From Gemmatimonadota bacterium (lineage in GTDB: Bacteria; Gemmatimonadota; Gemmatimonadetes; Palauibacterales; Palauibacteraceae): DNA of 64,000 nt. The notes under the pieces were generated by a model. The model worked only from the letters and a program-made list of their open reading frames with translations. It did no database searches and was not told the origin of the DNA. The stretch covers positions 1 through 64,000 of the forward strand of contig JBHIAV010000009.1 in assembly GCA_046758745.1 (NCBI GenBank). Direction: 5' to 3'. Numbering within the stretch: the stretch's first letter is position 1; each line of letters begins with the position of its first letter. Position numbers and translations under genes: made by a program. This document shows positions 1 through 64,000 of the stretch, piece by piece.

Positions 1-95
1 ACCATGAGCACACTACCACCCTCGTCAGTCGCCATTACGGGGACAGGCTCCTAGAACAACAGCTCTCGGAGCACGGGGATGTGTTTGGTGCGTGA
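1..95 (+). CDS. possible 3' end of an upstream gene (partial, unknown product)
   Basis: Frame 3 is open from the window edge to TGA at 93-95 (...HYGDRLLEQQLSEHGDVFGA*) and is co-oriented with the next gene. Confidence 0.3.
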   Translation, partial: HEHTTTLVSRHYGDRLLEQQLSEHGDVFGA

Positions 96-237
96 AGCGA
101 TGTAACAGCGTCCGGTTTTCCGTGGACCTGACCATCAACGTTCCGTGCCTCCTGACGGGTCGTCGGGCGTGGGCCGCTTCATGGTCGGGTGTCCCCCGGT
201 TCCCCGACTCGGGGGCCTTTCAGGAGAGGAAGTGGGG

Positions 238-1446
238 ATGATCGAGGATGACCGCGTTTATGGCACCCGCGCCAATGAGATCCATCCCTTCTTCAGGGCG
301 AAACGCGCCTGGTCCAGCGTCAAGGACAAGATCCTGAAGGACTACATAACGTGCTATCTGAGGACGATTCACCGTCGTGGGCGCCCGATCATCCTCGTCG
401 ATGCGTTCGCCGGCCCCGGCCGTTTCGGCGATGGATCGGAAGGCTCACCCTTGATCATCTGCAGCGCGATTGACAAGGCCCCCAAGCGTGGCGTTGGGAT
501 CGCCTGCCTCTTCTCTGATTCACACCCTGCGCACCGCGATGCGCTTGGAGCCTGTCTAGCGAAGCATATCGAGAGTGGTGTTGCGGAAAGACCGCTGGCC
601 GATTTCTCGGAGGCCCTCTCACGGGCGTTGGAGGTAGGACAGGGCGCCACCTTGTTCTTCTACTTGGACCCATACGGGATCAAGGACCTCGCGTTCGAGA
701 CGGTGAAACAGATCTACGAGAGAGACGCGAGTCAGAGCACTGAGGTCCTGATCAACTTCAACTTCAAGACCTTCATGCGAATGAGCGGCAATTGGTCCTA
801 CAGCGATTCGGCCTCGGAGGTTGCCCAGAAAGTGAAGGAAGCGGAGGTCGAAACCGTGAACGCCGTCATGGGTGGGGACTACTGGCTGGACATCGTGACG
901 GACCCGAAGCTGGACAAGATTCAGCGAGAGGATCTCGTCGTCGGCAAATATATGGAACGTGTGCGCGAGTTCTTTGACTACACGTACTCCGTGCCCGTCA
1001 AGGAGCTCGATGATCACGGGGGCTCCGTCCCGGTAGACGATCTGGCCAAGTACCATCTCATTTTCGGAACGCGGAGTGCCCGGGCCGTTGTCTACATGAA
1101 TGACGTCGCCATCAATGCCTTGGAGCCGTACTTCCGGCAGTTCAAGGACGGACTGCTCTTCGACCTGACACCTGGGCGGTACGAACCGTGTCCCGTCGAT
1201 GAAGTGAAGGGAGCGATCATCACCGCGGTCGACCCGCGTCCGCTGACGCGTCGACAGATTTACGAGGCTGTCATCCCCAGGTTCTTCATGCAGCGACGGC
1301 AGCGCGACTACCGTGCAGTAATCGACGACCTGACGTTCAAGGAGACACGACTGTTCCCGGACCGTGGCACAATGAAGCGGAAGAGGCAACTCAACGATGA
1401 TACGCTGCTTTCAACGAGGCCATGGCCTGGAGGTGAAAGCGAATGA
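238..1446 (+). CDS. tcmP: three-Cys-motif partner protein TcmP (Rossmann methyltransferase-like, C-terminal wHTH-like region)
   Basis: Motifs WSSVKDKILKDY, LVDAFAGPG, FFYLDPYG, TEVLINF and YHLIFGTR; ATG at 238 follows AGGAGAGG; ATGA overlap with the DUF5131 gene, its known partner. Confidence 0.8.
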   Translation: MIEDDRVYGTRANEIHPFFRAKRAWSSVKDKILKDYITCYLRTIHRRGRPIILVDAFAGPGRFGDGSEGSPLIICSAIDKAPKRGVGIACLFSDSHPAHRDALGACLAKHIESGVAERPLADFSEALSRALEVGQGATLFFYLDPYGIKDLAFETVKQIYERDASQSTEVLINFNFKTFMRMSGNWSYSDSASEVAQKVKEAEVETVNAVMGGDYWLDIVTDPKLDKIQREDLVVGKYMERVREFFDYTYSVPVKELDDHGGSVPVDDLAKYHLIFGTRSARAVVYMNDVAINALEPYFRQFKDGLLFDLTPGRYEPCPVDEVKGAIITAVDPRPLTRRQIYEAVIPRFFMQRRQRDYRAVIDDLTFKETRLFPDRGTMKRKRQLNDDTLLSTRPWPGGESE

Positions 1447-2168
1447 GCGTCAAGTCGACAATTGAGTGGACGGATTCGACCTGGAACCCGGTGACAGGTT
1501 GTACGAAAGTCAGCCCCGGCTGTAAGCATTGTTACGCGGAGACCTTCGCGGAACGCTGGCGGAATACTCCTGGGCATCACTTCGAGCAGGGATTCGATCT
1601 CCGGCTCTGGCCAGAGCGCCTCGACCTTCCACTGACCTGGAAGAAGTCGCGGACGATCTTCGTGAACAGCATGAGCGACCTCTTTCACGAGAAAGTACCT
1701 CTGGCGTTCATCCAGAGAGTCTTCCAGACGATGGAGAAGGCGTATTGGCATACGTTTCAGATCCTCACGAAGCGCTCGGAGATACTGGCCGAACTCGCTC
1801 CGGAGCTGTGTTGGCCTCCCAACGTGTGGATGGGCGTGTCGATTGAGACGGCCAAGTACCTGTGGCGGGCAGATCACCTTCGGGACGTACTGGCCGCCGT
1901 GCGGTTCCTGTCGCTGGAACCCCTGCTGGGACCGTTGGGCACGATCGACCTTACGGGTATCCACTGGGTTATCGTTGGTGGGGAAAGTGGGCCTGGTGCT
2001 AGACCCATTGAAGCGAAGTGGGTCAGGGAGATCCGCAAGCAGTGTCGCGCGCAACGTGTTCCCTTCTTCTTCAAGCAGTGGGGCGGCGTGCAGAAGAAGA
2101 AGAATGGCCGCGTTCTCGACGGGCGGACCTGGGACGAGTTGCCCAAAGGTCATCTCCTGGAAGTATGA
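1443..2168 (+). CDS. DUF5131 / phage Gp37-Gp68 family protein (radical-SAM-like, CX6CX2C)
   Basis: IEWTDSTWNPVTGCTKVSPGCKHCYA, FVNSMSDLFH, FQILTKR, WVIVGGESG and FFFKQWGG are the family signature. Confidence 0.92.
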   Translation: MSVKSTIEWTDSTWNPVTGCTKVSPGCKHCYAETFAERWRNTPGHHFEQGFDLRLWPERLDLPLTWKKSRTIFVNSMSDLFHEKVPLAFIQRVFQTMEKAYWHTFQILTKRSEILAELAPELCWPPNVWMGVSIETAKYLWRADHLRDVLAAVRFLSLEPLLGPLGTIDLTGIHWVIVGGESGPGARPIEAKWVREIRKQCRAQRVPFFFKQWGGVQKKKNGRVLDGRTWDELPKGHLLEV

Positions 2169-2264
2169 CGCCCGTGAGGTGGCCTTATCGGGCCTTGGTT
2201 GATCAGCTCCCCGAACCGGGCCGCGGCCGGGGAAGGGCAGCCGCTAAAGGGGGAGAGGGTGGCG

Positions 2265-2726
2265 TCAGCTTCCGCGCCGGATGACCCTATCGATCTCCCG
2301 CAGGATCGCCGTCTCGCTGCGCTTCTTCGCCACCATCTGCCGGAGCCGCTTCTCGGTGAAGTGGCCGCGGACCCGGGCGTTGGCTGAATGCTCCCGCAGC
2401 GCGGCCAGGACGCCCTCGGGCAGGTCGAGCACCTTGAGCACCCTGGCGATCCGCGAGTGGTCGTCACCGGTGACCCTGGCGAGGGCCCGGATGCTGCGGT
2501 GGCCGTTTTCCGCCATCATGCGGCGGTAGCGCTCGGCGCGCTCCCAGGGGGGCTCGCCGTTCATCAGGTTCTGGTAGGCCCGCCACTCGCGGGCTTGCAT
2601 CGGCCGGCCGGCGCCCGCGCCCTGGGGCGCCTCGCCGCTGATCAGGGCCCGGCGGCGGTTCCGGTAGACCGCGAAGTAGTTGTCGATTAAGATCATAGCC
2701 GGGGGACGGTCCGGGGCCTCCTCCAT
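2265..2726 (-). CDS. small HTH protein of the kind found next to site-specific recombinases in integrated elements
   Basis: RAERYRRMMAENGHRSIRALARVTGDDHSRIARVLKVLDLPEGVLAAL has an HTH/ParB-like pattern; start uncertain (2726 or 2696). Confidence 0.55.
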   Translation of the reverse strand: MEEAPDRPPAMILIDNYFAVYRNRRRALISGEAPQGAGAGRPMQAREWRAYQNLMNGEPPWERAERYRRMMAENGHRSIRALARVTGDDHSRIARVLKVLDLPEGVLAALREHSANARVRGHFTEKRLRQMVAKKRSETAILREIDRVIRRGS

Positions 2727-2778
2727 TTCGGGGTTCCACGCCAGGGCGGTGTGGTGGTGGAGGCCGAGTCTGGTAAGG

Positions 2779-2853
2779 GGTGAGCGACGGGATTCGAACC
2801 CGCGACCTCCAGGGCCACAACCTGGCGCTCTAACCGACTGAGCTACGCCCACC
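2779..2853 (-). tRNA. tRNA-His (GUG)
   Basis: Minus strand reads G-GTGGGCG TA GCTCAGTCGGTTAGAGC G CCAGG TTGTGGC CCTGG AGGTC GCGGGTTCGAATCCCGT CGCTCAC-C: cloverleaf with G-1 and discriminator C; followed by CCT, so CCA is not encoded. Confidence 0.96.
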
Positions 2854-2876
2854 GCGTATCGAACGCTACCCGAGAC

Positions 2877-2904
2877 AATGTAGGTGTGCGATCGAGAGCG
2901 GCAA
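2877..2904 (-). promoter_or_regulatory. putative sigma70-type promoter of tRNA-His
   Basis: TTGCCG-N16-TACATT on the minus strand, about 25 nt upstream of the tRNA. Confidence 0.45.
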
Positions 2905-3023
2905 GAAGCCCCGGCGTCATCGGGTACCGCGCGGCTCCTCCGCCGCGTAGCTTCGGCCCCGCTTGACGCTCCATCGAGCGGGTTCACGGAATCGCGGATC
3001 GGTCCCCGCGCAATGCCACGACT

Positions 3024-4127
3024 ATGGCGCAGCTCTCCCTAGGCATTGTCGGCCTGCCGAATGTCGGCAAGTCGACCCTCTTCCAGGCGCTCACGGCCGT
3101 ATCCGTTCCGGCGGAGAGCTATCCGTTCTGTACGATCGACCCGAACGTCGGTGTGGTGGAAGTCCCGGACGAGCGGTTGCAGCGGTTGGGCGAGATGACG
3201 AGCCGGGAGCGAATCGTCCCCACGGTGGTCGAGTTCGTGGATATCGCCGGACTGGTGCGAGGTGCTTCACGGGGCGAGGGCCTCGGTAACAAGTTCCTCC
3301 ACCATGTCCGGGAGGCCGACGCAGTGGCCCACGTGATACGCTTCTTCGAGGACCCCGCGGTGGCCCGGGTGGACGAGAACGCCGATCCGGACCAAGATCG
3401 GGAGACGGTCGAGACGGAGCTCGCCCTGGCGGACCTGGAGAGCGTGACGCGGAGTCTTGAGCGGGCCGAAAGGCGGGCTCGGAGCGGCGACCGGGAGGCA
3501 GCGTTCGAGACGCGGGTGCTCCGCCGGATCGAAGCCCGCCTGGCACGGGGAGAGCCGGCCCGGCGCGAACCGCTCGACGGGGAGGAGCGACAGGCGATCC
3601 GTTCCCTCAACCTTCTGACCCTCAAACCGACGCTGTACGTGGCGAATGTGGACGAGACGAGTCTCGGGCGCGAGCCTCCGACTGTCACTCGCTTCCGGGA
3701 GGCGGCCCGCCGGGCGGATCCGGGGGCGGAGGTGGTGACCGTCGCGGCGCGGCTGGAGTCGGAGCTCGCACAGCTCGATCCGGCCGAGCGCGGCGAGTAC
3801 CTCGAGGCCCTCGGGCTCGAGGCGAGCGGGCTGGAGAGGTTGATCCGAGCTGGCTACCGGCTACTCGGTCTTCTAACCTTTTTCACTATCGGCGAGGAGG
3901 AGGTGCGTGCGTGGACGGTGCGGGAGGGTGCCCGCGCGCCCGAGGCAGCTGGGCGCGTCCACACGGACTTCGAGCACGGCTTCATCCGGGCGGAGACGAT
4001 TCAATACGATGAGTTCGTCGAGTTCGGATCTCTAAAGGCAGCGCGAGAGGCTGGCAGGATCCGGCTCGAGGGGCGCGACTACGTGGTGCGAGACGGAGAT
4101 ATCCTTACATTTCGCTCGGCGACGTGA
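3024..4127 (+). CDS. ychF: redox-regulated Obg-family ATPase YchF
   Basis: GIVGLPNVGKST, YPFCTIDPN, DIAGLVRGASRGEGLGNKFL and C-terminal TGS domain (EGRDYVVRDGD). Confidence 0.96.
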   Translation: MAQLSLGIVGLPNVGKSTLFQALTAVSVPAESYPFCTIDPNVGVVEVPDERLQRLGEMTSRERIVPTVVEFVDIAGLVRGASRGEGLGNKFLHHVREADAVAHVIRFFEDPAVARVDENADPDQDRETVETELALADLESVTRSLERAERRARSGDREAAFETRVLRRIEARLARGEPARREPLDGEERQAIRSLNLLTLKPTLYVANVDETSLGREPPTVTRFREAARRADPGAEVVTVAARLESELAQLDPAERGEYLEALGLEASGLERLIRAGYRLLGLLTFFTIGEEEVRAWTVREGARAPEAAGRVHTDFEHGFIRAETIQYDEFVEFGSLKAAREAGRIRLEGRDYVVRDGDILTFRSAT

Positions 4128-4259
4128 GCTGCCGGCGGGGCGCTCCCGACACGGGCGAAACCCGCCGCCGTCTCGAAGCGTATTAGCCGGCGTGACCGGA
4201 TAGAGCCGGTCTGAGGGATCGGCGTTCGCCAGAGATTCAGTTTCGAGGTATCGGGAGCG

Positions 4260-4760
4260 ATGCAGGACGAGCGTGGGATGTACCGCGACGGCCTCGGGTA
4301 CGCGTTGTGGTGCCTGTTCTTCGTGGGGCTGGCGGGTATCCACCGGATCTATCTCGGGAAATACGGCACGGGCATCCTGTGGCTCTTCACCATGGGCCTG
4401 TTCGGCGTAGGGCAGGTCGTGGACCTTTTCCGGATGAAGCAGCTCGTAAGGGAGGCGAACATCCGCGAGGGCTACCTTCCGCACCCCCGGTACGCCCGGT
4501 TGCTTGTCGACCGCGAGGGCGACGCGGCCCCGGTGCCGGCCGCGCCGAAGCCTCCGCCCCCCACTCCGATGCAGCGACTGCTGGATGCCGCAATGGCGAA
4601 CAACGGGGAGATATCCGTCACCCAGGGGGTCGCTGCGACGGGGATGAGCTTCGAGGACGTGGAGCGAACGCTCAGGGAGATGGTGGAGCGCGGTTACGTC
4701 GACGTCGGCAACGCTCCCGACACGGGAGTGGTCGTGTATCGCTTCGTCGAGCTCACCTGA
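4260..4760 (+). CDS. TM2 domain membrane protein with C-terminal winged-helix-like domain
   Basis: GLAGIHRIYLGKYGTGILWLFTMGLFGVGQVVD is the TM2 signature. Confidence 0.85.
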   Translation: MQDERGMYRDGLGYALWCLFFVGLAGIHRIYLGKYGTGILWLFTMGLFGVGQVVDLFRMKQLVREANIREGYLPHPRYARLLVDREGDAAPVPAAPKPPPPTPMQRLLDAAMANNGEISVTQGVAATGMSFEDVERTLREMVERGYVDVGNAPDTGVVVYRFVELT

Positions 4761-4873
4761 GAGCAGTGCCCGAGGGACTGGACCGGAGCGGGTTTCTCAG
4801 CTCTGACGCCTCCCCCCGCAGCTTCCGGCTTCCCTCCGTCTCTCGCGTCTACTAGTGGCGGCGCCGTGCCGCT

Positions 4874-5308
4874 CTACCGAACCCCGCCCTGGATGTAGCT
4901 TCGGAGGTACCGGTTCTCGACCTCGGTCTCCTTGCGAAGGGCGTTCACCACGTCCCCGATGGAGAGAATGCCCTTCAGTGTTTTCCCGTCCACGATCGGC
5001 AGGTGGCGGATCCGATTCTCCGTCATGATTCCCATCACCCGATCGATGTCGTCGTCCGCAACGCCGACGAGGAGATCGACCGTCATGGCTTCCCCGACCA
5101 GCGTCGTGGCGAGCTTCTCCGGCTTCACCGCGCCGAGACGAAGCACGTCCCGCTCGGTGAGGATGCCTCGGATCTCCGCTCCCTCGACGACCACCACGGC
5201 GCCGATGTTGTGCTCGACCAAGACGCGCATCGCCTCGAGAACAGTCAGCCCGGGCGAGACGGTGACGACTTCACGACCCTTGCGTTCCAGAATGTCTCGG
5301 GTCCTCAT
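4874..5308 (-). CDS. CBS domain-containing protein
   Basis: Tandem CBS pair: HNIGAVVV...GILTERD and RIRHLPIVD...GILSIGDVV. Confidence 0.92.
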   Translation of the reverse strand: MRTRDILERKGREVVTVSPGLTVLEAMRVLVEHNIGAVVVVEGAEIRGILTERDVLRLGAVKPEKLATTLVGEAMTVDLLVGVADDDIDRVMGIMTENRIRHLPIVDGKTLKGILSIGDVVNALRKETEVENRYLRSYIQGGVR

Positions 5309-5507
5309 GACACCCTCCCGTCGGCAGTGAGAGGAAGGCTGGGCGAGGCAGATCGGAGCGACGCCGTTGCCGCATCCGAAACCCTAATATGCGGCGGCGG
5401 AAATGGCAGGGCCAGCGGGCGGTCGAGCGGCCGTTGACCGCCCGCCCGTCTCGGGGCAGCTTCTCGCCTTCGAGGACGGGACAGGTCCGCCGCCGAGGGA
5501 GGACGAC

Positions 5508-6329
5508 GTGACGATTCTGGGGAGTCAGCTTCCGCCGAAGACCCTGGAGGGCTGGTACGTGCTCCATCAGCTGTTTCGCCTGGCGTGGCCGGAGCTCAAG
5601 AGGGCCTCGGGCGCGGAACGGAGCCGCATCGCAGAGGAGTTCGCGGCGCTCTTCGAGGGGTGGGCCGACCTCGGGGACGCAGGCTGGAGCGGACTGTACC
5701 GGGTGGTGGGAGGGAGCGCGGATGCCTTGGCGGTGCACTTCCGTCCCGATCTGGAGGGGTTGGGTGAGGCGGAGCGGGCGGTGAGTCGAAGCGGGCTCGG
5801 CGACTACCTCAGCCTCGCCTATGACTATGTCTCCGTCGTGGAGCTCGGACTGTATCACCTGACCGCCGAGCTGGCCGACCGGCAGGCCGACGGGGTGACC
5901 GAGGAAGAGTGGCGACGCATGCTCGACGAAGCGGCCGAGGCACAGAGGAGCACTGGCTTCGTGAAGAGACGCCTCTACCCGCGCCAGCCGGAGGACATGC
6001 CGTACGTGTGCTTCTATCCGATGAACAAGCGGCGGAACCCCTCACAGAACTGGTATCGGCTTTCGCTCGAGGATCGGAGCGCCTTGATGCACGACCACGG
6101 AAAGGTCGGGCGTCGGTACGCCGGACGGATCTCGCAGATCATCTCCGGCTCGGTGGGGCTGGACGACTGGGAGTGGGGGGTGACGCTGTTCGGCGCAGAC
6201 CCGCTGGCCTTCAAGGACGTGGTGACGGAGATGCGATACGACGAGGCCAGCGCCGTGTACGCCGAGTTCGGCCGCTTCTACGTCGGGAAGCGGGTACGAC
6301 CGGAGGAGATCCGCCGCCTCGAGATCTGA
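5508..6329 (+). CDS. chdC: coproheme decarboxylase / chlorite dismutase-family heme protein (ChdC/HemQ)
   Basis: TLEGWYVLHQ, YVSVVELGLY, CFYPMNKRR, LMHDHG, GLDDWEWGVTLF and EMRYDEASAVYAEFG; GTG at 5508 follows GAGGGAGG. Confidence 0.8.
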   Translation: MTILGSQLPPKTLEGWYVLHQLFRLAWPELKRASGAERSRIAEEFAALFEGWADLGDAGWSGLYRVVGGSADALAVHFRPDLEGLGEAERAVSRSGLGDYLSLAYDYVSVVELGLYHLTAELADRQADGVTEEEWRRMLDEAAEAQRSTGFVKRRLYPRQPEDMPYVCFYPMNKRRNPSQNWYRLSLEDRSALMHDHGKVGRRYAGRISQIISGSVGLDDWEWGVTLFGADPLAFKDVVTEMRYDEASAVYAEFGRFYVGKRVRPEEIRRLEI

Positions 6330-6448
6330 CCCGAACGCCCTACGGCTCTCGAACCAGCTGCCCGGCTTCCGCGTCACTCCCCCGAAGCCGCGCGAGACGC
6401 GCACAGCAGCCTGCACGACCTCCGGCGCGCGTCACCCCGCGGGGTGCC

Positions 6449-6802
6449 TCACGGGGCAGTCCAGGCCGGGTTTCCGAACTCGTTCAGCATCCGGATGAAG
6501 GGTGAGCCATCGGAGTTTACGCCGAGAATGAGCCGGATCCGGCCATCGGCGTCGTGCAGGCTGAGCGCGACCGCGCTGTCGCGCGCCATCGTCAAGGCAG
6601 CGCGGATCTCGCCGGATCCGTCCACGAGGAGGTACCGCCCCCGCCTCTCGCCTTCGCTGTCCGACGGAGATGCACGCCCTCCCATCCACCCGGCGAGAAG
6701 GGCGCCCGCCACGAGGAGAACGATAAGGAGATGTCGGGCCCGGCCCCGATGTTCGAGGGCCTCGATCCGTCGCGAGGGCTCGTTCGAGCGCTCTTCCGTC
6801 AT
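6449..6802 (-). CDS. hypothetical membrane-anchored protein
   Basis: ATG at 6802 follows AGGAGAGGAG; one TM helix (LLIVLLVAGALLAG), then repeated LxDxxGxIR-type units. Confidence 0.65.
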   Translation of the reverse strand: MTEERSNEPSRRIEALEHRGRARHLLIVLLVAGALLAGWMGGRASPSDSEGERRGRYLLVDGSGEIRAALTMARDSAVALSLHDADGRIRLILGVNSDGSPFIRMLNEFGNPAWTAP

Positions 6803-7018
6803 GCTCCTCTCCTTGTCCGAGGGATGGCACTGTCTTCCGTTGCGGCTCGGCTCGCTGACCGCGATTCGACCGGGGCAACCTGCGGTCCCCGGGGGTCGGT
6901 CGCCAAGGGGATCGGGAGTTCGGAGAGAACACACCGTTCGGGACCGAAGCGGGACGCCGGATTCCGGCCGACGTGCCGCACGCCTCTCCGAGGCGGGCGG
7001 GGGGCGACGATGCCGGGG

Positions 7019-7888
7019 CTATCGGAAGGGCTCCTCTGATCCCTCCTCGTCCAGGGCACCGAGCTTGATGCGGTGCTTCTCCTCCGCGCTCAGGCCCGAG
7101 CGGAAGCCGTACAGCGCGTCCCGCCAGGAGCCGTAGAGCGGGTTCGGGAGCATGAACCACGTCCGCCCCCACCTCTCCTCGTGCCGCCGCATGAGGGCCA
7201 GCCGCTCCTCTCGCGAGGTCCGAGCGGGCACGAAATCGTTCAGGTCGTCCCCGATGAGCAGGAGTACCCGAAAGCGCTCGGCGACGAAGGCGCGGCGGGA
7301 GGTCTTGTCCCACCCCCACGCCGGCCGCTCCCCCAGCAGGAGGATCGTGTCCACTTCCGGGTCGAGGGGAAGGCCGAGCCGCGCGAAGTTCCGCCGGTAG
7401 CTCGCCTCCAGCTCGGCCTGAGTGTTGCTGATGAAGAACGCCGTGACCCCCCTCGCGACGGCGGCCCGAAGGAATGGGACAGCCCCCGGCACGGCTCTCG
7501 CGCGCGCCTCCTCGACCCACTCGGCCCAACTCGCCGGGTCGAACTCCGTTCCCGCCCGGACCATGCGGGCGTCGAAGACGGAGTGGTCCAGCACCGTTTC
7601 GTCGACATCCAGGATGATAGCGGGCGGGAGCCGCTCATAACCTGGTCGCTGCTCCAGCGCCGCGGTCCACGAGGAGTCGGCCAGGGCTTCGGCCAGAGCG
7701 TCGGCGGCGCTCCGGTACGCCTGTTCCGCCACCGCCCGGTACTCCACCGCCGTCTGCATCCACAGAGTGGCGTGAAGCCCGTCGGAGCCTCCGGCCGACG
7801 CGCACGCCCCCAGCACGAGGCACGAGGCTGTGCTTCCGATTCTCCTGGCCAGCCTTCCCCGCACTCCCATCCGGCAGATCTCCGTCAA
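7019..7888 (-). CDS. HAD class C acid phosphatase / e(P4)-type 5'-nucleotidase lipoprotein
   Basis: Lipobox LGAC, DVDETVLD, FISN, LLIGDDLNDF and LPNPLYGSW. Confidence 0.88.
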   Translation of the reverse strand: MTEICRMGVRGRLARRIGSTASCLVLGACASAGGSDGLHATLWMQTAVEYRAVAEQAYRSAADALAEALADSSWTAALEQRPGYERLPPAIILDVDETVLDHSVFDARMVRAGTEFDPASWAEWVEEARARAVPGAVPFLRAAVARGVTAFFISNTQAELEASYRRNFARLGLPLDPEVDTILLLGERPAWGWDKTSRRAFVAERFRVLLLIGDDLNDFVPARTSREERLALMRRHEERWGRTWFMLPNPLYGSWRDALYGFRSGLSAEEKHRIKLGALDEEGSEEPFR

Positions 7889-9720
7889 CCGCGCTCCCTC
7901 ACCCTTCGGATTAGTCTCTGCGTCTCCGGCGATGGCTCCGTGCGGTACTCCTCGTGGAGCGTGCGTGCGAACTGCTCGTAGGCGCGAACCGCCCCTGCCC
8001 GGTCGCCGAGCCGGTCGAGGAGCTCGATCAGCCGGCGGAGGGCTCCCTCATCGAAGGGAGCGAGTTCGAACGCGCGCCGCGCCCAATGCGCCGCACCGGT
8101 CGGATTCCCTTCCTCCTCGCGGATGCGGGCCACGGCCCATGCCCCGTCCGAGGCCAGCTCGCGCAGCCGCTCACGCTCGGATTCCAGCCACCGCTCGAAC
8201 TCCGGCGCGTCGGCCAGGAAAAAACCCGGGAGGAGGTCGCCCTGGTAGAGATCCAGCGCTTCCTCGACATGGCCCGCGGCGGCCGCCCGCTCGAACGCGA
8301 TCGCGTCACACCACACCACTTCCCCGCTGAGTCCGATCTCCTCGTCCCCACGAGACACGAGCACATCGGTTCCCAGGGCGCGGCGGAGCACGTACACGGC
8401 CTGCCGAAGCGCGTGCCTCGCGTGCTCCTGGTCCAGCTCGGCCCAGAACACCCCGAGCAGCGAGTCGCGGCGCTTGAAACCGAGGTCGCCGCCGACGGCG
8501 AGATACGCCATAAGGGCGACGCGCTTCGGCTGCGCGAGGACGGACAGAAGGCGCCTGCCGTCGGGCGCGACAAGCTCGAGCGAGCCGAGGAGAAAGAGGC
8601 GTGTCCGTCCCGCCGCCCCAGCGCGACCGGCTCCGGCCGTTCGTTCTGTGACCGGGCCCAGGCGGGCCGTGCCCGACGCGCTCGGCTCCGGGGCACCGCG
8701 CGGGGCCACCTGCATGGGCACGCGGGGCGACGCGACGTCCGGCGCGCCGACGTCCGCGAGCGAGCCTTCCGCGGGTGGCGAGCCCCCGTGCTGTGGCTCG
8801 AGCGAGTCCGGCGCTTCCACGCTCCGGCCGGCGAGACGACGCACCACGTCCACTGCGCTCGGCCGGTACGCCGGATTCTTGGCGAGGCAGCGGGTGAGAA
8901 GATCTTCCAGCTCTGCGTCCGCGTCCTCTCGTATCTCCGAGAGCCGCCGCGGCTGTGAACGCAGATGGGCCGCTGCGAGGTCACGAGCGGCGGACACACC
9001 GTAGGGGCTCTCGCTGGTGAGGAGCTCGAAGCCGAGCACGCCGAGGCTGTAGATGTCCGCCCGCTCCGTGAGCTCCTCCCCCTGGAGCTGCTCGGGGCTC
9101 ACGTACCTCATGTCGGCGATCACGTGGCCCGCCGTCGTCACACGGCGTGGTTCGTCCTCGCCGCTCGCCAGGATCGCCGCTATTCCGAAGTCCGTGAGGT
9201 AGACCTGACCGGTCTCCTCCTCGTAAAGGACGTTCGACGGTTTCACATCCCTGTGCACGATCCGTCTTCGGTGGGCGGCGGCGAGCGCGTCGGCCACATC
9301 GGCCAGGATGCTCTTGACCTCGCGTTGCTCGAGCCTCCCCTCGGCCCGCAAACGGTCGGCCAGGCTTCGCCCTTTCACGTACTGCATGACGAGGTAGGGG
9401 ATTCCGTCCGACAGGGTCCCGACCTGGTGGATCGTCACTACGTTCCGGTGCACGATTCCGGCGGCCGCCTGCGCTTCGCGCTCGAAACGGAAGCGAGCCT
9501 TCGGGTTCTGGGCGATGAGGGGGGAGAGAACCTTTATCGCGACGAGCCGCTTGAGGGCAGGATCGCGGGCCAGGTACACGAGAGAGGTAGAGCTCCGCCC
9601 GAGCCGTCGGAGCAGATGCAGGCCGGGGGCGACCTCTTCTTTCAGCCTGGCATCCAGCTCCGGGCCGACCTTCCCGGTTCCGCTACCGCTCGGCCCTTCC
9701 GGCGGATTCGGGTTCTCCAT
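7885..9720 (-). CDS. Ser/Thr protein kinase fused to a SARP-type DNA-binding domain and BTAD
   Basis: N-terminal VAIK, HRDVKPSN, DFG and YVSPEQ; C-terminal LFLLGSLEL...QPKRVALMAYL...ALRQAVYVLRR...LDLYQGDLLPGF...FERWLESERERL...EPSPET. Confidence 0.85.
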   Translation of the reverse strand: MENPNPPEGPSGSGTGKVGPELDARLKEEVAPGLHLLRRLGRSSTSLVYLARDPALKRLVAIKVLSPLIAQNPKARFRFEREAQAAAGIVHRNVVTIHQVGTLSDGIPYLVMQYVKGRSLADRLRAEGRLEQREVKSILADVADALAAAHRRRIVHRDVKPSNVLYEEETGQVYLTDFGIAAILASGEDEPRRVTTAGHVIADMRYVSPEQLQGEELTERADIYSLGVLGFELLTSESPYGVSAARDLAAAHLRSQPRRLSEIREDADAELEDLLTRCLAKNPAYRPSAVDVVRRLAGRSVEAPDSLEPQHGGSPPAEGSLADVGAPDVASPRVPMQVAPRGAPEPSASGTARLGPVTERTAGAGRAGAAGRTRLFLLGSLELVAPDGRRLLSVLAQPKRVALMAYLAVGGDLGFKRRDSLLGVFWAELDQEHARHALRQAVYVLRRALGTDVLVSRGDEEIGLSGEVVWCDAIAFERAAAAGHVEEALDLYQGDLLPGFFLADAPEFERWLESERERLRELASDGAWAVARIREEEGNPTGAAHWARRAFELAPFDEGALRRLIELLDRLGDRAGAVRAYEQFARTLHEEYRTEPSPETQRLIRRVRERG

Positions 9721-10063
9721 CCGCTGTTCCCCGTGCGTTTCGTGGCCTCGCGACTCCCTTCGACCGGTGTCTCCCCGACACCAGCAACGCCGGGAGGCGA
9801 ACCGACCCTGCGAACGCTGAGCCTCAGATCTTGCTCACTCTCGCGATGGCCAGGGGAACGTTGGGGCTCAGCCGCGTCGCCGGAGGACCGAGGAGACGGC
9901 GGCCGTGCAGCCCAGAAGATACGGGCCAGCGCTCTTGAAAAGAAGGGTCGAGGTCCCACGGAGCGGAAGCGGAAGTGGAGTCCGTCGGCGCGCGCCACGC
10001 CGGGAGGCGAGCGCTTTGGCAGGATGCCCGATGGTAGGACGGCCGAGGGCGCCGTGTGGAGCC

Positions 10064-11146
10064 TCATCGAGCGGGTAGACGTGCCCGGCCGATCGTGTTC
10101 GCATCCGTCCCGAACCAGATCACCCGCGAGGGAGGGTGGAAGTACAGCTGCCGCACCGTGCCGCCCCCGCTCGGGATCTCCGTGACGCTGAAGAACTCGC
10201 GCGCCCGCGTGTCGAACCCCACCAGCCGGTTCGGCCTCGGGCCCGACTCGACGAACCACACCCGGTCCCGGTCGTCGACCGTCATCCCGTACGGTCCCGC
10301 CCCGGCACCTCCGGGCGCGGACCACTCTCGAATCTCTCCCGAAACCGGATCCAGTCGCCCCAGGTAGCCCCCGGCGTAGTCCACATACCACACGCGCCCG
10401 TCCGACGTCAGAGCGAGCCGACGGGGACGGCTCTCCCCCCGCGGCAGTTCGACCTCCGTGATCTCCATGGTCACCGGGTCTACCGTACCGAGCTTGTTCG
10501 TCCCGAACTCCGTGAACCACGGACGGCCGGTCGCGTCGACCACGATGCCATAGGGGCGCGAGCGCGGCGTCGGCATGGGCACCAGCCGGACCTTCCCCGT
10601 CGCCACTTCCAGCTTCCCCACGAAGTTCCCGCCCTGCACGGTGAACCAGATGTCGCCGGCTGCGTCGAAGACGAGCGTGTGCGGGTCGCGCGCCGCCGGG
10701 TCCGGCATCTCGTACCGCCGTATCTCACCGCTCTCGGGGTCCAGGCGCCCGATGTGGGCGGCGCGATTCCCCGCGTACCACACGACGCCCTCGCGATCGA
10801 CGATCAGGTTGTGGGGCCCGGTTCCCGGCGCCAGGTCATAGCGTCGGAAGTCGCCCGTCACCGGGTCCAGGTACGCCGCGTAATCCCCCGTCTGCCCCAC
10901 GAACCACACGCGGCCGCGGGCGTCTACGTAGGGATCGCGCGGGCGGCTGCGCGGCCACGGTACGGGCCACTCGTCGATCCGGACGGTGTCGGCGAGAGCC
11001 TTTGGCCTGCCGGCTTCCCACACGTCGCCGACCGAGGTCGCCGCCGGTCGGACGCCCGGGAAAGTGGGGACGGCGGCCGGGATCCGGCCTCCGGAGAGCG
11101 AGGCGGCGGCGAGACCGGCCCACGCGAAGACGCGGCGCGGCTTCAC
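10064..11146 (-). CDS. exported virginiamycin B lyase (Vgb)-like beta-propeller protein
   Basis: Repeated PxxxxxDxxGxxWF blades (SRPRDP, TGPHNL, RDPHTL, SRPYGI); GTG start after GGAG; signal-peptide-like N-terminus. Confidence 0.8.
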   Translation of the reverse strand: MKPRRVFAWAGLAAASLSGGRIPAAVPTFPGVRPAATSVGDVWEAGRPKALADTVRIDEWPVPWPRSRPRDPYVDARGRVWFVGQTGDYAAYLDPVTGDFRRYDLAPGTGPHNLIVDREGVVWYAGNRAAHIGRLDPESGEIRRYEMPDPAARDPHTLVFDAAGDIWFTVQGGNFVGKLEVATGKVRLVPMPTPRSRPYGIVVDATGRPWFTEFGTNKLGTVDPVTMEITEVELPRGESRPRRLALTSDGRVWYVDYAGGYLGRLDPVSGEIREWSAPGGAGAGPYGMTVDDRDRVWFVESGPRPNRLVGFDTRAREFFSVTEIPSGGGTVRQLYFHPPSRVIWFGTDANTIGRARLPAR

Positions 11147-11319
11147 GCACCATCTCCTGGCCACGGGAGAGTCGCGATCACAAGTCGGGGGAACGGCCCG
11201 CCGAAGCTGACCCGTGGCGACAACCCGCGCGGGCCAAGGGAGCCCGATGCGCGACGAATCCGTTCGCACCGACGAGTTCGCCCTCGGCCTCTTCCGGGAG
11301 ACGCGCCCGGCCCTCCCCG

Positions 11320-12936
11320 CTAGAAGGGTGCGCGCTCCAGGACCTGACGCACCGTTTCCCAGTCCGTCCACCGGGGGGGCTCCGGGTCGTTCGCCACGGC
11401 GTGTCCGAGCAGGAACACGAGCCGGGCCACCCGTGCCGCCTTGTCGGCGTCGATCCGCTCGACCTCGTCGGATGGCCTGTGGTAGTCGTCGTGGAGCCAG
11501 CTCGTGATGAAGATCGCCGGGATCTCCCTGCGCACGAAGCTCACGTGATCGCTCCGAAAGAACGCGTGCTCCGAGGGATCGGGGTCGGCGGCCACGGCCA
11601 GGCCGAGCTCCGGGTGCTCGACCGCGATCCGTCGGGCCAGCGGCCCGAGCGAGCTGTACTCCTCGCCGACTGCGATCACGGTGTCGGGAGCGTTCCGGCC
11701 GATCATGTCCACGTTGATGTTCGCGACGACGCGCTCGATCGGCACGGTGGGATTCGACACGAAGTGGCGCGACCCGAGGAGTCCCTTCTCTTCCCCACTC
11801 ACGGCCAGGAAGAGGATGGAGCGGGCCGGCCTTTCGCGAAGGGAAGCGAACGCCTCGGCCACCTCTAGGAGGAGGGACGTGCCGGAGGCGTCGTCGTCGG
11901 CCCCGTTGTAGATGGAGTCTCCGCTCGCATCGGGGCTTCCCACACCGACGTGGTCGAAATGGGCGGAGAAGATCAGGTACGTGTCCCGAAGGTCCGGATC
12001 CCGGCCCGGGAGCAGGGCGACGACGTTCGGCGGGGTGTGGGTTTCGCGCGTGAGGCCCATGCGCAAGGTCAGCCCGACGCCCTCGAGCGGCAGCGGAGCC
12101 GCTTCGGATCCGGCTTCGCGCTCCTCGCCCTCGAGCTGCCCGAGGTCCAGGCTGGCTGCCTCGAAGAGCTCCCCCGCCTTCTCCCGGCGAAGCCCGAAGA
12201 CGGGGATCGGCATCCGTGGGAAGCCTTCCAGCTGCCCGGCGATTTGCGCCAGAATCTCCGGAGTGATCGCGGGATGCAGGATGAGGACGAGACCGATCGC
12301 TCCGGCCGCGCTGGCGTTGCGGGCGGCGGTCAACAGCTCCAACCCGATATTGGGCGGCGAGGAGACGACGAGGATCCTGCCCGCTGCGTCCTCCGGAACT
12401 TCCGCAGCCGCGGCAGAGAGAGGGCCGAGGAAGAGCGCCTCGCCGGAGGCCGACTCCACCTCCGCGGGGAGCACGAAGTAGTCGCTCGCGTACCCCCAGA
12501 CCGCTCCGCCATCCGGCCCGTCGTACGCCATCCGCATCTCCGACGGTGCGAAGGAGGCCTGCTCGTAGGGGAAGCGCTGCACATAGGACCCTGCGTCTCC
12601 GGCCGGCTCCAGATGGATGGCCGCGAACTCGGCTGCCAGGTACTCGGCCGCTGCTTCGAGTCCCGGGCTCGGCGTATCCCGGCCGCGCAGCTCGTCGCTT
12701 GCGAGGTAGGCGATATGGTCGCGCATCTCCTCGGCGGTGATCGTCGCTGCGGCGGCTTCCGCGGAGCCGGCGGCCGGGCCCTCGGGGACCGGTGCGCCGG
12801 CCTCGGGCGCCGCGCCGGCGGAGGCGCAGCTCCAGAACGCAAGCGAGATGAGCAGGACCGCGAAGGCGCGGATGGCGATCCTGGGTGGAGGAAGCCCGAG
12901 CAACTCGGCGAGATCGCGCGGAGGGAAACCGGTCAC
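11320..12936 (-). CDS. M28 family metallopeptidase (lipoprotein-like, PA-type insert)
   Basis: LASDELRGR, FSAHFDHVG, NGADDDASG, GEEKGLLGS, NVDMIGR, RSDH and DYHRPSDE. Confidence 0.92.
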   Translation of the reverse strand: MTGFPPRDLAELLGLPPPRIAIRAFAVLLISLAFWSCASAGAAPEAGAPVPEGPAAGSAEAAAATITAEEMRDHIAYLASDELRGRDTPSPGLEAAAEYLAAEFAAIHLEPAGDAGSYVQRFPYEQASFAPSEMRMAYDGPDGGAVWGYASDYFVLPAEVESASGEALFLGPLSAAAAEVPEDAAGRILVVSSPPNIGLELLTAARNASAAGAIGLVLILHPAITPEILAQIAGQLEGFPRMPIPVFGLRREKAGELFEAASLDLGQLEGEEREAGSEAAPLPLEGVGLTLRMGLTRETHTPPNVVALLPGRDPDLRDTYLIFSAHFDHVGVGSPDASGDSIYNGADDDASGTSLLLEVAEAFASLRERPARSILFLAVSGEEKGLLGSRHFVSNPTVPIERVVANINVDMIGRNAPDTVIAVGEEYSSLGPLARRIAVEHPELGLAVAADPDPSEHAFFRSDHVSFVRREIPAIFITSWLHDDYHRPSDEVERIDADKAARVARLVFLLGHAVANDPEPPRWTDWETVRQVLERAPF

Positions 12937-12999
12937 GCCACGGCCCACTCCCGTCGCGGCGATCGGGGCGTTCTCCTCCGGCCGACCGGCCTTCCCATG

Positions 13000-13875
13000 C
13001 TACCCGCTCGCCGCCTTGCGGGGTCGCGATGCCTTCTTGGGCGATGAGGCGCGCTTGGCGGCTTTTCGCGCCTTCTTCTTGCCGCTCGCGGCTTCCGCTC
13101 CCTGTTTGGCGGCGAGGCTGGCCTTGAGGGCTTCCATGAGGTCGATGATCTTCGTCTCGGCCGGGGCCGCGGGTGCGAGCGTGATCTCTTCCCCTTCGAC
13201 CTTCTTTTCGATCAGGGCGACGACGCGCTTGTACACCTCGTCCTCGTACTTCTCCGGCCGATACCGGTCGGTCGCCGCCTGTTTCACGAGCTGCACGGCG
13301 AGCTTGAGCTCCTCCTTGCTCACCTCGCCGTCCCCGACCGGCACCTCGGAAAAGGAGCGCACCTCATCCGGATAATGCAGCTGCTCCATCATGAGACCGT
13401 GCTCGATCGGACGGACCAGCACCAGGTACGACTTCCCCCGGGCCGCGTACCGGCCGAGCGCGGCCCGGCTGGTTTCGCGCAGCGCGGCGCTCAGGAGCCG
13501 ATATGCCCGTTCGCCGCCCTTGTCGGGTCCGAGGTAGTAGGCCCTGTCGAGAAAGATCCGCTCGACCTCGTCCATCGGGACGAATTCGGCGATGTCGATG
13601 CTGTTCGTCGCCTGTGCGTCGAGCGCCTTGACCTCGTCCGGTGTGAAGAGGACGTACCGGTCCTTGGCGAACTCGTATCCCTTGACCAGGTCGTCGCGCT
13701 CCACCAGCTCGTCGTGCTTCGGGCAGTAGTACTTTTGTCGCACCCGGGAGCCGCACGGCTCGTGAATCCAGTTGAAGCTGATGTGTCGCGAGGTCTCGGC
13801 CGTGGCGTACAGTTTGACCGGGACGGAGACGAGGCCGAATGATACGGTGGCCGTTCCGATAGGACGCGCGCTCAT
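13000..13875 (-). CDS. ku: NHEJ DNA end-binding protein Ku
   Basis: SFGLVSVPVKLY, LVKGYE, AYRLLSAAL, YEDEV and IDLMEALKASL, with a basic C-terminal tail. Confidence 0.95.
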   Translation of the reverse strand: MSARPIGTATVSFGLVSVPVKLYATAETSRHISFNWIHEPCGSRVRQKYYCPKHDELVERDDLVKGYEFAKDRYVLFTPDEVKALDAQATNSIDIAEFVPMDEVERIFLDRAYYLGPDKGGERAYRLLSAALRETSRAALGRYAARGKSYLVLVRPIEHGLMMEQLHYPDEVRSFSEVPVGDGEVSKEELKLAVQLVKQAATDRYRPEKYEDEVYKRVVALIEKKVEGEEITLAPAAPAETKIIDLMEALKASLAAKQGAEAASGKKKARKAAKRASSPKKASRPRKAASG

Positions 13876-14002
13876 CTCGGCTCTCCCTCTGGGATGCAGG
13901 CTCCGCCGCAGCCCGAGCGGTGATCGGCCGCCACTCCGTCCGTGCGGGCGTGTGACGCGGGCTGCCGGTGGGCCGCGACGGACGGAAATGTAAGCGAAAG
14001 TC

Positions 14003-16597
14003 GTGCCGAAACGCGATCCCCTCTCCGAGTACCGTGCCAAGCGCTCGGGCGAACGGACTCCCGAGCCGACGCTCGGGGCCCCGCCCGGGGCGCGAACGCC
14101 TCGCGCGTCGGGGACCGGCGCAGGCGTGTTCGTGATCCACAAGCACGCGGCCCGCCGGCTCCACTACGACCTGCGGCTCGAGATGCGCGGCGTGCTGGCC
14201 TCGTGGGCCGTCCCCAAGGGCCCGGCTCTGGATCCGAAGGAGAAGCGCCTCGCCGTGCACGTAGAAGATCACCCGCTCGAATACGCCGAGTTCGAGGGGG
14301 TGATCCCGAAGGGCAGCTACGGGGCGGGTGGAATCATCATATGGGACCGGGGCGTCTGGGTGCCTCTCGTCGACCCCATGGAAGGGATGGAGAAGGGGAA
14401 GCTTCTCCTCGAGCTCCGGGGCTTCAAGCTTCGCGGCGTGTGGACCCTGGTGAAGCTGGCGAAGAGCGAGAAGGAGTGGCTGCTCATCCGCGAGAGAAGG
14501 CACATGGCGCGCGAGGAGTCGGCGTCGCCCGGTCGACTCGAGGACCTCCCGGAGGAATCCATCCTCTCCGGCCTCACGGTAGAGGAGCTCGCCGCCGGGC
14601 ACGACCCTGGGCCTCGTCTCCTCGCCCGACTCGAGGAGGTCGGCGCGACTCGGCGGCGCGTGCGCCCGGAGCGGGTGAAGCTCATGTTGGCCGAGTCGCG
14701 CGAGCGCCCGTTCTCGAGACCCGGCTGGCTCTTCGAGCTGAAGTTCGACGGCTACCGCATGCTCGGCGCCGCGTCCGACGATGCTGCCTGCCTCATCACC
14801 CGGAACGGGAACGATGCGACCCCCACCTTCCCGCGGCTCGCCGCGGCGTTGGCGGCGTTGCCCGTGTCCGACGTGGTGCTGGATGGCGAGGTGGTGATGC
14901 ATGACGAGGAGGGGCTCCCGAGCTTCCAGCGGCTCCAGCAGCGGGCGCGCCTGAACCGGGCGGTCGAGATCGAGCGCGCGGCGCTCCTACAGCCGGCCGT
15001 GTTCTACGCCTTCGACCTCCTGAGCCTCCTCGGCCACGATCTGCGGTCCCTTCCCCTGTCCGAGCGGAAGGCCCTCCTGCGCGAGGTACTCCCCCCGGTG
15101 GGTCCGATACGCTACGTGGAACACTTCGCGGAGCGGGGCGAGGAGCTCTTCGCGCGCGTCCGCGCCATGGGGCTGGAGGGAGTGGTGGGGAAGAAGGCCG
15201 ACAGCCCGTACCGAGGCCGGCGCTCGAGCCACTGGCTCAAGGTTCGCGCGGACCGGACGGACGATTTCGTGGTCGTCGGCTACACCGCCCCGAAGGGCTC
15301 GCGGGCGGGTTTCGGCGCCCTGCACCTGGCGGCATACGGGGAAGGCGAGCTGATGTACGCGGGGAGAGCCGGGAGCGGGTTCGCTGCCAGCGAGCTGGGG
15401 CCCGTACGCAGCGAGCTCGCTCGTCTCGCCCGCCGGACGCCCCCGTGCACGGGCAATATCCCCGGGGGGAAGGGACACTGCTGGGTGGAGCCCGTGCGTG
15501 TGTGCGAGGTGCGATACCTCGAGTGGACGGAGGAGGGGCTCCTTCGACAGCCCGTGTTCGTGCGCTTCCGCGACGACAAGCGTCCCGAGGAGTGTGCCTT
15601 CCCGGCCGGGGCGGGTCGGTCGGCTGCCGAGACGGAGCTCGAGGAGGCCCTCGACCCCGAGCTAGGCTCTCGCCGGCCCGGCCGGCGGCGCGACGGCGAC
15701 GCCCATGCGCCTATCGCGCTCACCAATCCGGACAAGGTCTTCTGGCCGGCGACGGGATACACGAAGCGGGACCTCTTCGACTACTACCGCTCCATCGCTC
15801 CCTACCTGCTCCCCTATCTGCACGACCGGCCCCTGGTCCTGACCCGCTACCCGGACGGGATCGAGGGCAAGTCCTTCTATCAGAAGAACGCACCCCCCTT
15901 CACCCGCGATTGGGTGCGCACCGTTCGGATCGAGAGCCGGAGCTCCGAGAAGGAGATCGAGTACTTCGTGTGCGACGACGAGACGTCCCTGCTCTACCTG
16001 GTGAACCTCGGCACCATCCCCCTGCATATATGGGCGAGCCGCATCGGGACGGTCGATCGGCCCGACTGGTGCGTCCTCGACCTGGATCCCAAGGGAGCGC
16101 CTTTCGCGAATGTGGTGGAGATTGCGAAGTACATCCGTCTGCTATGTAACGGCATAAGGCTACCGGCATTCGTCAAGACGAGCGGCTCGTCCGGGCTGCA
16201 CATCCTCATCCCGCTCGGCCGCCAGGTCGACTATGAGCAGTCCCGCGCGCTCGGCGAGCTCCTCGCCCGGGTGACGGTGGCGGACCTTCCGGAGATCGCG
16301 ACGATCGAGCGGGGGCTCGACGCCCGCGGGGGGAGGGTCTACGTGGACTATCTGCAGAACCGCCGGGGCCAGCTCCTCGTCGCCCCCTTCAGCGTGCGGC
16401 CCAACCCCGGGGCACCCGTCTCGATGCCGCTTCGCTGGCGGGAGGTGAACGCGAGGCTCGACAACGCCAACCACACGATCCGCACGGCCCACCGCCGGAT
16501 GTCGCGGATGAAGGAGGACCCTATGGTCGAGCTCCTCCGAGTGAAGCCCGACCTCCCGGCCGTGCTGGGGCGGCTCCAGGGCCGCCTCCAAGTCTGA
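14003..16597 (+). CDS. ligD: NHEJ DNA ligase D (phosphoesterase-ligase-polymerase)
   Basis: PE domain HAARRLHYDLRLE; ligase ELKFDGYR and EGVVGK; polymerase TNPDKVFWP, DLDP, KTSGSSGLH and YVDYLQN. Confidence 0.95.
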   Translation: MPKRDPLSEYRAKRSGERTPEPTLGAPPGARTPRASGTGAGVFVIHKHAARRLHYDLRLEMRGVLASWAVPKGPALDPKEKRLAVHVEDHPLEYAEFEGVIPKGSYGAGGIIIWDRGVWVPLVDPMEGMEKGKLLLELRGFKLRGVWTLVKLAKSEKEWLLIRERRHMAREESASPGRLEDLPEESILSGLTVEELAAGHDPGPRLLARLEEVGATRRRVRPERVKLMLAESRERPFSRPGWLFELKFDGYRMLGAASDDAACLITRNGNDATPTFPRLAAALAALPVSDVVLDGEVVMHDEEGLPSFQRLQQRARLNRAVEIERAALLQPAVFYAFDLLSLLGHDLRSLPLSERKALLREVLPPVGPIRYVEHFAERGEELFARVRAMGLEGVVGKKADSPYRGRRSSHWLKVRADRTDDFVVVGYTAPKGSRAGFGALHLAAYGEGELMYAGRAGSGFAASELGPVRSELARLARRTPPCTGNIPGGKGHCWVEPVRVCEVRYLEWTEEGLLRQPVFVRFRDDKRPEECAFPAGAGRSAAETELEEALDPELGSRRPGRRRDGDAHAPIALTNPDKVFWPATGYTKRDLFDYYRSIAPYLLPYLHDRPLVLTRYPDGIEGKSFYQKNAPPFTRDWVRTVRIESRSSEKEIEYFVCDDETSLLYLVNLGTIPLHIWASRIGTVDRPDWCVLDLDPKGAPFANVVEIAKYIRLLCNGIRLPAFVKTSGSSGLHILIPLGRQVDYEQSRALGELLARVTVADLPEIATIERGLDARGGRVYVDYLQNRRGQLLVAPFSVRPNPGAPVSMPLRWREVNARLDNANHTIRTAHRRMSRMKEDPMVELLRVKPDLPAVLGRLQGRLQV

Positions 16598-16799
16598 GCG
16601 CGAAGGCGGCCGCCGGTCCGAGGGCGAAAGCGACCGCCTGCGAGCGGTTGTCCGTTCACGTGACGGTCGCGTGACGGATGGCCGTCTCCTGCACGCAGAG
16701 GAACGAATCCAGATCCGACCGGCCCCGCCGAGCGGCCGGCTTTTGCTGCTCCGCCTGGCCCCGGCTAGCTTGTTGCGCCACCTCATCGGAGGGGGGACG

Positions 16800-19700
16800 G
16801 TGGTCGATCTGCTGGATCGCATCAGAACCGGCCTCGCCGAGCGCTACCGGATCGAGCACGAGCTTGGCCGCGGCGGCATGGCCACCGTGTACCGGGCGCT
16901 CGACCTCCGGCACGGCCGGCATGTGGCGATCAAGGTGCTGCGGCCGGAACTCGCCGCGACCCTCGGAGGGGAGCGTTTCCTGCGCGAGATCGGGATAGAG
17001 TCGCGCCTTCAACATCCTCACATCCTCCCCCTGCACGACTCCGGAGAGGTCGAGGGCACGCTCTTCTGCGTGATGCCGTACGTGGAGGGCGAGTCCCTCA
17101 GGGGCCGGCTCGATCGCGATACCCGGCTGCCGATCGAGGAGGCGGTTCGCATCGGCCGGGAGGTGAGCGACGCGCTCCAGTACGCCCACCGACGCGGGGT
17201 CATCCACCGGGACATCAAGCCCGGGAACATCATGCTCGCCTCCGGGCACGCGATCGTGACCGACTTCGGGATCGCGAAGGCCGTCGCGGAGGCGGGGGGC
17301 GAGCGGCTCACGCAGACGGGGCTGGCGGTCGGGACGCCGGCGTACATGAGCCCCGAGCAGGGGAGCGGCTCGGAGCGAGTGGACGAACGGAGCGACCTCT
17401 ACTCGCTGGGGTGTGTGCTGTTCGAGATGCTGGCGGGTCGGCCTCCCTTCACGGGCCGCAGCGCGCAGGCCGTGCTCGCGCAGCACATGGTGGAGCCGGT
17501 TCCCTCGGTGCAGTTGGCGCGTCCCGAGACTCCGCACCACGTGGCGGAGGCGATCCGGAGGGCTCTCGCCAAGGACCCGGAGGAGCGCTTCGCCACGGCC
17601 GCGGAGCTTTCCGCCGCGCTCGAGGGGAGGACGGAGACCGCTGCGCCGGCTGTCCGGGCGACCGCGCGCCTTCGCTGGAAGCGCTGGTTCGTCGGTTGGC
17701 ACCGCGTCGCCTTGATCACCATCGCACTGGGAGCGCTCGGGACGCTGGCGGCGGTGATCCGGGCCGGCGGGCTGGATCCGGCCAAGGCCTATGCGGTGGC
17801 GGAGCCGCGCCTCTCCTACGCGATTCCCTCCTTCGTGGCGGTATCGGGAACGGCCGAGGAGCGGCAGCTGGCCGATAGGGTCGCCTTCGAGATCGGCCAC
17901 ATCCTGCGCGGCTGGGGCCCGATTCGCGTCGTCAACCGGTTCGCGCTCGCGGGGAGCGCCAGCCGCCTCGGGATCGATGTGGAGCGAGCCGTCTCCCTCG
18001 ACGAGGGCCTCACCCTGGCCCGCGACGTCCTCGTCGGCTCGCTCGTGCTCGGAGAGCTCTCCGCGCGTGGCGATTCCGTTCACCTCTCCGTGTACGTCTA
18101 CGACGCGGCGAGCGGAGGAGAGATCGAGGCCATCCCGGAGACCGGGGCGCTCGACGACCTGTGGGACCTGGTGTATCGGACGGCGAACCGGATCGCGTTC
18201 CTGCTCGATGCAGAGGATCGGTCCCCCTTCGAGTGGCAGGACATGTCACGAAGCCCGCCGGCCATTCAGGAGTACCTGATCGGTCTCGAGGCGCTCGAGC
18301 GGTGGCGCCTCCACGAGGCGGAGCGCGCCTTTCTCGCCGCGATCGCTTCGGACACGGCGTTTGCCCTTCCCCACCACTACCTGGCGGTGACTATCGCCTG
18401 GCAGGATGCGATCAGGGCCTCACGGCTCGCCACGCGGGAGGATTCCATCCGGAGGCTGACGGCCGAGGCCGTCGCCCTCGCCGAGCGATCCGAGGGCCTG
18501 CCGTGGGCGGATGGCCAGCGGGTGGCCGCCTTCCACAGCTTCCAGCACGGCGAGCTCGATGAGGCCCGGCACCTGTACCGGGAGATCCTCGGCCGCGACT
18601 CCACCGACGCCTGGGCGTGGCTCCACATGGGAAGCGTGGAGTTCTCGGATCGGTCGATCGTCACGAGGGAGGAGGGAGGGCCGCGCCCCCGGCAGGACCT
18701 TAACCTGGCCGTGCGGGCGTTCCGCCGTGCCGTTCAGGTGAAACCCGATTTCCACCTCGGGTACGGGAGCCTCTTCCGCACGTACCGCTCCGTGACTTCG
18801 TACGCGCTCGCGGGTGCCTGCCGCCTCTTCGTCGCTTCACCCGAGGAGGCGGCGGAGCTCATGCAGACGGGAGCGGACCGGGCGGACCGTGTCTTCTGCC
18901 CGGTGTGGCTGGACACCATCGCCTGGCTGGAGCCGGATTCGCTGGCCAGCGTGGACCGGGAGCGCGTGGCGGCCACGGCCCTCGCGTACCGAGACTCGGC
19001 CGAGGCGCAGCTCCGCCGGTGGAGCCTCTCGCCCGGTGCGGCGCGGCCCCACGAGGAGCTGGCCCTGCTGTACGAGATGCGCCGCTACGATCGCGAGCGT
19101 GCGACGGGTGCTGCCGAAATCGCCGGCCTCGCGGACTCCGCCCTGCGGCACCGCGAGATCGCCCTCCGCCTGGCGGGCGACACGTTGCCAGAGGATCGCG
19201 TCCAATTGGGCGCCCTGCACCTCGCGCTGGAAGAGGTGGCCAGGGCGGTGGCGCTCACCGAGGACGGCCTGTCGCGTCTGGCGGGCGTCTCCATCGTGCT
19301 GGATGGAGCCCCGAACGCATTCCTGGCGGCGGGTCGCCCCCGTCGCGCCCTCGAGGCGATGGAGCGGGTCGGCAGCAGCCCGATGATGACGGCCGACGGT
19401 CCCGACGGTCGAGCCGTCTCCTTCGGCGGCGCCGAGCGGACGCTGGACCGCATCCAGATCCTCGGAAGCGGCGGTGTGCCCAGCCCCAGGCTGGGGGCCG
19501 AGTTCGAGGAACTGTGGCGCATCTGGTCGGGACCGACCTACAGCCGCCCCGAGCTCGCCCTGCTGGCGGGAAACCCGGAGGTGGTGATCCGGATCGCCCC
19601 GGCGCTCCTGCTGGATGCAGCGGCTCTGGAGGAATGGACATCGCGGCTCGACACGGTGCCGGTTGCGTGGCAGGCCTACAGGCTGAGCGAGCGCGACCCC

Positions 19701-20060
19701 CGCTCGGCGAACGCGGCGCTCGACCTGGCCCTCACCGCCCTGGAGGAGGAGGTCGATGGTGACCGCTCGCGGGAGTACTACGTCATCGGTGTAACGGCGC
19801 AGCATCTCGACAGGCACCAGGTCGCCATCCGGACCCTGGAGCGGCTCGATGCGTGGCCGATCGCTCTCGAGGTCCTGGACGGTGCGTGGGGCCTCCTCAG
19901 CCTCTCCTACCTACAGCGCGCGAGGTCCTACGAGGCGCTCGGCGACACGACAAGCGCCGTCCGGTTCTACGAGAGGTTCGTGGAGGCATGGTCGGAGGCG
20001 GAGCCGGCGCAGCGGCCGCTCGTCGGGGAGGCACGGGAGGCACTTCGCCGCCTCAGATAG
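16800..20060 (+). CDS. membrane-anchored Ser/Thr protein kinase with a large C-terminal TPR region
   Basis: LGRGGMATVY, VAIK, HRDIKPGN, DFG and GTPAYMSPEQ; TM helix VALITIALGALGTLAAVI; TPR-like helices; GTG start after GGAGG. Confidence 0.9.
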   Translation: MVDLLDRIRTGLAERYRIEHELGRGGMATVYRALDLRHGRHVAIKVLRPELAATLGGERFLREIGIESRLQHPHILPLHDSGEVEGTLFCVMPYVEGESLRGRLDRDTRLPIEEAVRIGREVSDALQYAHRRGVIHRDIKPGNIMLASGHAIVTDFGIAKAVAEAGGERLTQTGLAVGTPAYMSPEQGSGSERVDERSDLYSLGCVLFEMLAGRPPFTGRSAQAVLAQHMVEPVPSVQLARPETPHHVAEAIRRALAKDPEERFATAAELSAALEGRTETAAPAVRATARLRWKRWFVGWHRVALITIALGALGTLAAVIRAGGLDPAKAYAVAEPRLSYAIPSFVAVSGTAEERQLADRVAFEIGHILRGWGPIRVVNRFALAGSASRLGIDVERAVSLDEGLTLARDVLVGSLVLGELSARGDSVHLSVYVYDAASGGEIEAIPETGALDDLWDLVYRTANRIAFLLDAEDRSPFEWQDMSRSPPAIQEYLIGLEALERWRLHEAERAFLAAIASDTAFALPHHYLAVTIAWQDAIRASRLATREDSIRRLTAEAVALAERSEGLPWADGQRVAAFHSFQHGELDEARHLYREILGRDSTDAWAWLHMGSVEFSDRSIVTREEGGPRPRQDLNLAVRAFRRAVQVKPDFHLGYGSLFRTYRSVTSYALAGACRLFVASPEEAAELMQTGADRADRVFCPVWLDTIAWLEPDSLASVDRERVAATALAYRDSAEAQLRRWSLSPGAARPHEELALLYEMRRYDRERATGAAEIAGLADSALRHREIALRLAGDTLPEDRVQLGALHLALEEVARAVALTEDGLSRLAGVSIVLDGAPNAFLAAGRPRRALEAMERVGSSPMMTADGPDGRAVSFGGAERTLDRIQILGSGGVPSPRLGAEFEELWRIWSGPTYSRPELALLAGNPEVVIRIAPALLLDAAALEEWTSRLDTVPVAWQAYRLSERDPRSANAALDLALTALEEEVDGDRSREYYVIGVTAQHLDRHQVAIRTLERLDAWPIALEVLDGAWGLLSLSYLQRARSYEALGDTTSAVRFYERFVEAWSEAEPAQRPLVGEAREALRRLR

Positions 20061-20267
20061 AGAGGAAGCATGTATCAGTCGGAAACCACGATGACCCGAG
20101 GAGACCCTGCCAGGGTGCGGTCCCGGAGAGCCGCGGCGCGACGGGATCACGAGCCCGGCTCCCATCCGTGACGGAGAGGTCACGCGTCGATCCACGATTC
20201 GCCCCGATCCGATCCGCAGGACCGGAAGCTGGCCGAACCGACGGAGCAGGCATCAACGAGGTGTACT

Positions 20268-20729
20268 ATGAGCACGGTGACGAAGGAACAGGGGATTAGC
20301 GTGACCCTGCGTATAGCATCGACCCAAATCGAGTGGCCCGAAGGACAGGCCTGGCGATACGATGCGCAGCAGGACCCTTACGAGGTGTCCACGGCGGTCC
20401 AGCTGGAAGAGCTCAAGCTGCCGGACCTAGAATTCGACAAGGGTCGAATCTGGTTTTCGCCACCGCCGGCCTTCGGGTCCGACAAGGTGGGGCTGGGAAC
20501 CGATCTGAACGGTGCGCCCTTGAGGCGCATCCGCCTCGTCGTGATCCCGAACCCGAAGAACCCGCCGGGCAGCCTCCAAGTCCTCGGCTTCTACGGGACG
20601 GCCGCGGTAGCGGGAGGCGGGGGGGCGGCCTATGCGGCGTCTACCTATTCGTGCGTGCAGTGCGGCGAGACGACCGTATGTGGGAGCAGGCCCTGCGTGC
20701 GGTGCAAGGGGACACTGACGTGTAGCTAA
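20268..20729 (+). CDS. hypothetical protein with a C-terminal 6-Cys module
   Basis: ATG after GAGGTG; ends GGGGAAYAASTYSCVQCGETTVCGSRPCVRCKGTLTCS. Confidence 0.65.
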   Translation: MSTVTKEQGISVTLRIASTQIEWPEGQAWRYDAQQDPYEVSTAVQLEELKLPDLEFDKGRIWFSPPPAFGSDKVGLGTDLNGAPLRRIRLVVIPNPKNPPGSLQVLGFYGTAAVAGGGGAAYAASTYSCVQCGETTVCGSRPCVRCKGTLTCS

Positions 20730-20898
20730 CTACTAGGAAGCTGCCCGCGTCCCAGCGGACCTCGCGACGGGGGAGCCTCGCGCCACTTGGCCATCGAGCT
20801 GATGGGACCCGGCCGGAGCGGCCGGGTCCCCCCGGGGACCAGACCCCGCCCCTGCGGTGGGGCGGAGCCTTCCCGATCGTCGAGGAAGGTCCTATAGG

Positions 20899-21069
20899 TT
20901 ACGCTGCGGACAGGTTGTCGTTGATGTCCTGGAAGACGTTGCGGATCGTCGGGCCCAAGAGGCGGACGGCCGCGATCACCACGAGCGCGATCAGGGCGAG
21001 CAGGATCGCGTACTCCGCCAGATCCTGGCCGGACTCGTCTCTCCAAAGACGCTCGACGCTTTCCAGCAT
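20899..21069 (-). CDS. flp: Flp family type IVb (Tad) pilin
   Basis: MLESVERLWRDESG|QDLAEYAILLALIALVVI: prepilin cleavage Gly, E+5/Y+6 Flp motif and hydrophobic helix; RBS GGAGGAGG. Confidence 0.93.
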   Translation of the reverse strand: MLESVERLWRDESGQDLAEYAILLALIALVVIAAVRLLGPTIRNVFQDINDNLSAA

Positions 21070-21266
21070 GCTGCCTCCTCCCGGCCGCACGGCCGATCTG
21101 AGTCGCGAACCACCCCCGCGAAGTCACGAGCCGCTCTGCTCGTGCCCGGGCCCGCACCCCGGCCTAAGATAAGGCAACGGGCGGCCTCCGGCACAACCCG
21201 AGGAGCGCCGCCTGCGGGCGGGAAGGGCCGACGCCCCCGGCACGCGCGGCGGCGGGCGCCATATCG

Positions 21267-21293
21267 TAACGCGCTATATGATAGGCAGTTATG
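21267..21293. promoter_or_regulatory. TAAC-N17-GTTA imperfect palindrome upstream of flp
   Basis: TAACGCG-N11-GCAGTTATG; same spacing as the motifs at 62199 and 24701. Confidence 0.4.
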
Positions 21294-23128
21294 TTGCTGG
21301 TGGGCATCGAGAGCGGAGCCCGCGGAGCAGCGGGACGCTCCTCGCTTGGTTCCTCTCAGCGCTGGCGATCGGCGCCGCGGCCAAGCCCCTCGGCGCGGAC
21401 TCCCCGCACCCGGCGGGGCGGCCTCCGGCCCATTCCATCGGAGCGGTTTCCCGCACCGTCCGACCGACACGCGCCGACGCCCGCGCGGGCGCTGGGCAGG
21501 ACTCGGTGGAGATCGTCCGCCGCGCCCGCTCCCGGCAGGCTCGGTTCGAGTGGCTGCGAACGCGCAGCTTCCCGTGGACGTGGAACCGACGCTTCCGGTG
21601 CGACGAGCGGGTCGGGCGATTCTGCCTGACTCATGATGCAGACCACCGGCCGCCCGGGGAGGAGCCCGAGGAGGTACGTCGGGAGCGGGAGGGATTGATC
21701 GACGAGCTCGAGCTCGCGTCCGTGTCGCTTCCCGGAGACGGCTGGATCGCCGGACAGAGGGTCCGGTACCTCGTGGAGGCCGGGCGTCACCGGGATGCGC
21801 TGTCGGCCGCCGCGTCCTGCCGTGCCCAGCCGCCGTGGTGGTGCCGGGCCCTCTCGGGCTATGCCTTTCTCGCGGCTGGTCTACCCGGCCGGGCCGAATT
21901 CGCCTTCGCCGAGGCGCTCCGCCTCATGCCCCCCGACGAACGGTGCAGGTGGCGGGACATCTCCCTCTTTCTCAAGGGCGAGGTCCGCCGGAGCTATCGA
22001 CGGCTTCGGTGCGGGCGCCGCGGTGGGGTGGAGGCCCGGTTCTGGTGGCTGGCGGATCCCTTGTGGTCGCAGTCGGGGAACGACCGGCGGCTCGAGCACC
22101 TGGCTCGTCACGTGATCGATCGGATGCAGACCGACGCGCGCTCGGCGTTCGGCGTCCCGTGGGGCGCCGATCTGCGAGAGCTCCTCCTCCGCTACGGCTG
22201 GCCGGGCCGTTGGGAGCGACGGCCGTCGAACCGTGTCGACCTCGCGGCCGACCCGTCCATCGTGAGCCACGACCCTCCGGCGATCCGATGCTTCCTTCCA
22301 CCCTCCCGCCTTCTCGAGGACCCGGCCTCCATCCGTTCGGATGAGTGGTCGCTCGAGCCGCCGAGGCCCTTCTCGGGGTACGCGCCCCGTCATCTGGCCG
22401 GGTTCGACACGCTCGCGCATCAGTTCGCGCGCTTTCGAAGCGGCGACTCGGTCGTTCTGGTCGGCGCGTACGATGTGGGCTCGGACTCCGGATGGGTCGC
22501 GGGGCCGGTGAGGGCCGCTCTTATGGCCGCGCGGAGCGAGGAAGCCTCACCGGCCGCGGTGATCGACGATCAGGCCCCGCTGGCCGGCGCGCTGCGCGTC
22601 GCGTTCCCCTCCCGGTCCGTGGTGGCCAGCCTGGAGGTTCTCTCCCGGGCTCAACGGCGTGCGGCCCGGGCCCGCTACGGGATTCCGGCTGCACCACGCA
22701 ACCGATTCGTCGCCGAGATCTCCGACCTCCTGATCACCCGTGCGGTGGATCCCCCGCCGACATCGCTCGACGAGGCGATCCCCCTCGCCCGCGGATCGCT
22801 CCGGGCCCCGCCGGGCGAGCGTCTCGGGCTGTATTGGGAAGTGTACGGCCTTTCACCCGCCGGGGAGAAGCTCTCGGTGGCGTTCACCCTGCGCCGGGAG
22901 GGACGGAGCTGGCTCCGCGCGCTGGCGGAGACGGTCGGCCTGGCCGGCGGTCGCCCCGCCGTGAGGCTGGAGTGGGAGGAATCGACGGCGGCCGGAGAAG
23001 TCACGTGGCGCCGCGGGCTGTCGGTTCAGCTTCCCGAGTTGAAGCGGGGCCCCTACGTTTTGCGGGTCGAGGTGGGCACACGAGGGCGGGAGACGATGGC
23101 GGCGGAGCGGCGGCTCATCATCCAGTAG
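21278..23128 (+). CDS. hypothetical exported protein (GWxTD-like region)
   Basis: 616-codon ORF with a hydrophobic N-terminus, FWWLADPLW and ELLLRYGWP motifs, and an Ig-like C-terminus (LGLYWEVYG, GPYVLRVEV); start uncertain. Confidence 0.7.
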   Translation: MIGSYVAGGHRERSPRSSGTLLAWFLSALAIGAAAKPLGADSPHPAGRPPAHSIGAVSRTVRPTRADARAGAGQDSVEIVRRARSRQARFEWLRTRSFPWTWNRRFRCDERVGRFCLTHDADHRPPGEEPEEVRREREGLIDELELASVSLPGDGWIAGQRVRYLVEAGRHRDALSAAASCRAQPPWWCRALSGYAFLAAGLPGRAEFAFAEALRLMPPDERCRWRDISLFLKGEVRRSYRRLRCGRRGGVEARFWWLADPLWSQSGNDRRLEHLARHVIDRMQTDARSAFGVPWGADLRELLLRYGWPGRWERRPSNRVDLAADPSIVSHDPPAIRCFLPPSRLLEDPASIRSDEWSLEPPRPFSGYAPRHLAGFDTLAHQFARFRSGDSVVLVGAYDVGSDSGWVAGPVRAALMAARSEEASPAAVIDDQAPLAGALRVAFPSRSVVASLEVLSRAQRRAARARYGIPAAPRNRFVAEISDLLITRAVDPPPTSLDEAIPLARGSLRAPPGERLGLYWEVYGLSPAGEKLSVAFTLRREGRSWLRALAETVGLAGGRPAVRLEWEESTAAGEVTWRRGLSVQLPELKRGPYVLRVEVGTRGRETMAAERRLIIQ

Positions 23129-23254
23129 CCGGCAATGGGCCCGCGCCGCACTCGGGCTCGGCGCGGTTCCGCCCCTACACAGGCCCGACAGCCGGCGGGA
23201 CGCCCCGAGGGACGGCGCGAACCGGCACCCCGCCCGGGCCGGTGGACCCGGCGG

Positions 23255-24406
23255 TCACTCCACCAGCTCGACCCTCCTGACGAGTGGTCCCGCGCCCACG
23301 CCGCCGGTCACCCCCTCGAAGCCGGTGATCCCCATCCACCGGGCGTAGGTGTTCTGCTGGCCGAACGGCACCCCCGGCGGGCCCGGCACGACGAAAACTC
23401 CGGCGAACGCCGCGATCTGAAAGTTGCTCGCCGGTCCCTGCTTGACGTACGTGCGAGGGTCGAAGAGCGGGACGGCGCGGATGCGCGGGCTGACCTCGAA
23501 GCCCGAGTTCACCACGCACTTGCAGCCCTGATCCCACGCGGCGCTCGGGTCCAGCGCGATCAGATCGTTGAATGCTCTCTGGACGCTCTGGACGTTGCCG
23601 TTCTTGTCCGTGATCCAGTCGCCGGGGGCGTAGCTGACCTGAGGATCCGGGCAATCGAGGATCCATTCCCAGATCACCCTGGCGCCGCGGTCGGCCGTCG
23701 GATACCACAGGTACCACCAGCCGGGCTCGAAGGCGTCACCTTCCGGCTGCGAGCCGCCTCCGTTGCTCCCCTTCCCTCCCTTTCCGCTGCTCCCCCCCTG
23801 CGCCGGCTTGAGGACGATCAGCTGGCCGATGTCGTCCGCCGTATACCCCACATATTTCGGATCACCGGGCGGATAGTAGACGTCGCCCTCATCCGGATCG
23901 AACCCGAGGTTGCCGCCCACCTCCACCCAGCGGTCCGCCACGGCCACGGGGAGCAGGCAGTTGACGCGTCCCGCCGGCGACGCGATCGCGGCCGCTCGCG
24001 CCGAGATATCCACTTCGTTCACACCGAACACACGGGCGAAGTAGGTGCCGAGGGGATTGCCGCGATCCCGTGTCCTGTGGACCGTCACGCGGACCTTCGA
24101 CTCCGCGAGGAAGACGTCGACGTCGGCGTCCAGGAGCGACACCGAGCTGCGGCGGACCTCGTTCCGCTGCGCGAAGGCGATCGCCGCGGCGCGCGCCCGG
24201 TCTTCCGCATCCGGCGTGTGGATCAGAGTCCCCGCTCCGGCCATCGCCGCCAGGTCCGCCACCCGCTGCGCTTCGGTACGTGCGCTGGTGAGCATTCCGT
24301 AGTCGACCGCGAGGGCCATGATGGAGAGGAGGGCCACCAGGCTCCCGGCGATGATCAGCAGCGTGACGCCCCGCTCATCGCGGAGCTCCTCTCGAAGTCG
24401 AATCAA
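23255..24406 (-). CDS. TadG-like Flp pilus assembly protein (pseudopilin N-terminus)
   Basis: RDERG|VTLLIIAGSLVALLSIMALAVDYG...QRVADLAAMAGA is the Tad signature; TTG start after GAGGAGG. Confidence 0.85.
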   Translation of the reverse strand: MIRLREELRDERGVTLLIIAGSLVALLSIMALAVDYGMLTSARTEAQRVADLAAMAGAGTLIHTPDAEDRARAAAIAFAQRNEVRRSSVSLLDADVDVFLAESKVRVTVHRTRDRGNPLGTYFARVFGVNEVDISARAAAIASPAGRVNCLLPVAVADRWVEVGGNLGFDPDEGDVYYPPGDPKYVGYTADDIGQLIVLKPAQGGSSGKGGKGSNGGGSQPEGDAFEPGWWYLWYPTADRGARVIWEWILDCPDPQVSYAPGDWITDKNGNVQSVQRAFNDLIALDPSAAWDQGCKCVVNSGFEVSPRIRAVPLFDPRTYVKQGPASNFQIAAFAGVFVVPGPPGVPFGQQNTYARWMGITGFEGVTGGVGAGPLVRRVELVE

Positions 24407-24810
24407 GTGCCTCCTCGGTCCGGACGCCCCGCGATGGACGGGTGGGCCGACTGGCGCGGCTTGTGGGTTTGCGCTTGCTCGCAGCCGTACGCGCCGAATG
24501 TAGCGAGTCCGCTCCCGCCCGACCACCTTCGCCGCGTGTCGCGAACCCGCCGAGCTCTTACTTCGAAGCGCCGAAAGACCGGGAGCGTGCCGCGTCGGAG
24601 GCGGCCGGTTCCTCGGGCTATCCCCGTCCTGCAAGCGCGGCGCGCGGCGCAGCCACGTCCCAGGCGGGCGTCGCGGGAGCAGCCGGGCGCACGCGCGGCG
24701 GAACGCCCCGCGGGGCGGCGGGTTACACCGAATCGGAATGAACCGAGGTCCGGCTGCGGCCGAGCGGAACGTCCGGCCGCTGGGCTCGAGCACCCAATCG
24801 TGGAGGCGGC

Positions 24811-26577
24811 GTGCCGGGGAGCGAGCGGCTGAGGCATGGTGTCGTCCTGCTGATCGTCGGCTCGCTCCCCGCCGCTCTTTCGTGTTCCGACGGCCCTGCA
24901 GCTCCGCCCCCGTTTCCCGACCTGCGCTTCGAGCCTCCGGTCCTCGCTCTCGAGACGAACCGCACCGGGGTCGCGCGTCTTCGCAACAACACCTCGACCA
25001 CCTTCGGCCCGATCGCCCTCATCGCCCTGGAGGTCCGGGACGAGTCCGGCGCGCCGGTGGCGGGGGCACAGCTGGAGCCGGATCCGACCCGGATCCCCGC
25101 GCTGGCCGGGGAGAGCGAAGAGGTCATCACCCTCAACCTCGCCCTCCCCCCCGGCATTCCGGCTGGCCCCTACCGAGTGGCGCTGGAGGCGAGACTCGGC
25201 TCGCGCAGGACGAGTCGCCTCGACATCGACTTCGCGGTGCCCCCCCGGAGTGCCACGGTGGCGGCCGTCACCATCGTCTCCGGACCGGCCTCGCCACGCC
25301 AGGGCGACGTCGTCTTGTATGCGGCCGAAGCGCGGGACGCGACCGGCGTCCCGGTCCCATCCCCCGGGTTGAGCTGGAGGCTCCTTCCGGTCTCGGCGGG
25401 GCTCATCGATGCGGGAGGCCGCTTCGTCGGCTACGAGCCCGGCCCGGCCCGCATCATCGTCTCCGCGGACGCGGTCGCCGACACCGCCGGCATCCAGATC
25501 CGTTCGCGCGGCACGATGCATGGCACCTTCGAGGTGGTGAGCCGGGGCTCGGTCACCAGCCGCTTCACCTCCGACCTGTGGGTGCAGGGCGACGTCGCCT
25601 ATACCGGGACGTGGGGGTTTCGCGGGACCGGAGAGTCCCTACGCGAAGGGGATCTCCTCTTCGCATGGGACATCGGCGATCCGTCGGCGCCTTTGTTGAC
25701 CGACTCGGTGCTGGTGGAGGGCGCGGCCGTGGTCAACGATGTCAAGATTCGGTCGGATGGTACGCTGGCGGTGGCGACCGTAGAGTTCTCCGGCGAGAAC
25801 GGCATCATGCTCCTGGACATCGCCGATCCGCACCACCCGAAGGTCATCCGGCGTTTCTCCCCCCCGGAGCTCGGGTCCGGCTCGGGCGTGCACAATACGT
25901 GGATCGAGGGGAACCACCTCTACGCGGTTACGCATCGGCTGGTGGTGCTGGACGTGTCCGAGCCCGACGATCCCGCGGTCGTGACCACCTACTTCGGCGG
26001 TTCCAGCTTCTTGCACGACGTCTATGTGCGCGACGGCCTCGCATTCCTCTCTCACTGGGCCGCCGGTCTCATCATCCTCGATGTCGGGGACGGGATCGCC
26101 GGCGGTTCGCCGACGAGCCCGATCGAGGTGAGCCGCATCGATCTTCCCAACTATCTGGTGCACAACGCGTGGTACTGGCCCGAGGCGGGCTACACTTTTC
26201 TGGGCGACGAAGTGGGGATCCCAGGGGTGATGCGGGTGATCGACGTCCGCGACCCCCGCGATCCGAAAGCGGCAGCCAGCTTCGCCGCCACCGGGGCCGC
26301 TCCCCACAACTTCTGGCTCGACGAGGAGCGTGGCATCCTCTACATGGCGTGGTACGAGAACGGGGTTATTGCGCTCGACGTGAGCGGCGAGCTGCTCGGC
26401 CAGCTCGAGCTACAGGATCGGGAGATCGCCCGGATTCGTTACGCCGAAGGGGGCTTGTGCCCGTTCAACGCCGACTCGTCGACCCAGACGTGCACCTTCG
26501 CCCCACAGCTGGAGAACGGCTTTCTGTATGTGGCGGACATGAATACGGGGCTGTGGGTGCTGCGGCCGGCGTTCTGA
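24811..26577 (+). CDS. LVIVD-repeat beta-propeller lipoprotein with Ig-like N-terminal domains
   Basis: Lipobox-like ALSC; repeats LLDIADPHHP, VVLDVSEPDDP, IILDVGD and VIDVRDPRDP; GVHN/LHD/VHN/PHN His motifs. Confidence 0.8.
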   Translation: MPGSERLRHGVVLLIVGSLPAALSCSDGPAAPPPFPDLRFEPPVLALETNRTGVARLRNNTSTTFGPIALIALEVRDESGAPVAGAQLEPDPTRIPALAGESEEVITLNLALPPGIPAGPYRVALEARLGSRRTSRLDIDFAVPPRSATVAAVTIVSGPASPRQGDVVLYAAEARDATGVPVPSPGLSWRLLPVSAGLIDAGGRFVGYEPGPARIIVSADAVADTAGIQIRSRGTMHGTFEVVSRGSVTSRFTSDLWVQGDVAYTGTWGFRGTGESLREGDLLFAWDIGDPSAPLLTDSVLVEGAAVVNDVKIRSDGTLAVATVEFSGENGIMLLDIADPHHPKVIRRFSPPELGSGSGVHNTWIEGNHLYAVTHRLVVLDVSEPDDPAVVTTYFGGSSFLHDVYVRDGLAFLSHWAAGLIILDVGDGIAGGSPTSPIEVSRIDLPNYLVHNAWYWPEAGYTFLGDEVGIPGVMRVIDVRDPRDPKAAASFAATGAAPHNFWLDEERGILYMAWYENGVIALDVSGELLGQLELQDREIARIRYAEGGLCPFNADSSTQTCTFAPQLENGFLYVADMNTGLWVLRPAF

Positions 26578-26676
26578 GCTCCTGCGGCCGCGCCCGGATC
26601 GGTGAGGGCCGACGCCCCTCCCGGCCGAGGGCCGCGTTCGGCTGGCGCGTTCCGCGTTCGCCGGGAACCGCTCCAC

Positions 26677-27672
26677 TCAGAGCGCCGCGAGCCTCCTGAC
26701 TAGCGTCGGGTGGGGTCGACGCTCGTCGAGGCGCCGGAGGCCGAGGTCGCGGGCCATCGCCTGCGCCTCCCGGAACTCGCCGGAGGTGAGGCTGCGGTTG
26801 ATCTCGGCGTACCGCTCGGCGCTCACCCTGCCCGCAGGGTAGTACTGGTCCATCAGGTTCACGTAGCTGTCCGGACCGAGCTCGCGGGCGATCCACTCGA
26901 GGATCGCCCGCGTTTCCTCGAGACCCCCGGGCATCACGAGATGGCGGATCAGGACCCCCCGACGGGCGAGCCCGTCGGGGCCGATGACGAGCGAGCCGAC
27001 CTGCTCGTGCATGGCCTGGATCGCCGCCCGGGCCGCGTCCGGGTAGTTCTCCGCCTTCATGTAGGTACGGCTCCGCTCCCTCGACCAGTACTTGAAGTCC
27101 GGCATGTAAATGTCGACGACGCCGTCCATCAGCTCGATGCTTTCGAGGGCGTCGTAGGCGCTCGTGTTGTAAACGATCGGGAGCCCGAGTCCGAGGTCGA
27201 TCGCCACGGCGACCGCCTCCAACAGCTGGGGCACGACGTGCTCCGGGGTCACGAAGTTGATGTTGTGGCAGCCGAGGCGCTGGAGCTCGAGCATCATCCC
27301 GGCGATCTCCTCGGGGGGCGAGCCCCGAGCCGCCCTCGGCTTCACGCCCTGGCTGATGTCCCAGTTCTGGCAGAAGACGCAGCGCAGGTTGCAGTGCGAG
27401 AAAAAGATCGTGCCGGAGCCGTTCCACCCCCGAAGGCAGTCCTCCTCGCCGAAGTGTGGGAAGTGGCTGCCGACGACGGCGTAGCGACCGGTCTTGCACG
27501 CCGCCCATCTCTCCTCGAGGCGGTTGACCCGGCAGTCCCGCGGGCAGGCCCGGCAGTCGCTCAGGCCGGCGAGCGCCCGCTCCACGCGCTCCCCGAGCTC
27601 CCGGCGCGACAGGTAGCGGTACGCCGGGCGGAAGGCCCGGGATGTGGTCGGCACGATCATCGAGGCGACCAT
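26677..27672 (-). CDS. radical SAM protein, PflX-like (putative pyruvate formate-lyase activating enzyme family)
   Basis: CRACPRDC, HFGEEDCL, GSGTIFFSHCNLRCVFCQN, NINFVTP, DIYMPDFKY and IRHLVMP. Confidence 0.9.
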   Translation of the reverse strand: MVASMIVPTTSRAFRPAYRYLSRRELGERVERALAGLSDCRACPRDCRVNRLEERWAACKTGRYAVVGSHFPHFGEEDCLRGWNGSGTIFFSHCNLRCVFCQNWDISQGVKPRAARGSPPEEIAGMMLELQRLGCHNINFVTPEHVVPQLLEAVAVAIDLGLGLPIVYNTSAYDALESIELMDGVVDIYMPDFKYWSRERSRTYMKAENYPDAARAAIQAMHEQVGSLVIGPDGLARRGVLIRHLVMPGGLEETRAILEWIARELGPDSYVNLMDQYYPAGRVSAERYAEINRSLTSGEFREAQAMARDLGLRRLDERRPHPTLVRRLAAL

Positions 27673-27794
27673 CCTGCTCGATCGAAGCTCTCTCAGTGGC
27701 AAGGTAGCCCTGCGACCGGGCTCCGCCAACATTGAAGGTGGTGACCTCCATCTTCGGGAGGCACCGCACGTCGCGCAACGAGGAGGCAGTACCG

Positions 27795-28253
27795 ATGGAC
27801 GTGTACCTGGTTCACCACGGTCGGGCCAGGTCCGAGGAGGACGACCCGGCGCGGCCCCTGACGGAAGGGGGACGAACTGACACGGAGAGGGTGTCCGCGG
27901 CCATAGGAAGGCACGGCATCCGGCTCGAAGAGATCTGGCACTCTGGTAAGCTGCGCGCCGCGCAGACGGCTGAGATCCTTGGCAGCAGACTGAAACCGAG
28001 CGGCGGCATCCACCGGAAGGACGGTCTCGCTCCCTGGGATCCACCCGGCCAAATGGCCGAAGCCGTGGCGGCAGCTCCGGAGCCCGTCATGCTCGTCGGT
28101 CACCTCCCGCACCTCGGCCGGCTCGCCTCCCTCCTGCTGGTCGGTGACGAGGAGAGAGAGTTGGTGGCTTTCCGGAACGCCGGCGTGCTCTGCCTGTCGA
28201 GGGACGACGGGAGATGGCGCATCCGGTGGTATCTGCCGCCCGAGCTCTCGTGA
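27795..28253 (+). CDS. sixA: phosphohistidine phosphatase SixA
   Basis: YLVHHG (RHG variant), RPLTEGG, HSGKLRAAQTA and MLVGHLPHL; RBS AGGAGG. Confidence 0.88.
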   Translation: MDVYLVHHGRARSEEDDPARPLTEGGRTDTERVSAAIGRHGIRLEEIWHSGKLRAAQTAEILGSRLKPSGGIHRKDGLAPWDPPGQMAEAVAAAPEPVMLVGHLPHLGRLASLLLVGDEERELVAFRNAGVLCLSRDDGRWRIRWYLPPELS

Positions 28254-28288
28254 TACGTCTCAACGGGGCGCGCGTCTCCGGGCGATGG

Positions 28289-29053
28289 ATGGACAGGCAC
28301 CGTCGGGCAGGCGTCGCCCGCTCTCCGATTGCGCGTCCCCACGCGACGGTCCTTCCCTTCGCCGTCGTCTTCCTGCTGGTGCCTCCCCTGCCCGCCCAGA
28401 CGCCGGATCCGTACCTGGAGGCTCGTCTCCAGATGGTGCGCGAACAGATCGCCTCCCGCCGCTGGGCTGATCCGGTGACCGACACGGCGGTGCTTCGCGC
28501 CATGCGCACCGTGCCCCGGCACCGCTTCGTGCCGCCCGAGCTGCTCCGCCTCGCCTATGCCGACCGCCCGCTGCCGATCGGATACGGCCAGACGATCTCG
28601 CAGCCGTATATCGTCGCCGCCATGACGCAGCTCCTCGAGCTGGAGCCCGGAGACAACGTCCTCGAGATCGGCACGGGGTCGGGCTACCAGGCGGCCGTGC
28701 TGGCCGAGATCACCGACCGAGTGTACACGATCGAGATCGTGGAGCCGCTGGCCCGGAGCGGGCGGGAGCGACTGGAGGCACTCGGCTACGAGAGCGTGAC
28801 GGTACGCGAAGGGGACGGCTACTACGGTTGGCGGGAGGTCGCCCCCTTCGATGCGATCGTGGTGACGGCCGCGGCGAGCCACATTCCGCCCCCCCTGGTG
28901 GAGCAGCTCAAGCCGGACGGGCGCATGGTCATTCCCGTGGGCGCGCCGCTCCAGACGCAGGCCCTGATGTTGGTGAATAAGCGGGCGGACGGCTCGGTCG
29001 TGCAGCGCAACATGGGGCCCGTGCGCTTCGTTCCTCTGACGCGAAGGAAATGA
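28289..29053 (+). CDS. pcm: protein-L-isoaspartate O-methyltransferase
   Basis: VPRHRFVP, AYADRPLPIGYGQTISQPY, VLEIGTGSGYQAAVL, APFDAIVVTAA and VRFVPL; start uncertain. Confidence 0.93.
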   Translation: MDRHRRAGVARSPIARPHATVLPFAVVFLLVPPLPAQTPDPYLEARLQMVREQIASRRWADPVTDTAVLRAMRTVPRHRFVPPELLRLAYADRPLPIGYGQTISQPYIVAAMTQLLELEPGDNVLEIGTGSGYQAAVLAEITDRVYTIEIVEPLARSGRERLEALGYESVTVREGDGYYGWREVAPFDAIVVTAAASHIPPPLVEQLKPDGRMVIPVGAPLQTQALMLVNKRADGSVVQRNMGPVRFVPLTRRK

Positions 29054-29189
29054 GCGGCGTGGGTGTCGCTTCGGCACCACCGCCCGGTCCGCCGGTTCTC
29101 GGCACTGTGCCGCCGGCTCTCGGCGCCGCCCCGCCGGCCGGTCCCCGCCGGCGCTCTCCCGGCGCGCCCGGCTTCCTCCTGCTCCGCGC

Positions 29190-31622
29190 ATGAAGCTACG
29201 ATTCCTGCACCTCTCCATCCTCGTGGTGAGCGGGGTGGGAATCGCGTACGAGCTGGTTCTCGTGCGCGTGTTCTCCGTCGCGCAGTGGTACCACCTGGCC
29301 TACATGGTCATCAGCATGGCCATGCTGGGATTCGCGGCGAGCGGCACCGTTCTCGGCCTCATGCGCACACGGCTCGCGGGCCGCGAGGCCTCGCTCTTCC
29401 GGCTCGCGTGCGGACTCCTCCCGATCGCCATCGTCGCCTGCTATGCGGGAAGCCAGAGGATCCCGTTCGAAACCTACCAGCTGGTCTCCCGGCCGACCCA
29501 GTTCGCCAACCTCCTCGCCCTCTACCTCGTGCTTTCCGTCCCCTTCTTCCTCGTCTCCTCCTGCATCGTCCTCGGCTTCCAGATGGCGCCCCGCCGCGTG
29601 GGGCGCGTATACTTCTCCAACCTCCTCGGCTCGGGGCTCGGTGCTGCGCTCGGCGTCGGCTGCCTCTTCCTCCTTCCCGTGTCGAGGATCCCATACGTCC
29701 TCGCCCTCATCGCAGTGGTCGCGTTCGCGCTGTCGGGCCTGGACGCCCCCGGCTGGCTGGCACGGGGACTCCCCGTGCTGGCTCTCACCGCCGTATGGGT
29801 CGCCGGGCGCGGACCGACGTCGATCCGCGTGTCGGAGTACAAGGGCCTCGCCTATGCCCTCCGCTTCCCGGACGCCGCAATCGTCGGGCGGGCGGTGAGT
29901 CCGATCTCGGAGCTTACCGCCGTCTCCTCATCCATGCTGCGGGAGACCCCCGGCCAGATCTCGAACTACCCGATGGCCGAGCTGGGGAACCTCCCGGAGC
30001 AGATCGGCCTGTTCTTCGATGCGGGAGCGGTCTCGCCCGTGCACCGCTTCGACGGTTCGCTCGAGCGATTCGTTTTCCTGGATCACGTCACCTCCGCCCT
30101 GCCGTACCACATACTCGATCGGCCTCGCGTTCTGGTGCTCGGGGCCGGTGGAGGCGTGGAGGTGCTGAGCGCGCTGGTGCACGGAGCCCGGGAGGTAACG
30201 GCCGTCGAGGTGGAGGGAAACGTGTACCGCCTTCTGGAGACGGAGCTGCGCGAGTTCTCGGGGGGTCTGTACGAGCGGCCGGAGGTGCGGCCCGTCGTGG
30301 CCGAGGGCCGCGGCTTCCTCGCGGCGAACGAGCGGGAGTACGATCTGATCCAGATCTCCCTGCTCGACTCGTTCAGCGCCTCTTCGGCCGGGGTGCACGC
30401 GCTCAACGAGAGCTATCTGTACACGGTCGAGGCGATTGCGCTCTACCTTCGTCGGCTCTCGCCCCGCGGTATTCTGGCGATCACGCGGTGGCTGAGGACC
30501 CCGCCGCGCGATGCGGTCAAGCTCTTCGCCACCATGGTGGAAGGGTGTGAGTCGGCCGGGATCGTCGAGCCGGGACGACACCTGGCCTTCATCCGTTCGT
30601 GGAACACCGGGACCATACTCGCGTCGCGCTCCCCGCTGTCCGAGTCGCAGGTAGCAGCGATCCGCGACTTCGCCGAGGCGCGTTGGTTCGACCGGAGCTA
30701 CCACCCCGGCCTCACGCCGGCCGAGGTGAACCGCTACACCGTGCTGGCGGAGCCGGCGTACCATGAGGCGGCGCTCGACCTTCTCTCGGCGGAGCGGGAG
30801 CGATTCTACCGCGCCTACCCCTTCTACGTGCGTCCGGCCACCGACGACCGCCCCTACTTCTTCCGCTTCATCCGGCTGCGATCACTCCCTCGCTTCATGC
30901 GTCAGTTCGGCCGGGACTGGGTGAGCTTCGTGGAATGGGGATACATCCTGCTGGTGGCCACGGTGGCGCAGGCCGCCGTGGCGGCGATCGGGCTCGTGCT
31001 CATCCCCCTTATTCTGTTCGCCCGCGGCTCCGCCGCAACGGGAAGGCCGAGCGTATCCGGGTACTTCGGCGCGCTCGGCCTCGCCTACATGTTTCTGGAG
31101 ATCGCGTTCATCCAGAAGTTCATGCTCTTCTTGAGCTACCCGGTGTACGCGGTCGCGGTGGTGCTGACCTCGTTCCTTCTCTTCTCGGCGCTCGGGGCGT
31201 GGCAGGCGGACCGCCACCGCGCGAGAAGGAGACGCCTCGTGGGAACTACGGTCGTGGCCATCGTGGGGCTGTCGGCGCTCTACCTCCTGCTCCTCCCTCC
31301 TCTCTTCACGGCCCTCGCGGGGTGGTCCGATGCAGCGAAGATCCTGGCGAGCCTGGCGCTGCTCTCGCCCCTCGCCTTCCTGATGGGGGTGCCCTTCCCC
31401 GCCGGTCTCCAGGTGGTGTCGGACCGCCGCGCCCCCCTCGTGCCATGGGCGTGGGGGATCAACGGAGGAGCTTCGGTGGTGGGGGCGACCCTCGCCACGC
31501 TGCTCGCCGTACACGCCGGCTTCCGCGCGGTGGTCGCTGTGGCCGTCCTCCTCTACGGGGTGGCCGTTCTCGCCCTGCAGCGGCTGGACAGGGCGGATCC
31601 TCGCACCTCGCTCGAGGTATGA
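29190..31622 (+). CDS. multi-pass membrane protein with a central spermidine-synthase-like SAM-binding domain
   Basis: About 7 N-terminal TM helices, VLVLGAGGG, YDLIQISLLDS, LYTVEA, PATDDRPYFF and about 6 C-terminal TM helices. Confidence 0.85.
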   Translation: MKLRFLHLSILVVSGVGIAYELVLVRVFSVAQWYHLAYMVISMAMLGFAASGTVLGLMRTRLAGREASLFRLACGLLPIAIVACYAGSQRIPFETYQLVSRPTQFANLLALYLVLSVPFFLVSSCIVLGFQMAPRRVGRVYFSNLLGSGLGAALGVGCLFLLPVSRIPYVLALIAVVAFALSGLDAPGWLARGLPVLALTAVWVAGRGPTSIRVSEYKGLAYALRFPDAAIVGRAVSPISELTAVSSSMLRETPGQISNYPMAELGNLPEQIGLFFDAGAVSPVHRFDGSLERFVFLDHVTSALPYHILDRPRVLVLGAGGGVEVLSALVHGAREVTAVEVEGNVYRLLETELREFSGGLYERPEVRPVVAEGRGFLAANEREYDLIQISLLDSFSASSAGVHALNESYLYTVEAIALYLRRLSPRGILAITRWLRTPPRDAVKLFATMVEGCESAGIVEPGRHLAFIRSWNTGTILASRSPLSESQVAAIRDFAEARWFDRSYHPGLTPAEVNRYTVLAEPAYHEAALDLLSAERERFYRAYPFYVRPATDDRPYFFRFIRLRSLPRFMRQFGRDWVSFVEWGYILLVATVAQAAVAAIGLVLIPLILFARGSAATGRPSVSGYFGALGLAYMFLEIAFIQKFMLFLSYPVYAVAVVLTSFLLFSALGAWQADRHRARRRRLVGTTVVAIVGLSALYLLLLPPLFTALAGWSDAAKILASLALLSPLAFLMGVPFPAGLQVVSDRRAPLVPWAWGINGGASVVGATLATLLAVHAGFRAVVAVAVLLYGVAVLALQRLDRADPRTSLEV

Positions 31623-31638
31623 GAGCGCAGCTTCTCAG

Positions 31639-32766
31639 ATGACCCCTGGAGGCCGCACGCACCCGACGGCGATGGTGTCCGGAGCCAAGCACATCGTCCC
31701 GACCCGCTGGTGGCACGCGCTGGACGACGGGCGGGTGCAGTGTGACCTGTGTCCTCGCGCCTGTCGGCTCCGGGAGGGCCAGCGGGGGCTCTGCTTCGTG
31801 CGGGCCAACTCCGGCGGGGAGATCGTTCTAACCACGTACGGCCGCTCGAGCGGCTACTGCGTGGACCCGATAGAGAAGAAGCCGTTGAACCACTTTCTCC
31901 CCGGCACACCCGTACTCTCCTTCGGGACAGCCGGATGCAACCTGGCGTGCAAGTTCTGTCAGAACTGGGACATCAGCAAATCCCGGGAGGTGGACACCCT
32001 CTCGGACGGGGCAGCGCCTGAGGAGATCGCCCGGGCGGCGGAGGCGCTCGGGTGTCGCAGCGTCGCCTTCACGTACAATGACCCCGTCATCTTCCACGAA
32101 TACGCGATCGATGTCGCGCTCGCCTGCCGGGAGCGAGGCGTCCGGTCGGTGGCGGTCACCGCCGGCTACGTGACCCCCGCGCCGCGTGCCGAGTTCTACC
32201 GCCACATGGACGCGGCCAACGTCGACCTCAAGGGGTTCACGGAGCGCTTTTATCAAAGGGTGTGCGCCGGACATCTCGAGCCGGTGCTCGACACCCTGCG
32301 CTACCTGCGGCACGAAACCGATGTGTGGTTCGAGATCACCAACCTGCTGATCCCCGGGGAGAACGATTCCGAGGAGGAAATCGACGCGATGACGGGGTGG
32401 GTTGTGGAGAATCTCGGACCCGACGTCCCGGTGCACTTCACCGCCTTCCATCCCGATTGGAAGATGCTCGACCGGCCGCCTACTCCCCTCGACACCCTGG
32501 AGCGGGCGCGGAGCATGGCCCGGCGGAACGGGGTGCGCTACGCCTACACGGGCAACGTGCGTGACCCCGCCGGGCAGAGCACGTACTGTCACGAGTGCGG
32601 CCGGCTGCTGATCGGTCGGGACTGGTACGCGCTCATCGGGTGGAATCTCGAGGTGGATGGGAGGTGCGCGAGCTGCGGTGAGGTGTGCGCGGGCGTGTTC
32701 GAGGCCGCACCCGGCCGTTGGGGTCCGAGGCGGCTTCCCGTGCGGCTGGCCGATTTCGCCGCGTGA
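31639..32766 (+). CDS. amrS: AmmeMemoRadiSam system radical SAM enzyme
   Basis: CDLCPRAC, DPIEKKPLNHFLPG, GTAGCNLACKFCQNWDIS, AFTYNDP, HFTAFHPDW and YTGNV. Confidence 0.92.
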   Translation: MTPGGRTHPTAMVSGAKHIVPTRWWHALDDGRVQCDLCPRACRLREGQRGLCFVRANSGGEIVLTTYGRSSGYCVDPIEKKPLNHFLPGTPVLSFGTAGCNLACKFCQNWDISKSREVDTLSDGAAPEEIARAAEALGCRSVAFTYNDPVIFHEYAIDVALACRERGVRSVAVTAGYVTPAPRAEFYRHMDAANVDLKGFTERFYQRVCAGHLEPVLDTLRYLRHETDVWFEITNLLIPGENDSEEEIDAMTGWVVENLGPDVPVHFTAFHPDWKMLDRPPTPLDTLERARSMARRNGVRYAYTGNVRDPAGQSTYCHECGRLLIGRDWYALIGWNLEVDGRCASCGEVCAGVFEAAPGRWGPRRLPVRLADFAA

Positions 32767-32903
32767 GCCGGGAGACCGGCGGGGCGGGCGCGTGGCGAGG
32801 TCGCTGGGGGACGGAAGAGGAATGGGACGTGCGCCGGGGCCTGGAGCGAGGAGAGGCCGGCCCGCGCCGGGGGCCTGGGCGGAGGTGAGCGGCCGGGCGC
32901 CGA

Positions 32904-33089
32904 TCAGCCGGCCCGCGTGGCCTTCAGGGCCTCCAACACATCCAGCAGGATCATTTTCCTCTCCTTGAGCTTCTCGCGGAAGCTCATGCGATCCGTGTCG
33001 GCGATCTCCATCCGCAGATCGGAGAGGTAGCTCTCCAGCACCTCCTGCAGGACGACGGCTTCCCGCTCCGTGAGCTCGATGCTTGGCAT
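32904..33089 (-). CDS. small hypothetical protein
   Basis: MPSIELTEREAVVLQEVLESYLSDLRMEIADTD...; natural helical composition; directly follows the DUF1059 gene. Confidence 0.7.
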   Translation of the reverse strand: MPSIELTEREAVVLQEVLESYLSDLRMEIADTDRMSFREKLKERKMILLDVLEALKATRAG

Positions 33090-33102
33090 TTCGCGGCGGG
33101 GG

Positions 33103-33279
33103 CTACTCGTCGTGAATCGCGGCCTTGACCTGTTCGAGAAGCTCCGGGGTGATCTCTTCGATCCCGTGCACGTCGCGCGCGTGCTCGGCGACCACCTGCA
33201 GCAGCTCGTCTTCTGTGTCGGCCGTGACAGTGAAGTCGCACTCCAGTCCGACATCCGCGCAGCTGATCCGCTTGGCCAT
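33103..33279 (-). CDS. DUF1059 small metal-binding protein
   Basis: MAKRISCADVGLECDFTVTADTEDELLQVVAEHARDVHG (C..C..H..H); RBS AGGAGG. Confidence 0.88.
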   Translation of the reverse strand: MAKRISCADVGLECDFTVTADTEDELLQVVAEHARDVHGIEEITPELLEQVKAAIHDE

Positions 33280-33335
33280 CTTGCCCTCCTTGCTCTCTCT
33301 GCTGCCGGCCGGTCGCCGGAGCGGCCGTCTGGCGT

Positions 33336-33638
33336 TCAGTGACGGACCGCCTCTCCCTTTCGAATGCGAGTACCGAAGAGCCCGAAGCCGAGTCGCGAGC
33401 ACACGGGCAGCGACAGGATGGCTAGCGCCGTGGGGAGGAGCACACCACCGACTACCGCACCGATGCCACCGAGCACGACCCGCAGCCCAGACCACACGAG
33501 GAGGAACACGACGAAGGTGACGAGCAGCCCCAGGACCTGGCGAGCGCCGCCGCCCCCCTCGAACTCGATGTTCAGCCCTCCCAGATACAGAGCGGCAAAA
33601 GTCCAAAAGACACTGATCGGAATCAGCCACACCATCAT
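33336..33638 (-). CDS. small membrane protein (about 3 TM helices)
   Basis: 100-aa hydrophobic ORF after GGAGG, co-oriented with two downstream small genes. Confidence 0.7.
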   Translation of the reverse strand: MMVWLIPISVFWTFAALYLGGLNIEFEGGGGARQVLGLLVTFVVFLLVWSGLRVVLGGIGAVVGGVLLPTALAILSLPVCSRLGFGLFGTRIRKGEAVRH

Positions 33639-33882
33639 CCTCGCCTCCTTCCCCAGGGTTCATCGTACCGAGAGCGTCCGCCACACCTCAAGCATGGCGC
33701 AGCGGGAGCGGTTCGGGCAAGGACCGGCTCGGGACGGGCCCCGTACCTGGCCCGCTTCCTGCGCACATGGCGCTCAGCGTCGGTACGCTCGCGACATCGA
33801 TTGCCCGCCGCCTACAGCCGGAGCGACCGGCAGCCAGCTGCGCGATCCCGTCACACGCGGGTGGTCGAGGACGGAGACGCTC

Positions 33883-34168
33883 GTGAACCGCAAGCCGCGG
33901 CCGCCGCTTCCCAGGATGTCGGAGCAGACCGAGACGACGTCTCGCGCCGTGCGTCCGGCGACGCGCGACCTCGCCCTGGTTCTGCTCGGCCCTATCTACC
34001 TGGCTGCTCGCATGGCGGACTCCCGTGTGGCGAAACTTCTTCAAGACCGGCGCGTTGACCCTCCTGATCTCGACCAAGCTCTACGCGGTCCTCGTTCTGT
34101 GGATCTTCCTCGCGGTGGTTCTGTTTCGGGCTCGTCGGTCGGCCGATTGCCCGGCGCGGGAAGTCTGA
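33883..34168 (+). pseudogene. possible frameshifted small membrane protein
   Basis: ...RDLALVLLGPIY in one frame continues as WLLAWRTPVWRNFFKTGALTLLISTKLYAVLVLWIFLAVVLF...* in the +1 frame after position 34000. Confidence 0.35.
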
Positions 34169-34305
34169 GCCGACCCGGGTGGGGGACCGCGGAGCGCGTC
34201 GGTGTTGGCGGCGCTCGTCGGACGGACGTTAGATTCAGCGGTGCTTGTACGGAGACACCGGTCGTGTGACACAAGGCGGAGGTCCGCAGCAAGGGAGGCG
34301 CGGCG

Positions 34306-34629
34306 ATGCCCCCAAGGTTCGAGGAGCTGAGGAGAAAGAAGGTGGCCGAGCTGCGACAGATCGCGGAGGGGCTCGATCACGACGCGCTGCACGGCTACCG
34401 GACGATGCACAAGGAGCAGCTCATCCCGGCGCTGTGCGCGGCCCTCGGGATCGAGGCCCACGAGCACCACGAGGTCATCGGGATCAACAAGCGCGAGCTC
34501 AAGGCGCAGATTCGGGAGCTCAAGCTGCAGCGCGCCGCAGCCCTTCAGGCCGGCGACAAGGAGGAGTTCCGGGCGACGCTCAAGAGGATCCACCGACTAA
34601 AGCGGAAGCTCCGCCGGGCCTGGGTGTAG
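34306..34629 (+). CDS. small basic protein with a Rho N-terminal-like helix-extension-helix
   Basis: EELRRKKVAELRQIA...GYRTMHKEQLIPAL pattern; RBS GGGAGG. Confidence 0.7.
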   Translation: MPPRFEELRRKKVAELRQIAEGLDHDALHGYRTMHKEQLIPALCAALGIEAHEHHEVIGINKRELKAQIRELKLQRAAALQAGDKEEFRATLKRIHRLKRKLRRAWV

Positions 34630-34722
34630 GAAGCTTCCGCGCCAGCCTCCCTGCGCGCGGAGCGTCCCCCGCGGCGCGGCCGCAGTCTGCCGCAGCGGGC
34701 CTAGCTCTCCGCTGGCGGGGCC

Positions 34723-37143
34723 TCAGTCTCCCTGCGTGGGGAAGGTCAGCCTGGCGACGGCCTCGACGGCCTCATCGCGCAGGGGCGCGAGTTCTTTGTC
34801 GCACCCCGCCCACGACTCCGCGAACCGGGCGTAGTGCGATCGGGCCTCGTCGGGATCACCGCGGGCCTCCAGAATCCTCCCCAGGTAGAGATCGCTCTGC
34901 GCCACGACGGGCCAGTCGTACGCGTACAGGCTGCCGAAGTATCGCTCGGCCTCGTCGAGTCGGTTCGCACCGAACAGGACCCCTCCGAGCTCGAGGCGGA
35001 GGAGGGCGCCAGCGAACCTGCCGGACCCGAAGCCCGGCAGCCGTGGCAGGACGGCGGCCAGGGCGATCGTCGCTACTTCGCCCTCGCCGCGGCGGAGCGC
35101 CGCGTAGCCATCCAGCGCATCGGCCAGGGCGAGCGTCGTGGCACGAGGCAATCCCGGTTCTCCCTCGACCTCCTCTGGTGCGGAGCGAATCGCCCGTATC
35201 TCTTTTTCGACCTTTTCCCACCGGCCATCATGCGCCGCGAGGGCCCCCAGCCAGAATCGCTCCTCCGGAGCGGGATCGGATTCCAGGACCTTCAGTGCCG
35301 GCTCGACGGAGGCCCGGTCCTCGTACGTAGTGAGCTGCAGGAGAACGAGGCTCACCGCGTTGCTGCGCGAGCCATCCTGCAGCCCTTCGAGCAGGGCCTG
35401 CCGCGCGACCCGCATGTGGCCCGACCGAACCGCTGCCACGGCGAGGAGCCGTGGGTTCTGCCGGTCGTCTCCGGCCCTCCTCAGACGCCCGTACGCCTCT
35501 TCGAGGCCGCTCCACAGGTCGGGCGCAAAGGGAATCGAGGCGATGAGACAGGCGGGCCGGGTGAGTCCCTCGGCGCGCAGCGTTTCCCGCGCTTCTTCTC
35601 GCGCCGCCCCGTCTCCCCACAGGAAGGCGTAGCCCCACTCGAAGTCCCCGCACACCGGCGTCTCGGCATCGATCTGGCGAAAACGATCGAGAAGACGTCG
35701 CACGCCGGCGCTGTCGTGCCAGAAGAACCTGTCCTCGATCAGGTGGACGTAGGCCGGACCGAAGTGGGGGTCGAGCTCGATCGCCCTGCGCAGGGCGCTC
35801 CGGTACCGATCGGGCGGGGCAAGGGCGAGGCCACCCAGGTGGACGTACGCGTCGCCGAGGAGTGCCCAGCCGTCCACGTCGTCGGGATACCTGGCGGTCA
35901 GCCCCTCCAGCGTTCGAACGGCCCGGAGCTCACCCCGGAGGAGCTCGTCGCTCCCCCGCAGGAGCAGTCTCTCACGCTCGGGCAGCCGATCGGCGAAGCG
36001 CGCTGCCTTCGCAGAGTATTCTTCGAGCACCTCCTCCGGCGCCCCCGTCCACGAATGCGCGAGCGCCAGCCGGTACCAGCCGAGGGCGAAGGACGAGTCG
36101 ATCTCGACCGCCCGCTCGAAGCTTTCGATCGCCTCGTCCCAGCGAGACCGGCGGTACTTCTGCTCCCCCTCGAGGTAGGCCTTCAGGGCGGCGAGCGAAG
36201 GGGTGGTGACCCGGCTGAGGTCGAGCTCCGGAAGCTCGGCGTCCGCCGGGAGCAGGCCGGCCCGCAGGAGCTCCACGCTGAGCCGGTCCACCAGGGCGAG
36301 CACGCTGTCGGTGGATCCGTCGATCTGCGCCGTGCCCCGCCGGTCCCCCGTCTCCAGGTCGTATACCTCCGCGGCCACCCGGACTTCCCGTTCGCGTCCC
36401 ACCATGCTTCCGGTGAGCGCGTACCGGGCGCCCAGCTCGCGCGCGACGGCAAGAACCACCTCTGAATCCGGGGCATCCTCGCCGTCCCCGACCGTCCTCG
36501 CCCACATGCCGAGGATTCGGCGGGGGTCGATCTTTCTCAGCCCCGCCACCCCCTCCAGGTTTGTGGAGAGCAGGTCCACCATCCCCTCGCGCCACAGCTC
36601 GAGGTCGGTCCCGACCACGCGGAAGGGAAGAACCGCGATGGCCGCGCCACTGGCGGTGGAAACACCGACGTCGACCGGTCCCCGGTCGGTTCGTGATCCG
36701 AGCACCAGCCAGCCTGTAACGGCGATGCCCCAGGCTGCCGTGGCCACGACCCCTGCCCCAATCGCGTTCCTCCAGGTGAAGAGCCCACCGAGCCTGCCGC
36801 TTCGCGCCTCGCGCGGCAGCGGGCTCTGGCCAGCGCCCATTGCGCCCGCTTCAGTGAATGGGGGTGATGGAAGCCGCTCGTGACGGGCATCCCGGGCCGC
36901 TCGCTCCTCCGCCTTCCACGCGCCGGGGACGCCTTCCTGCACGAGCGCCGTGGCCACCACGATCGGAAGACCGACCAGCAGCAGGATGAGGGTTAGACCG
37001 TACACCCACTCGGGTAGGTCGAGCCTCTCGATCAGCTGATCGGCCACCTGGAGGACGACCCAGGAGAGACCGACGTACACCAGGATGACCTGCCAGAGCG
37101 AACGGCGGTGAGCCTCTACGATGAGCCGTTTGATGCGAGACAT
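34723..37143 (-). CDS. membrane-anchored TolB-N-like/TPR protein (no kinase domain)
   Basis: N-terminal TM module (RRSLWQVILVY...GLPIVVATA), AIAVLPF motif, TTPSLAALKAYLEGE and multiple TPR-like repeats. Confidence 0.8.
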   Translation of the reverse strand: MSRIKRLIVEAHRRSLWQVILVYVGLSWVVLQVADQLIERLDLPEWVYGLTLILLLVGLPIVVATALVQEGVPGAWKAEERAARDARHERLPSPPFTEAGAMGAGQSPLPREARSGRLGGLFTWRNAIGAGVVATAAWGIAVTGWLVLGSRTDRGPVDVGVSTASGAAIAVLPFRVVGTDLELWREGMVDLLSTNLEGVAGLRKIDPRRILGMWARTVGDGEDAPDSEVVLAVARELGARYALTGSMVGREREVRVAAEVYDLETGDRRGTAQIDGSTDSVLALVDRLSVELLRAGLLPADAELPELDLSRVTTPSLAALKAYLEGEQKYRRSRWDEAIESFERAVEIDSSFALGWYRLALAHSWTGAPEEVLEEYSAKAARFADRLPERERLLLRGSDELLRGELRAVRTLEGLTARYPDDVDGWALLGDAYVHLGGLALAPPDRYRSALRRAIELDPHFGPAYVHLIEDRFFWHDSAGVRRLLDRFRQIDAETPVCGDFEWGYAFLWGDGAAREEARETLRAEGLTRPACLIASIPFAPDLWSGLEEAYGRLRRAGDDRQNPRLLAVAAVRSGHMRVARQALLEGLQDGSRSNAVSLVLLQLTTYEDRASVEPALKVLESDPAPEERFWLGALAAHDGRWEKVEKEIRAIRSAPEEVEGEPGLPRATTLALADALDGYAALRRGEGEVATIALAAVLPRLPGFGSGRFAGALLRLELGGVLFGANRLDEAERYFGSLYAYDWPVVAQSDLYLGRILEARGDPDEARSHYARFAESWAGCDKELAPLRDEAVEAVARLTFPTQGD

Positions 37144-37369
37144 TTGGCCCCCCCGACCGTCAGTGAGCGGATCACCCGACCCGCTGTGGCTGAAGGCGAG
37201 CGAAAGCTAGGGGAGGCCCGCGGCGAGTAGCAAGCGGCATGGAAGACCGTTTCGGCGACGGCGGGCGAAAGGAGGTCCGTGCCGGCATCTTTGTGAGAGC
37301 CCTCCGCCGGTCGCCTCGTCAGCGATCCGGCGGAGCATCCCCAGCCGCCAAGCCGAGGAGAGCGCTGCG

Positions 37370-38179
37370 ATGCCCAACCATATCTGCGTGACCTGCGGAG
37401 TCCAGTACACGGAGGGGAAAGCGCCGCCCGCCCGTTGCCTGATTTGCGAGGACGAGCGGCAGTTCGTCGGCTGGGAGGGCCAGCGGTGGACGACGATGGA
37501 GGAGTTGCGCCCCGCCTACCGAAATCGGTTCGTCGACACGGAGCCGAACCTCACGCGGATCGGCACCGAGCCGGCCTTCGGCATCGCCCAGCACGCCTTT
37601 CTGATCCGCTCGTCCGCCGGGAACGTCCTGTGGGATTGCATCACGCTGATCGATGACGAGACGGTGGAGACCGTGGGGAAGCTGGGTGGGATCGCGGCGA
37701 TCGCCATCTCGCACCCCCATTTCTATTCCGCCATGGTGGAGTGGAGCCGCGCTTTCGGAGATGCGCCGGTCTACCTCCATGCGGCCGATCGCCGATGGGT
37801 CACGCGGCGCGATCCCGCCATCGTCTTCTGGGAGGGCGAGACCCGGGTGCTCGGCGACGGCCTGACCCTCATCCACGCGGACGGCCACTTCGACGGCAGC
37901 GCCGTGCTGCACTGGGCGGACGGGGCGAAGGGACGGGGAGTCCTCCTGTCGAGCGACACGATCCACGTCGTGCCCGACCGGCGCTGGGTCGCCTTCATGT
38001 ACAGCTACCCCAACTACATTCCCCTCCCGGCCGTGAAGGTGCGGCGGGTCGTCGACTCCGTGGAGCCTTTCTCCTTCGAGCGCATCTACGGTCCGTGGCC
38101 GGGCCGTGTGGTCATGGAGGGCGGGAAGGCCGCGGTGCGACGCTCGGCGGAGCGCTACCTCCGCGCCATCTCCGGGTAA
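37370..38179 (+). CDS. MBL-fold metallo-hydrolase
   Basis: ICVTCG...CLICEDERQ zinc ribbon, GNVLWDC, IAISHPHFY, GHFDGS and FMYSYPNYIP. Confidence 0.88.
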   Translation: MPNHICVTCGVQYTEGKAPPARCLICEDERQFVGWEGQRWTTMEELRPAYRNRFVDTEPNLTRIGTEPAFGIAQHAFLIRSSAGNVLWDCITLIDDETVETVGKLGGIAAIAISHPHFYSAMVEWSRAFGDAPVYLHAADRRWVTRRDPAIVFWEGETRVLGDGLTLIHADGHFDGSAVLHWADGAKGRGVLLSSDTIHVVPDRRWVAFMYSYPNYIPLPAVKVRRVVDSVEPFSFERIYGPWPGRVVMEGGKAAVRRSAERYLRAISG

Positions 38180-38304
38180 ACCCGGCCGAGCCCCCGGGCC
38201 GACCTGCGGCGCGCGACAGGCCTCGTCGCCACCTCTCCGGTCCTCGCCCGGCTGAGCTCCGCAAAGGGGCCTTCGCGACGAGCTACCGTCCGGGGAAGGC
38301 GGCG

Positions 38305-39180
38305 CTACGCCAGGCTCCCAACGAGGAAGAGGGCGAGCGCACCCAGCCCGAACAGCCACCCGATCCCCCGCGCGACGTCGCTCTCCGCTCCGGTCAGCGG
38401 CTCCTCCAGCATCAGCCTCCGTAGCTGCTCGGCGTCCCCCAGGGGCTCGTAGCGTCCCTCCAGCCAGTCGGCCAGCGACCGGAGGTTCCCCTCGTTGAGC
38501 CGCGAGGTGATGCACTCCCCGGACTCGTCGCGCAGGCAGTCCCGCAGCGGGGCGCGGCGGAACTCCGGCACGGTGGAGCTGCGTGTCTGCCCGACCCCCA
38601 CGAACGTCACCCGCGCGTTGTCGAGCAGCCAGGCCGTGGCGTCCCCCAGCACCTGGGGCCTCGCGTCAGCCCCCCCGCCGTCCGTGAAGAAAAAGATGTT
38701 GAGCGGCGCGGGCAGGATGCGCTGCCGCCCCGCGACGGAGAAGACGCTGCTCCTCTGAGCCTGGACGACGATGTCCCGGAGACCCTGATCGATACGGCTC
38801 CCCACGTCCCACACATTGTCCCACTCGAGCACGGAGAGGGCCGCCTCGATGGCGCCCAGGTCCCGCGCGGGGTGGGAGAGCAGGAAGACCTGGACCGTCC
38901 CGCCCGCGAAGCCGGCCACCGTGAGGCGGGCCTGCGGAGGAAGGTCGGGGAGCGCCTGCCGGAAGACGTCTCTGGCGAGGTCCAAACGGCTCCTCGGGAA
39001 CCCGCCCTCCGCATAGTCCTCCGTGGCCATGCTCAGGCTCGCATCGAAGACGATCAGGTACTCGATCCCGGCGGCGCGCCGCTTCACCACCGGCTCCAGT
39101 GCGGCCGTCAGCGCGAGCCCCAGGCACGCGAGGTAGGCGGCCCGTCCGAGGGTGGTCCAGGCGCCGGGAGCAAGCCGCAC
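38305..39180 (-). CDS. MxaL-like VWA domain protein
   Basis: IVFDASLSMATEDY (MIDAS), SRLDLARDVFRQALPDLP, LEWDNVWDVGSRIDQGL, FFTDG and a C-terminal TM helix. Confidence 0.75.
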   Translation of the reverse strand: MRLAPGAWTTLGRAAYLACLGLALTAALEPVVKRRAAGIEYLIVFDASLSMATEDYAEGGFPRSRLDLARDVFRQALPDLPPQARLTVAGFAGGTVQVFLLSHPARDLGAIEAALSVLEWDNVWDVGSRIDQGLRDIVVQAQRSSVFSVAGRQRILPAPLNIFFFTDGGGADARPQVLGDATAWLLDNARVTFVGVGQTRSSTVPEFRRAPLRDCLRDESGECITSRLNEGNLRSLADWLEGRYEPLGDAEQLRRLMLEEPLTGAESDVARGIGWLFGLGALALFLVGSLA

Positions 39181-39188
39181 GGAGCCGC

Positions 39189-39632
39189 CTAGATGTCGGT
39201 GGGCTGGAGGGGCATCTGGCTCGGAGCGAACCTGTCCGGCGGCCGCGGCTCGCGCGGCTCGCGCGGCGGCACCAAGTCGTTCAGCAGTCGCCGGGCGACC
39301 TCGTAGTTCTTCTTCGCGTCCAGCAGCTCCGGATTCAGGCGGAGCGCCTCCCGATAGTAGGCGAGCGCCGTTCGCACCGCGGCCGGCCATCTGCGACGGG
39401 CGCCCTGCTCGAAGTACAGGTTTCCCAGGTTGACGAGAAGGTGGTCGCGGATCCGGCCGGCCCGCGGCACGGCCTCGGCGTAGGCCTCCGGCGTGCGCTC
39501 CCGAAGCGTCCGGTAAAGCGCGCGCTCCACCGTGAACTCCCGAACCGCATACGCCAGGAGCAGCGCGTTGGCGGCGATGAGCACCAGGAGCGCCTTCCTC
39601 CACGACGGCATGCCCGGAAAGGTTCTCTTCAT
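39189..39632 (-). CDS. MxaK-like TPR protein
   Basis: N-terminal TM helix; VNLGNLYFEQG...YYREALRLNPELLDAKKNYEVARRL; ATGA overlap with the upstream VWA gene. Confidence 0.75.
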   Translation of the reverse strand: MKRTFPGMPSWRKALLVLIAANALLLAYAVREFTVERALYRTLRERTPEAYAEAVPRAGRIRDHLLVNLGNLYFEQGARRRWPAAVRTALAYYREALRLNPELLDAKKNYEVARRLLNDLVPPREPREPRPPDRFAPSQMPLQPTDI

Positions 39633-40558
39633 GCGTGCGTTTCGCTCCTCCGGGCGCGCTCGCTGAGGGCGAAGAAACCGAGCGCGATGAGGCATCCCAG
39701 GGCCGCCGTCCGGCTCAACCGGCTCCAGCTCCGGCCTTCCTGGCGCTGCTCGACCTTCATGAGACGGTTCTCCAGCCTGCCGATCTCCTCGAGCGCCCGG
39801 GGAAGCTCGTTCTCCTTCCCCACCACGAAGGTTTCGCCGAGGGAGCCGAGGGTCTCCATGAGGAGGTGCATCGACGCCTCGGGCGCGCGTCCCCCTTCGA
39901 TGAGCAGCCAGTACAGGGTCACATCCGCCGCCCGCAGCCGCGCGGCGATTCGCTCCGGCTCCCGAAGGCGACCGGCCCCATCCGAAAGGAGGATCACCAC
40001 CTGGCTCGCCGCCCGGCTCTCCTGCCCTTCCAGCAACCGGAGCGCCCGAAGGAGCGCCGCGTCGATGACCGTGTCACCGAGATCGGTGTTCAGAAGCGAG
40101 AGGGTCTGCTGGAAACGCCCCGGGTCGGAGATCGGCGGGGTGTAGACGATGCTGGATTTGCCGAACCCGATCAGGGCCATCTGATCGCCGGCTCGTCGGT
40201 CCACGAACCCCGAGATCGCCGCCTTCGCGACCGTGAGCTTCTTCGCGCCCTCTCCGCCCCCTCCGCTCCACGGCGAGAGCATGCTCGCGCTCTGGTCCAA
40301 CACGAAGACAAGACGTGCGCCCTCGGTCCATCGAACCGTCGTCTTCGGCGGGGTCCGCGGCTCGCTGAGGCCGAGCACGGTCGCCGCCACGAAGCCTGCG
40401 CCGAGGAACCGCTCGGCAAGCCCCAGGGAACGCGAGATGCGATCCGGCGGGAGCACCAGGAAGCTGGAGAAGCGGAGCGCCGCTCGCCGCCGACGCCACA
40501 GGAGCGGAACCAGACAGAGCGGAAGGAGGATCAGCGCCCAGGGTCTGGCGAACTCCAA
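39629..40558 (-). CDS. MxaC/BatA-like VWA domain protein
   Basis: MEFARPWALILLPL N-terminus, FVLDQSASM (MIDAS), RAGDQMALIGF and ILLSDG. Confidence 0.82.
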   Translation of the reverse strand: MEFARPWALILLPLCLVPLLWRRRRAALRFSSFLVLPPDRISRSLGLAERFLGAGFVAATVLGLSEPRTPPKTTVRWTEGARLVFVLDQSASMLSPWSGGGGEGAKKLTVAKAAISGFVDRRAGDQMALIGFGKSSIVYTPPISDPGRFQQTLSLLNTDLGDTVIDAALLRALRLLEGQESRAASQVVILLSDGAGRLREPERIAARLRAADVTLYWLLIEGGRAPEASMHLLMETLGSLGETFVVGKENELPRALEEIGRLENRLMKVEQRQEGRSWSRLSRTAALGCLIALGFFALSERARRSETHA

Positions 40559-41550
40559 CTCCGCCTCCAGGCAGCGGGTCGTTCACCGCCGCGTCGAAGC
40601 TCCAGTTCGGCGAGGCGCGCGGAGAGCTCCACCGCCCGCCGTCGGCTCTCGGGAGAAGGGGCCGCCGGCGTGCCGTCGCCCTCCTCCCTCGGCGTCCCAT
40701 CCCCGAAGAAGAGCGACTCCGAGAGAGCGAAGAAGCGCTCGAGGTCATCGCGCACGGCACCGGCAGGAGGCCACCGTTCGACCAGGGCCTCGAAGTCGTG
40801 TGAGAAGAGGGCCTTCCCTGCCCGCTCCTCGAGAGCGCGATGGAGTACGAGCATCGCGCCGGCAGAGTCCGGTGCGCGGCGGACCTCGCGGTGGGCCCTC
40901 GAGAAGACGCCTCTTGGCCTCCGGCGACGCGCTCCGACGGCCGAAGCTCCCCACAACAGGAGGAGAGCCGCGAGAGAGGTGCCGGAGAGTCGAATCCCAC
41001 GGGAGGAGGGGGGGCGCACGGGCCAGTCCGGTTCCAGAGCGCTGATCGAGTCCGTGACAGGCGACACGGTGAAGCCGAACCCGGGGATCGAGACCCGGAG
41101 CTCCTCCGCGTCCCGTCCGGACCGGAAGAGCAGGGCCACGTCCGGAATGTCGAGGCGTGTCACCTCCTGGGGCGCGTGGAAGATCTGGTAGAGGAAGCGA
41201 AACCGGTACGACGCCCATGCCTCCTCCTCCCGCAGCTGCCAGGAGGTCTCTCGGGTCTCGAGCCAGTCCGGCAGGGAACGATCGCGCAGGACGCGCTCGT
41301 CGAGCGCGAAGCCGGGCGGCACTCGAACCGACGCCCGCAGCTCGAGCAGGTCCCCGACCCGATACCCGAAGTCCCGTGGTCGCTCGATGCGGACCTGCGC
41401 GGAGCTGCTCGTCTGTCCGGATGCGGGGAGCGCGGCGAGCAGCAGGAGCAGCGCGCTCAGGCCGGCCGCCCGCGGGGCCCCTCCTCCCCGCGAGCTCGAA
41501 GGGTGGCCGGGGAGCCGCCGGGCACCCGCGCGTCCGACCGCACCGGTCAC
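40531..41550 (-). CDS. MxaA-like protein
   Basis: Signal peptide LLLLLAALPASG, PRDFGYRVGDLL, YQIF, TM helix, then LHRALEERAG...LERFFALSESLFFG; start uncertain. Confidence 0.72.
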   Translation of the reverse strand: MTGAVGRAGARRLPGHPSSSRGGGAPRAAGLSALLLLLAALPASGQTSSSAQVRIERPRDFGYRVGDLLELRASVRVPPGFALDERVLRDRSLPDWLETRETSWQLREEEAWASYRFRFLYQIFHAPQEVTRLDIPDVALLFRSGRDAEELRVSIPGFGFTVSPVTDSISALEPDWPVRPPSSRGIRLSGTSLAALLLLWGASAVGARRRRPRGVFSRAHREVRRAPDSAGAMLVLHRALEERAGKALFSHDFEALVERWPPAGAVRDDLERFFALSESLFFGDGTPREEGDGTPAAPSPESRRRAVELSARLAELELRRGGERPAAWRRSWSSPDPGR

Positions 41551-41566
41551 GGTCCCCGCAACACCA

Positions 41567-42445
41567 TCACGCCCTTGCCTGCCCCCTCCGGCGGAGAAAG
41601 AAGCGAACGAGCTCCGCGGGATCGAACGGGCAGTGGAGAAAAAGCGAATGGCTCCCGTAGCGGCGGCACTTCTCCAGCAGGAGGGCGCGCCGCGCCTCGA
41701 AGGTCCGCTGAAAGCGCGGGACCAGACCACGCCGGAGCCACCGACGCGTGCGAGCGCCGGTCTCCGGGTCGTACAGCTCCGTCCATCCCGTGCGGGGGAG
41801 CTCTCTCTGCTCGGCCGGGTCCCACAGGACCGCCAGGATCCCGTCGTGACGCTGCAGGTGGGCGAGCGCGCGCTCGACTGTCCCGCCGCCGAAGTGGAAA
41901 TCGGAGACCAGGAGCACAAGGGATCTTCGGCGCGGCAGGAGCGCGCACGCACGGTCCAGCCCACCCACGCCTTTGGCGCTCGCCCGGTGGCGCCACAGCG
42001 CCTCCCCGATCTCCCACGGGTAGTCGGCAGAGCGCTTGGGTGGGAAATACAGCTCCACGTCATCCCCGAACCCTGTCAGGGTGAACCGGTCTCCGAGCCG
42101 GTAGGCGGAGTGGCTCAGGCAGGCGGCCAGCTTGGCCGCTTCAGCGAGCTTGCGTCCCCGTCCCACGAAGCCCATCGAGGCGCTCAGGTCTACCAGGACG
42201 GCTACGTCGATCGCGACCTTGGCTTGGTACAGGCGAACGAGGGGAACGGGCGACATGGCGCGGCGTGTCGCCACCATGTCGATGTTTTTCGGGTCCATGC
42301 GGTGCAGTAGGGAGGCGAAGCCCGCCAGCTTACCGGCGGTTCCATGGAAAGCCCCGATGTGGTAGCCGGGAAGATACCCGGGAGCGACGGATTCGAGAGT
42401 GTAGTCCACGAGCCGGAGGGTGGCCGCGATCTCCCTCCGCTTCAT
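41567..42445 (-). CDS. MxaS-like DUF58 protein
   Basis: PGYH, DPKNIDMVAT, VLVDLSASMGF, SAYRLGDRF, LVLLVSDFH and LYDPETG. Confidence 0.85.
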   Translation of the reverse strand: MKRREIAATLRLVDYTLESVAPGYLPGYHIGAFHGTAGKLAGFASLLHRMDPKNIDMVATRRAMSPVPLVRLYQAKVAIDVAVLVDLSASMGFVGRGRKLAEAAKLAACLSHSAYRLGDRFTLTGFGDDVELYFPPKRSADYPWEIGEALWRHRASAKGVGGLDRACALLPRRRSLVLLVSDFHFGGGTVERALAHLQRHDGILAVLWDPAEQRELPRTGWTELYDPETGARTRRWLRRGLVPRFQRTFEARRALLLEKCRRYGSHSLFLHCPFDPAELVRFFLRRRGQARA

Positions 42446-43470
42446 GGAGCGGGAACCTGCGCGAGGATGCGCTTGAGGAGCGCTTGCCTGAAATCCGGCC
42501 TCTGGATGAGGATCATGGGCTTCACGAAGAGACGGTGCTCGAAGACCTCGAAAAACACTTCGTGAATGTCCTCGGGCGTCACGTAGTCCCGGCCGTGATA
42601 CGCGGCTGCGACCTGTGCGGCGGTCGCGAGGTGGGTCATGCCCCGAGTGGAGGCGCCCGCCACGATGTGCTCGTTGAGATCCGCGAGCCCGTCCAGGCGG
42701 ATTCCGAAATCCGAGGGCTTTCGCGTCGCCATTCCCAGACGGTGGATGTAGCTCACCGCCGCCTCGCTGACCCGGACACCGGAGCGGATTCGCTCCGCGT
42801 ACCGATCCAGTTCGGCCAGCTCGACGACGGGCTCGATCGAAGCGACCGCCTCGTCCATGTGTCGGTATAGAGGATCGGCGATGATGCGCAGCTCCGCTTC
42901 CGGATCCGGGTATTCCACCCGTATGAGCATGAGGAACCGATCGAGCAGCGCCTCGGGGAGCGGGTACGTCTCGGCCGCCTCGAGCGGGTTCTTGGTCGCA
43001 ATGCCGAGGAAGTGAGGGAGCGGGTATGTCCGAACCGCCGTGGTGACCTTGCGCTCCTGCATGACCTCGAGAAACCCGGCCTGCGTGTTGGGAAGAAAAC
43101 GGTTGATCTCGTCCAGCAGGACGATCCCGAGCTTCTCCCCGTGCCGCAGCAGCCGGCCGGCGTAATAGCGTAGCTCCCCCTCCTCATCCGGGAAGGCCGA
43201 GATGAGCGCCTCGGAGAAGAGGAAATCCGGCGACCCCTGAAAGCGCTCGCTCACGCCCCCGATCGCCCGGGCGAAGCAATTGGCCATCAGGGTCTTCCCC
43301 TGTCCGGGAAAGCCCTGGTAGAGGATGTGGCCACGCGCGAACAGAGCGAAGGTGGTGAGCCTCACGGGCCGATCGGCCCCCAGGATGACGCCCTTTACGG
43401 CCTCCTCTACGGCGTTCATGCGAAGCCGGACCTCGGGCAACTCCGGCTCCACTCTTTCTTGTCGGCTCAC
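42442..43470 (-). CDS. moxR: MoxR/MxaR family AAA+ ATPase
   Basis: LFARGHILYQGFPGQGKT (Walker A), LLDEINR (Walker B), ETYPLPEALLDRF, GASTRG and GRDYVTPEDI; GTG start after GGAGGGAG. Confidence 0.92.
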   Translation of the reverse strand: MSRQERVEPELPEVRLRMNAVEEAVKGVILGADRPVRLTTFALFARGHILYQGFPGQGKTLMANCFARAIGGVSERFQGSPDFLFSEALISAFPDEEGELRYYAGRLLRHGEKLGIVLLDEINRFLPNTQAGFLEVMQERKVTTAVRTYPLPHFLGIATKNPLEAAETYPLPEALLDRFLMLIRVEYPDPEAELRIIADPLYRHMDEAVASIEPVVELAELDRYAERIRSGVRVSEAAVSYIHRLGMATRKPSDFGIRLDGLADLNEHIVAGASTRGMTHLATAAQVAAAYHGRDYVTPEDIHEVFFEVFEHRLFVKPMILIQRPDFRQALLKRILAQVPAP

Positions 43471-43548
43471 GGCTCCCTCCGGCGGGCGGAGCTTCCGGCT
43501 CCCGGTCCCGATCGGACGCGTAGCGGATTGTAAGGCCAAGGGAGGAGA

Positions 43549-45450
43549 TTAGGGAGGGCGGTTCTCGAAGTACACCAGCCCTCCCCCGATCCCGCCGCTG
43601 AGCAGGTCGGCGTCTCCGTCTCCGTCGATGTCGGCGAAGATAGGCGTGGCGAGAGGGGGCAGGGGTACCGAAAGCGTGCTGTCGGGCACGAATGCGGCCC
43701 CCTCGCGCGTGCCGTCGTTGCGATAGTACGTCAGACCCGGGTCCTCCGAACCGAGCACGAGGTCCGGATCGCCATCGAGGTCCAGATCCACGAAGGACGG
43801 GAAGCTCCGCCGTCCGATGTCGATCTCACCGAACTCATCCGTCTCCATGGTGAAGGCGGAGCGCAGCGGGGTTCCCTCGTTTCGATAGAAGTTGAGCGTG
43901 CCCGAGGCCTCGCCGACGAAGAGGTCGAGGTCCCCGTCGGCGTCGATATCGACGAGAGCCGGCGTGCCGTTGCTCCCCCGGGTGAGCGTGACGAGCTGGG
44001 CATCCTCCAGAACGAATCGCGGCTCGACGGTGCTCCCCTCGTTGCGATAGAAGGCCACATCCGCCTTCCACGACCCGAGCAGGAGGTCAAGATCTCCATC
44101 GGCGTCGAGGTCGGCCAGCGCCGGTGAGTAGTGGTACAGGCCGCCGAGGTCGAGCGAGCCCGCAAGCCGGAAACGGGGTCGCTCCACCGTTCCTACATTG
44201 TCGAAACGGTAAACCCGGGAAGTGTGCGGGTCGTCGGGATCGATCTTGTTGGCAAGCAGCAGGTCGAGGTCCCCATCCCCATCGAGGTCGCCCACGGCCG
44301 GGATGCTCTCGCTCCCCACGTCCACTCCATTCAGGAAGCGCCGGGTCCGCAGGCCGAACTCCGCCTCCCCGTCGAGAAGATACAGATTGTCCGCCGCGGT
44401 GAGGATCGGGTTGTATGCCCCGCCGAGGACGCCGACGAGCAGGTCCACGGTCCCATTCCCGTCGACATCTCCGAAGGTCGGGGCGTTGTAACCGCTCGTT
44501 CGGAGGGGACGCGCCGGCGGAAAGGGGACGGGCTCGCCCCGCAGCACCGGGACCTCGCACGATCCTGTGTTCTCGATGAACAGGAGGCCGGGCTCGAAGA
44601 AGTCGCCCCAGAAGAGGTCCTCGTCGCCATCGTGGTCGATGTCGACCAGCTCCATCGTGTTCGCTCCGTGCCGGCTCCCGATTCGCGCGACGATCTCGAT
44701 GTCCTGGAATCGATCGGTCACCAGACGGAAGCGCGGCACCCCATGTGCCCCCTCCTCCTCCGCCTCGTATCGGGTGACCGTGCCTACCAGGCGGCCGAGC
44801 AGGAGGTCCGGCCGGCCGTCGCAGTCGACATCCGCCACGTTCGGAATGTTCTGGCGATCCGAAAAGATCGGCACACCCTCCACGTCACGGAGGGTATCGG
44901 CCGCGAGGACGAAGAAGGGGCTCTGCGGCCCGCCGTCGTTTCGGTAGTAGCGGATGTGGCTGAACCGCTCTTCGGCGAGGAGGTCGAAGTCTCCGTCGTC
45001 GTCCATGTCAACAAAGCGGTACCACTCTCCCACATCGAGCCCCAGGTACCGATCCGTCCGCCACAGGAAGCGGCCCTCTCCCGGGGGGCCGACCTGCTCG
45101 AAGAACATGAGCTGACCGGAGAGCTCCTGTACGAAGAGATCCAGGTCCCCGTCGCCGTCGATATCGAGGAGCTGCGGTCGCGGAACGTTCAGTCCTCCGA
45201 GGAGCGGGTGCTCGTACCGGATCCCATCGGTGTCGCTGATCTCGAACGCGCCGACCGCGCGCACGAAGCGCACACCGGACCCGGGGTGCGCCGCCTGTGG
45301 CCAGGAGTCCGGCGCGGGATGCGAGGTGCAAGCGGCCAGAAGGGAAGCGCACGCCAGGCAGGCCGCCGTGGGAAAACCGAGCTGTCCGAGGCGGCTTCGC
45401 GCGTCCGTCCCATCGATGGCCGACCGAGCGGACGCGAGCGCTGGAGGCAC
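43549..45450 (-). CDS. FG-GAP/VCBS repeat beta-propeller lipoprotein (Ca2+-binding loops)
   Basis: Lipobox LLAAC; about 10 DxDxDGDxDL loops; start uncertain. Confidence 0.87.
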   Translation of the reverse strand: MPPALASARSAIDGTDARSRLGQLGFPTAACLACASLLAACTSHPAPDSWPQAAHPGSGVRFVRAVGAFEISDTDGIRYEHPLLGGLNVPRPQLLDIDGDGDLDLFVQELSGQLMFFEQVGPPGEGRFLWRTDRYLGLDVGEWYRFVDMDDDGDFDLLAEERFSHIRYYRNDGGPQSPFFVLAADTLRDVEGVPIFSDRQNIPNVADVDCDGRPDLLLGRLVGTVTRYEAEEEGAHGVPRFRLVTDRFQDIEIVARIGSRHGANTMELVDIDHDGDEDLFWGDFFEPGLLFIENTGSCEVPVLRGEPVPFPPARPLRTSGYNAPTFGDVDGNGTVDLLVGVLGGAYNPILTAADNLYLLDGEAEFGLRTRRFLNGVDVGSESIPAVGDLDGDGDLDLLLANKIDPDDPHTSRVYRFDNVGTVERPRFRLAGSLDLGGLYHYSPALADLDADGDLDLLLGSWKADVAFYRNEGSTVEPRFVLEDAQLVTLTRGSNGTPALVDIDADGDLDLFVGEASGTLNFYRNEGTPLRSAFTMETDEFGEIDIGRRSFPSFVDLDLDGDPDLVLGSEDPGLTYYRNDGTREGAAFVPDSTLSVPLPPLATPIFADIDGDGDADLLSGGIGGGLVYFENRPP

Positions 45451-45537
45451 GGCGGGGGTCAGGGAGGGGGCGGGGTGGCCAGCCCCGTCGGATTCGGCTG
45501 TCGGTCGATCACCAGCGCACGATTCAGGGGGCGCCGG

Positions 45538-47967
45538 CTACGGCACCAGCTCGGGGCGCTTCTTCACGATGAACACGCCTTCGGAGCCGCTCGTAACGAC
45601 GAGCGTACCGCTCTCGAAGAAGGGATAGTTGCTCCAGGACCCACCCATCCCCGGTGTGTTCTCCCCGTACGGGACCGTGTCGAAGAACGCGATCTCTACA
45701 GGATGCTCCACATCCCGAATGTCGACCACGCGGAGACCGGCCCGGTAGTTCGACTGATACATGTAGTGCCCGCGGATGTACAGGTTGTGGTCCGTCGCCT
45801 TCGTCTCCCCGAAGTATTCCTTGAGGAGGACCGGGTCGTCGAGGTCCGTCACGTCCCAGATCAACGTCCGGGTCCGCGACAAGTCGCCCGAAAGCTCATC
45901 CAGCTCGTCGTCCATGAAAAAGTACCGGTGGTCCTCGGTGAGCCAGCCCTGGTGAGCGTAGCCCACGTTCGGGTACTCCGCTCGGGAGACGGCGACCGGG
46001 TGCTCCTTCTCCGTCACATCGGAGATACTCAGTGCCGTTTCGTTGGCACCGAAGCAGATTTCCCTTCCCCGATGCTCCGCGTCAGGACCGTGGTACACGA
46101 CGCACTGGGCGTCGTGTGTGTACCCGGTCTTCCGCCGGCCGGTCGATGAGTCGGCGAAGCAGCCCGCGAAGGTCGGCTTCTCGGGGTCCCGGATGTCGAT
46201 CATGTGCAGGCCGCCCCCACACGTCTCTCCGCCGCTGCTGGTCCCCACCGCGAAGGCGAATCCCGTCTCTTCGTTGATCACGATGTTGTGGGCGCTGTGG
46301 ATCCCGTCATAGTGTGCCGTCTCCTCAAAGGTGACCGGCGGGTTCGAGACGGAGCGGAGCCGGGTCAGATCGAATACCTGCATGCCGTGCTCACCCGCCC
46401 CGTCCGAGACGATGAAGGCGTGGTTCTCGTACACCTTGATGTCCCGCCACACGCTTCCCGGCGATCCTTCCGTCTTTGGCAAGTCACCGAGATACACGGG
46501 GTTGTACGGATCGCTGATATCGATGAACGAGGTGCCGTCGACACGTCCGACGAGGGCGTACTCCCTGCCGGTCTGCGGATCGGTCCAACCCCACACATCG
46601 TTCACTCGAGCGCCGCGTCCCCCCCCGATCGCCGAGACCGGCAGGAAGGAGAGGAGATCGAGCTCGCTGCAGTCGAAGAGCGAGGCTGAACCGCCGGTGC
46701 ACTCCACCTCTCCGCCGATGATCGGGTCGAGGCTCTCGGCCTCACTGAGCACGGTAGCGCTCTCCTTCCACACCCCACCGCTGCCGCTCCGCTCGAAGAT
46801 GACCGCCGCGCCGGCCCCGTAGTCATCTCCGAGCACGCCGGCCACGCCGACGCCGCCCCGGGCCGCCAGGGACCCGGCGAAGAAATCTCCTCTTTCAAGT
46901 CCATCGTGCGCCAGCTTGGCTGCCGCGGCCCAGCCGCCGGTGGCCGCGTCGCGGCGGATGCGGTAGACGGTGCCGGCGAAGCGCGATGCGCCGGGCGCGC
47001 CGACGAACACATCCGCTCCCGCGAAGGCAAGCGTGCTGCCGAATCGGCTCTGGCGCTCTCCGTCGAACGGAACCAGGCGGGACCGCTCCGTCCACTCTCC
47101 GGTGTCGCGGTCGTACCGGAACTCGAACACGGCGCCCCTGTAGCCATCGTGTCCCGGTGCGCCGATGAAGGCGACGTCTTCGGCCAGCATGAGCGAAGAC
47201 CCGAAGCCGCCCTCCTTCTCGATCCCTGTCCCCCGCAGCTTGGCTTCCTCTGTCCAGCCGCCGGTGGCGGCATCGTGGCGGAAGACATACGCGCTGCCGG
47301 CCGCACTGTCCTGCCGGGAAGCACCGATGATCGCTACATCGCCATGCAGGGACACGGCCGCGCCGAAGCGATCTCCGGGCTCGAGGTCGGCCGGCACCAC
47401 CCGCGCCTGTCGTGACCAGTCTCCCGACGTCGGGTCATGCCGGTACACGTACGCCGCGCCGGTACTGTCGTCCTCCGCGAACGAGCCGATGAGGGCGACA
47501 TCCCCGATCAGGGCGAGAGCCGTGCCGAAGGAGCCCCGACCCTTACCCTCGTCCGGGACGATGCGGACCTCCGGTACCCACTTTCCCACGGCGACCCGGC
47601 GAAAAACGTGCACCACGCCGGCGGCGTGGCCCTCGGCTCCCGAACCGACCAGGAGAGTGTTGCCGTCCACGGCGAGAGAGCGACCGAAGCCGTCACCCGT
47701 GGCCGCCTCAGGGGCTACGAGACGCGCGGCTTCCTTCCAGGCACCGGTCGGGGCGTCGCGGCGGTACAGGTAAACGATGCCGGAACGGAAGTGGTTCTCC
47801 GGTTCACCGACGAAGATCTCGCCGTCTCCCACCGCGACGGCGCGGCCGAAGCCGGTGAAGGTGCTGACCTCGTGGCCGGGGTCCGATCGGAAGGACTGGG
47901 CCTTCACGGGCGTCGCCGCGCCCGCAATCACCAGAAGAGCCAGCAGTTGGCAGCCAGACAGCTTCAA
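45538..47967 (-). CDS. secreted FG-GAP repeat protein with choice-of-anchor B domain
   Basis: Signal peptide; FGxxxA...GA...GxxYxF repeats; NDVWGWTDPQTGREYALVG, WRDIKVY, SAHNI, YTHDAQC, YAHQGWLTED and GSWSNYPFF. Confidence 0.88.
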   Translation of the reverse strand: MKLSGCQLLALLVIAGAATPVKAQSFRSDPGHEVSTFTGFGRAVAVGDGEIFVGEPENHFRSGIVYLYRRDAPTGAWKEAARLVAPEAATGDGFGRSLAVDGNTLLVGSGAEGHAAGVVHVFRRVAVGKWVPEVRIVPDEGKGRGSFGTALALIGDVALIGSFAEDDSTGAAYVYRHDPTSGDWSRQARVVPADLEPGDRFGAAVSLHGDVAIIGASRQDSAAGSAYVFRHDAATGGWTEEAKLRGTGIEKEGGFGSSLMLAEDVAFIGAPGHDGYRGAVFEFRYDRDTGEWTERSRLVPFDGERQSRFGSTLAFAGADVFVGAPGASRFAGTVYRIRRDAATGGWAAAAKLAHDGLERGDFFAGSLAARGGVGVAGVLGDDYGAGAAVIFERSGSGGVWKESATVLSEAESLDPIIGGEVECTGGSASLFDCSELDLLSFLPVSAIGGGRGARVNDVWGWTDPQTGREYALVGRVDGTSFIDISDPYNPVYLGDLPKTEGSPGSVWRDIKVYENHAFIVSDGAGEHGMQVFDLTRLRSVSNPPVTFEETAHYDGIHSAHNIVINEETGFAFAVGTSSGGETCGGGLHMIDIRDPEKPTFAGCFADSSTGRRKTGYTHDAQCVVYHGPDAEHRGREICFGANETALSISDVTEKEHPVAVSRAEYPNVGYAHQGWLTEDHRYFFMDDELDELSGDLSRTRTLIWDVTDLDDPVLLKEYFGETKATDHNLYIRGHYMYQSNYRAGLRVVDIRDVEHPVEIAFFDTVPYGENTPGMGGSWSNYPFFESGTLVVTSGSEGVFIVKKRPELVP

Positions 47968-48307
47968 GGATCACCTCGCTGAAAAAGAGCCGCACGCATG
48001 CCCTTGTGGAGAGGCTCTCGGTCCCGCCGGCAGGCTTCTCCTCCTTGGATGTCCGGCGGGCGCGCTCCTGTTCCCGGAGCCCTGCGGGTAGCTCCGGTCG
48101 GGAGGCGACGCGAGCGCCTCCCGATCGCGCCTTAGACACTTTCGCACCCCATCCCGTTTACCGACCCGGCAAAAACTCTAAGCTCGAGGAGGCTCGAACG
48201 GGAGAGGATGCGGCCTCAGCCAGCCGGCCCGAGTGCTCGAAATCATCTCATGTGTGTAGATGTAATCCCATATATTGTACTTAATTATGAGAATCAGAAC
48301 CGGTGCA

Positions 48308-48826
48308 TTACGACGACGGCGTCTGCCTCCGGTAGACCCGGACCTGCGGCTCCTCCGAGGGTCGGGAGGTTACGATCACGAGATCCGGGCCGCTACGCAC
48401 CCCCACGACGAGCCTGTCCGGCTCCGGAGGATCGTCCTCTACGAAGGAGATCTGGATTCCCTCGACGCTGTAGCTGCCCTCCTCGGTCTCCGTCCAAGGC
48501 CGAATCGTGGAGGACTCTCCCGTCTTCTCATCCACGCAGTCTCCGCCTCGCGTCTCCATCCGAGCATACCGGCCGTCGGCGCTGAGTTGCAGGGAGCCGG
48601 AAAGAACCTTCTCCTCGCACGTCAGGTTCTCGAGGGTCGTCTTTCGCAGCAGCGCAGGCAGGCTCTGGCCGTTCAGGGAAGACAGCCGGTGGATTCCGAG
48701 GAGCTCCGGCGGCCGGGGTGGCTGCGAAGCGGCGGTCGGAGACTCGCCCGAACCACAGGCGGCCAGCGGAAGAAGAAGCAGCAACCGAGTGACCGGCGTC
48801 GGGGACACTATCCGCAACCGCGGCAC
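48308..48826 (-). CDS. hypothetical lipoprotein (lipocalin-like)
   Basis: Lipobox LLLPLAAC; GIHRLSSLNGQSLP...GSLQLSADGRY...EGSYSVEG. Confidence 0.7.
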   Translation of the reverse strand: MPRLRIVSPTPVTRLLLLLPLAACGSGESPTAASQPPRPPELLGIHRLSSLNGQSLPALLRKTTLENLTCEEKVLSGSLQLSADGRYARMETRGGDCVDEKTGESSTIRPWTETEEGSYSVEGIQISFVEDDPPEPDRLVVGVRSGPDLVIVTSRPSEEPQVRVYRRQTPSS

Positions 48827-48885
48827 GACCGACTCTAAGGCCCGACCACAACGACTATGGTGGAGTCAACCTGAGGGCTCTCGAC

Positions 48886-49095
48886 TCAGTTCTCCAGCGT
48901 GAAGCCGAGCTTCGTCGTCACCTGCCAGTGCGCGATCGCACCATTATCTATGTGGCCGCGGATCTCCGTCACCTCGAACCACCGCAGGTTGTGGAGAGTC
49001 TTCGCGGCCCGCAAGACGGCGTTGGTGATGGCGTCTTCGATCGAGGATGAGGAAGAGCCCGTGAGCTCGATAGACTTGTAGACGTGATCCGTCAT
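48886..49095 (-). CDS. dodecin (flavin-binding protein)
   Basis: [15 protein letters not shown]...[13 protein letters not shown]...[21 protein letters not shown]. Confidence 0.95.
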
Positions 49096-49426
49096 AGGGG
49101 CCTCCCGGATCGGGTGTCGTCGTGCCTGGCTGATTGTAGCCTGGGCCAGGGTCCGAGCCCAGACCCCACCCCCCGGCACCCACTCACGACACCGCTATGC
49201 GTCGTGGGCCTGGCCAGGCGCTCCGATCAGAAGTTGGTAGCGGGCCGCGTGACTGCTCCGTGCGCTGCGCTGTAGCATCCGGAAAGAGCAGTGGATGCAG
49301 CTTCGACGCGATCGCCGGCGCCCGACCCCGCACACCCGACGCGTCGCCTGACAGCTCTAGCCGACGAGGAGTGATCCCCCTCGCGCCGCCGGTCGCTCTA
49401 CGCCTGCACGGAGCCTATGATCGGCC

Positions 49427-49930
49427 TCAGGAAACACCTGGGAGCGAATTGTCGCTGTTCCACATGTTGCGCGCCGCCTTCCAGGATCCGTCGGGCTGAC
49501 GCTGAAAAATCGCCACCCACTTGCCGGAGTCGGTGAGCGGCTGGCCAGCTCCCGGAGTGACGGTCAGGCCATACGTGCCCCAGCCGTACGCCAGATCGCC
49601 CGCTACCTGAATCTCGTCCGTCCACAGGTCGGCCTCGAGGACCCCTTGCTCGAAGAAGGCCTGAAGCCAACTGCGGATCGCCTCCGCGCCGATCAAGGCC
49701 GGCTCGTTCGGCGGCATGGCCACCGGGTCGCCGGCGTAGAGCGAGAGCAGACCCTCCACATCCCGATCGTCGAGAGCGCCGTCCCATCGCTCGAGCAGAG
49801 CGCTTATCGCTTCGACATCCGCTTCGGAAGCGGCCACTCCGGCTCGTTCTCCGCGGTCCGCGCTCGGTGCGCAGGCGGTAGACAGGAGAATGAATACGAG
49901 CACGGAGGCCACGTGTCCCCTATCTCTCAT
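49427..49930 (-). CDS. NTF2-like (DUF4440/YybH) lipoprotein
   Basis: Lipobox STAC, LYAGDPVAMPPNEP, GDLAYGWG and GKWVAIFQRQPDGSWK. Confidence 0.85.
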   Translation of the reverse strand: MRDRGHVASVLVFILLSTACAPSADRGERAGVAASEADVEAISALLERWDGALDDRDVEGLLSLYAGDPVAMPPNEPALIGAEAIRSWLQAFFEQGVLEADLWTDEIQVAGDLAYGWGTYGLTVTPGAGQPLTDSGKWVAIFQRQPDGSWKAARNMWNSDNSLPGVS

Positions 49931-50133
49931 CGGACCAACCTCCTTCAAGATCGAGTTGAGAAGAGCGGAGGGCTCCAGGTCCTCCGCAAACCGCACCGGT
50001 ACTCATGGGGAAGGCGTGCTGTGTCGCTTGCCGTCGGATATGAGGTGACTGAGGTGATATCCAAGCTAACTGATCCGCCCCGGGATGGATAGCCGGGCCC
50101 CGGTCTCCGGCCACGGCCGGGCCTCGTCGAGCC

Positions 50134-50238
50134 CTATCGACGCTTCTTTCGCTTTCGGCGCTTGCTCATCTCCTTCCGCTTCCGTCGGCCGATCTTCCGT
50201 CGGCCCGATTTCTTCAGCTTGGGTCTCTTCCGCGCCAT
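50134..50238 (-). CDS. 34-aa extremely basic small protein
   Basis: MARKRPKLKKSGRRKIGRRKRKEMSKRRKRKKRR*; purine-rich RBS (GAGAGTGAAGG); shorter than anything in the supplied ORF track. Confidence 0.65.
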   Translation of the reverse strand: MARKRPKLKKSGRRKIGRRKRKEMSKRRKRKKRR

Positions 50239-50686
50239 GCCTTCACTCTCTGACGGGCTGAATCCGATTGGCCGCTTCCGGCTGCGTTCGTTCCCAGGCC
50301 TGTCCCATTGTCTCGGAGGGCGAGGAATAACTGCACCGCGGTGCGGTTCGCAACCGGAGTGCTACCCTGCTCTTTCCCAATGGTCCGTGAAGAGACCCGA
50401 CACGGCCGCCGTGAGCCGGTAACCCTCGACCACCACCGCCGGAGACCCGAACCTCCTGGTATCCAGCCGGAGCCAGCCGGCCGAGGCTACCGCGCTGGCG
50501 GTCCCTCCAGGTATCTTCCGCAAGCCAAGGCCGCTGGCAACCCGGGGTGGTCTGCCTTCACGGAGCTCGGCCAGACGGGCATTGCGGCTGTCGCGTGGAC
50601 CGGGCCCACCCGGCTTCCGTATGTGACGTGTGTGACGTGCCGGTGGAGGACGGTGGCCTTCCCAATCTCTCATCTCGAGGCCGGCC

Positions 50687-51892
50687 ATGCTAGGTCATCT
50701 GCTCGAGACCACCGCCAGAAGCTTGCTGGAACGTGCCGGAGTGCACATCAACGGAGCTCGTCCGTGGGATGTCCGCGTCCACAATGAACGGTTTTACAGG
50801 AGCGTACTCTTTCGGGGCTCTCTCGGTCTCGGCGAGTCCTACATGAATGGCGATTGGGATTGCGAAAACGTCGATGAGCTCGTTCACAGAATCCTCAGCA
50901 CGGATCTGGACGTCCCATCATGGTGCGCCCTCCCCGCACGTGTGAGAGCGGTGTCGAGAAGGGCGAAGGCGAGTCTTCGCAATCTGCAGTCCCGGCGTGG
51001 CTCGACATTTCTCGCCGAATACCACTACGAGCGAGATCCGGCACTTTTCGAGGCGTTTCTGGATCCGTACAACCAGTATACATGCGGCTATTTCGATGAG
51101 ACGGATGATCTGAACCGGGCCCAGAGAAAGAAGCTCGAACTCATCTGCAGGAAACTACAGCTGCAACCCTCTGATCGAGTGCTGGACATCGGCTGTGGCT
51201 GGGGCGGATTCGCCAGATACGCGGCGGAGAACTACGGCGTCCACGTTACCGGCGTGACCATCTCGCGAGCGCAGGCACGGTATGCCAGGAAGTTCACGGA
51301 GGGTCTGCCCGTCGAGATCATCGAGAGAGACTACAGAGACCTCGGCGGGGACAGCGCCCTGGAAGGGTTCGACAGGGTTCTCGTGTGCGGGATGATCGAG
51401 CATGTGGGACGGAAGAACTACAGAAGATTGATGAGGGTGGTTCACGACAGCCTGTCCGACGATGGTCTCTTCCTGCTGCACACGATAGGGCGAAACACCC
51501 CGGCGAGAGTCACGGATCCCTGGATCGCCAAGTACATCTTCCCCAACTCGATGATCCCCTCGCTCAGCCAACTTGCTGCGGCGCATGAAGGGCTGCTCAT
51601 CCTCCATGATCTGCATGATTTCGCGCACTGTTATGACAACACCCTGTTGGCGTGGCATCGCAGGTTCAACGACAACTGGGACAGCATCAGATCGACTCGA
51701 GAGCGCCCCACACCCTATGATGGACGTTTTCGACGAATGTGGAACTACTACCTACTCGCTTCGGCGGGCGCGTTCCGAGCGCGGAAGCTTCAGCTGTGGC
51801 AGTTCGTCTTTTCCAAGCATGGGATTGCAGGCGCGTATGTGCCGGTCCGCACGGTGAGGGAACCGGAAGCCGAGGAGAGCGCCGTCGGCTAG
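50687..51892 (+). CDS. cfa: cyclopropane fatty acyl phospholipid synthase
   Basis: GSLGLGESYMNGDW, YTCGY, KKLELICRKL, VLDIGCGWG, EHVGRKNY, WIAKYIFP and RMWNYYL. Confidence 0.93.
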   Translation: MLGHLLETTARSLLERAGVHINGARPWDVRVHNERFYRSVLFRGSLGLGESYMNGDWDCENVDELVHRILSTDLDVPSWCALPARVRAVSRRAKASLRNLQSRRGSTFLAEYHYERDPALFEAFLDPYNQYTCGYFDETDDLNRAQRKKLELICRKLQLQPSDRVLDIGCGWGGFARYAAENYGVHVTGVTISRAQARYARKFTEGLPVEIIERDYRDLGGDSALEGFDRVLVCGMIEHVGRKNYRRLMRVVHDSLSDDGLFLLHTIGRNTPARVTDPWIAKYIFPNSMIPSLSQLAAAHEGLLILHDLHDFAHCYDNTLLAWHRRFNDNWDSIRSTRERPTPYDGRFRRMWNYYLLASAGAFRARKLQLWQFVFSKHGIAGAYVPVRTVREPEAEESAVG

Positions 51893-51959
51893 CTCTCGCG
51901 CACGGGTAGGAGACGGCGAGGGTGTTCCGGAGGCGACGCTACTAACGGAGACAACGGCC

Positions 51960-54098
51960 GTGGCCGTAAGCCGGGGGGATCGGCTCGAGAAGGAGCTGAC
52001 CCTATTCGACGTGTACGTCCTGGCGCTGGGACCGATGCTGAGCTCCGGCTTCTTCCTGCTGCCGGGTCTCGCGGCCGCCAAGACCGGGCCCTCGGTCCCT
52101 CTTGCCTACCTTCTGGCGAGCCTTCTCATCTTCCCCGCCATGCTCAGCAAGGCCGAGCTCTCGACCGCGATGCCGCGCGCGGGAGGCACCTACTACTTTC
52201 TGGACCGGAGCCTCGGCCCGATGATGGGGACCGTCGGGGGACTCGGGACGTGGCTCGTTCTCGTGCTGAAGAGCGCGTTCGCGCTCATCGGGATGGGGGC
52301 GTATCTGGTCCTGTTCGTTCACCTGGAGATCAGGCCGGTGGCGATCGCCCTGACGGTCGTCTTCGCGCTGGTCGCCTACATGGGATCCAGAGAGTCGAGC
52401 GGCCTGCAGCGGCTGCTGGTCGTGACCGTGCTCGGCTTCCTGGCCGCCTACTTCGTCTTCGGGATCCTCCATGTCGCCGGGCGCGGGGTCACGGCGGTGG
52501 CGGAGAACCGTTTCACCCCATTCCTCCCCTTCGGCCTCGAGGGCCTGGTCGCCACCATCGGTCTGGTCTTCATCTCGTACGCGGGGCTCACCAAAGTGGC
52601 GAGCGTGTCCGAGGAGGTCCGGGACCCGGACCGAAACATCCCATTGGGTATGTTCCTGGCCCTGGTCACGGCCACCGTCATATACGTCGCCGGCGTGTCG
52701 CTCATGGTGGCGGCGATCGATCCCGACGTCTTCCATGGCGACCTGACGCCCGTGGCGACGGCGGGAGTGGCCTTCGTCGAACGGGTGCCGCGGGCCGTGG
52801 CGCTCCCCCTGGTCGCCCTGCCCGCGATCGCCGGCCTGGCGGCCGCCGGAAACGCCGGGATGCTCGCCGCGTCCCGGTATCCGCTGGCCATGGGGCGAGA
52901 CCGGCTGATATCGACACGGTTCGCCGAGTTCAGCCGATACCGGACGCCGACTCTGGCGATCCTGGCCACGGCGGTTCTCATGGCCTTCTTCATCGCGGTG
53001 CTCGATGTGGTCAGCGTGGCCAAGCTGGCGAGCACCTTCCAGCTCCTGATCTTCGCGCTGGTGAACCTGGCGGTGATCGTGATGCGGGAGAGCGGCCTCG
53101 TCTCCTACGATCCCGGTTACCGCTCCCCACTCTACCCGTGGCTCCAGATCTTCGGGTTGCTGGCCCCCTTTCTGCTGATCGCGGTGATGGGACTGATGCC
53201 CATCCTGTTCACCCTCGGGCTCATCGCCGGCAGTCTGGCCTGGTACTTCTACTACGCGCGCGCTCGCGTTGCGCGAGATGGCGCCCTCTTCCACTGGTTC
53301 GAACGTCTCGGTCAGCGGCGTTTCGAGGGACTGGACACCGAGCTCAGGGGGATCCTGAAGGAAAAGGGGCTCCGCGCCGAGGATCCGTTCGACGAGGTTG
53401 TCGGTCGCGCGTTCGTGATTGACCTCCCCGACGCGGCCACCTTCGAGGATGCCACTCGCAGGGCGTCGGCACTCCTCGCCCAGCGGCTGGCGGCCAGCGC
53501 CGATCGGCTCGCCGAGGGCTTCCTGCACGGGACCCGCACGGGCGCGACGCCGGTGTCGCATGGGGCGGCGCTCCCGCACCTCCGCCTCGGCGACGCGGCC
53601 TCTCCGGAACTCGTCCTCGTGCGCTCGCGGGCGGGCATTGAGGTCACGGTGGGCGATCCGTTCGTCGAGGGCCGCCCGCGCGGAGCCTGCATCCACGCCC
53701 TCTTTTTCCTGGTCAGTCCGGAGGAGAAGCCAGGCCAGCACCTCCGGCTGCTGGCCGGAATCGCCGAGCGCGTGGACGATGAGGACTTCATGGAGACGTG
53801 GCTCTCCATGCGCCAGGAGTACGAGCTCAAGGAAGCGATCCTCCGCGACGAGCGATTCCTCTCTCTCAGGTTGCTGGAGGATACCTCGTCGGCCGCCCTG
53901 ATCGGCCGCACCGTGCGCGATATCGATTGGCCCAGGAACAGCCTGGTGGCCTTGATCCGACGCGACCAGGAGATCCTGGTTCCGGGAGGCGAGACCGTGC
54001 TGCGGAGGGGCGACCGTCTCAGCATCGTAGGAGATCCAGTCGGCATCCGGGAGATTCGGGAGCGGTACGGAAGCGGCTCGAGCGCCGTCGGTCGCTAA
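51960..54098 (+). CDS. APC-family amino acid permease fused to PTS EIIA(Ntr-like) and TrkA-C/RCK-C domains
   Basis: SSGFFLLPG, AELSTAMPRAGGTY, SEEVRDPDRNIP and ASRYPLAMGRD; GAALPHLR...HLRLLAGIA (EIIA); ALIRRD...PGGETVLRRGDRL (RCK-C). Confidence 0.88.
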   Translation: MAVSRGDRLEKELTLFDVYVLALGPMLSSGFFLLPGLAAAKTGPSVPLAYLLASLLIFPAMLSKAELSTAMPRAGGTYYFLDRSLGPMMGTVGGLGTWLVLVLKSAFALIGMGAYLVLFVHLEIRPVAIALTVVFALVAYMGSRESSGLQRLLVVTVLGFLAAYFVFGILHVAGRGVTAVAENRFTPFLPFGLEGLVATIGLVFISYAGLTKVASVSEEVRDPDRNIPLGMFLALVTATVIYVAGVSLMVAAIDPDVFHGDLTPVATAGVAFVERVPRAVALPLVALPAIAGLAAAGNAGMLAASRYPLAMGRDRLISTRFAEFSRYRTPTLAILATAVLMAFFIAVLDVVSVAKLASTFQLLIFALVNLAVIVMRESGLVSYDPGYRSPLYPWLQIFGLLAPFLLIAVMGLMPILFTLGLIAGSLAWYFYYARARVARDGALFHWFERLGQRRFEGLDTELRGILKEKGLRAEDPFDEVVGRAFVIDLPDAATFEDATRRASALLAQRLAASADRLAEGFLHGTRTGATPVSHGAALPHLRLGDAASPELVLVRSRAGIEVTVGDPFVEGRPRGACIHALFFLVSPEEKPGQHLRLLAGIAERVDDEDFMETWLSMRQEYELKEAILRDERFLSLRLLEDTSSAALIGRTVRDIDWPRNSLVALIRRDQEILVPGGETVLRRGDRLSIVGDPVGIREIRERYGSGSSAVGR

Positions 54099-54130
54099 AG
54101 CGACGGAGTCCGACATCGGGCAGGCGACCC

Positions 54131-56737
54131 TCAGCGCTTCTCGAGGCGTTCCCTGACCCGCGCCAGCAGCGCATCGAGCTCTCGATAACTCTCATCCATT
54201 CGGGGCAGGAGCTCGTCCGGGCGTACCCCGGAAAGTCGCTCCGCTTGCTCTTCAATGCTCCGGCAGCTCGTACGCTGCGACAGCAGAGGGCGGAATCCAG
54301 ACCGGGTGTCGCCCTCTCCCCGGACTCCGTGTAGAGGCGGTGCGGGCTGGGCATACCGCACGGCCGTGGCGAACAGCTGCTCCGCTTCCCCAAGCCTGTC
54401 CTCCTTCCATGCCAGGTAGCCCTTCAGGTAGTGGGCCGTCACGCTCCGGAAGTTGGAACGGGTGACCGCATCCAGCTGCTCGCGGGCGCTCGAAAGATCG
54501 CCACGAATCGCGGCGAGCTGCCCGAGGTGGAGGAGCGGACCCGTCTCCTCCCTGTTGATCTCCAGGGCCCGTCTGAACTCGGCTTCCGCCCGCTCGATGT
54601 CGGCGTACCTCTCCTCTTCGAAACAGGAATAAAGCACTCCGAGCTGAGAGTGCCCCCGAGAGCTGTTCGGGTCGACCTCGACCAGTCGCAGCCAGGACTG
54701 TTCGGCCTTGGCGAACTCGCCAAGCTCGAAGTACATGTTGCCCAGGTAGTAAAGGGCGTCCTGGTGCGTCTCGTTCAGCTCCAGGGCGCGCGCGTAGTTC
54801 GCCGCTGCTGCTCGTGTCTCTCCGGCCACCCGGTGCCGGGTGGCCTGGCGATACAGCTCCCAGAACCGGTGAACCCGCTCCCGCGCGTCGGTCGTCGCCG
54901 AACGATGTGCACCTGCGGGGACCCCGTCCGCCCGCTCTCTTTCCTCTGCCACCAGGACGGTCTGGTTGGCTGCGAGCGCGATCAGCAGCTGTTTCGAGCC
55001 GCTCGGCCACGCGATGGCGAGCGTGTCCACTTCCCGAAGCGACCCCAGGCCGAAATGCTCGATCGGGCTGTTCTGCGAGAGATACGAGCTCTGGGCACCC
55101 ACTTCTCGAATCTGTGCTCTGCCACCGGCGACGAGGCGCAACTTGGCGCCGAGCGCCGAGCGGTTGCTGCGTGTTCCGTGGAGCAGGACTTTCAGCCACG
55201 CGTTTCTGTTGCCGCCGTCGTTCCGCAACAGCACACCTGGACCGCCATTGTTCACGACGAAGACATCCACGTCCCCATCGTTGTCGTAATCCCCGAACGC
55301 GGCACCGCGACCCACGTACTCCTGGCCGAAATACGGACCGCTCACGGACGAGACGTCGTAGAAGCCCTCGGTTGGCCCCCGATTCCAGAAGAGCTGATCG
55401 GGCATGGGAATCAGGAGCTGAGGTCGAGCCGGGTCCTGGAAAGTGCTGCCGTTGACCACAAACAGATCCAGTCGACCGTCGTTGTCGTAGTCGATGAAGG
55501 ACGTTCCCCATCCGATGAAGTCGAGCGCGATCTGCCCCAACCCGTAGCGATCCGCCTCATCCATGAAGCGCAGCCCGCTCACCGGTGGATTATCGAGGCC
55601 GGAAAACCGGGAAAGCAGGCTGTTGAAGAGAGCATTCTCCTGCGCGATCCAGTGGGTGACGAAGATGTCTCGATCGAGATCCCCGTCCCAATCACCCACG
55701 GCGAGACCCATTGCTCCCCTATAATCCGCTACGAGGGCCGCATGGCTGACGTCCTCGAAGTATCCGTTGCCCAGATTTCGAAAGAGCGCATTGTCCGAGA
55801 CATCGTTGGCGACGTACAGGTCCGGCCAACCATCCTCGTTCAGATCCGACCACACGGCCGCCAGGCTCCTGCCCCGCCGGCCGCCCACGCCGACCCTGTC
55901 GGCCACCTCGGTGAAGGTTCCGTCAGCGTTGTTGTGAAACAGGAGGTTTCGCTCCGGCTCGAATGCCGAGGGGTTGATGCTCGCCGGAACCTCCACGTCA
56001 TACTGCAGGGACGCTTGCCCCGTCGGTCCGGGAGAGAACCGCACGTAGCCGGCGACATAGAGATCCAGGAAACCATCACGATCGTAATCACCCCAAGACG
56101 CTCCCGCCCAGAAGCCCGCCCGCCCTCCAAGGCCCGATTCCCGCGTCACGTCCGTGAAGGTGCCGTCTCCATCGTTTCGGTACAGCACGTTGTTTCCGTA
56201 GGCCGAAACGAATAGATCCGGCCAACCATCGTTGTCGTAATCGCCCCACGCCGCCGCCATTCCCAGACCACGGAAGTCCACCCCGGCCGCGGCGCTGACT
56301 TCGGTGAAGGATCCATCGCCATGGTTGTGGTACAGGACCGAGTGCGCGGGAGAGGACGCCGTTTCGTCGTCGGACAGGGTGAGAGGACCCGTCTCGTTTA
56401 CGACGAACAGGTCGAGCCAGCCGTCATTGTCGTAGTCGCCCCAGGCCGCGCCGGAGCCCATGTCCTCCGGGAGCTGGCTGGATCTGTCGCCGAAGAAGTG
56501 CCGGAAACGAATCCCGGCTTCCGCCGAGACATCCGTGAACGTCACCCGCGGGTAGTCGTCGGGAAGGGACCGCGCGAGCTCGGCACTGAGTCCCTCGACC
56601 TCTTCCCCGGGCCGATGCGTCGGCTGCCGGCGGAGCACGCTCCACACGATCGCCCCCGCCGAGCCGACGACGAAGAGCACACCCAGAGCCGCCGTGATCG
56701 CCACGGAACGTCTGCGACGAGGCAAAGAGCGGAACAT
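54131..56737 (-). CDS. CRTAC1-like FG-GAP / ASPIC-UnbV protein with C-terminal TPR repeats
   Basis: N-terminal TM helix, FTDVSAEAGI, many GDYDNDGxxDLFV loops, SNRSALGA...SYLSQN...HFGLG (ASPIC/UnbV) and TPRs. Confidence 0.9.
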   Translation of the reverse strand: MFRSLPRRRRSVAITAALGVLFVVGSAGAIVWSVLRRQPTHRPGEEVEGLSAELARSLPDDYPRVTFTDVSAEAGIRFRHFFGDRSSQLPEDMGSGAAWGDYDNDGWLDLFVVNETGPLTLSDDETASSPAHSVLYHNHGDGSFTEVSAAAGVDFRGLGMAAAWGDYDNDGWPDLFVSAYGNNVLYRNDGDGTFTDVTRESGLGGRAGFWAGASWGDYDRDGFLDLYVAGYVRFSPGPTGQASLQYDVEVPASINPSAFEPERNLLFHNNADGTFTEVADRVGVGGRRGRSLAAVWSDLNEDGWPDLYVANDVSDNALFRNLGNGYFEDVSHAALVADYRGAMGLAVGDWDGDLDRDIFVTHWIAQENALFNSLLSRFSGLDNPPVSGLRFMDEADRYGLGQIALDFIGWGTSFIDYDNDGRLDLFVVNGSTFQDPARPQLLIPMPDQLFWNRGPTEGFYDVSSVSGPYFGQEYVGRGAAFGDYDNDGDVDVFVVNNGGPGVLLRNDGGNRNAWLKVLLHGTRSNRSALGAKLRLVAGGRAQIREVGAQSSYLSQNSPIEHFGLGSLREVDTLAIAWPSGSKQLLIALAANQTVLVAEERERADGVPAGAHRSATTDARERVHRFWELYRQATRHRVAGETRAAAANYARALELNETHQDALYYLGNMYFELGEFAKAEQSWLRLVEVDPNSSRGHSQLGVLYSCFEEERYADIERAEAEFRRALEINREETGPLLHLGQLAAIRGDLSSAREQLDAVTRSNFRSVTAHYLKGYLAWKEDRLGEAEQLFATAVRYAQPAPPLHGVRGEGDTRSGFRPLLSQRTSCRSIEEQAERLSGVRPDELLPRMDESYRELDALLARVRERLEKR

Positions 56738-56745
56738 GAGGGCTG

Positions 56746-58830
56746 TTACTGCGAGGCGGAGACTACACGAACGGTCGTCTCGTCCTGCGAGAGGACGGTG
56801 ACGGGAGCCGTGAGCCCGGAGTCCGCACCGAAGAGGAAGTCGATGAGAAACTGGTCGAGCTTCCGATATAGAAGCTTCGCAGAGACACGGAGTTCCGATA
56901 CATCTGATCCGCCGGGCACCTCGAGGCTGAAGTCTTCCTTCGTCGGATTCCCGCCCACCCCCTCCCCGTCGACCGAGAGGGTGGCCGGACAGGTGAAGGC
57001 GAACTCGGCCCGATCGGAGAAACCCGGGAACAGGGCTCGCCGATATCGCACGCCGACCATCTCCCAGAGATTGTGGCGGTCGATGAGGTTACCGTACTGG
57101 TCGACCGGCTCGGCCTTGAAGATGAACGACCCCGGCTCGATGAACTGCCTTTCGTCCCTGCTGCCGGACTCGAAGATCACCTGGCCCTGCTGGTCGGTCA
57201 CCACCAGCTGCACCCACGCCTGTATGATGTCCAGGGGGCCGGTGGGGAAGTCGTGGCCCACTTTGTTGTTGGTGATGGCGACCTGGATCTCTACCTTCTG
57301 CCCGGGTTTCACCTGACGCGGCACGATCAGCTCGATGGGCACGGCCGGTCCGGATCGCCACTTGTCCGCGATCTCCGGGATATCGATTTCCCCTCTCAAC
57401 CACTTCTCCGTCAGGGCAACGTGCTCCTCCCCGCCGGGTAACTCTAGGATGAGGGGCGCGAACTGGTTGGCCGCCAGGAATCGGTGGCTCCGGTGCATCC
57501 CGTCATCGGCGGAGCGATTGTAGTCGGACTCGTCTCCGCTCGCGGGATCCGCCGACTCGGCCAGCGGCATGTGGCACTCGCGACACTCGATCGTGCGCGT
57601 GGGATCACCCGGCTCGTTCCAGCGGCTCTTTCGCCAGTTGTCGAATTGATTCTGTAGCTGGACCCACCCGACCTGGTTGATCTCCTCGTCGATGAACTGC
57701 TTGTGGCATGCGGCGCAGAATTCCGGGCTCTTGAACAGCCGGTGCTGGAGGGTTTCAACGTGGAAGCGCGGATACGCACGGATCAGGAAATGGCTCACCA
57801 GCTCCGCCGCCTCTCCCTCACGCAGCTCGAACATGTAGCGTCCGGGCCGCGTGATGACATAGTTGGCGTTCCCTTTGATGTCGGTTTCCTTGATGGCGTG
57901 ACAGACGATGCAGGAGACCCCCTCCTGATATCCGGTGAGATTGGTGAGCTTGTCCGTGAAGACGTTCTTCGTTCCCGAGAACAAGGAAATCGGATCGTGA
58001 CAACCGCCACAGTAGCGGGTCGATTCGGGGCCGTTCTGCTCGGCCATCACCTTCTGCACGGCCTGGAACGCCGGATCCATGGCCGAGTAGCGATGTGCGC
58101 TGACCTTCCACTCCCGGGCGATCTCTTCGTGACAACCCGAGCTTCCGCATGCCGTGGAGCCACCCAGCGACCGGGCATCGAGAGCGCCGCCGCTGCTCGT
58201 CGTCGCCAGGCTGGGCGCGAAGGGCCGGTCGGGACCGTAGAGATAACTGTAGCCCTCGGGGAACTCATTGATCAGGGGGACGGGGTCGTATGTGTGCACG
58301 AGCAAGGCGACGGCGGCGAAGCCGGCACCCGGTACCAGAGCGGTCCGGACGCCAAACTTCCTCTGCGCCTGCAAGACAGCCTGGACCTTCTCCATCCGGC
58401 GTGCCTTGTAGGCGCGCAGCGCCAGCGTGTATAGGTGCGGCAGGACGGAGGCGACCACGCCGAAGGTGGCGATGATGTGGATGAGGTCCCAGCCGTAGCT
58501 GATCCGGATGCCGAAGAGTGCCTGAAAGGTGAGCACCAGGCCGGAGACGATCGCCGCGACCGTAGCCGACGCGGCGAAGTAGCCGGTGAGCTTGACGTGA
58601 GACATCCTCATCGGGCGGTAGGCAAGCCAGTGGCGGAGCTGATACCAGGCGAACGGGACGAGGAAGACGAACCCGATTGCGGTGTGCAGAAGGACTATCA
58701 CCTGGTTCGGGACGCTGAACGGGAGCAGATAGATGGAGAGCCCGGTCAGCGTTTGGAACAGCAGGAGCCCTGCGACGAGGATCAACAGGGGGTGCCGCCA
58801 TTCGTCGGCTTTCCCGCGATACCCAGACAT
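56746..58830 (-). CDS. membrane-anchored multiheme c-type cytochrome (c554-like)
   Basis: About 5 N-terminal TM helices with His residues; CGSSGCH, CGGCH, CIVCH, CAACH and CRECH; Ig-like C-terminus with GHDFPTG. Confidence 0.88.
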   Translation of the reverse strand: MSGYRGKADEWRHPLLILVAGLLLFQTLTGLSIYLLPFSVPNQVIVLLHTAIGFVFLVPFAWYQLRHWLAYRPMRMSHVKLTGYFAASATVAAIVSGLVLTFQALFGIRISYGWDLIHIIATFGVVASVLPHLYTLALRAYKARRMEKVQAVLQAQRKFGVRTALVPGAGFAAVALLVHTYDPVPLINEFPEGYSYLYGPDRPFAPSLATTSSGGALDARSLGGSTACGSSGCHEEIAREWKVSAHRYSAMDPAFQAVQKVMAEQNGPESTRYCGGCHDPISLFSGTKNVFTDKLTNLTGYQEGVSCIVCHAIKETDIKGNANYVITRPGRYMFELREGEAAELVSHFLIRAYPRFHVETLQHRLFKSPEFCAACHKQFIDEEINQVGWVQLQNQFDNWRKSRWNEPGDPTRTIECRECHMPLAESADPASGDESDYNRSADDGMHRSHRFLAANQFAPLILELPGGEEHVALTEKWLRGEIDIPEIADKWRSGPAVPIELIVPRQVKPGQKVEIQVAITNNKVGHDFPTGPLDIIQAWVQLVVTDQQGQVIFESGSRDERQFIEPGSFIFKAEPVDQYGNLIDRHNLWEMVGVRYRRALFPGFSDRAEFAFTCPATLSVDGEGVGGNPTKEDFSLEVPGGSDVSELRVSAKLLYRKLDQFLIDFLFGADSGLTAPVTVLSQDETTVRVVSASQ

Positions 58831-58953
58831 CGACCTGTATGCTATATGCAGCTGTGGGACAGTGCGGAGCGAGCGCTTCGCCACTGCGCGGCGTACGGAC
58901 TCGCCGGGGAAAGCGAACCAGGCGGTCGCCTCGTACACTGGAGGAGGCATACG

Positions 58954-59253
58954 GTGAGCAGGAGCAACAGATCAGGTGGCTCCGCCGAGAGAAAGTGGAA
59001 GCGGTTCGGGTGGTTCCTGGCCGCGGGTGCGGCGCTCGTATTCCTGAACGAGCTGGTGCACCTGATCGGCTCGCTGAGCGGCCTCCACGAGCGACGGGAA
59101 CAGGGAGCCGTGTGGGCCATCCTCCTCATGATTCTCGCGATCGTGGTCACCGTCGGCGTGATCGGGGGCGGGCTGGCCTGGAGTATCCGACGCTCCCTGC
59201 GGGATGCCCCGGAGGAACCCCCGGGCCCGGAGGGGGAGGAAGATCCGGAATGA
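58954..59253 (+). CDS. small two-TM membrane protein
   Basis: GTG start after GGAGGAGG; two hydrophobic helices and an acidic tail. Confidence 0.6.
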   Translation: MSRSNRSGGSAERKWKRFGWFLAAGAALVFLNELVHLIGSLSGLHERREQGAVWAILLMILAIVVTVGVIGGGLAWSIRRSLRDAPEEPPGPEGEEDPE

Positions 59254-59412
59254 CGGGCGTGATTTGGGCCACGTCACAGCCTGCCGCCGATGTTGACCAC
59301 GACAGGTATCCATGAAAGCGAGCTTGCTTCAGTGGCGCGACCGACGCACCGCGCCCGATAGAAGAATAGGCACCGGGTGCATCCGTTGCTGTGGCGGATT
59401 CCCCGCTACGTC

Positions 59413-59433
59413 CTGTGGGGAGACTCCCCACAG
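59413..59433. terminator. perfect 9-bp hairpin between convergent genes
   Basis: CTGTGGGGA-GAC-TCCCCACAG; no U-tract. Confidence 0.3.
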
Positions 59434-59614
59434 CCCTGCCGGCTCCGTCATCGGGACTCAGCCGTTCCGGCCGTTCTTTCCGCCGGTTCCTCTTCGACTA
59501 GGACGGTCGAGTTCGACCGAGAGGACGGGGTGGCGGTGGGCGTCCGACCAAGACACCCCGCTCTGAGCGGACGGCGGTCGCGCCTCGCCAGGCCGGGCCC
59601 CGGCGGCATCAGGG

Positions 59615-60412
59615 CTACCGGTGCGGCTGACGAAACTCCTCGAGCCGCCTGCGGGCCTCCCGCATCTCCTCATCGGTGAAGAGCCCCTCCTGCTGCGCCA
59701 AAAGAAGCTCTTCGAGCTGCGACTCGGTGAGCAAACCAAGCTGGACGGCCAGCTTCCCGAAACGCTCGTCGGGCCGTTTCTTCTGTTCGAGCAGTACTCG
59801 GGCCACGTCGGCCGGCCCGAGCATGTTGCGGACGAGCGCTACCGTACCGAGGGCGAAGTGGCGCGGAATCGGCACGTCGCGGGGCGGATGCGGGCTGGGG
59901 GCCTCCGCCGGTGCAGCCGTACCCACGTCCGGGTCAAACCAGTGCTGCGACCTGTGAAACCAGGACCGGCGGCCTACGGGTAGAATCCTGAAGAACGCTC
60001 TGAGGCGCTTTTCCACGATGTGATGGTCTTCCTCGCGCCACCGGGCATCCCGCTGCCTGCGCCGAGCCGAAGCATCCATCAGCACCCGGTTGATGTCCGC
60101 GATCCGCTTCTGTTCCGCCAGGATGTCAGTCGGAACGCGGGCTAGGCTTTCGGCGAACTCTCCTTCATCGACGACGAAGTCCCCGGCTCGCACGGCATCA
60201 GGCCGACTCGAACCCCTGGGCTCCTCGAAGAACACCCAAAGGTTGCGGAGGTGTAGCAGCCACGACTCCACAAGGGCACGTTTCGCAAGCGCGTCCGCCG
60301 GCTTGAGCCTCTTGTGTCGATAGCGCTCCCCTATCGCCATGAACATCCAGATCTCATAGTCGACGTCTTCCGCAACCGTATGGAGCGTCTCGGTCGCAAC
60401 CACGCTTTTCAC
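59615..60412 (-). CDS. hypothetical protein with a HEPN-like helical N-terminus and tandem MshEN-like C-terminal motifs
   Basis: YEIWMF...VESWLLHLRNLWVFF...DAVRAGDF; ALGTVALVRNMLGPADVARVLLEQ and RFGKLAVQLGLLTESQLEELLLAQ. Confidence 0.65.
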   Translation of the reverse strand: MKSVVATETLHTVAEDVDYEIWMFMAIGERYRHKRLKPADALAKRALVESWLLHLRNLWVFFEEPRGSSRPDAVRAGDFVVDEGEFAESLARVPTDILAEQKRIADINRVLMDASARRRQRDARWREEDHHIVEKRLRAFFRILPVGRRSWFHRSQHWFDPDVGTAAPAEAPSPHPPRDVPIPRHFALGTVALVRNMLGPADVARVLLEQKKRPDERFGKLAVQLGLLTESQLEELLLAQQEGLFTDEEMREARRRLEEFRQPHR

Positions 60413-60559
60413 CCTGCTGCTCCGTGTGCGGGTTGGCGCAATGCGTGGAATCGGCCCTTCTACCTCTTTGGATGCCGCTCAGCTCCCGAACCCTTCAAGG
60501 CAGCTCCCCGCCCCTCCTCCCTCCACATCTTCACGAGACTGCGAATCGTCCTCTACGGC

Positions 60560-61618
60560 TCAGAGACAGGGCGCAGCGGCCGGAATACGGAGGCAGACCT
60601 TCCGCGCCTCCCTCTCCAGGAAATCCACCAGTCGCTCGAAGGGATCGAACCCCACCACGCGCCGTGCATCGGTCACGAAGTTGGAAAGGGCGTTGATGTC
60701 GTAATAGCTGACCCCGCCGTCCCGATCGTCCACCAGGAACTCGACGCCGCCCACCTCGATGTTCGCGGCCGCAGCGATTCGCTTCACGGCTGAGATCACC
60801 GCCTCCGGGGGGCGGCACGCCTCCACACGCGCAGCAAAGCCCGGCGGGACGGAGGAGGCCTCTCCCTTTGCGCGATCGGTCTCGGCGACAGCTCCCGGGC
60901 CACTCTCGACCACGGTCACCGAGCCGGCCCCGGCGACGGCTTCCGGGCCGGCGTCCGGGACCGGATGGCAGATGTCCGCCGGGCAGAGGTTGAAGCCCTC
61001 TTCGGGGGGATAGACCCTGATGGCGTAGAGAAACTCCCCGTCGAGAAGCTCGACCCGGGTGATGTAGCCTCCTCGGGCCGGAAGGAACTCCTGCACCAGC
61101 CCCGTGCGGTCCGGCCCGAGGTCCAGGCCTCCGTCGCCCGCGGCTTCCCGGAGGGACTCCACATCCTCGAAGCGGGCGATGCGGGCCCCGCTTCCACCGA
61201 TGTTCGGCTTCACCACCACCGGAAAACGCAGCCCCGACGCGGCAACGGGAGCCTCGTAGGGCGAGTTGATCACCCGGGTGCGCGGATACGGCAGGCCGAG
61301 CGAGTCGAGGAGAGCGACTTGCCTGGCCTTCGAAATCTCCACCCGGAATGCCTCGAGGCCGTTTATCACACGGACCCCCCGTCGCTCGAGATGCTCCAGA
61401 TAGGCGAGCGTGTAGAAGATCGCGTGACCGCTCCCCCTGAGATACGCGGACGGGCTCATCCGATTGAGGAGAACGGAGTAGTCGGCGTCGCCTTCCGCCG
61501 GATCGAAGCGGTGGCTCCTCGCATCGATCGGCACGTACGGCGTGCCGCGTCGATCGAGTGCCGTGAAGAGCGGCCGAAACCACTCGGAATGCTCGTAATA
61601 GATCGCGATCGGTAGCAT
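60560..61618 (-). CDS. ATP-grasp (RimK/glutathione synthase-like) ligase
   Basis: NRMSPSAYLRG, ISKARQ, FPVVVKPNIGGSGA, LVQEF, GGVEFL and YDINALSNF; ATG after AAGGTGAGG. Confidence 0.88.
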   Translation of the reverse strand: MLPIAIYYEHSEWFRPLFTALDRRGTPYVPIDARSHRFDPAEGDADYSVLLNRMSPSAYLRGSGHAIFYTLAYLEHLERRGVRVINGLEAFRVEISKARQVALLDSLGLPYPRTRVINSPYEAPVAASGLRFPVVVKPNIGGSGARIARFEDVESLREAAGDGGLDLGPDRTGLVQEFLPARGGYITRVELLDGEFLYAIRVYPPEEGFNLCPADICHPVPDAGPEAVAGAGSVTVVESGPGAVAETDRAKGEASSVPPGFAARVEACRPPEAVISAVKRIAAAANIEVGGVEFLVDDRDGGVSYYDINALSNFVTDARRVVGFDPFERLVDFLEREARKVCLRIPAAAPCL

Positions 61619-61684
61619 CTGCCTCACCTTCGAAAGCGCTTGGGAGGACGGCGCACTCGGTCCGTCATCCTCGGCACAACCCCC

Positions 61685-61712
61685 AACAAAAAACCGCTCA
61701 TTCGAGCGGTTT
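61685..61712 (-). terminator. intrinsic terminator in the leader of the ATP-grasp gene (attenuator)
   Basis: Minus strand CCGCTC-GAAT-GAGCGG followed by TTTTTTGTT; upstream AAA can extend the stem. Confidence 0.8.
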
Positions 61713-61741
61713 CGGGTCGGTGCGATCGGAACGTGTAACTT

Positions 61742-61888
61742 CTACGTGACTCCTTCGGGCCGGCTCGAAGCCGCACAGGCGCTGGGGCGACAGCAACACC
61801 AGCCACAGCAGTGGCCGCCCCGGCACCCGTCGACGGCCAGGCACAGCTGTCCCGGCCACGTCATTGCGAGCCCGTGACGGCCCATCAT
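61742..61888 (-). CDS. Cys-rich leader peptide (putative cysteine-sensing attenuator)
   Basis: GGAGG-N6-ATG; MMGRHGLAMTWPGQLCLAVDGCRGGHCCGWCCCRPSACAASSRPEGVT* has 8 Cys; stop lies about 30 nt before the terminator. Confidence 0.65.
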   Translation of the reverse strand: MMGRHGLAMTWPGQLCLAVDGCRGGHCCGWCCCRPSACAASSRPEGVT

Positions 61889-62198
61889 CAGCGGCCTCCG
61901 CAGCGGATCAGAAACCATGTCGGTACCACCCCCTGCAGGGGAAGACGCAAAGCCCGCCAAACAATCTAGTACGGGGGCAGCCGGGTCGCACCCCGCTGTG
62001 GCTGCGGGCCGTCTGGCCGGCCTCCCGGTTCCGCCCCAGCGGTTGACAGGCTCCTGCGGGTGCGCCCGGTGCATGGCTGTCTCCGGGACACGACCCGCCG
62101 CCCTGCTTCTTGAATTCGCGCTGTTTTTTCGCTGCGCACGACATTTTCTAGCGACGAGAGTCGGGCGCGCTGCGACGATTCCCTTCCGCAACGCGAAT

Positions 62199-62225
62199 TA
62201 ACGCGGCTTATCGCCAGCACTTACG
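62199..62225. promoter_or_regulatory. TAAC-N17-(G/C)TTA motif upstream of the second tadG-like gene
   Basis: TAACGCG-N11-GCACTTACG, matching 21267-21293 at both ends. Confidence 0.4.
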
Positions 62226-62249
62226 AGATCGGCGTTTCTCCAGAAAGTC

Positions 62250-62265
62250 AGGCACTCCAGTTGCG
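62250..62265 (+). promoter_or_regulatory. putative sigma54 (-24/-12) promoter
   Basis: AGGCACTCCAGTTGCG has GG-N10-GC with GGCAC and TTGC, about 120 nt before the tadG-like start. Confidence 0.6.
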
Positions 62266-62383
62266 GCCAAAGCCGGACGCCAGCAGTCGCACGCACACCA
62301 GCCCTGCGGGGGCCCACCTGGCTGGAGGCCGCAAACGGCGCACGATGGCGGGATGCAGGGCGTTCTCTCCCGGAGGCAGATCG

Positions 62384-63547
62384 ATGATCAGGAACCTGAA
62401 GAGGCTGGTCTCCGACGAACGAGGAGCCGTCCTCCTGCTGGTGGCCGGCAGCATGATGGCGCTGCTCTCCGTGGTGGCCTTGGCAGTGGATTTCGGCATG
62501 CTGACCGTCGCTCGAACCGAAGCGCAGCGCGTGGCCGACCTGTCGGCCCTCGCCGGGGCGGGGGGACTGCTTCAGTCACCGGGAAACGAGCCCCTGGCTC
62601 GCGCACTTGCCGTCGACTACGCCTTGCGCAATGACATCCGACACAACGAGGCGATCGTGCAGCCGACCGACGTCGAGGTCGACCTGGTCAATGATCGGGT
62701 GACGGTCACAGTGTATCGCACGATCGAGCGGGGCAACCCCGTCAACACCTTCTTCGCACGCGTGTTCGGGGTGAACGGCGTGAGCATCGCCGCGCGAGCC
62801 ACCGCCGAAGCGAGCCCGGCCGGGGGAGTGAACTGTCTCCTGCCGCTCGCCCTCCCGGATCGCTGGTTCGAGGCGGGGGGACCGGGCAACGACCCCGACG
62901 ACTATAACGCCGACCACGGCGACTACTACGTCCCGTGGGATCCGGCCGCGCCGAGCGCGCCGTACACCGGATACAGCGAAGCCGATGTCGGGGTGCGGAT
63001 CATGATCAAGGCCAATACGGGGCCCGGCAGCATGAACCCGAGCTGGTACTTTCCGTGGGCTCCCCCCGATCCGGACTCGACGGATCCCGCCGGCGTGAGG
63101 GGCGCGGAGCTCTACTCGCTGCGGATCAGCGGATGCATCGCGACCGACAAGGGCTACGTGTTCGGGCCGGGCTCCGTCGTCGACACGGAGCCCGGCAGCA
63201 TGACGGGACCGACCAAGGCGGGCTTCCAGAGGCTCATCGCGAAAGATCCGAACGCGGCGTGGAACACGGGCATGAATTGCGTCACGGACGCGCTGTACCA
63301 GTTGAGCAACGATCCGACCTACTGCCGCGGGAGCGCCCGGGTCCGCGCGATGCCCATGTTCAACCCTACCGAGGAGCCGGATCCCGGTAGAAAGCCCTTC
63401 ACCTTCACGAACTTCGTCGGCGTGTTCGTCGAGGAGATCGAGGGGAACAAGATCTACGCGCGGTTCACCGGCTACACGGGCGTCACGTTCGGTGGAACGG
63501 GTTCGCCCTCCGCCGCGCTGTTCAAGAAGCTGCAGCTCATCGACTAG
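62384..63547 (+). CDS. TadG-like Flp pilus assembly protein (paralog of 23255-24406)
   Basis: SDERG|AVLLLVAGSMMALLSVVALAVDFG...QRVADLSALAGA; RBS GGAGG. Confidence 0.87.
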   Translation: MIRNLKRLVSDERGAVLLLVAGSMMALLSVVALAVDFGMLTVARTEAQRVADLSALAGAGGLLQSPGNEPLARALAVDYALRNDIRHNEAIVQPTDVEVDLVNDRVTVTVYRTIERGNPVNTFFARVFGVNGVSIAARATAEASPAGGVNCLLPLALPDRWFEAGGPGNDPDDYNADHGDYYVPWDPAAPSAPYTGYSEADVGVRIMIKANTGPGSMNPSWYFPWAPPDPDSTDPAGVRGAELYSLRISGCIATDKGYVFGPGSVVDTEPGSMTGPTKAGFQRLIAKDPNAAWNTGMNCVTDALYQLSNDPTYCRGSARVRAMPMFNPTEEPDPGRKPFTFTNFVGVFVEEIEGNKIYARFTGYTGVTFGGTGSPSAALFKKLQLID

Positions 63548-64000
63548 CCGCGGAAAGCCCGAGCGGCGCATAGGACGCCGGAGCCTCAGCGGGAAGCTGA
63601 AGGGGAGTCGGCCCTAACTCGCCGCTCGGCCGCCGGCCCACCCCCACCGCAGGCCGCTGTAGAGGAAGGGAACGCCGCCCGCTGCGCATGTGTTTATCCT
63701 CAGGGAGGGACAGGTATCACGCCGGCGGAGGCGAGACTCCAGGTGGACCGCCAGCGGTCATCACCCCCAGGCAGCGGAAGAGGCGGGAGCTGCCGGGCCT
63801 CTCTCCAGGCCGCCGTGCCCAACAGCTCACAAACACCTCGAGTGACCAGCAGAAACCACACCCCTGCCGCTCAGCCGCTACGAAGGCGCCGGGACGCAGA
63901 ACCCTGCGGATTCTCGTGACACTCTGGGATGCTCTGACTCCCTGCTTCATGCCAGAAGACGGCTGCGACGATCGGAAGGACCCGAACCAAGGAGGGAGAG

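Follow-up and report, generated by a model that had tools for sequence, protein, structure and literature searches.

A deep-branching mxaRSACKL-type accessory cassette in a Gemmatimonadota genome and its probable link to an unlinked XoxF

In the window, i.e., the whole 64,000-nucleotide stretch of Gemmatimonadota DNA analyzed here, six tightly packed minus-strand genes (positions 38305 to 43470) encode a MoxR ATPase, a DUF58 protein, a MxaA homologue, a VWA protein, a small TPR protein, and another VWA protein, which is the order of mxaRSACKL on one strand. The locus raises the question of which system these genes belong to and what they would serve, with two FG-GAP genes directly upstream. 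The initial annotation had described this minus-strand cassette and its two upstream neighbors; all eight open reading frames (ORFs) exist, and the four motifs that it quoted are present in the proteins to which it ascribed them. We consider that positions 38305 to 43470 probably constitute a true, deep-branching mxaRSACKL accessory cassette, with a XoxF encoded in trans on another contig (C20) as its likely client and with an incidental adjacency to the FG-GAP genes. The features are as follows.

42442..43470, minus strand: mxaR-like MoxR AAA+ ATPase (AAA_3, 101.8 bits; AAA_lid_2, 56 bits)
41567..42445, minus strand: mxaS-like DUF58/VWA protein (DUF58, 82.6 bits; MIDAS-like DLSAS)
40531..41550, minus strand: mxaA homologue (predicted signal peptide, periplasmic beta-sandwich, one transmembrane [TM] helix, and cytoplasmic helical bundle)
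39629..40558, minus strand: mxaC-like membrane-anchored VWA protein (VWA_2, 60.9 bits; VWA, 42.7 bits; MIDAS DQSAS)
39189..39632, minus strand: mxaK-like small TM and TPR protein (TPR_1, 22.3 bits, below the cutoff; identified mainly by position)
38305..39180, minus strand: mxaL-like VWA protein (VWA_2, 25.6 bits, just under the cutoff; MIDAS DASLS; TM helices at both ends)
43549..45450, minus strand: FG-GAP_3 (VCBS-like) lipoprotein (FG-GAP_3, 139.5 bits; lipobox-like LLAAC), a neighbor outside the system
45538..47967, minus strand: secreted FG-GAP_2 and choice-of-anchor B (CoaB) protein (FG-GAP_2, 150.6 bits; TIGR04312, 461.4 bits with a cutoff of 100), a neighbor outside the system

The R/S and C/K junctions are ATGA overlaps, A and C overlap by 28 nt, and spacings of 16 nt and 8 nt separate S from A and K from L, respectively. 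The MoxR gene most likely starts at GTG 43470, judging from the GGAGG upstream of it, and with this start, 78 nt separate MoxR from the FG-GAP_3 stop; its longest ORF begins at TTG 43539, a codon that reads CTG in run X3. MoxR carries the Walker A motif GFPGQGKT and the Walker B motif IVLLDE. The structure model of the mxaA homologue had a pLDDT of 84.5, and phmmer matched the mxaC-like protein to the same-position gene in 14 other genome loci. The mxaK-like protein, whose position and size fit MxaK, scored 172 bits against its counterpart in G044 (the closest cassette-bearing relative) and a weak 23 to 28 bits against the K-position ORFs of three loci outside Gemmatimonadota (L022, L023, and L025). 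The mxaL-like protein scored 52 bits against Methylococcus MxaL, and no paralogue of it was found within its own genome. The membrane anchors of the MxaC- and MxaL-type proteins were read from sequence only, and the membrane topology given here is a prediction.

Several lines of evidence establish what the cassette is: sequence homology, the order of the genes, the signature insertions, the position in the tree, the content of the genome, and linkage compared across loci. The third protein had no family match in Pfam or NCBIfam; its named matches are mxaA or "calcium incorporation protein MxaA" (E values of 2.4e-48 to 1.9e-12), with 26 to 33% identity to named MxaAs, and it aligned over its full length to relatives with 21 invariant columns, the MxaA family comprising 1,266 representatives in a profile search. 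The motif W..W..S.I..GL, common to eight of the nine MxaLs aligned, is present in the mxaL-like protein. Moreover, the Pfam scores resemble those of the Mxa type, not the generic type, and were therefore counted toward cassette identity: for AAA_3, 101.8 bits in the window MoxR compares with 83.8 and 89.4 bits in MxaRs and 216.5 bits in the generic MoxR on contig C11 of the same genome, and for DUF58, 82.6 bits compares with 78.7 (Methylococcus) and 54 bits in MxaS and 223.3 bits in the genome's generic DUF58 protein. Two insertions in MoxR, the first of which has five residues and precedes Walker B, occur in 13 of 14 MxaA-linked MoxRs and in none of 10 generic ones, and the window MoxR carries both. 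In the MoxR tree, a branch supported at 100/99 parts the window protein, that of G044, and 12 others from the 10 generic paralogues, so that the window and G044 proteins group with the MxaA-linked MoxRs; the exception is L029, an MxaA-linked MoxR placed among the generic ones. The window-plus-G044 branch (1.24) and the proteobacterial MxaR branch (1.22) are both long, and long-branch attraction is conceivable, but the shared insertions speak against it. The window MoxR reached only about 200 to 224 bits against other MxaRs, and it was the MxaA-linked copy that matched it best in each of five other genomes.

Judged from these sequences, the cassette is true but divergent and of the Mxa type, not the Bat type; the same assignment in the initial annotation is upheld by the MxaA homologue, the MxaR-specific insertions, the MxaL motif, the tree position, and the RSACKL order. 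That the genes form a generic Bat-type operon (MoxR-DUF58-BatA/B/C) of unknown or aerotolerance-like role, similar to mxaRSACKL in domain content alone, seems improbable in the extreme. In NCBIfam, the C, K, and L proteins indeed match only Leptospira BatA (33.5 bits), BatC (22.8 bits), and BatB (21.8 bits), with a weak match of 17 bits to the BatA N-terminal Pfam family, but the former three scores lie far under the cutoffs of 380, 175, and 350, and a Bat operon is at odds with the MxaA homologue inside the cassette, with insertions missing from all 10 generic MoxRs, and with the MoxR tree. Furthermore, the host genome's own generic MoxR-DUF58-VWA operon on C11 is clearly distinct, scoring 163 (MoxR), 54 (DUF58), and 34 (VWA) bits against the window proteins. 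A Bat aerotolerance operon was ruled out as an identity by MxaA homology and the MxaR-specific insertions.

The reading preferred in the initial annotation, that the cassette loads Ca2+ or a lanthanide into the DxDxDG loops of the upstream FG-GAP and choice-of-anchor B propellers and that all eight genes are one undescribed system, is very improbable, although several of its observations hold. The genes are co-oriented with gaps below 100 nt as described (87 nt between the two FG-GAP genes and 78 nt before MoxR); the FG-GAP_3 protein has nine exact DxDxDG calcium-loop motifs, or 10 if D/N is allowed, close to the approximately 10 reported; and the FG-GAP_3/MoxR junction is no assembly artifact, since contigs from three runs of one study span it. 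No terminator was seen between FG-GAP_3 and MoxR, and with terminator-like sites absent from the gaps, transcription may read through from the FG-GAP genes into the cassette. However, CoaB and FG-GAP_3 lie side by side in the same orientation at 9 of the 10 loci examined in relatives, and the flanks there gave no MoxR, DUF58, MxaA, or VWA match; members of the CoaB family were found in 22 of 36 same-family genomes (with at most 10 matches per genome), whereas MxaA was found in none of the 36. Conversely, G044 has the cassette without a CoaB match and with a divergent gene upstream of its MoxR, and FG-GAP or CoaB matches numbered zero in 15 genome and 49 metagenome loci with cassette genes, about 30 of these 64 loci extending 2 kb or more upstream of MoxR. 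Linkage of the cassette to FG-GAP genes is thus seen in none of the 64 other loci, and the adjacency, whose conservation the initial annotation itself had made decisive, is not conserved; maturation of the neighboring propellers is largely refuted by the distribution of the pair versus that of the cassette. The two FG-GAP genes are probably an independent, lineage-typical two-gene module that adjoins the cassette incidentally.

As for the client, the initial annotation had seen no methanol dehydrogenase or pqq gene in the window, and a search of the whole contig (C9) agreed, yielding neither a methanol/ethanol-family PQQ dehydrogenase nor pqqC. Its alternative suggestion, an unlinked PQQ dehydrogenase served in trans, fits the genome: contig C20 carries xoxF-xoxJ-xoxG (XoxF, TIGR03075, 702.8 bits; XoxJ type, TIGR03871, 313.7 bits; the xoxG cytochrome c, 66.4 bits to MoxG, under the cutoff), and contig C47 carries pqqC and a radical-SAM/SPASM pqqE-like gene. 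The C20 XoxF has WDYDG where the Methylococcus MxaF control has WDYAG, and the extra Asp (DYD) is given in the available part of one report as the mark of lanthanide-type methanol dehydrogenases (PMC10875860). Because searches of the genome, which is 87% complete, gave neither mxaF nor MxaI (the positive control for MxaI scored 155 bits), XoxF in trans is the likely client. The genome also holds RuBisCO, phosphoribulokinase, and transketolase.

Comparison with other genomes revealed that the RSACKL order is kept without exception in the 15 other genome loci that gave matches, including the Methylococcus mxaFJGI-RSACKL control (MxaI, 155 bits), and in the 49 metagenome loci. A PQQ dehydrogenase adjoins the cassette in 7 of the 15 genome loci, namely, six DYD-type xoxF (DYD being read directly for five of them) and one mxaFJGI, and in 14 of the 49 metagenome loci; the flanking of xoxF or mxaF that the initial annotation had asked about in relatives is therefore seen for many cassettes elsewhere. 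A divergent xoxJ-xoxF/mxaRSACKL arrangement recurs in marine Gammaproteobacteria. Closer to the window, few genomes have the cassette: it was found in 2 of 61 relatives and, across the phylum Gemmatimonadota, in 1 of 401 genomes sampled. G044, the only other relative with it, has XoxF elsewhere in its genome. The top XoxF class (697 to 703 bits) occurs in 4 of the 61 relatives, both MxaA genomes being among those four. Among 81 Woeseiaceae genomes, MxaA lies within about 4 kb in four of the five with the top XoxF class there (756 to 767 bits; G480, which is among these four, carries an unpublished flag) and occurs in 1 of the 76 without that class, and in this sample the cassette tracks one XoxF subtype.

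A true Mxa-type cassette might still have a client other than XoxF, such as an unknown protein or the second PQQ dehydrogenase on C20 (483 bits; WDLDA; beside TonB-dependent receptors), or be a relic with no current client, which we regard as unlikely. XoxF may not need the cassette, since two relatives, G008 (89% complete) and G048 (83% complete), have the same high-scoring XoxF class and neither an MxaR-type MoxR nor MxaA was found in them; in addition, two of five MAGs with a dehydrogenase-unlinked cassette gave no methanol/ethanol-family PQQ dehydrogenase at an E value of ≤1e-80, and the field takes XoxF as not needing RSACKL, as far as the accessible text of PMC12276312 goes. Against this, none of the six ORFs is disrupted, they have overlapping junctions, and their GC3 resembles that of the genome, so that the cassette is no obvious relic. 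XoxF is also favored by the cassette's specific tie in Woeseiaceae to the XoxF class that scores highest there and by the dehydrogenases beside it in 7 of the 15 genome loci and 14 of the 49 metagenome loci.

With XoxF as the client that we infer, the mechanism would follow, by analogy, that of the tested Mxa system. The cytoplasmic MoxR AAA+ ATPase (MxaR) and the DUF58/VWA adaptor (MxaS) would drive a membrane complex of MxaA, two membrane-anchored VWA/MIDAS proteins (MxaC and MxaL), and the small TPR protein (MxaK), and this complex would equip a periplasmic PQQ methanol dehydrogenase with its active-site metal. In this genome, that enzyme would presumably be the lanthanide-type XoxF supplied in trans from xoxF-xoxJ-xoxG on C20. 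Taken together, the canonical Walker B (DE), XoxF as the only methanol dehydrogenase found, and the marine gammaproteobacterial xoxJ-xoxF/mxaRSACKL arrangement would be comparative evidence for a XoxF role. It is possible, and we propose it tentatively, that MxaRSACKL is not specific to Ca2+-MxaFI but is also, perhaps originally, a maturation and metal insertion system for lanthanide-type XoxF. In current accounts of how methanol dehydrogenases are assembled, XoxF maturation is either left open or taken to proceed without such helpers; the present cassette strengthens the case that the machinery also serves XoxF, extends it to Gemmatimonadota, where it is rare, and, with the xoxF-linked cassettes of other phyla, turns a possible dependence of lanthanide loading in XoxF on MoxR/VWA helpers into a concrete, testable question.

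Among known systems, Bat operons (MoxR-DUF58-BatA-BatB-BatC-BatD-BatE) are alike in that membrane VWA and TPR proteins come after MoxR and DUF58, but the window has MxaA and the insertions and tree position of an Mxa-type MoxR, and no BatD or BatE match was seen in it by Pfam search. The MoxR-vWA-beta-propeller ternary systems (PF20030, bpMoxR) likewise have MoxR/VWA genes adjoining beta-propeller genes. The bpMoxR match of the window MoxR (33.4 bits; cutoff, 27) is unspecific, since the generic C11 MoxR (54.4 bits) and Methylococcus MxaR (32.3 bits) also score; in the window, by contrast, the AAA_3 score is far higher, and the propellers, which are secreted proteins of the FG-GAP type, show no conserved linkage. 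The proteobacterial mxaFJGIRSACKLD cluster matches the window cassette in its six accessory protein types, MxaA among them, and in their order, and it also shares the MxaR insertions, the MxaL motif, and similarly low AAA_3 and DUF58 scores. It differs in that the window cassette is unlinked to mxaFJGI (mxaI was not found in the genome), keeps DE in Walker B where proteobacterial MxaRs read NE, and has DxSxS instead of DxTxS in the MxaL MIDAS. The available text of PMC12276312 states that all six MxaRSACKL proteins are required for Ca2+ loading of MxaFI and, "in contrast to XoxF," assigns the need for these auxiliaries to MxaFI; in the portions of the literature accessible to us, no experiment on XoxF with RSACKL was found. 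The closest parallel lies in the XoxF-only Methylophilaceae, for which the accessible part of one report describes XoxF-only Methylotenera strains (M. mobilis JLW8 and M. versatilis 301; PMC4109929) as having two stand-alone mxaRSACKL clusters, so that physical linkage to mxaFJGI does not define the cassette. There, as in the window genome, a complete cluster lies away from the methanol dehydrogenase structural genes, and xoxF, xoxJG, and pqq genes are present, with mxaFI absent or not found, as far as that text goes; the window cassette differs in belonging to another phylum, Gemmatimonadota, in being single copy, and in being rare there. Stand-alone clusters in XoxF-only bacteria having already been published in the part of that report available, the description of this locus as an undescribed system does not stand; it is a new deep-branching case of a published arrangement and no new kind of system.

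The window corresponds to bases 1-64000 of contig C9 of the Gemmatimonadota genome G000, which comprises 3.08 Mb in 130 contigs, with a completeness of 87.4%. The minus strand of the window carries eight co-oriented ORFs, whose gene models were refined via start-codon inspection and whose family scores were obtained from Pfam and NCBIfam.

Co-oriented genes of the window, from upstream to downstream
45538-47967, minus strand: secreted FG-GAP_2 and choice-of-anchor B protein (CoaB); FG-GAP_2 150.6 bits, TIGR04312 461.4 bits
43549-45450, minus strand: FG-GAP_3 lipoprotein with nine exact DxDxDG loops; FG-GAP_3 139.5 bits
42442-43470, minus strand: MoxR (R); AAA_3 101.8 bits
41567-42445, minus strand: DUF58 protein (S); DUF58 82.6 bits
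40531-41550, minus strand: 339-aa protein (A) without Pfam or NCBIfam family
39629-40558, minus strand: VWA protein (C); VWA_2 60.9 bits
39189-39632, minus strand: 147-aa TM and TPR protein (K); TPR_1 22.3 bits, below cut-off
38305-39180, minus strand: VWA protein (L); VWA_2 25.6 bits, just below cut-off

The ORFs and their junctions confirmed the arrangement described in the initial annotation. Within the six-gene cassette (R to L), ATGA overlaps were observed at R/S and C/K, and the other junctions were short gaps or overlaps. MoxR likely starts at GTG 43470, with GGAGG upstream; the alternative upstream start, TTG 43539, is replaced by CTG in a strain from sequencing run X3. The adjacency of the FG-GAP_3 and MoxR genes is real, because contigs of three runs from one study bridge the junction. 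The Walker motifs of MxaR and the MIDAS motifs of MxaS, MxaC, and MxaL are intact. The GC and GC3 values of the cassette (0.65-0.72) match the genome (0.684), and composition therefore gives no sign of recent transfer.

Database matches identify the third cassette protein as a homologue of MxaA. A word-based search matched nine proteins, including two JGI entries named "mxaA protein," a Methylocystis MxaA, and a Paraburkholderia "calcium incorporation protein MxaA," and the homologues were alignable over their full length with the conserved motifs PR.FGY..GD and HRAL..G. At thresholds of E ≤ 0.001 and E ≤ 1e-30, a profile search against 1.84 billion representatives yielded 1266 and 653 family members, respectively. 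In a cluster look-up, the nearest relatives were metagenome singletons, one of them labelled as a Bacillota MAG. The predicted structure (pLDDT 84.5) consists of a signal/anchor helix (residues 27-40), a beta-sandwich (52-162), a TM helix (184-210), and a helical bundle (215-319), a modelled architecture that would suit a protein connecting the periplasm with a cytoplasmic ATPase/VWA module. The MxaA profile gave no match to solved-structure sequences (best E 0.71), and a Foldseek search with the model retrieved only generic Ig-like beta-sandwiches (such as cohesins and pilins; query TM ≤ 0.24), providing no functional lead.

Locus scans were seeded with a six-sequence MxaA alignment, using one genome per species in the genome scan. 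The pattern scan of genomes returned 16 loci, in 15 of which phmmer with the window proteins identified cassette genes, always on one strand in the order R-S-A-C-(K)-L; phmmer found no cassette genes in the sixteenth (L032). One Methylococcus locus, mxaF-J-G-I-R-S-A-C-K-L, with an MxaI of 155 bits on PF02315, represents the canonical system and served as positive control. The window MoxR is more similar to MxaRs than to the two paralogues of its own genome: comparison with MxaRs from other phyla gave 199 to 224 bits, or 163 bits in the case of one Methylomirabilia locus, versus 163 and 117 bits for the paralogues on contigs C11 and C40. In each of five other genomes, its best match was the MxaA-linked copy. 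In a maximum likelihood tree of 25 MoxR sequences (LG+C20), the window protein paired with that of G044, the nearest relative bearing the cassette and a member of the same taxonomic order (support 100/100). This pair adjoined a 12-member MxaA-linked clade, and a 100/99 branch parted both from generic paralogues, with two exceptions (the MxaA-linked L029 on the generic side and L038, a second Methylococcus copy, on the Mxa side) and with the caveat of two long branches on the Mxa side (1.24 and 1.22).

Alignment further revealed a five-residue MoxR insertion, [KR][HN]GE.L, directly before Walker B and a second insertion, FGI.L.., downstream of it. Both were present in 13 of 14 MxaA-linked MoxRs and in L038 and in none of the 10 generic MoxRs; as rare changes, they are regarded as evidence independent of the tree. 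The window MoxR carries both, as LLRHGEKL and PSDFGIRLDG, and all four motifs quoted in the initial annotation were recovered in the window proteins, LEWDNVWDVGSRI being located on the W..W..S.I..GL motif common to MxaLs. Scores on AAA_3 and DUF58 were 101.8 and 82.6 bits in the window, 101.1 and 76.3 bits in G044, 83.8 and 78.7 bits for Methylococcus MxaR and MxaS, 89.4 and 54 bits in Woeseiaceae, and 216.5 and 223.3 bits for the generic operon on C11. A Bat-type identity was rejected, as the scores to Bat-family NCBIfam models lay far under the cut-offs. Considering these scores together with the MxaA homologue, the gene order, the MoxR tree and insertions, and the Pfam scores, we assign the cassette to the Mxa type.

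Two clients had been envisaged for the cassette, namely, the adjacent FG-GAP propellers and an unlinked PQQ dehydrogenase served in trans. Distribution and locus comparison spoke against the former. CoaB is a multicopy family with matches in 22 of 36 other same-family genomes (up to 10 per genome) and in none of 24 sister-family genomes. MxaA was detected in none of the 36 same-family genomes searched and in a single sister-family genome, G044 (2 of 61 genomes overall, including G000). Among 10 loci fetched around the best CoaB matches of relatives (L059-L068), nine had an FG-GAP_3 homologue downstream on the same strand, and no match to MoxR, DUF58, MxaA, or VWA was found in the flanks of any of the 10. 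No match to either FG-GAP protein occurred at the 15 genome loci or at the 49 cassette-bearing metagenome loci (from 50 metagenome loci fetched, a few duplicating genome loci). In ∼30 of these cassette loci, the sequence upstream of MoxR covers 2 kb or more. The G044 MoxR is preceded by a divergent gene. Because they are paired without the cassette in relatives and absent beside other cassettes, the two FG-GAP genes are, on this comparative evidence, a separate module typical of the lineage. Read-through transcription from them into the cassette may occur. A scan for promoter-like (1 versus 0.7 expected) and terminator-like (7 versus 5.6) sites remained at the shuffle level, with no such site inside the gaps, and alignment of the window and G044 sequences preceding MoxR revealed no common promoter motif.

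Several further features were observed in the window. In the host bacterial family, CoaB/FG-GAP_2 and the FG-GAP_3 lipoprotein that follows it form a conserved pair of genes (9 of 10 loci), and another protein with LVIVD repeats, a type also seen in the C-terminal half of CoaB, lies at 24742-26574. At 54134-58971, a 985-aa FG-GAP_3/ASPIC-UnbV/TPR protein adjoins one of 741 aa that weakly matches cytochrome c554. The window also contains Ku and a full LigD (phosphoesterase, ligase, and primase-polymerase) as a divergent end-joining repair pair at 13003-16594 and, at 26680-32763, large ORFs (399 and 860 aa) without Pfam family, flanked by two radical-SAM proteins.

Service to an unlinked PQQ dehydrogenase in trans is the best-supported reading, given XoxF on contig C20 and pqqC on contig C47 of G000. 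On C20 (19273-28801), RuBisCO large subunit, phosphoribulokinase, and transketolase genes lie directly upstream of XoxF (TIGR03075, 702.8 bits), which precedes a binding protein resembling MoxJ (313.7 bits on TIGR03871), a cytochrome c whose MoxG score of 66.4 bits is under the cut-off, and a binding protein of the PQQ system. This XoxF has WDYDG where the Methylococcus MxaF control has WDYAG, and the extra Asp is described as a mark of lanthanide enzymes in the available text of PMC10875860; MxaI was not found in the G000 genome (87.4% complete). The gene content of the C20 cluster suggests that Calvin-cycle assimilation may be coupled to lanthanide-dependent methanol oxidation in G000. A second PQQ dehydrogenase on C20 (33271-40100; 483 bits) has WDLDA at the metal position and adjoins two TonB-dependent receptors, whose best NCBIfam match is PqqU (297 and 110 bits, far below cut-off). 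On C47 (1766-7418), pqqC (329.6 bits) and a radical-SAM/SPASM (pqqE-like) gene adjoin an LVIVD-repeat/Big_2 protein.

Elsewhere, 7 of 15 genome loci (six with xoxF and xoxJ, one with mxaFJGI) and 14 of 49 metagenome loci have a PQQ dehydrogenase next to the cassette. The xoxF/xoxJ genes of the six xoxF-linked genome loci are mostly divergent from mxaR, and the five XoxFs checked were all DYD-type. Three of five genomes with an unlinked cassette carry a dehydrogenase elsewhere; no such PQQ dehydrogenase was detected in the other two, both MAGs. Since kin genomes are not independent and XoxF classes were defined after the scores had been seen, the following class-cassette counts serve as indications rather than as statistical tests: among 61 Gemmatimonadota relatives, 20 had a methanol/ethanol-family PQQ dehydrogenase above cut-off and four (G000, G048, G008, and G044, thus including both MxaA genomes) had the top XoxF class (697-703 bits), while among 81 Woeseiaceae genomes, 53 had a family member above cut-off and five had the top class (756-767 bits), four of these five with MxaA on the same contig within ∼4 kb (3 of 4 without G480, which is flagged unpublished), compared with MxaA in 1 of the remaining 76. 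MxaR-type MoxR was not found in G008 (89% complete) or G048 (83% complete). Identity between G000 and G044 was 77% for XoxF, 78% for MoxR, and 60% for the housekeeping GTPase YchF, and across G044 and G048, XoxF was 77 to 84% and YchF 58 to 60% identical to the G000 proteins. This single-marker comparison hints that xoxF and the cassette might share a history (shared transfer) or a strong constraint unlike that of the core genome.

In marine gammaproteobacterial MAGs (Woeseiaceae, Thiotrichales, Granulosicoccaceae, and others), xoxJ and xoxF recurrently occur beside mxaR-S-A-C-K-L, mostly divergent from it, both in genome loci (L021, L022, L023, L024, L030, and L031) and in metagenome loci (L077-L080, L083, L086-L089, L092, L093, L095, L096, and L114), with XoxF of the DYD (lanthanide) type where checked. 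In the Woeseiaceae sample, the cassette tracks the top-scoring XoxF class only.

In E. coli, deletion of any one of the six mxaRSACKL genes yields MxaFI without Ca2+, the activity of which is rescued by Ca2+ in vitro, and the available text of that study proposes a MoxR/VWA complex inserting the metal and leaves XoxF maturation open (PMC12276312). We mostly infer the mechanism of the cassette, in which MxaA would link the cytoplasmic ATPase/VWA module with the periplasm. Literature on mxaRSACKL with xoxF, mxaACKL with lanthanides, and Woeseiaceae with xoxF yielded, in the article text available, no test of cassette genes for XoxF. Gemmatimonadetes XoxF systems have been described with no occurrence of "moxR" or "accessory" in the available part of the article (PMC10875860). 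The cassette is rare in the phylum: an even sample of 401 genomes yielded a single detection, which was G000, in a search whose sensitivity was reduced by the scoring of only five first-look candidates per genome.

The designation of an undescribed system could not be upheld, as stand-alone mxaRSACKL in XoxF-only bacteria has been published. According to the available text of PMC4109929, Methylotenera JLW8 and 301 have no mxaFJGI and two accessory clusters "elsewhere on the chromosomes," and the Methylophilaceae core genome includes MxaRSACKL alongside XoxF and PQQ genes; XoxF5-only Sphaerotilus has partial mxa accessory sets, as far as described in PMC13300288. The cassette of G000 is accordingly placed, from its sequence relationships, as a deep-branching new example of the known mxaRSACKL type. 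In the MoxR alignment, which included loci L019-L031, Walker B reads LLDEINR in the window and G044 MoxRs, as in generic MoxRs, and FFFNE(I/V)NR, with Asn replacing the usual Asp, in proteobacterial and acidobacterial MxaA-linked MoxRs. Compared with its proteobacterial counterparts, the window cassette thus retains DE rather than NE in Walker B of MoxR, and the MIDAS of its MxaL is DxSxS rather than DxTxS.

Follow-up and report, generated by a model that had tools for sequence, protein, structure and literature searches.

What is the role of a short, cysteine-rich reading frame which, together with a hairpin, precedes an ATP-grasp ligase gene on the minus strand of a Gemmatimonadota contig? 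In this work we have analysed this locus within a window of 64,000 nucleotides, by which we mean the whole stretch of DNA considered, and have compared it with the corresponding loci of related genomes. A preliminary description had proposed an attenuator, and this proposal is supported by the recurrence of Cys-rich frames with terminators, by matched antiterminators and by constraint at the RNA level in the relatives. In our view the element is probably a ribosome-mediated (leader-peptide) transcription attenuator whose signal is the availability of charged tRNA-Cys, and many of its relatives would probably respond to tRNA-Met too.

The leader frame, as read from the sequence, consists of 48 codons and a TAG stop (MMGRHGLAMTWPGQLCLAVDGCRGGHCCGWCCCRPSACAASSRPEGVT; 61742..61888, minus strand). 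Its ATG at 61888 follows, after 6 nt, a Shine-Dalgarno-like GGAGG read directly at 61895..61899 (minus strand), and the peptide contains eight cysteines, at codons 16, 22, 27, 28, 31, 32, 33 and 38, including the motif HCCGWCCC. Both the start signal GGAGG-N6-ATG and the 48-residue frame with its eight cysteines were thus correctly recognized in the preliminary description. Five of the Cys codons (27, 28, 31, 32 and 33; TGC TGT .. .. TGT TGC TGT) lie within seven codons and make up the putative regulatory run at 61790..61810 (minus strand); the remaining three are found at 61843-61841, 61825-61823 and 61777-61775 on the same strand. TGT, the less common Cys codon, accounts for half of the eight, compared with about 24% in the long open frames of this genome. 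A word search found no homologue of the 48-residue peptide, as is expected for a leader, and the frame had no match in Pfam or NCBIfam. No sigma-70 promoter was found in a scan of positions 59000-63000. An Rfam scan of 60000-63000 with E values up to 1 assigned no family to the window, and the SAM-II riboswitch is absent from it; an asX2 match on the opposite strand (26.8 bits, with a gathering score of 70) was sub-threshold and we took it as chance.

Behind the leader lies an intrinsic terminator (61683..61720, minus strand) with a 10-bp stem, GAAACCGCUC/GAGCGGUUUU, whose 5' arm (61713-61704) and 3' arm (61699-61690) enclose a GAAU loop (61703-61700), followed by a U tract to 61688; an outer CCGAC/GUUGG helix extends it. 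The GC hairpin with a U tract noted earlier was clearly borne out by folding: the segment 61725-61680 reached -22.7 kcal/mol (z -4.0) and none of 200 shuffles was equally stable. A simple terminator scan of 59000-63000 did not list this hairpin although folding shows it clearly, and we attribute the omission to a G-U extension of the stem which consumes the T tract. The 5' arm with its 5' flank (segment 3, 61703..61720, minus strand) would be common to the terminator and to a candidate antiterminator, the 5' strand of which (segment 2, 61759..61777, minus strand) is made of the last leader codons. The pairing of 61777-61760 with the terminator's 5' arm, suggested in the preliminary description, stood in part. 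It is the best duplex for this arm (with 61720-61703, -16.4 kcal/mol), and the nascent RNA, folded without the 3' arm, adopts the same pairing at its free-energy minimum. Taken alone, however, the window duplex does not rise above chance, with shuffles giving -12.9 +/- 2.6 kcal/mol (z -1.34, p 0.10, 2000 shuffles), and 10 of 25 foreign terminator arms pair with segment 2 of the window as well as its own arm does. The relative position of this segment is the same as that of the significant segments in relatives. Folding with segments masked likewise gave a divided answer: the antiterminator forms without the 3' arm, but the terminator persisted in every constrained fold (-35.8 kcal/mol versus -24.7 kcal/mol for the antiterminator state). 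With the terminator dominant at equilibrium, read-through must therefore be kinetic.

Is this arrangement peculiar to the window or is it shared by related loci? We confirmed 594 relatives of the locus in genome contigs and kept the best 80. Seven related-genome loci were read individually, and in five (L001, L002, L003, L005 and L007) a short Cys-rich frame and a hairpin precede the ATP-grasp gene; of the other two, L008 is a fragment and L004 carries a different gene at this place. Cys-dense windows, defined by 4 or more Cys among 10 residues, were counted across the 80 best loci. On the coding strand the last 250 nt upstream of the gene contain 20 of them, whereas the other upstream bins contain 0-6 and the minus-strand bins 0-3; frame shadows of the monooxygenase gene can also give Cys-dense frames. 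According to one detector, 27 of 45 candidate leaders are followed by a T tract and a hairpin with a folding energy of -10 kcal/mol or lower, and a second one, for a Cys leader plus terminator, was positive at 21 of the 80 loci. The union of both gives 30 leader-bearing loci among the best 80 of 594, comprising 17 of 36 in Acidobacteriota, 12 of 27 in Gemmatimonadota and one doubtful case elsewhere; a search for such frames before orthologues had been suggested in the preliminary description. About 45 of the 80 have no leader. The runs in the relatives contain 3-7 Cys, often as Met plus Cys, and an SD-like 4-mer stands before the start codon in only 8 of 26 leaders, that of the window among them. 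Order and spacing of the parts are kept: the distance from stop to terminator is constant (median 27 nt), and segment 2 lies a median of 30 nt from the first Cys codon. The geometry set comprised 19 loci; in 8 of them more than 21 nt separate the end of segment 2 from the end of the stop codon, which is too far for direct cover by a ribosome standing at the stop. Where the operon begins with ssuE, the leader lies 5' of ssuE in 6 of 9 loci; by its placement, the leader tracks the first gene of the operon.

The duplex which is weak in the window can be evaluated over the whole set of leaders. Pairing of the segment just after the run with the terminator 5' arm gave a mean z of -1.70 against dinucleotide shuffles, with 12 of 27 loci at p<0.05, and with a longer arm -1.78, with 14 of 26; a reversed-arm control also leaned to the negative side (mean z -0.52). 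When arms were swapped between loci, the pairing fell from 0.532 of the perfect-duplex energy for own arms to 0.459, and none of 5000 permutations was as high, although the loci are related rather than independent and the p-values of our locus comparisons are therefore overstated. Judged by this comparison, the leader-bearing relatives carry antiterminators matched to their own terminators. No signal was obtained for a segment 1:2 pairing, the anti-antiterminator of the trp type (mean z -0.39 over 26 loci), and without such pairing an untranslated leader would read through. This pairing is a trait of the trp type and is not universal among attenuators. In close kin the leader is also constrained as RNA. 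In four loci of the Angelobacter group, the N-terminal codons differ, but from the Cys run up to and including the terminator all three codon positions are near-invariant, which places the constraint on the RNA and not on the peptide. The recurrent peptide tail 'ERP' is encoded by GAGCGGCC, a copy of the terminator 3' arm. Codon choice is strongly shifted, with a TGT:TGC ratio of 89:44 in the leaders versus 34:107 in neighbouring frames (Fisher odds ratio 6.4, p 8e-13), and methionine accounts for 31 of the 123 residues other than Cys in the run windows versus 13 of 430 in the tails.

How could such an element work? We infer that the leader is translated and that stalling of the ribosome would couple transcription to cysteine. 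Transcription would start upstream of 61900 on the minus strand, and a ribosome would load at GGAGG-N6-ATG and translate the 48 codons. With ample cysteine it would reach the TAG and either cover segment 2 (about 61777-61759) or sit in the adjoining loop, while RNA polymerase proceeds to transcribe the terminator 27-30 nt beyond; the hairpin 61713-61690 with its U tract would then form and transcription would end short of the ATP-grasp gene. Under a shortage of cysteine or sulfur, the ribosome would stall in the Cys run at 61810-61790 and leave segment 2 free. The free segment could pair with 61720-61703, no terminator would form and the ATP-grasp gene would be transcribed.

The gene which the element presumably regulates (60560..61618, minus strand) encodes a RimK/LysX-like ATP-grasp ligase of an uncharacterised family, 352 aa from the ATG. 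It starts at ATG 61618, which aligns with orthologues, or at the alternative GTG 61627, about 69 nt past the U tract, in agreement with the earlier estimate of about 65 nt after the hairpin. Its match to TIGR00768 (RimK family alpha-L-glutamate ligase) has an E value of 1.2e-15 and 57.6 bits, below the cutoff of 143.4; Pfam gave weak ATP-grasp matches, and the PDB profile matches to RimK/LysX cover the central domain / ATP-binding core only. At least 8000 ATP-grasp relatives bear generic names only, and a PDB profile search, the ESM Atlas and database names returned merely generic RimK/LysX-like labels for its function. More can be learned from the neighbourhood. A gene for an SfnG/SsuD-like FMNH2 (LLM) monooxygenase lies just 3' of the ATP-grasp gene in 72 of the best 80 of 594 confirmed relatives; its best NCBIfam match is SfnG (6e-75, below cutoff). 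A gene for an SsuE-like FMN reductase lies 5' of it in 9 of the 80. The SAM-II riboswitch (SAM_alpha, RF00521) was found upstream in two of them: in L022 it stands in tandem with a Cys leader, and in L056 it occupies the position otherwise taken by the leader. A SAM-II look-alike in L093 scored below the Rfam gathering score. Because of the monooxygenase neighbour and the two riboswitch loci, sulfur metabolism is indicated, and together with the SsuE-like reductase they support the link of this ATP-grasp family to sulfur or thiol metabolism that had been proposed from the leader. The window's own ATP-grasp protein belongs, in a quick tree, to a divergent clade without the monooxygenase partner. 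With the query used, this partner was not found in the window or in its own genome (87% complete), and no sulfur-related gene was seen among the neighbours in L097, a member of the same clade. A literature search on ATP-grasp proteins and sulfur starvation yielded one unrelated paper.

Could the frame instead encode a small peptide that is itself functional and has a terminator of its own, the hairpin merely setting the ratio of peptide to enzyme mRNA? Such a peptide might, for example, be metallothionein-like and bind metal, be the precursor of a RiPP, or serve the ATP-grasp enzyme as substrate or carrier. The C-x-C and CC motifs do resemble those of metal-binding peptides, the frame adjoins the ATP-grasp gene in a conserved association, and a hairpin after the precursor gene is usual in RiPP clusters. 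We nevertheless regard this explanation as unlikely. The peptides are alike only in their Cys/Met run and in a tail that copies the terminator arm, close kin keep all three codon positions, and the word search gave no peptide homologue. The frame moves 5' of ssuE when ssuE comes first, it is missing at about 45 of the 80 ATP-grasp loci (the best 80 of 594), and in L056 a SAM-II riboswitch replaces it. Moreover, NCBIfam and PDB profile matches describe the ATP-grasp protein as RimK/LysX-like. A graspetide-type pair of RiPP precursor and ATP-grasp maturase would call for a conserved precursor family and for a maturase that never occurs without its precursor, and neither was found among these loci.

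It is also conceivable that stalling in the frame senses cysteine but that the output is translational or Rho-dependent and does not pass through the intrinsic terminator. Translational attenuation of this kind has been demonstrated in mycobacteria, according to the accessible part of that report (10.1101/834739), and the thermodynamic dominance of the terminator and the weak antiterminator of the window would fit it. Yet leader-bearing loci have a canonical hairpin and U tract at constant spacing, the relatives carry antiterminators matched to their terminators, and the ATP-grasp start lies about 69 nt past the U tract, so we consider this alternative quite unlikely. That the frame arose by chance in GC-rich DNA, the hairpin being an unregulated terminator or an RNA-stabilising stem, is very improbable: spurious frames are many in such genomes, and Cys runs turn up in some of them (the window's own genome has 171 Cys-dense frame ends, and frame shadows of the monooxygenase gene are a further case), but the positional enrichment (20 versus 0-6 per bin), the order and spacing kept across two phyla, the strong bias to TGT, the covariation of antiterminator and terminator, and the uniqueness of the window locus within its own genome speak against it.

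Judged by these features, the element in the window is probably a member of the classical leader-peptide attenuator kind. As in the trp, his, leu, thr and ilv attenuators of enterobacteria, a short frame, in which the codons of the amino acid to be sensed form a run, and an intrinsic terminator precede the structural genes, and an alternative helix would take up the terminator 5' arm. Unlike them, the window type would sense Cys (perhaps Met) and has no detected segment 1:2 pairing, its target is an uncharacterised ATP-grasp/monooxygenase operon and not the biosynthesis of the sensed amino acid, and its hosts are Acidobacteriota and Gemmatimonadota. We agree with the earlier remark that documentation of Cys leaders is sparse; as far as the accessible parts of the sources go, they have been predicted in Actinobacteria (PMC1262725), tested in mycobacteria (10.1101/834739) and predicted before cysS in Rhodobacterales (PMC8632094). 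In the mycobacterial polycysteine sORFs, as the accessible part of the paper by Canestrari et al. (2020, 10.1101/834739) describes them, the Cys tract of a short upstream frame senses cysteine supply for the operon genes downstream, which is the likeness to our element. Those sORFs are leaderless and, according to the same text, are tested translational attenuators which, without a terminator, unmask a ribosome-binding site of the downstream gene with which the Cys tract pairs, whereas in the window the ATG follows an SD and a terminator is present together with its candidate antiterminator. Tandem Cys codons and a terminator stem followed by U residues also mark the uORFC-8-2 motif before cysS, which is likewise predicted to be a ribosome-mediated attenuator (Brewer et al. 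2021, PMC8632094, accessible part). This motif has two Cys codons versus runs of 3-7 here, belongs to another taxon and gene, and we found no sequence relation to it. The predicted Actinobacterial leaders before cys/cbs operons are likewise short Cys-run frames before sulfur genes; as presented in the accessible part of the work of Seliverstov et al. (2005, PMC1262725), they have no terminators and their mode was left open, with Rho suggested. The SAM-II riboswitch (RF00521) of L022 and L056 places the same ATP-grasp/monooxygenase operon under cis-RNA control by a sulfur metabolite, which it senses directly, whereas the leader would sense through the ribosome.

Classical attenuation by cysteine is rarely documented, and the literature we searched contained no case for Acidobacteriota or Gemmatimonadota, two soil phyla of high abundance that have received little study. 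The leader would label the ATP-grasp family (hypothetical or RimK-like by name) and the SfnG/SsuD-like monooxygenase as made when sulfur amino acids are scarce, and this label would narrow the search for substrates to organosulfur scavenging or thiol metabolism. As an idea a little more apt to fail than to hold, we suggest that an undescribed, widespread leader class of these two phyla reads Cys and Met through interleaved codons with a preference for the slow TGT, stands sometimes behind a SAM-II riboswitch in a two-input sulfur logic, and marks the orphan ATP-grasp and SfnG-like monooxygenase pair, with its at least 8000 ATP-grasp relatives, as an unrecognised pathway of organosulfur assimilation during sulfur starvation in soil bacteria. 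Three design features of amino-acid sensing by ribosomes are thereby open to test, namely the interleaving of Met codons, the bias to TGT and the SAM-II riboswitch in tandem. In the window's own genome, six of the 171 Cys-dense frame ends are followed by a hairpin, one of which, in C86, proved to be a shadow frame of a small hydrophobic ORF; the window case alone is convincing, and within this genome a Cys run is combined with a proper terminator at the window locus only. Among the sequencing runs listed for the stretch itself none is of RNA; it is contained in four DNA metagenome runs, all from a single study.

On the minus strand of the window, a short Cys-rich reading frame is followed by a terminator hairpin and a gene for an ATP-grasp protein, and on this reading every element of the preliminary description was found in its place. 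A Shine-Dalgarno-like GGAGG (61899-61895, minus strand) lies 6 bases before the ATG at 61888, which opens a leader of 48 codons ending in TAG at 61744-61742 (minus strand; product MMGRHGLAMTWPGQLCLAVDGCRGGHCCGWCCCRPSACAASSRPEGVT). The leader has 8 Cys codons, of which 5 fall within the 7 codons 27-33 (61810-61790) and 4 are TGT. About 28 nt separate its stop from a terminator stem of 10 bp (61713-61704 with 61699-61690, minus strand; loop GAAU, then UUUUUUGUU), which is flanked by an outer CCGAC/GUUGG helix. The 46 nt at 61725-61680 fold with -22.7 kcal/mol against a shuffle mean of -12.1 (z -4.0), and none of 200 shuffles was equally stable. The ATP-grasp ORF runs from the ATG at 61618 to 60560 (minus strand); this ATG aligns with the starts of orthologues, and a GTG at 61627 is an alternative. 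Upstream of the leader lies a gene for a TadE/G-like Flp-pilus assembly protein (62261-63547, plus strand; PF13400, 1.4e-8). Since this Tad-pilus gene is divergent, the leader is the first element of its own transcript and the hairpin terminates no other gene. The promoter region of about 370 nt between the two contained no match to the sigma-70 consensus. A second, smaller hairpin, GAGGAUGACGG...CCGUCCUC (61641-61668, minus strand), was seen in folds between the terminator and the ATP-grasp start.

Is this arrangement a peculiarity of one contig? By the criteria used, no further such leader was found in the window's genome. A survey of orthologues for Cys-rich upstream frames with terminators, which the preliminary description had suggested, revealed that the arrangement recurs. 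The ATP-grasp protein was first searched in 41 genomes of the same family and order; 20 gave any match, and 7 besides the own genome gave strong ones. Upstream DNA was inspected at seven loci (L001, the own locus, and L002, L003, L004, L005, L007 and L008 of related genomes). A short ORF with clustered Cys, followed in each case by a GC-rich hairpin with T's, was present at L001, L002, L003, L005 and L007, with clusters such as CRCCTC, CPCVCPC, CRCTSCRC and CACSTCACTCSC; L007 is only 33% identical. L004 has another gene immediately upstream of the ATP-grasp gene and L008 is a fragment. A wider scan with one genome per species confirmed at least 594 relatives, of which the best 80 loci were kept (L022-L101). 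When windows with at least 4 Cys per 10 residues were counted in six frames across these 80 loci, 20 lay on the coding strand in the 250 nt before the ATP-grasp start, against 0-6 in any other upstream coding-strand bin and 0-3 per minus-strand bin. A secondary peak (10, at +1750) was rejected: it arises where the next gene encodes a conserved LLLLQ stretch, read there out of frame. Typical leader ends read ...MAMCCCMCMCTRERPVLSNFS, ...CACSYCCMCRLLPRGEAG..., ...CACCCCGDQ..., ...MYYCCCCCIFG... and ...MCMCCCPRAR.... A first detector, set to find a T tract with a hairpin no weaker than -10 kcal/mol, was positive in 27 of 45 candidate leaders, of which 23 belong to the 80 loci. A second one, which required a best hairpin no weaker than -12 kcal/mol, 5 or more T's, 3 or more Cys per 8 residues and a start codon, was positive in 21 of the 80 (Gemmatimonadota 8/27, Acidobacteriota 12/36, other phyla 0/16, plus L082). 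By either detector, leader and terminator occur in 30 of these best 80 loci; L037, L041 and L082 are doubtful members of the 30, and L065 looks by eye like a further case. In a quick tree the leader-bearing loci are scattered across most ATP-grasp clades, and its well-supported branches force at least 10 changes with the three doubtful loci scored as leaderless.

An attenuator of this kind would need an antiterminator. For every leader that has a terminator, we let the terminator 5' arm pair with the RNA lying between the last codon of the Cys run and the terminator, and scored the best duplex against those obtained after dinucleotide shuffling of this upstream RNA. With the stem arm alone the mean z was -1.70 (p<0.05 at 12 of 27 loci). 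With the arm plus 8 nt of flank it was -1.78 (median -2.02; p<0.05 at 14 of 26 loci, L067 being left out as identical to L003; Wilcoxon p 2e-5). The reversed-arm control, an imperfect one since the arms are in part palindromic, gave a mean z of -0.52 (Wilcoxon p 0.03). When arms were swapped, own arms reached 0.532 of the perfect-duplex energy compared with 0.459 for foreign arms, a value that none of 5000 permutations equalled, and the median rank of the own arm was 5 of 25. Each of the differing terminators is matched by its own upstream copy of the 3' arm, which amounts to covariation; examples of a 5' arm with its matching segment are GGCCGCTC with GAGCGGCC, GCCGGCCCCTCTC with GGAGAGGCGGGCCTGGCC, AAAAACCGCTTGT with GACAAGCGGTTTG and GCCGCGACCCCC with AGGGGCGCGGCG. 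These elements are regularly spaced. Among the 19 loci with runs of 3 Cys or more, the candidate 5' strand of the antiterminator (segment 2) follows the first Cys codon at a median distance of 30 nt (22-43), has a median length of 13 nt and stops, at the median, 18 nt short of the stop codon's end; from the stop to the terminator stem the median distance is 27 nt. Segment 2 would stay free if a ribosome stalled at the first Cys codons. A ribosome that had reached the stop codon or its vicinity would hide segment 2 or occupy the loop that the antiterminator must close. Pairing of segment 2 with a preceding segment 1 gave no signal (mean z -0.39). The design seems to have three segments, and the ribosome itself would block antitermination.

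For the window alone the picture is less clear-cut. When a ribosome occupies codons 27-33 and the 3' arm is not yet transcribed, the minimum free energy fold pairs 61777-61760 with 61720-61703, reproducing exactly the pairing proposed in the preliminary description. The energy is -24.3 kcal/mol for this structure and -16.0 for its duplex by itself. The best duplex for the arm, at -16.4, is not significant against shuffles (-12.9 +/- 2.6; z -1.34, p 0.10), and 10 of 25 foreign arms pair with the segment as well as its own arm does. Equilibrium energies favour the terminator state (-35.8 vs -24.7), and the terminator persists in every constrained fold, so that read-through must be kinetic. Classical attenuators, trp among them, likewise have the terminator as the more stable structure. 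Support for the antiterminator of the window comes mainly by analogy from the relatives.

Could the leader peptide itself be the product? Several observations support the view that the ORF is a sensor instead. In 9 Gemmatimonadota loci a gene for an SsuE-like FMN reductase precedes the ATP-grasp gene, and in 6 of these a Cys/Met short ORF with a GGCCGCGA... hairpin stands before ssuE instead (e.g. MLACACCHSPLMMRERE..., MMMCGCCHLSGMMCCAEERTITP), which suggests that the leader follows the operon and not the ATP-grasp gene. In four close Terriglobia loci (L028, L030, L031 and L034) hardly any change is seen, at any of the three codon positions, between the Cys run and the end of the terminator, and the N-terminal codons vary, as expected of a constraint acting on RNA. 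The recurrent peptide tail 'ERP' is encoded by GAGCGGCC, a copy of the terminator 3' arm; beyond it and the Cys run the leaders have nothing in common. A word search of 5.8 billion proteins found no homologue of the window's leader peptide. Codon usage is unusual as well: TGT, the rarer Cys codon in neighbouring genes, outnumbers TGC by 89:44 when the last 40 codons are counted in 26 leaders; ATP-grasp and monooxygenase ORFs at those loci have a ratio of 34:107 (odds ratio 6.4, p 8e-13, p-values for such leader statistics overstating the evidence because the loci are kin), and long open frames of the window's own genome one of 3153:9773. Met is enriched among non-Cys residues of the run windows (31/123 vs 13/430 in tails; odds ratio 10.8). 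Met codons interleaved in Cys runs, e.g. MCCCMCMC, were seen in the leaders of L022-L101. It may be that both sulfur amino acids are sensed, or that the interleaved Met codons are internal start codons; some of the ATGs in the run windows could be true starts. Only 8 of 26 leaders have a Shine-Dalgarno-like 4-mer before the start codon, the GGAGG of the window being among the best.

The 352-aa ATP-grasp protein belongs to an uncharacterised family. It matches the RimK family TIGR00768 at 1.2e-15, yet with 57.6 bits against a cutoff of 143.4; Pfam ATP-grasp matches are sub-threshold, and matches of PDB profiles to RimK and LysX are confined to its central, ATP-binding part. Databases contain at least 8000 relatives of the protein (E<=1e-20), whose best names are 'glutathione synthase/RimK-type ligase-like ATP-grasp enzyme' or 'hypothetical protein', and ESM Atlas labels are equally generic. 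In alignments with its orthologues, residues ~225-265 (60860-60990, minus strand) form a Gly/Ala/Pro-rich insertion of variable length. A luciferase-like monooxygenase gene directly follows the ATP-grasp gene in 72 of the 80 best loci, and 4 of the other 8 have less than 700 nt of downstream DNA. Its best match is the dimethylsulfone monooxygenase SfnG (6e-75; 252.8 bits vs a cutoff of 383), followed by the alkanesulfonate monooxygenase SsuD (2e-56), with PF00296 at 1.5e-64. The SsuE-like NADPH-FMN reductase added in 9 loci matches TIGR03567 at 1.2e-39, below cutoff. Upstream of the operon, 2 of 38 loci scanned with Rfam carry a SAM-II riboswitch (RF00521; gathering score 36). In L022 (3660-3735, plus strand; 45 bits) it is preceded by a TTGACA-18 nt-TATACT pair and followed, in tandem, by the Cys leader, and its 3' strand contains a GTG that is in frame with the leader; in L056 (2326-2400, plus strand; 38.7 bits) there is no Cys leader. 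A look-alike in L093 was below threshold. Monooxygenase, reductase and riboswitch are independent signs that the operon would answer to sulfur status. The window's ATP-grasp protein falls in a divergent clade with L082, L097, L098 and L101 (quick tree), and the monooxygenase partner was found neither in this clade nor in the own genome (87% complete). L002, of the same order and likewise lacking the monooxygenase, has the same layout as the window.

At the level of the family, the device shows the sequence features that define trp/his-type leader-peptide attenuators except the 1:2 helix, with the antiterminator of the window itself a candidate, and it would work in their manner. Cysteine leaders have precedents: Cys-run leader peptides without terminators were predicted for actinobacterial cys/cbs operons (Seliverstov et al. 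2005, PMC1262725), leaderless polycysteine ORFs were shown to attenuate translation in mycobacteria by Canestrari et al. (2020, 10.1101/834739), who state that uORF-mediated attenuation for cysteine was undescribed, and a Cys-Cys uORF with a terminator was predicted for cysS of Rhodobacterales (Brewer et al. 2021, PMC8632094). The mycobacterial case is cited by a 2026 M. tuberculosis paper (PMC13236596). Neither a Cys leader from Acidobacteriota or Gemmatimonadota nor a link of this ATP-grasp family to sulfur starvation was found in the literature searched, with most subscription journals outside it. The observation is confirmed, and we consider it quite probable that the attenuator and its tie to sulfur, both put forward in the preliminary description, hold at the level of the family, given the recurrence, the matched antiterminators and the sulfur gene context. 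Classical attenuation would then extend to cysteine in two little-studied phyla, with unusual codon features in the leader, and the leader would point an orphan enzyme pair, ATP-grasp protein and monooxygenase, toward sulfur scavenging.

Some neighbouring features deserve mention. An unrelated fluoride riboswitch (RF01734, 44.5 bits) lies about 2 kb downstream of the ATP-grasp gene in L063, from Pyrinomonadaceae (6168-6238, plus strand). Directly after the window's ATP-grasp gene, in the position of the relatives' monooxygenase, is a 265-aa ORF (59615-60412, minus strand) without a Pfam family, whose C-terminus matches the MshE-related cyclic-di-GMP-binding motif NF053729 (9.6e-6, below cutoff). 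Two genes downstream on the same strand, 56746-58950 encodes a 734-aa protein with N-terminal membrane-like segments, several CxxCH haem motifs and Cytochrome_C554 and MtrC-like Pfam matches, probably a multihaem cytochrome.
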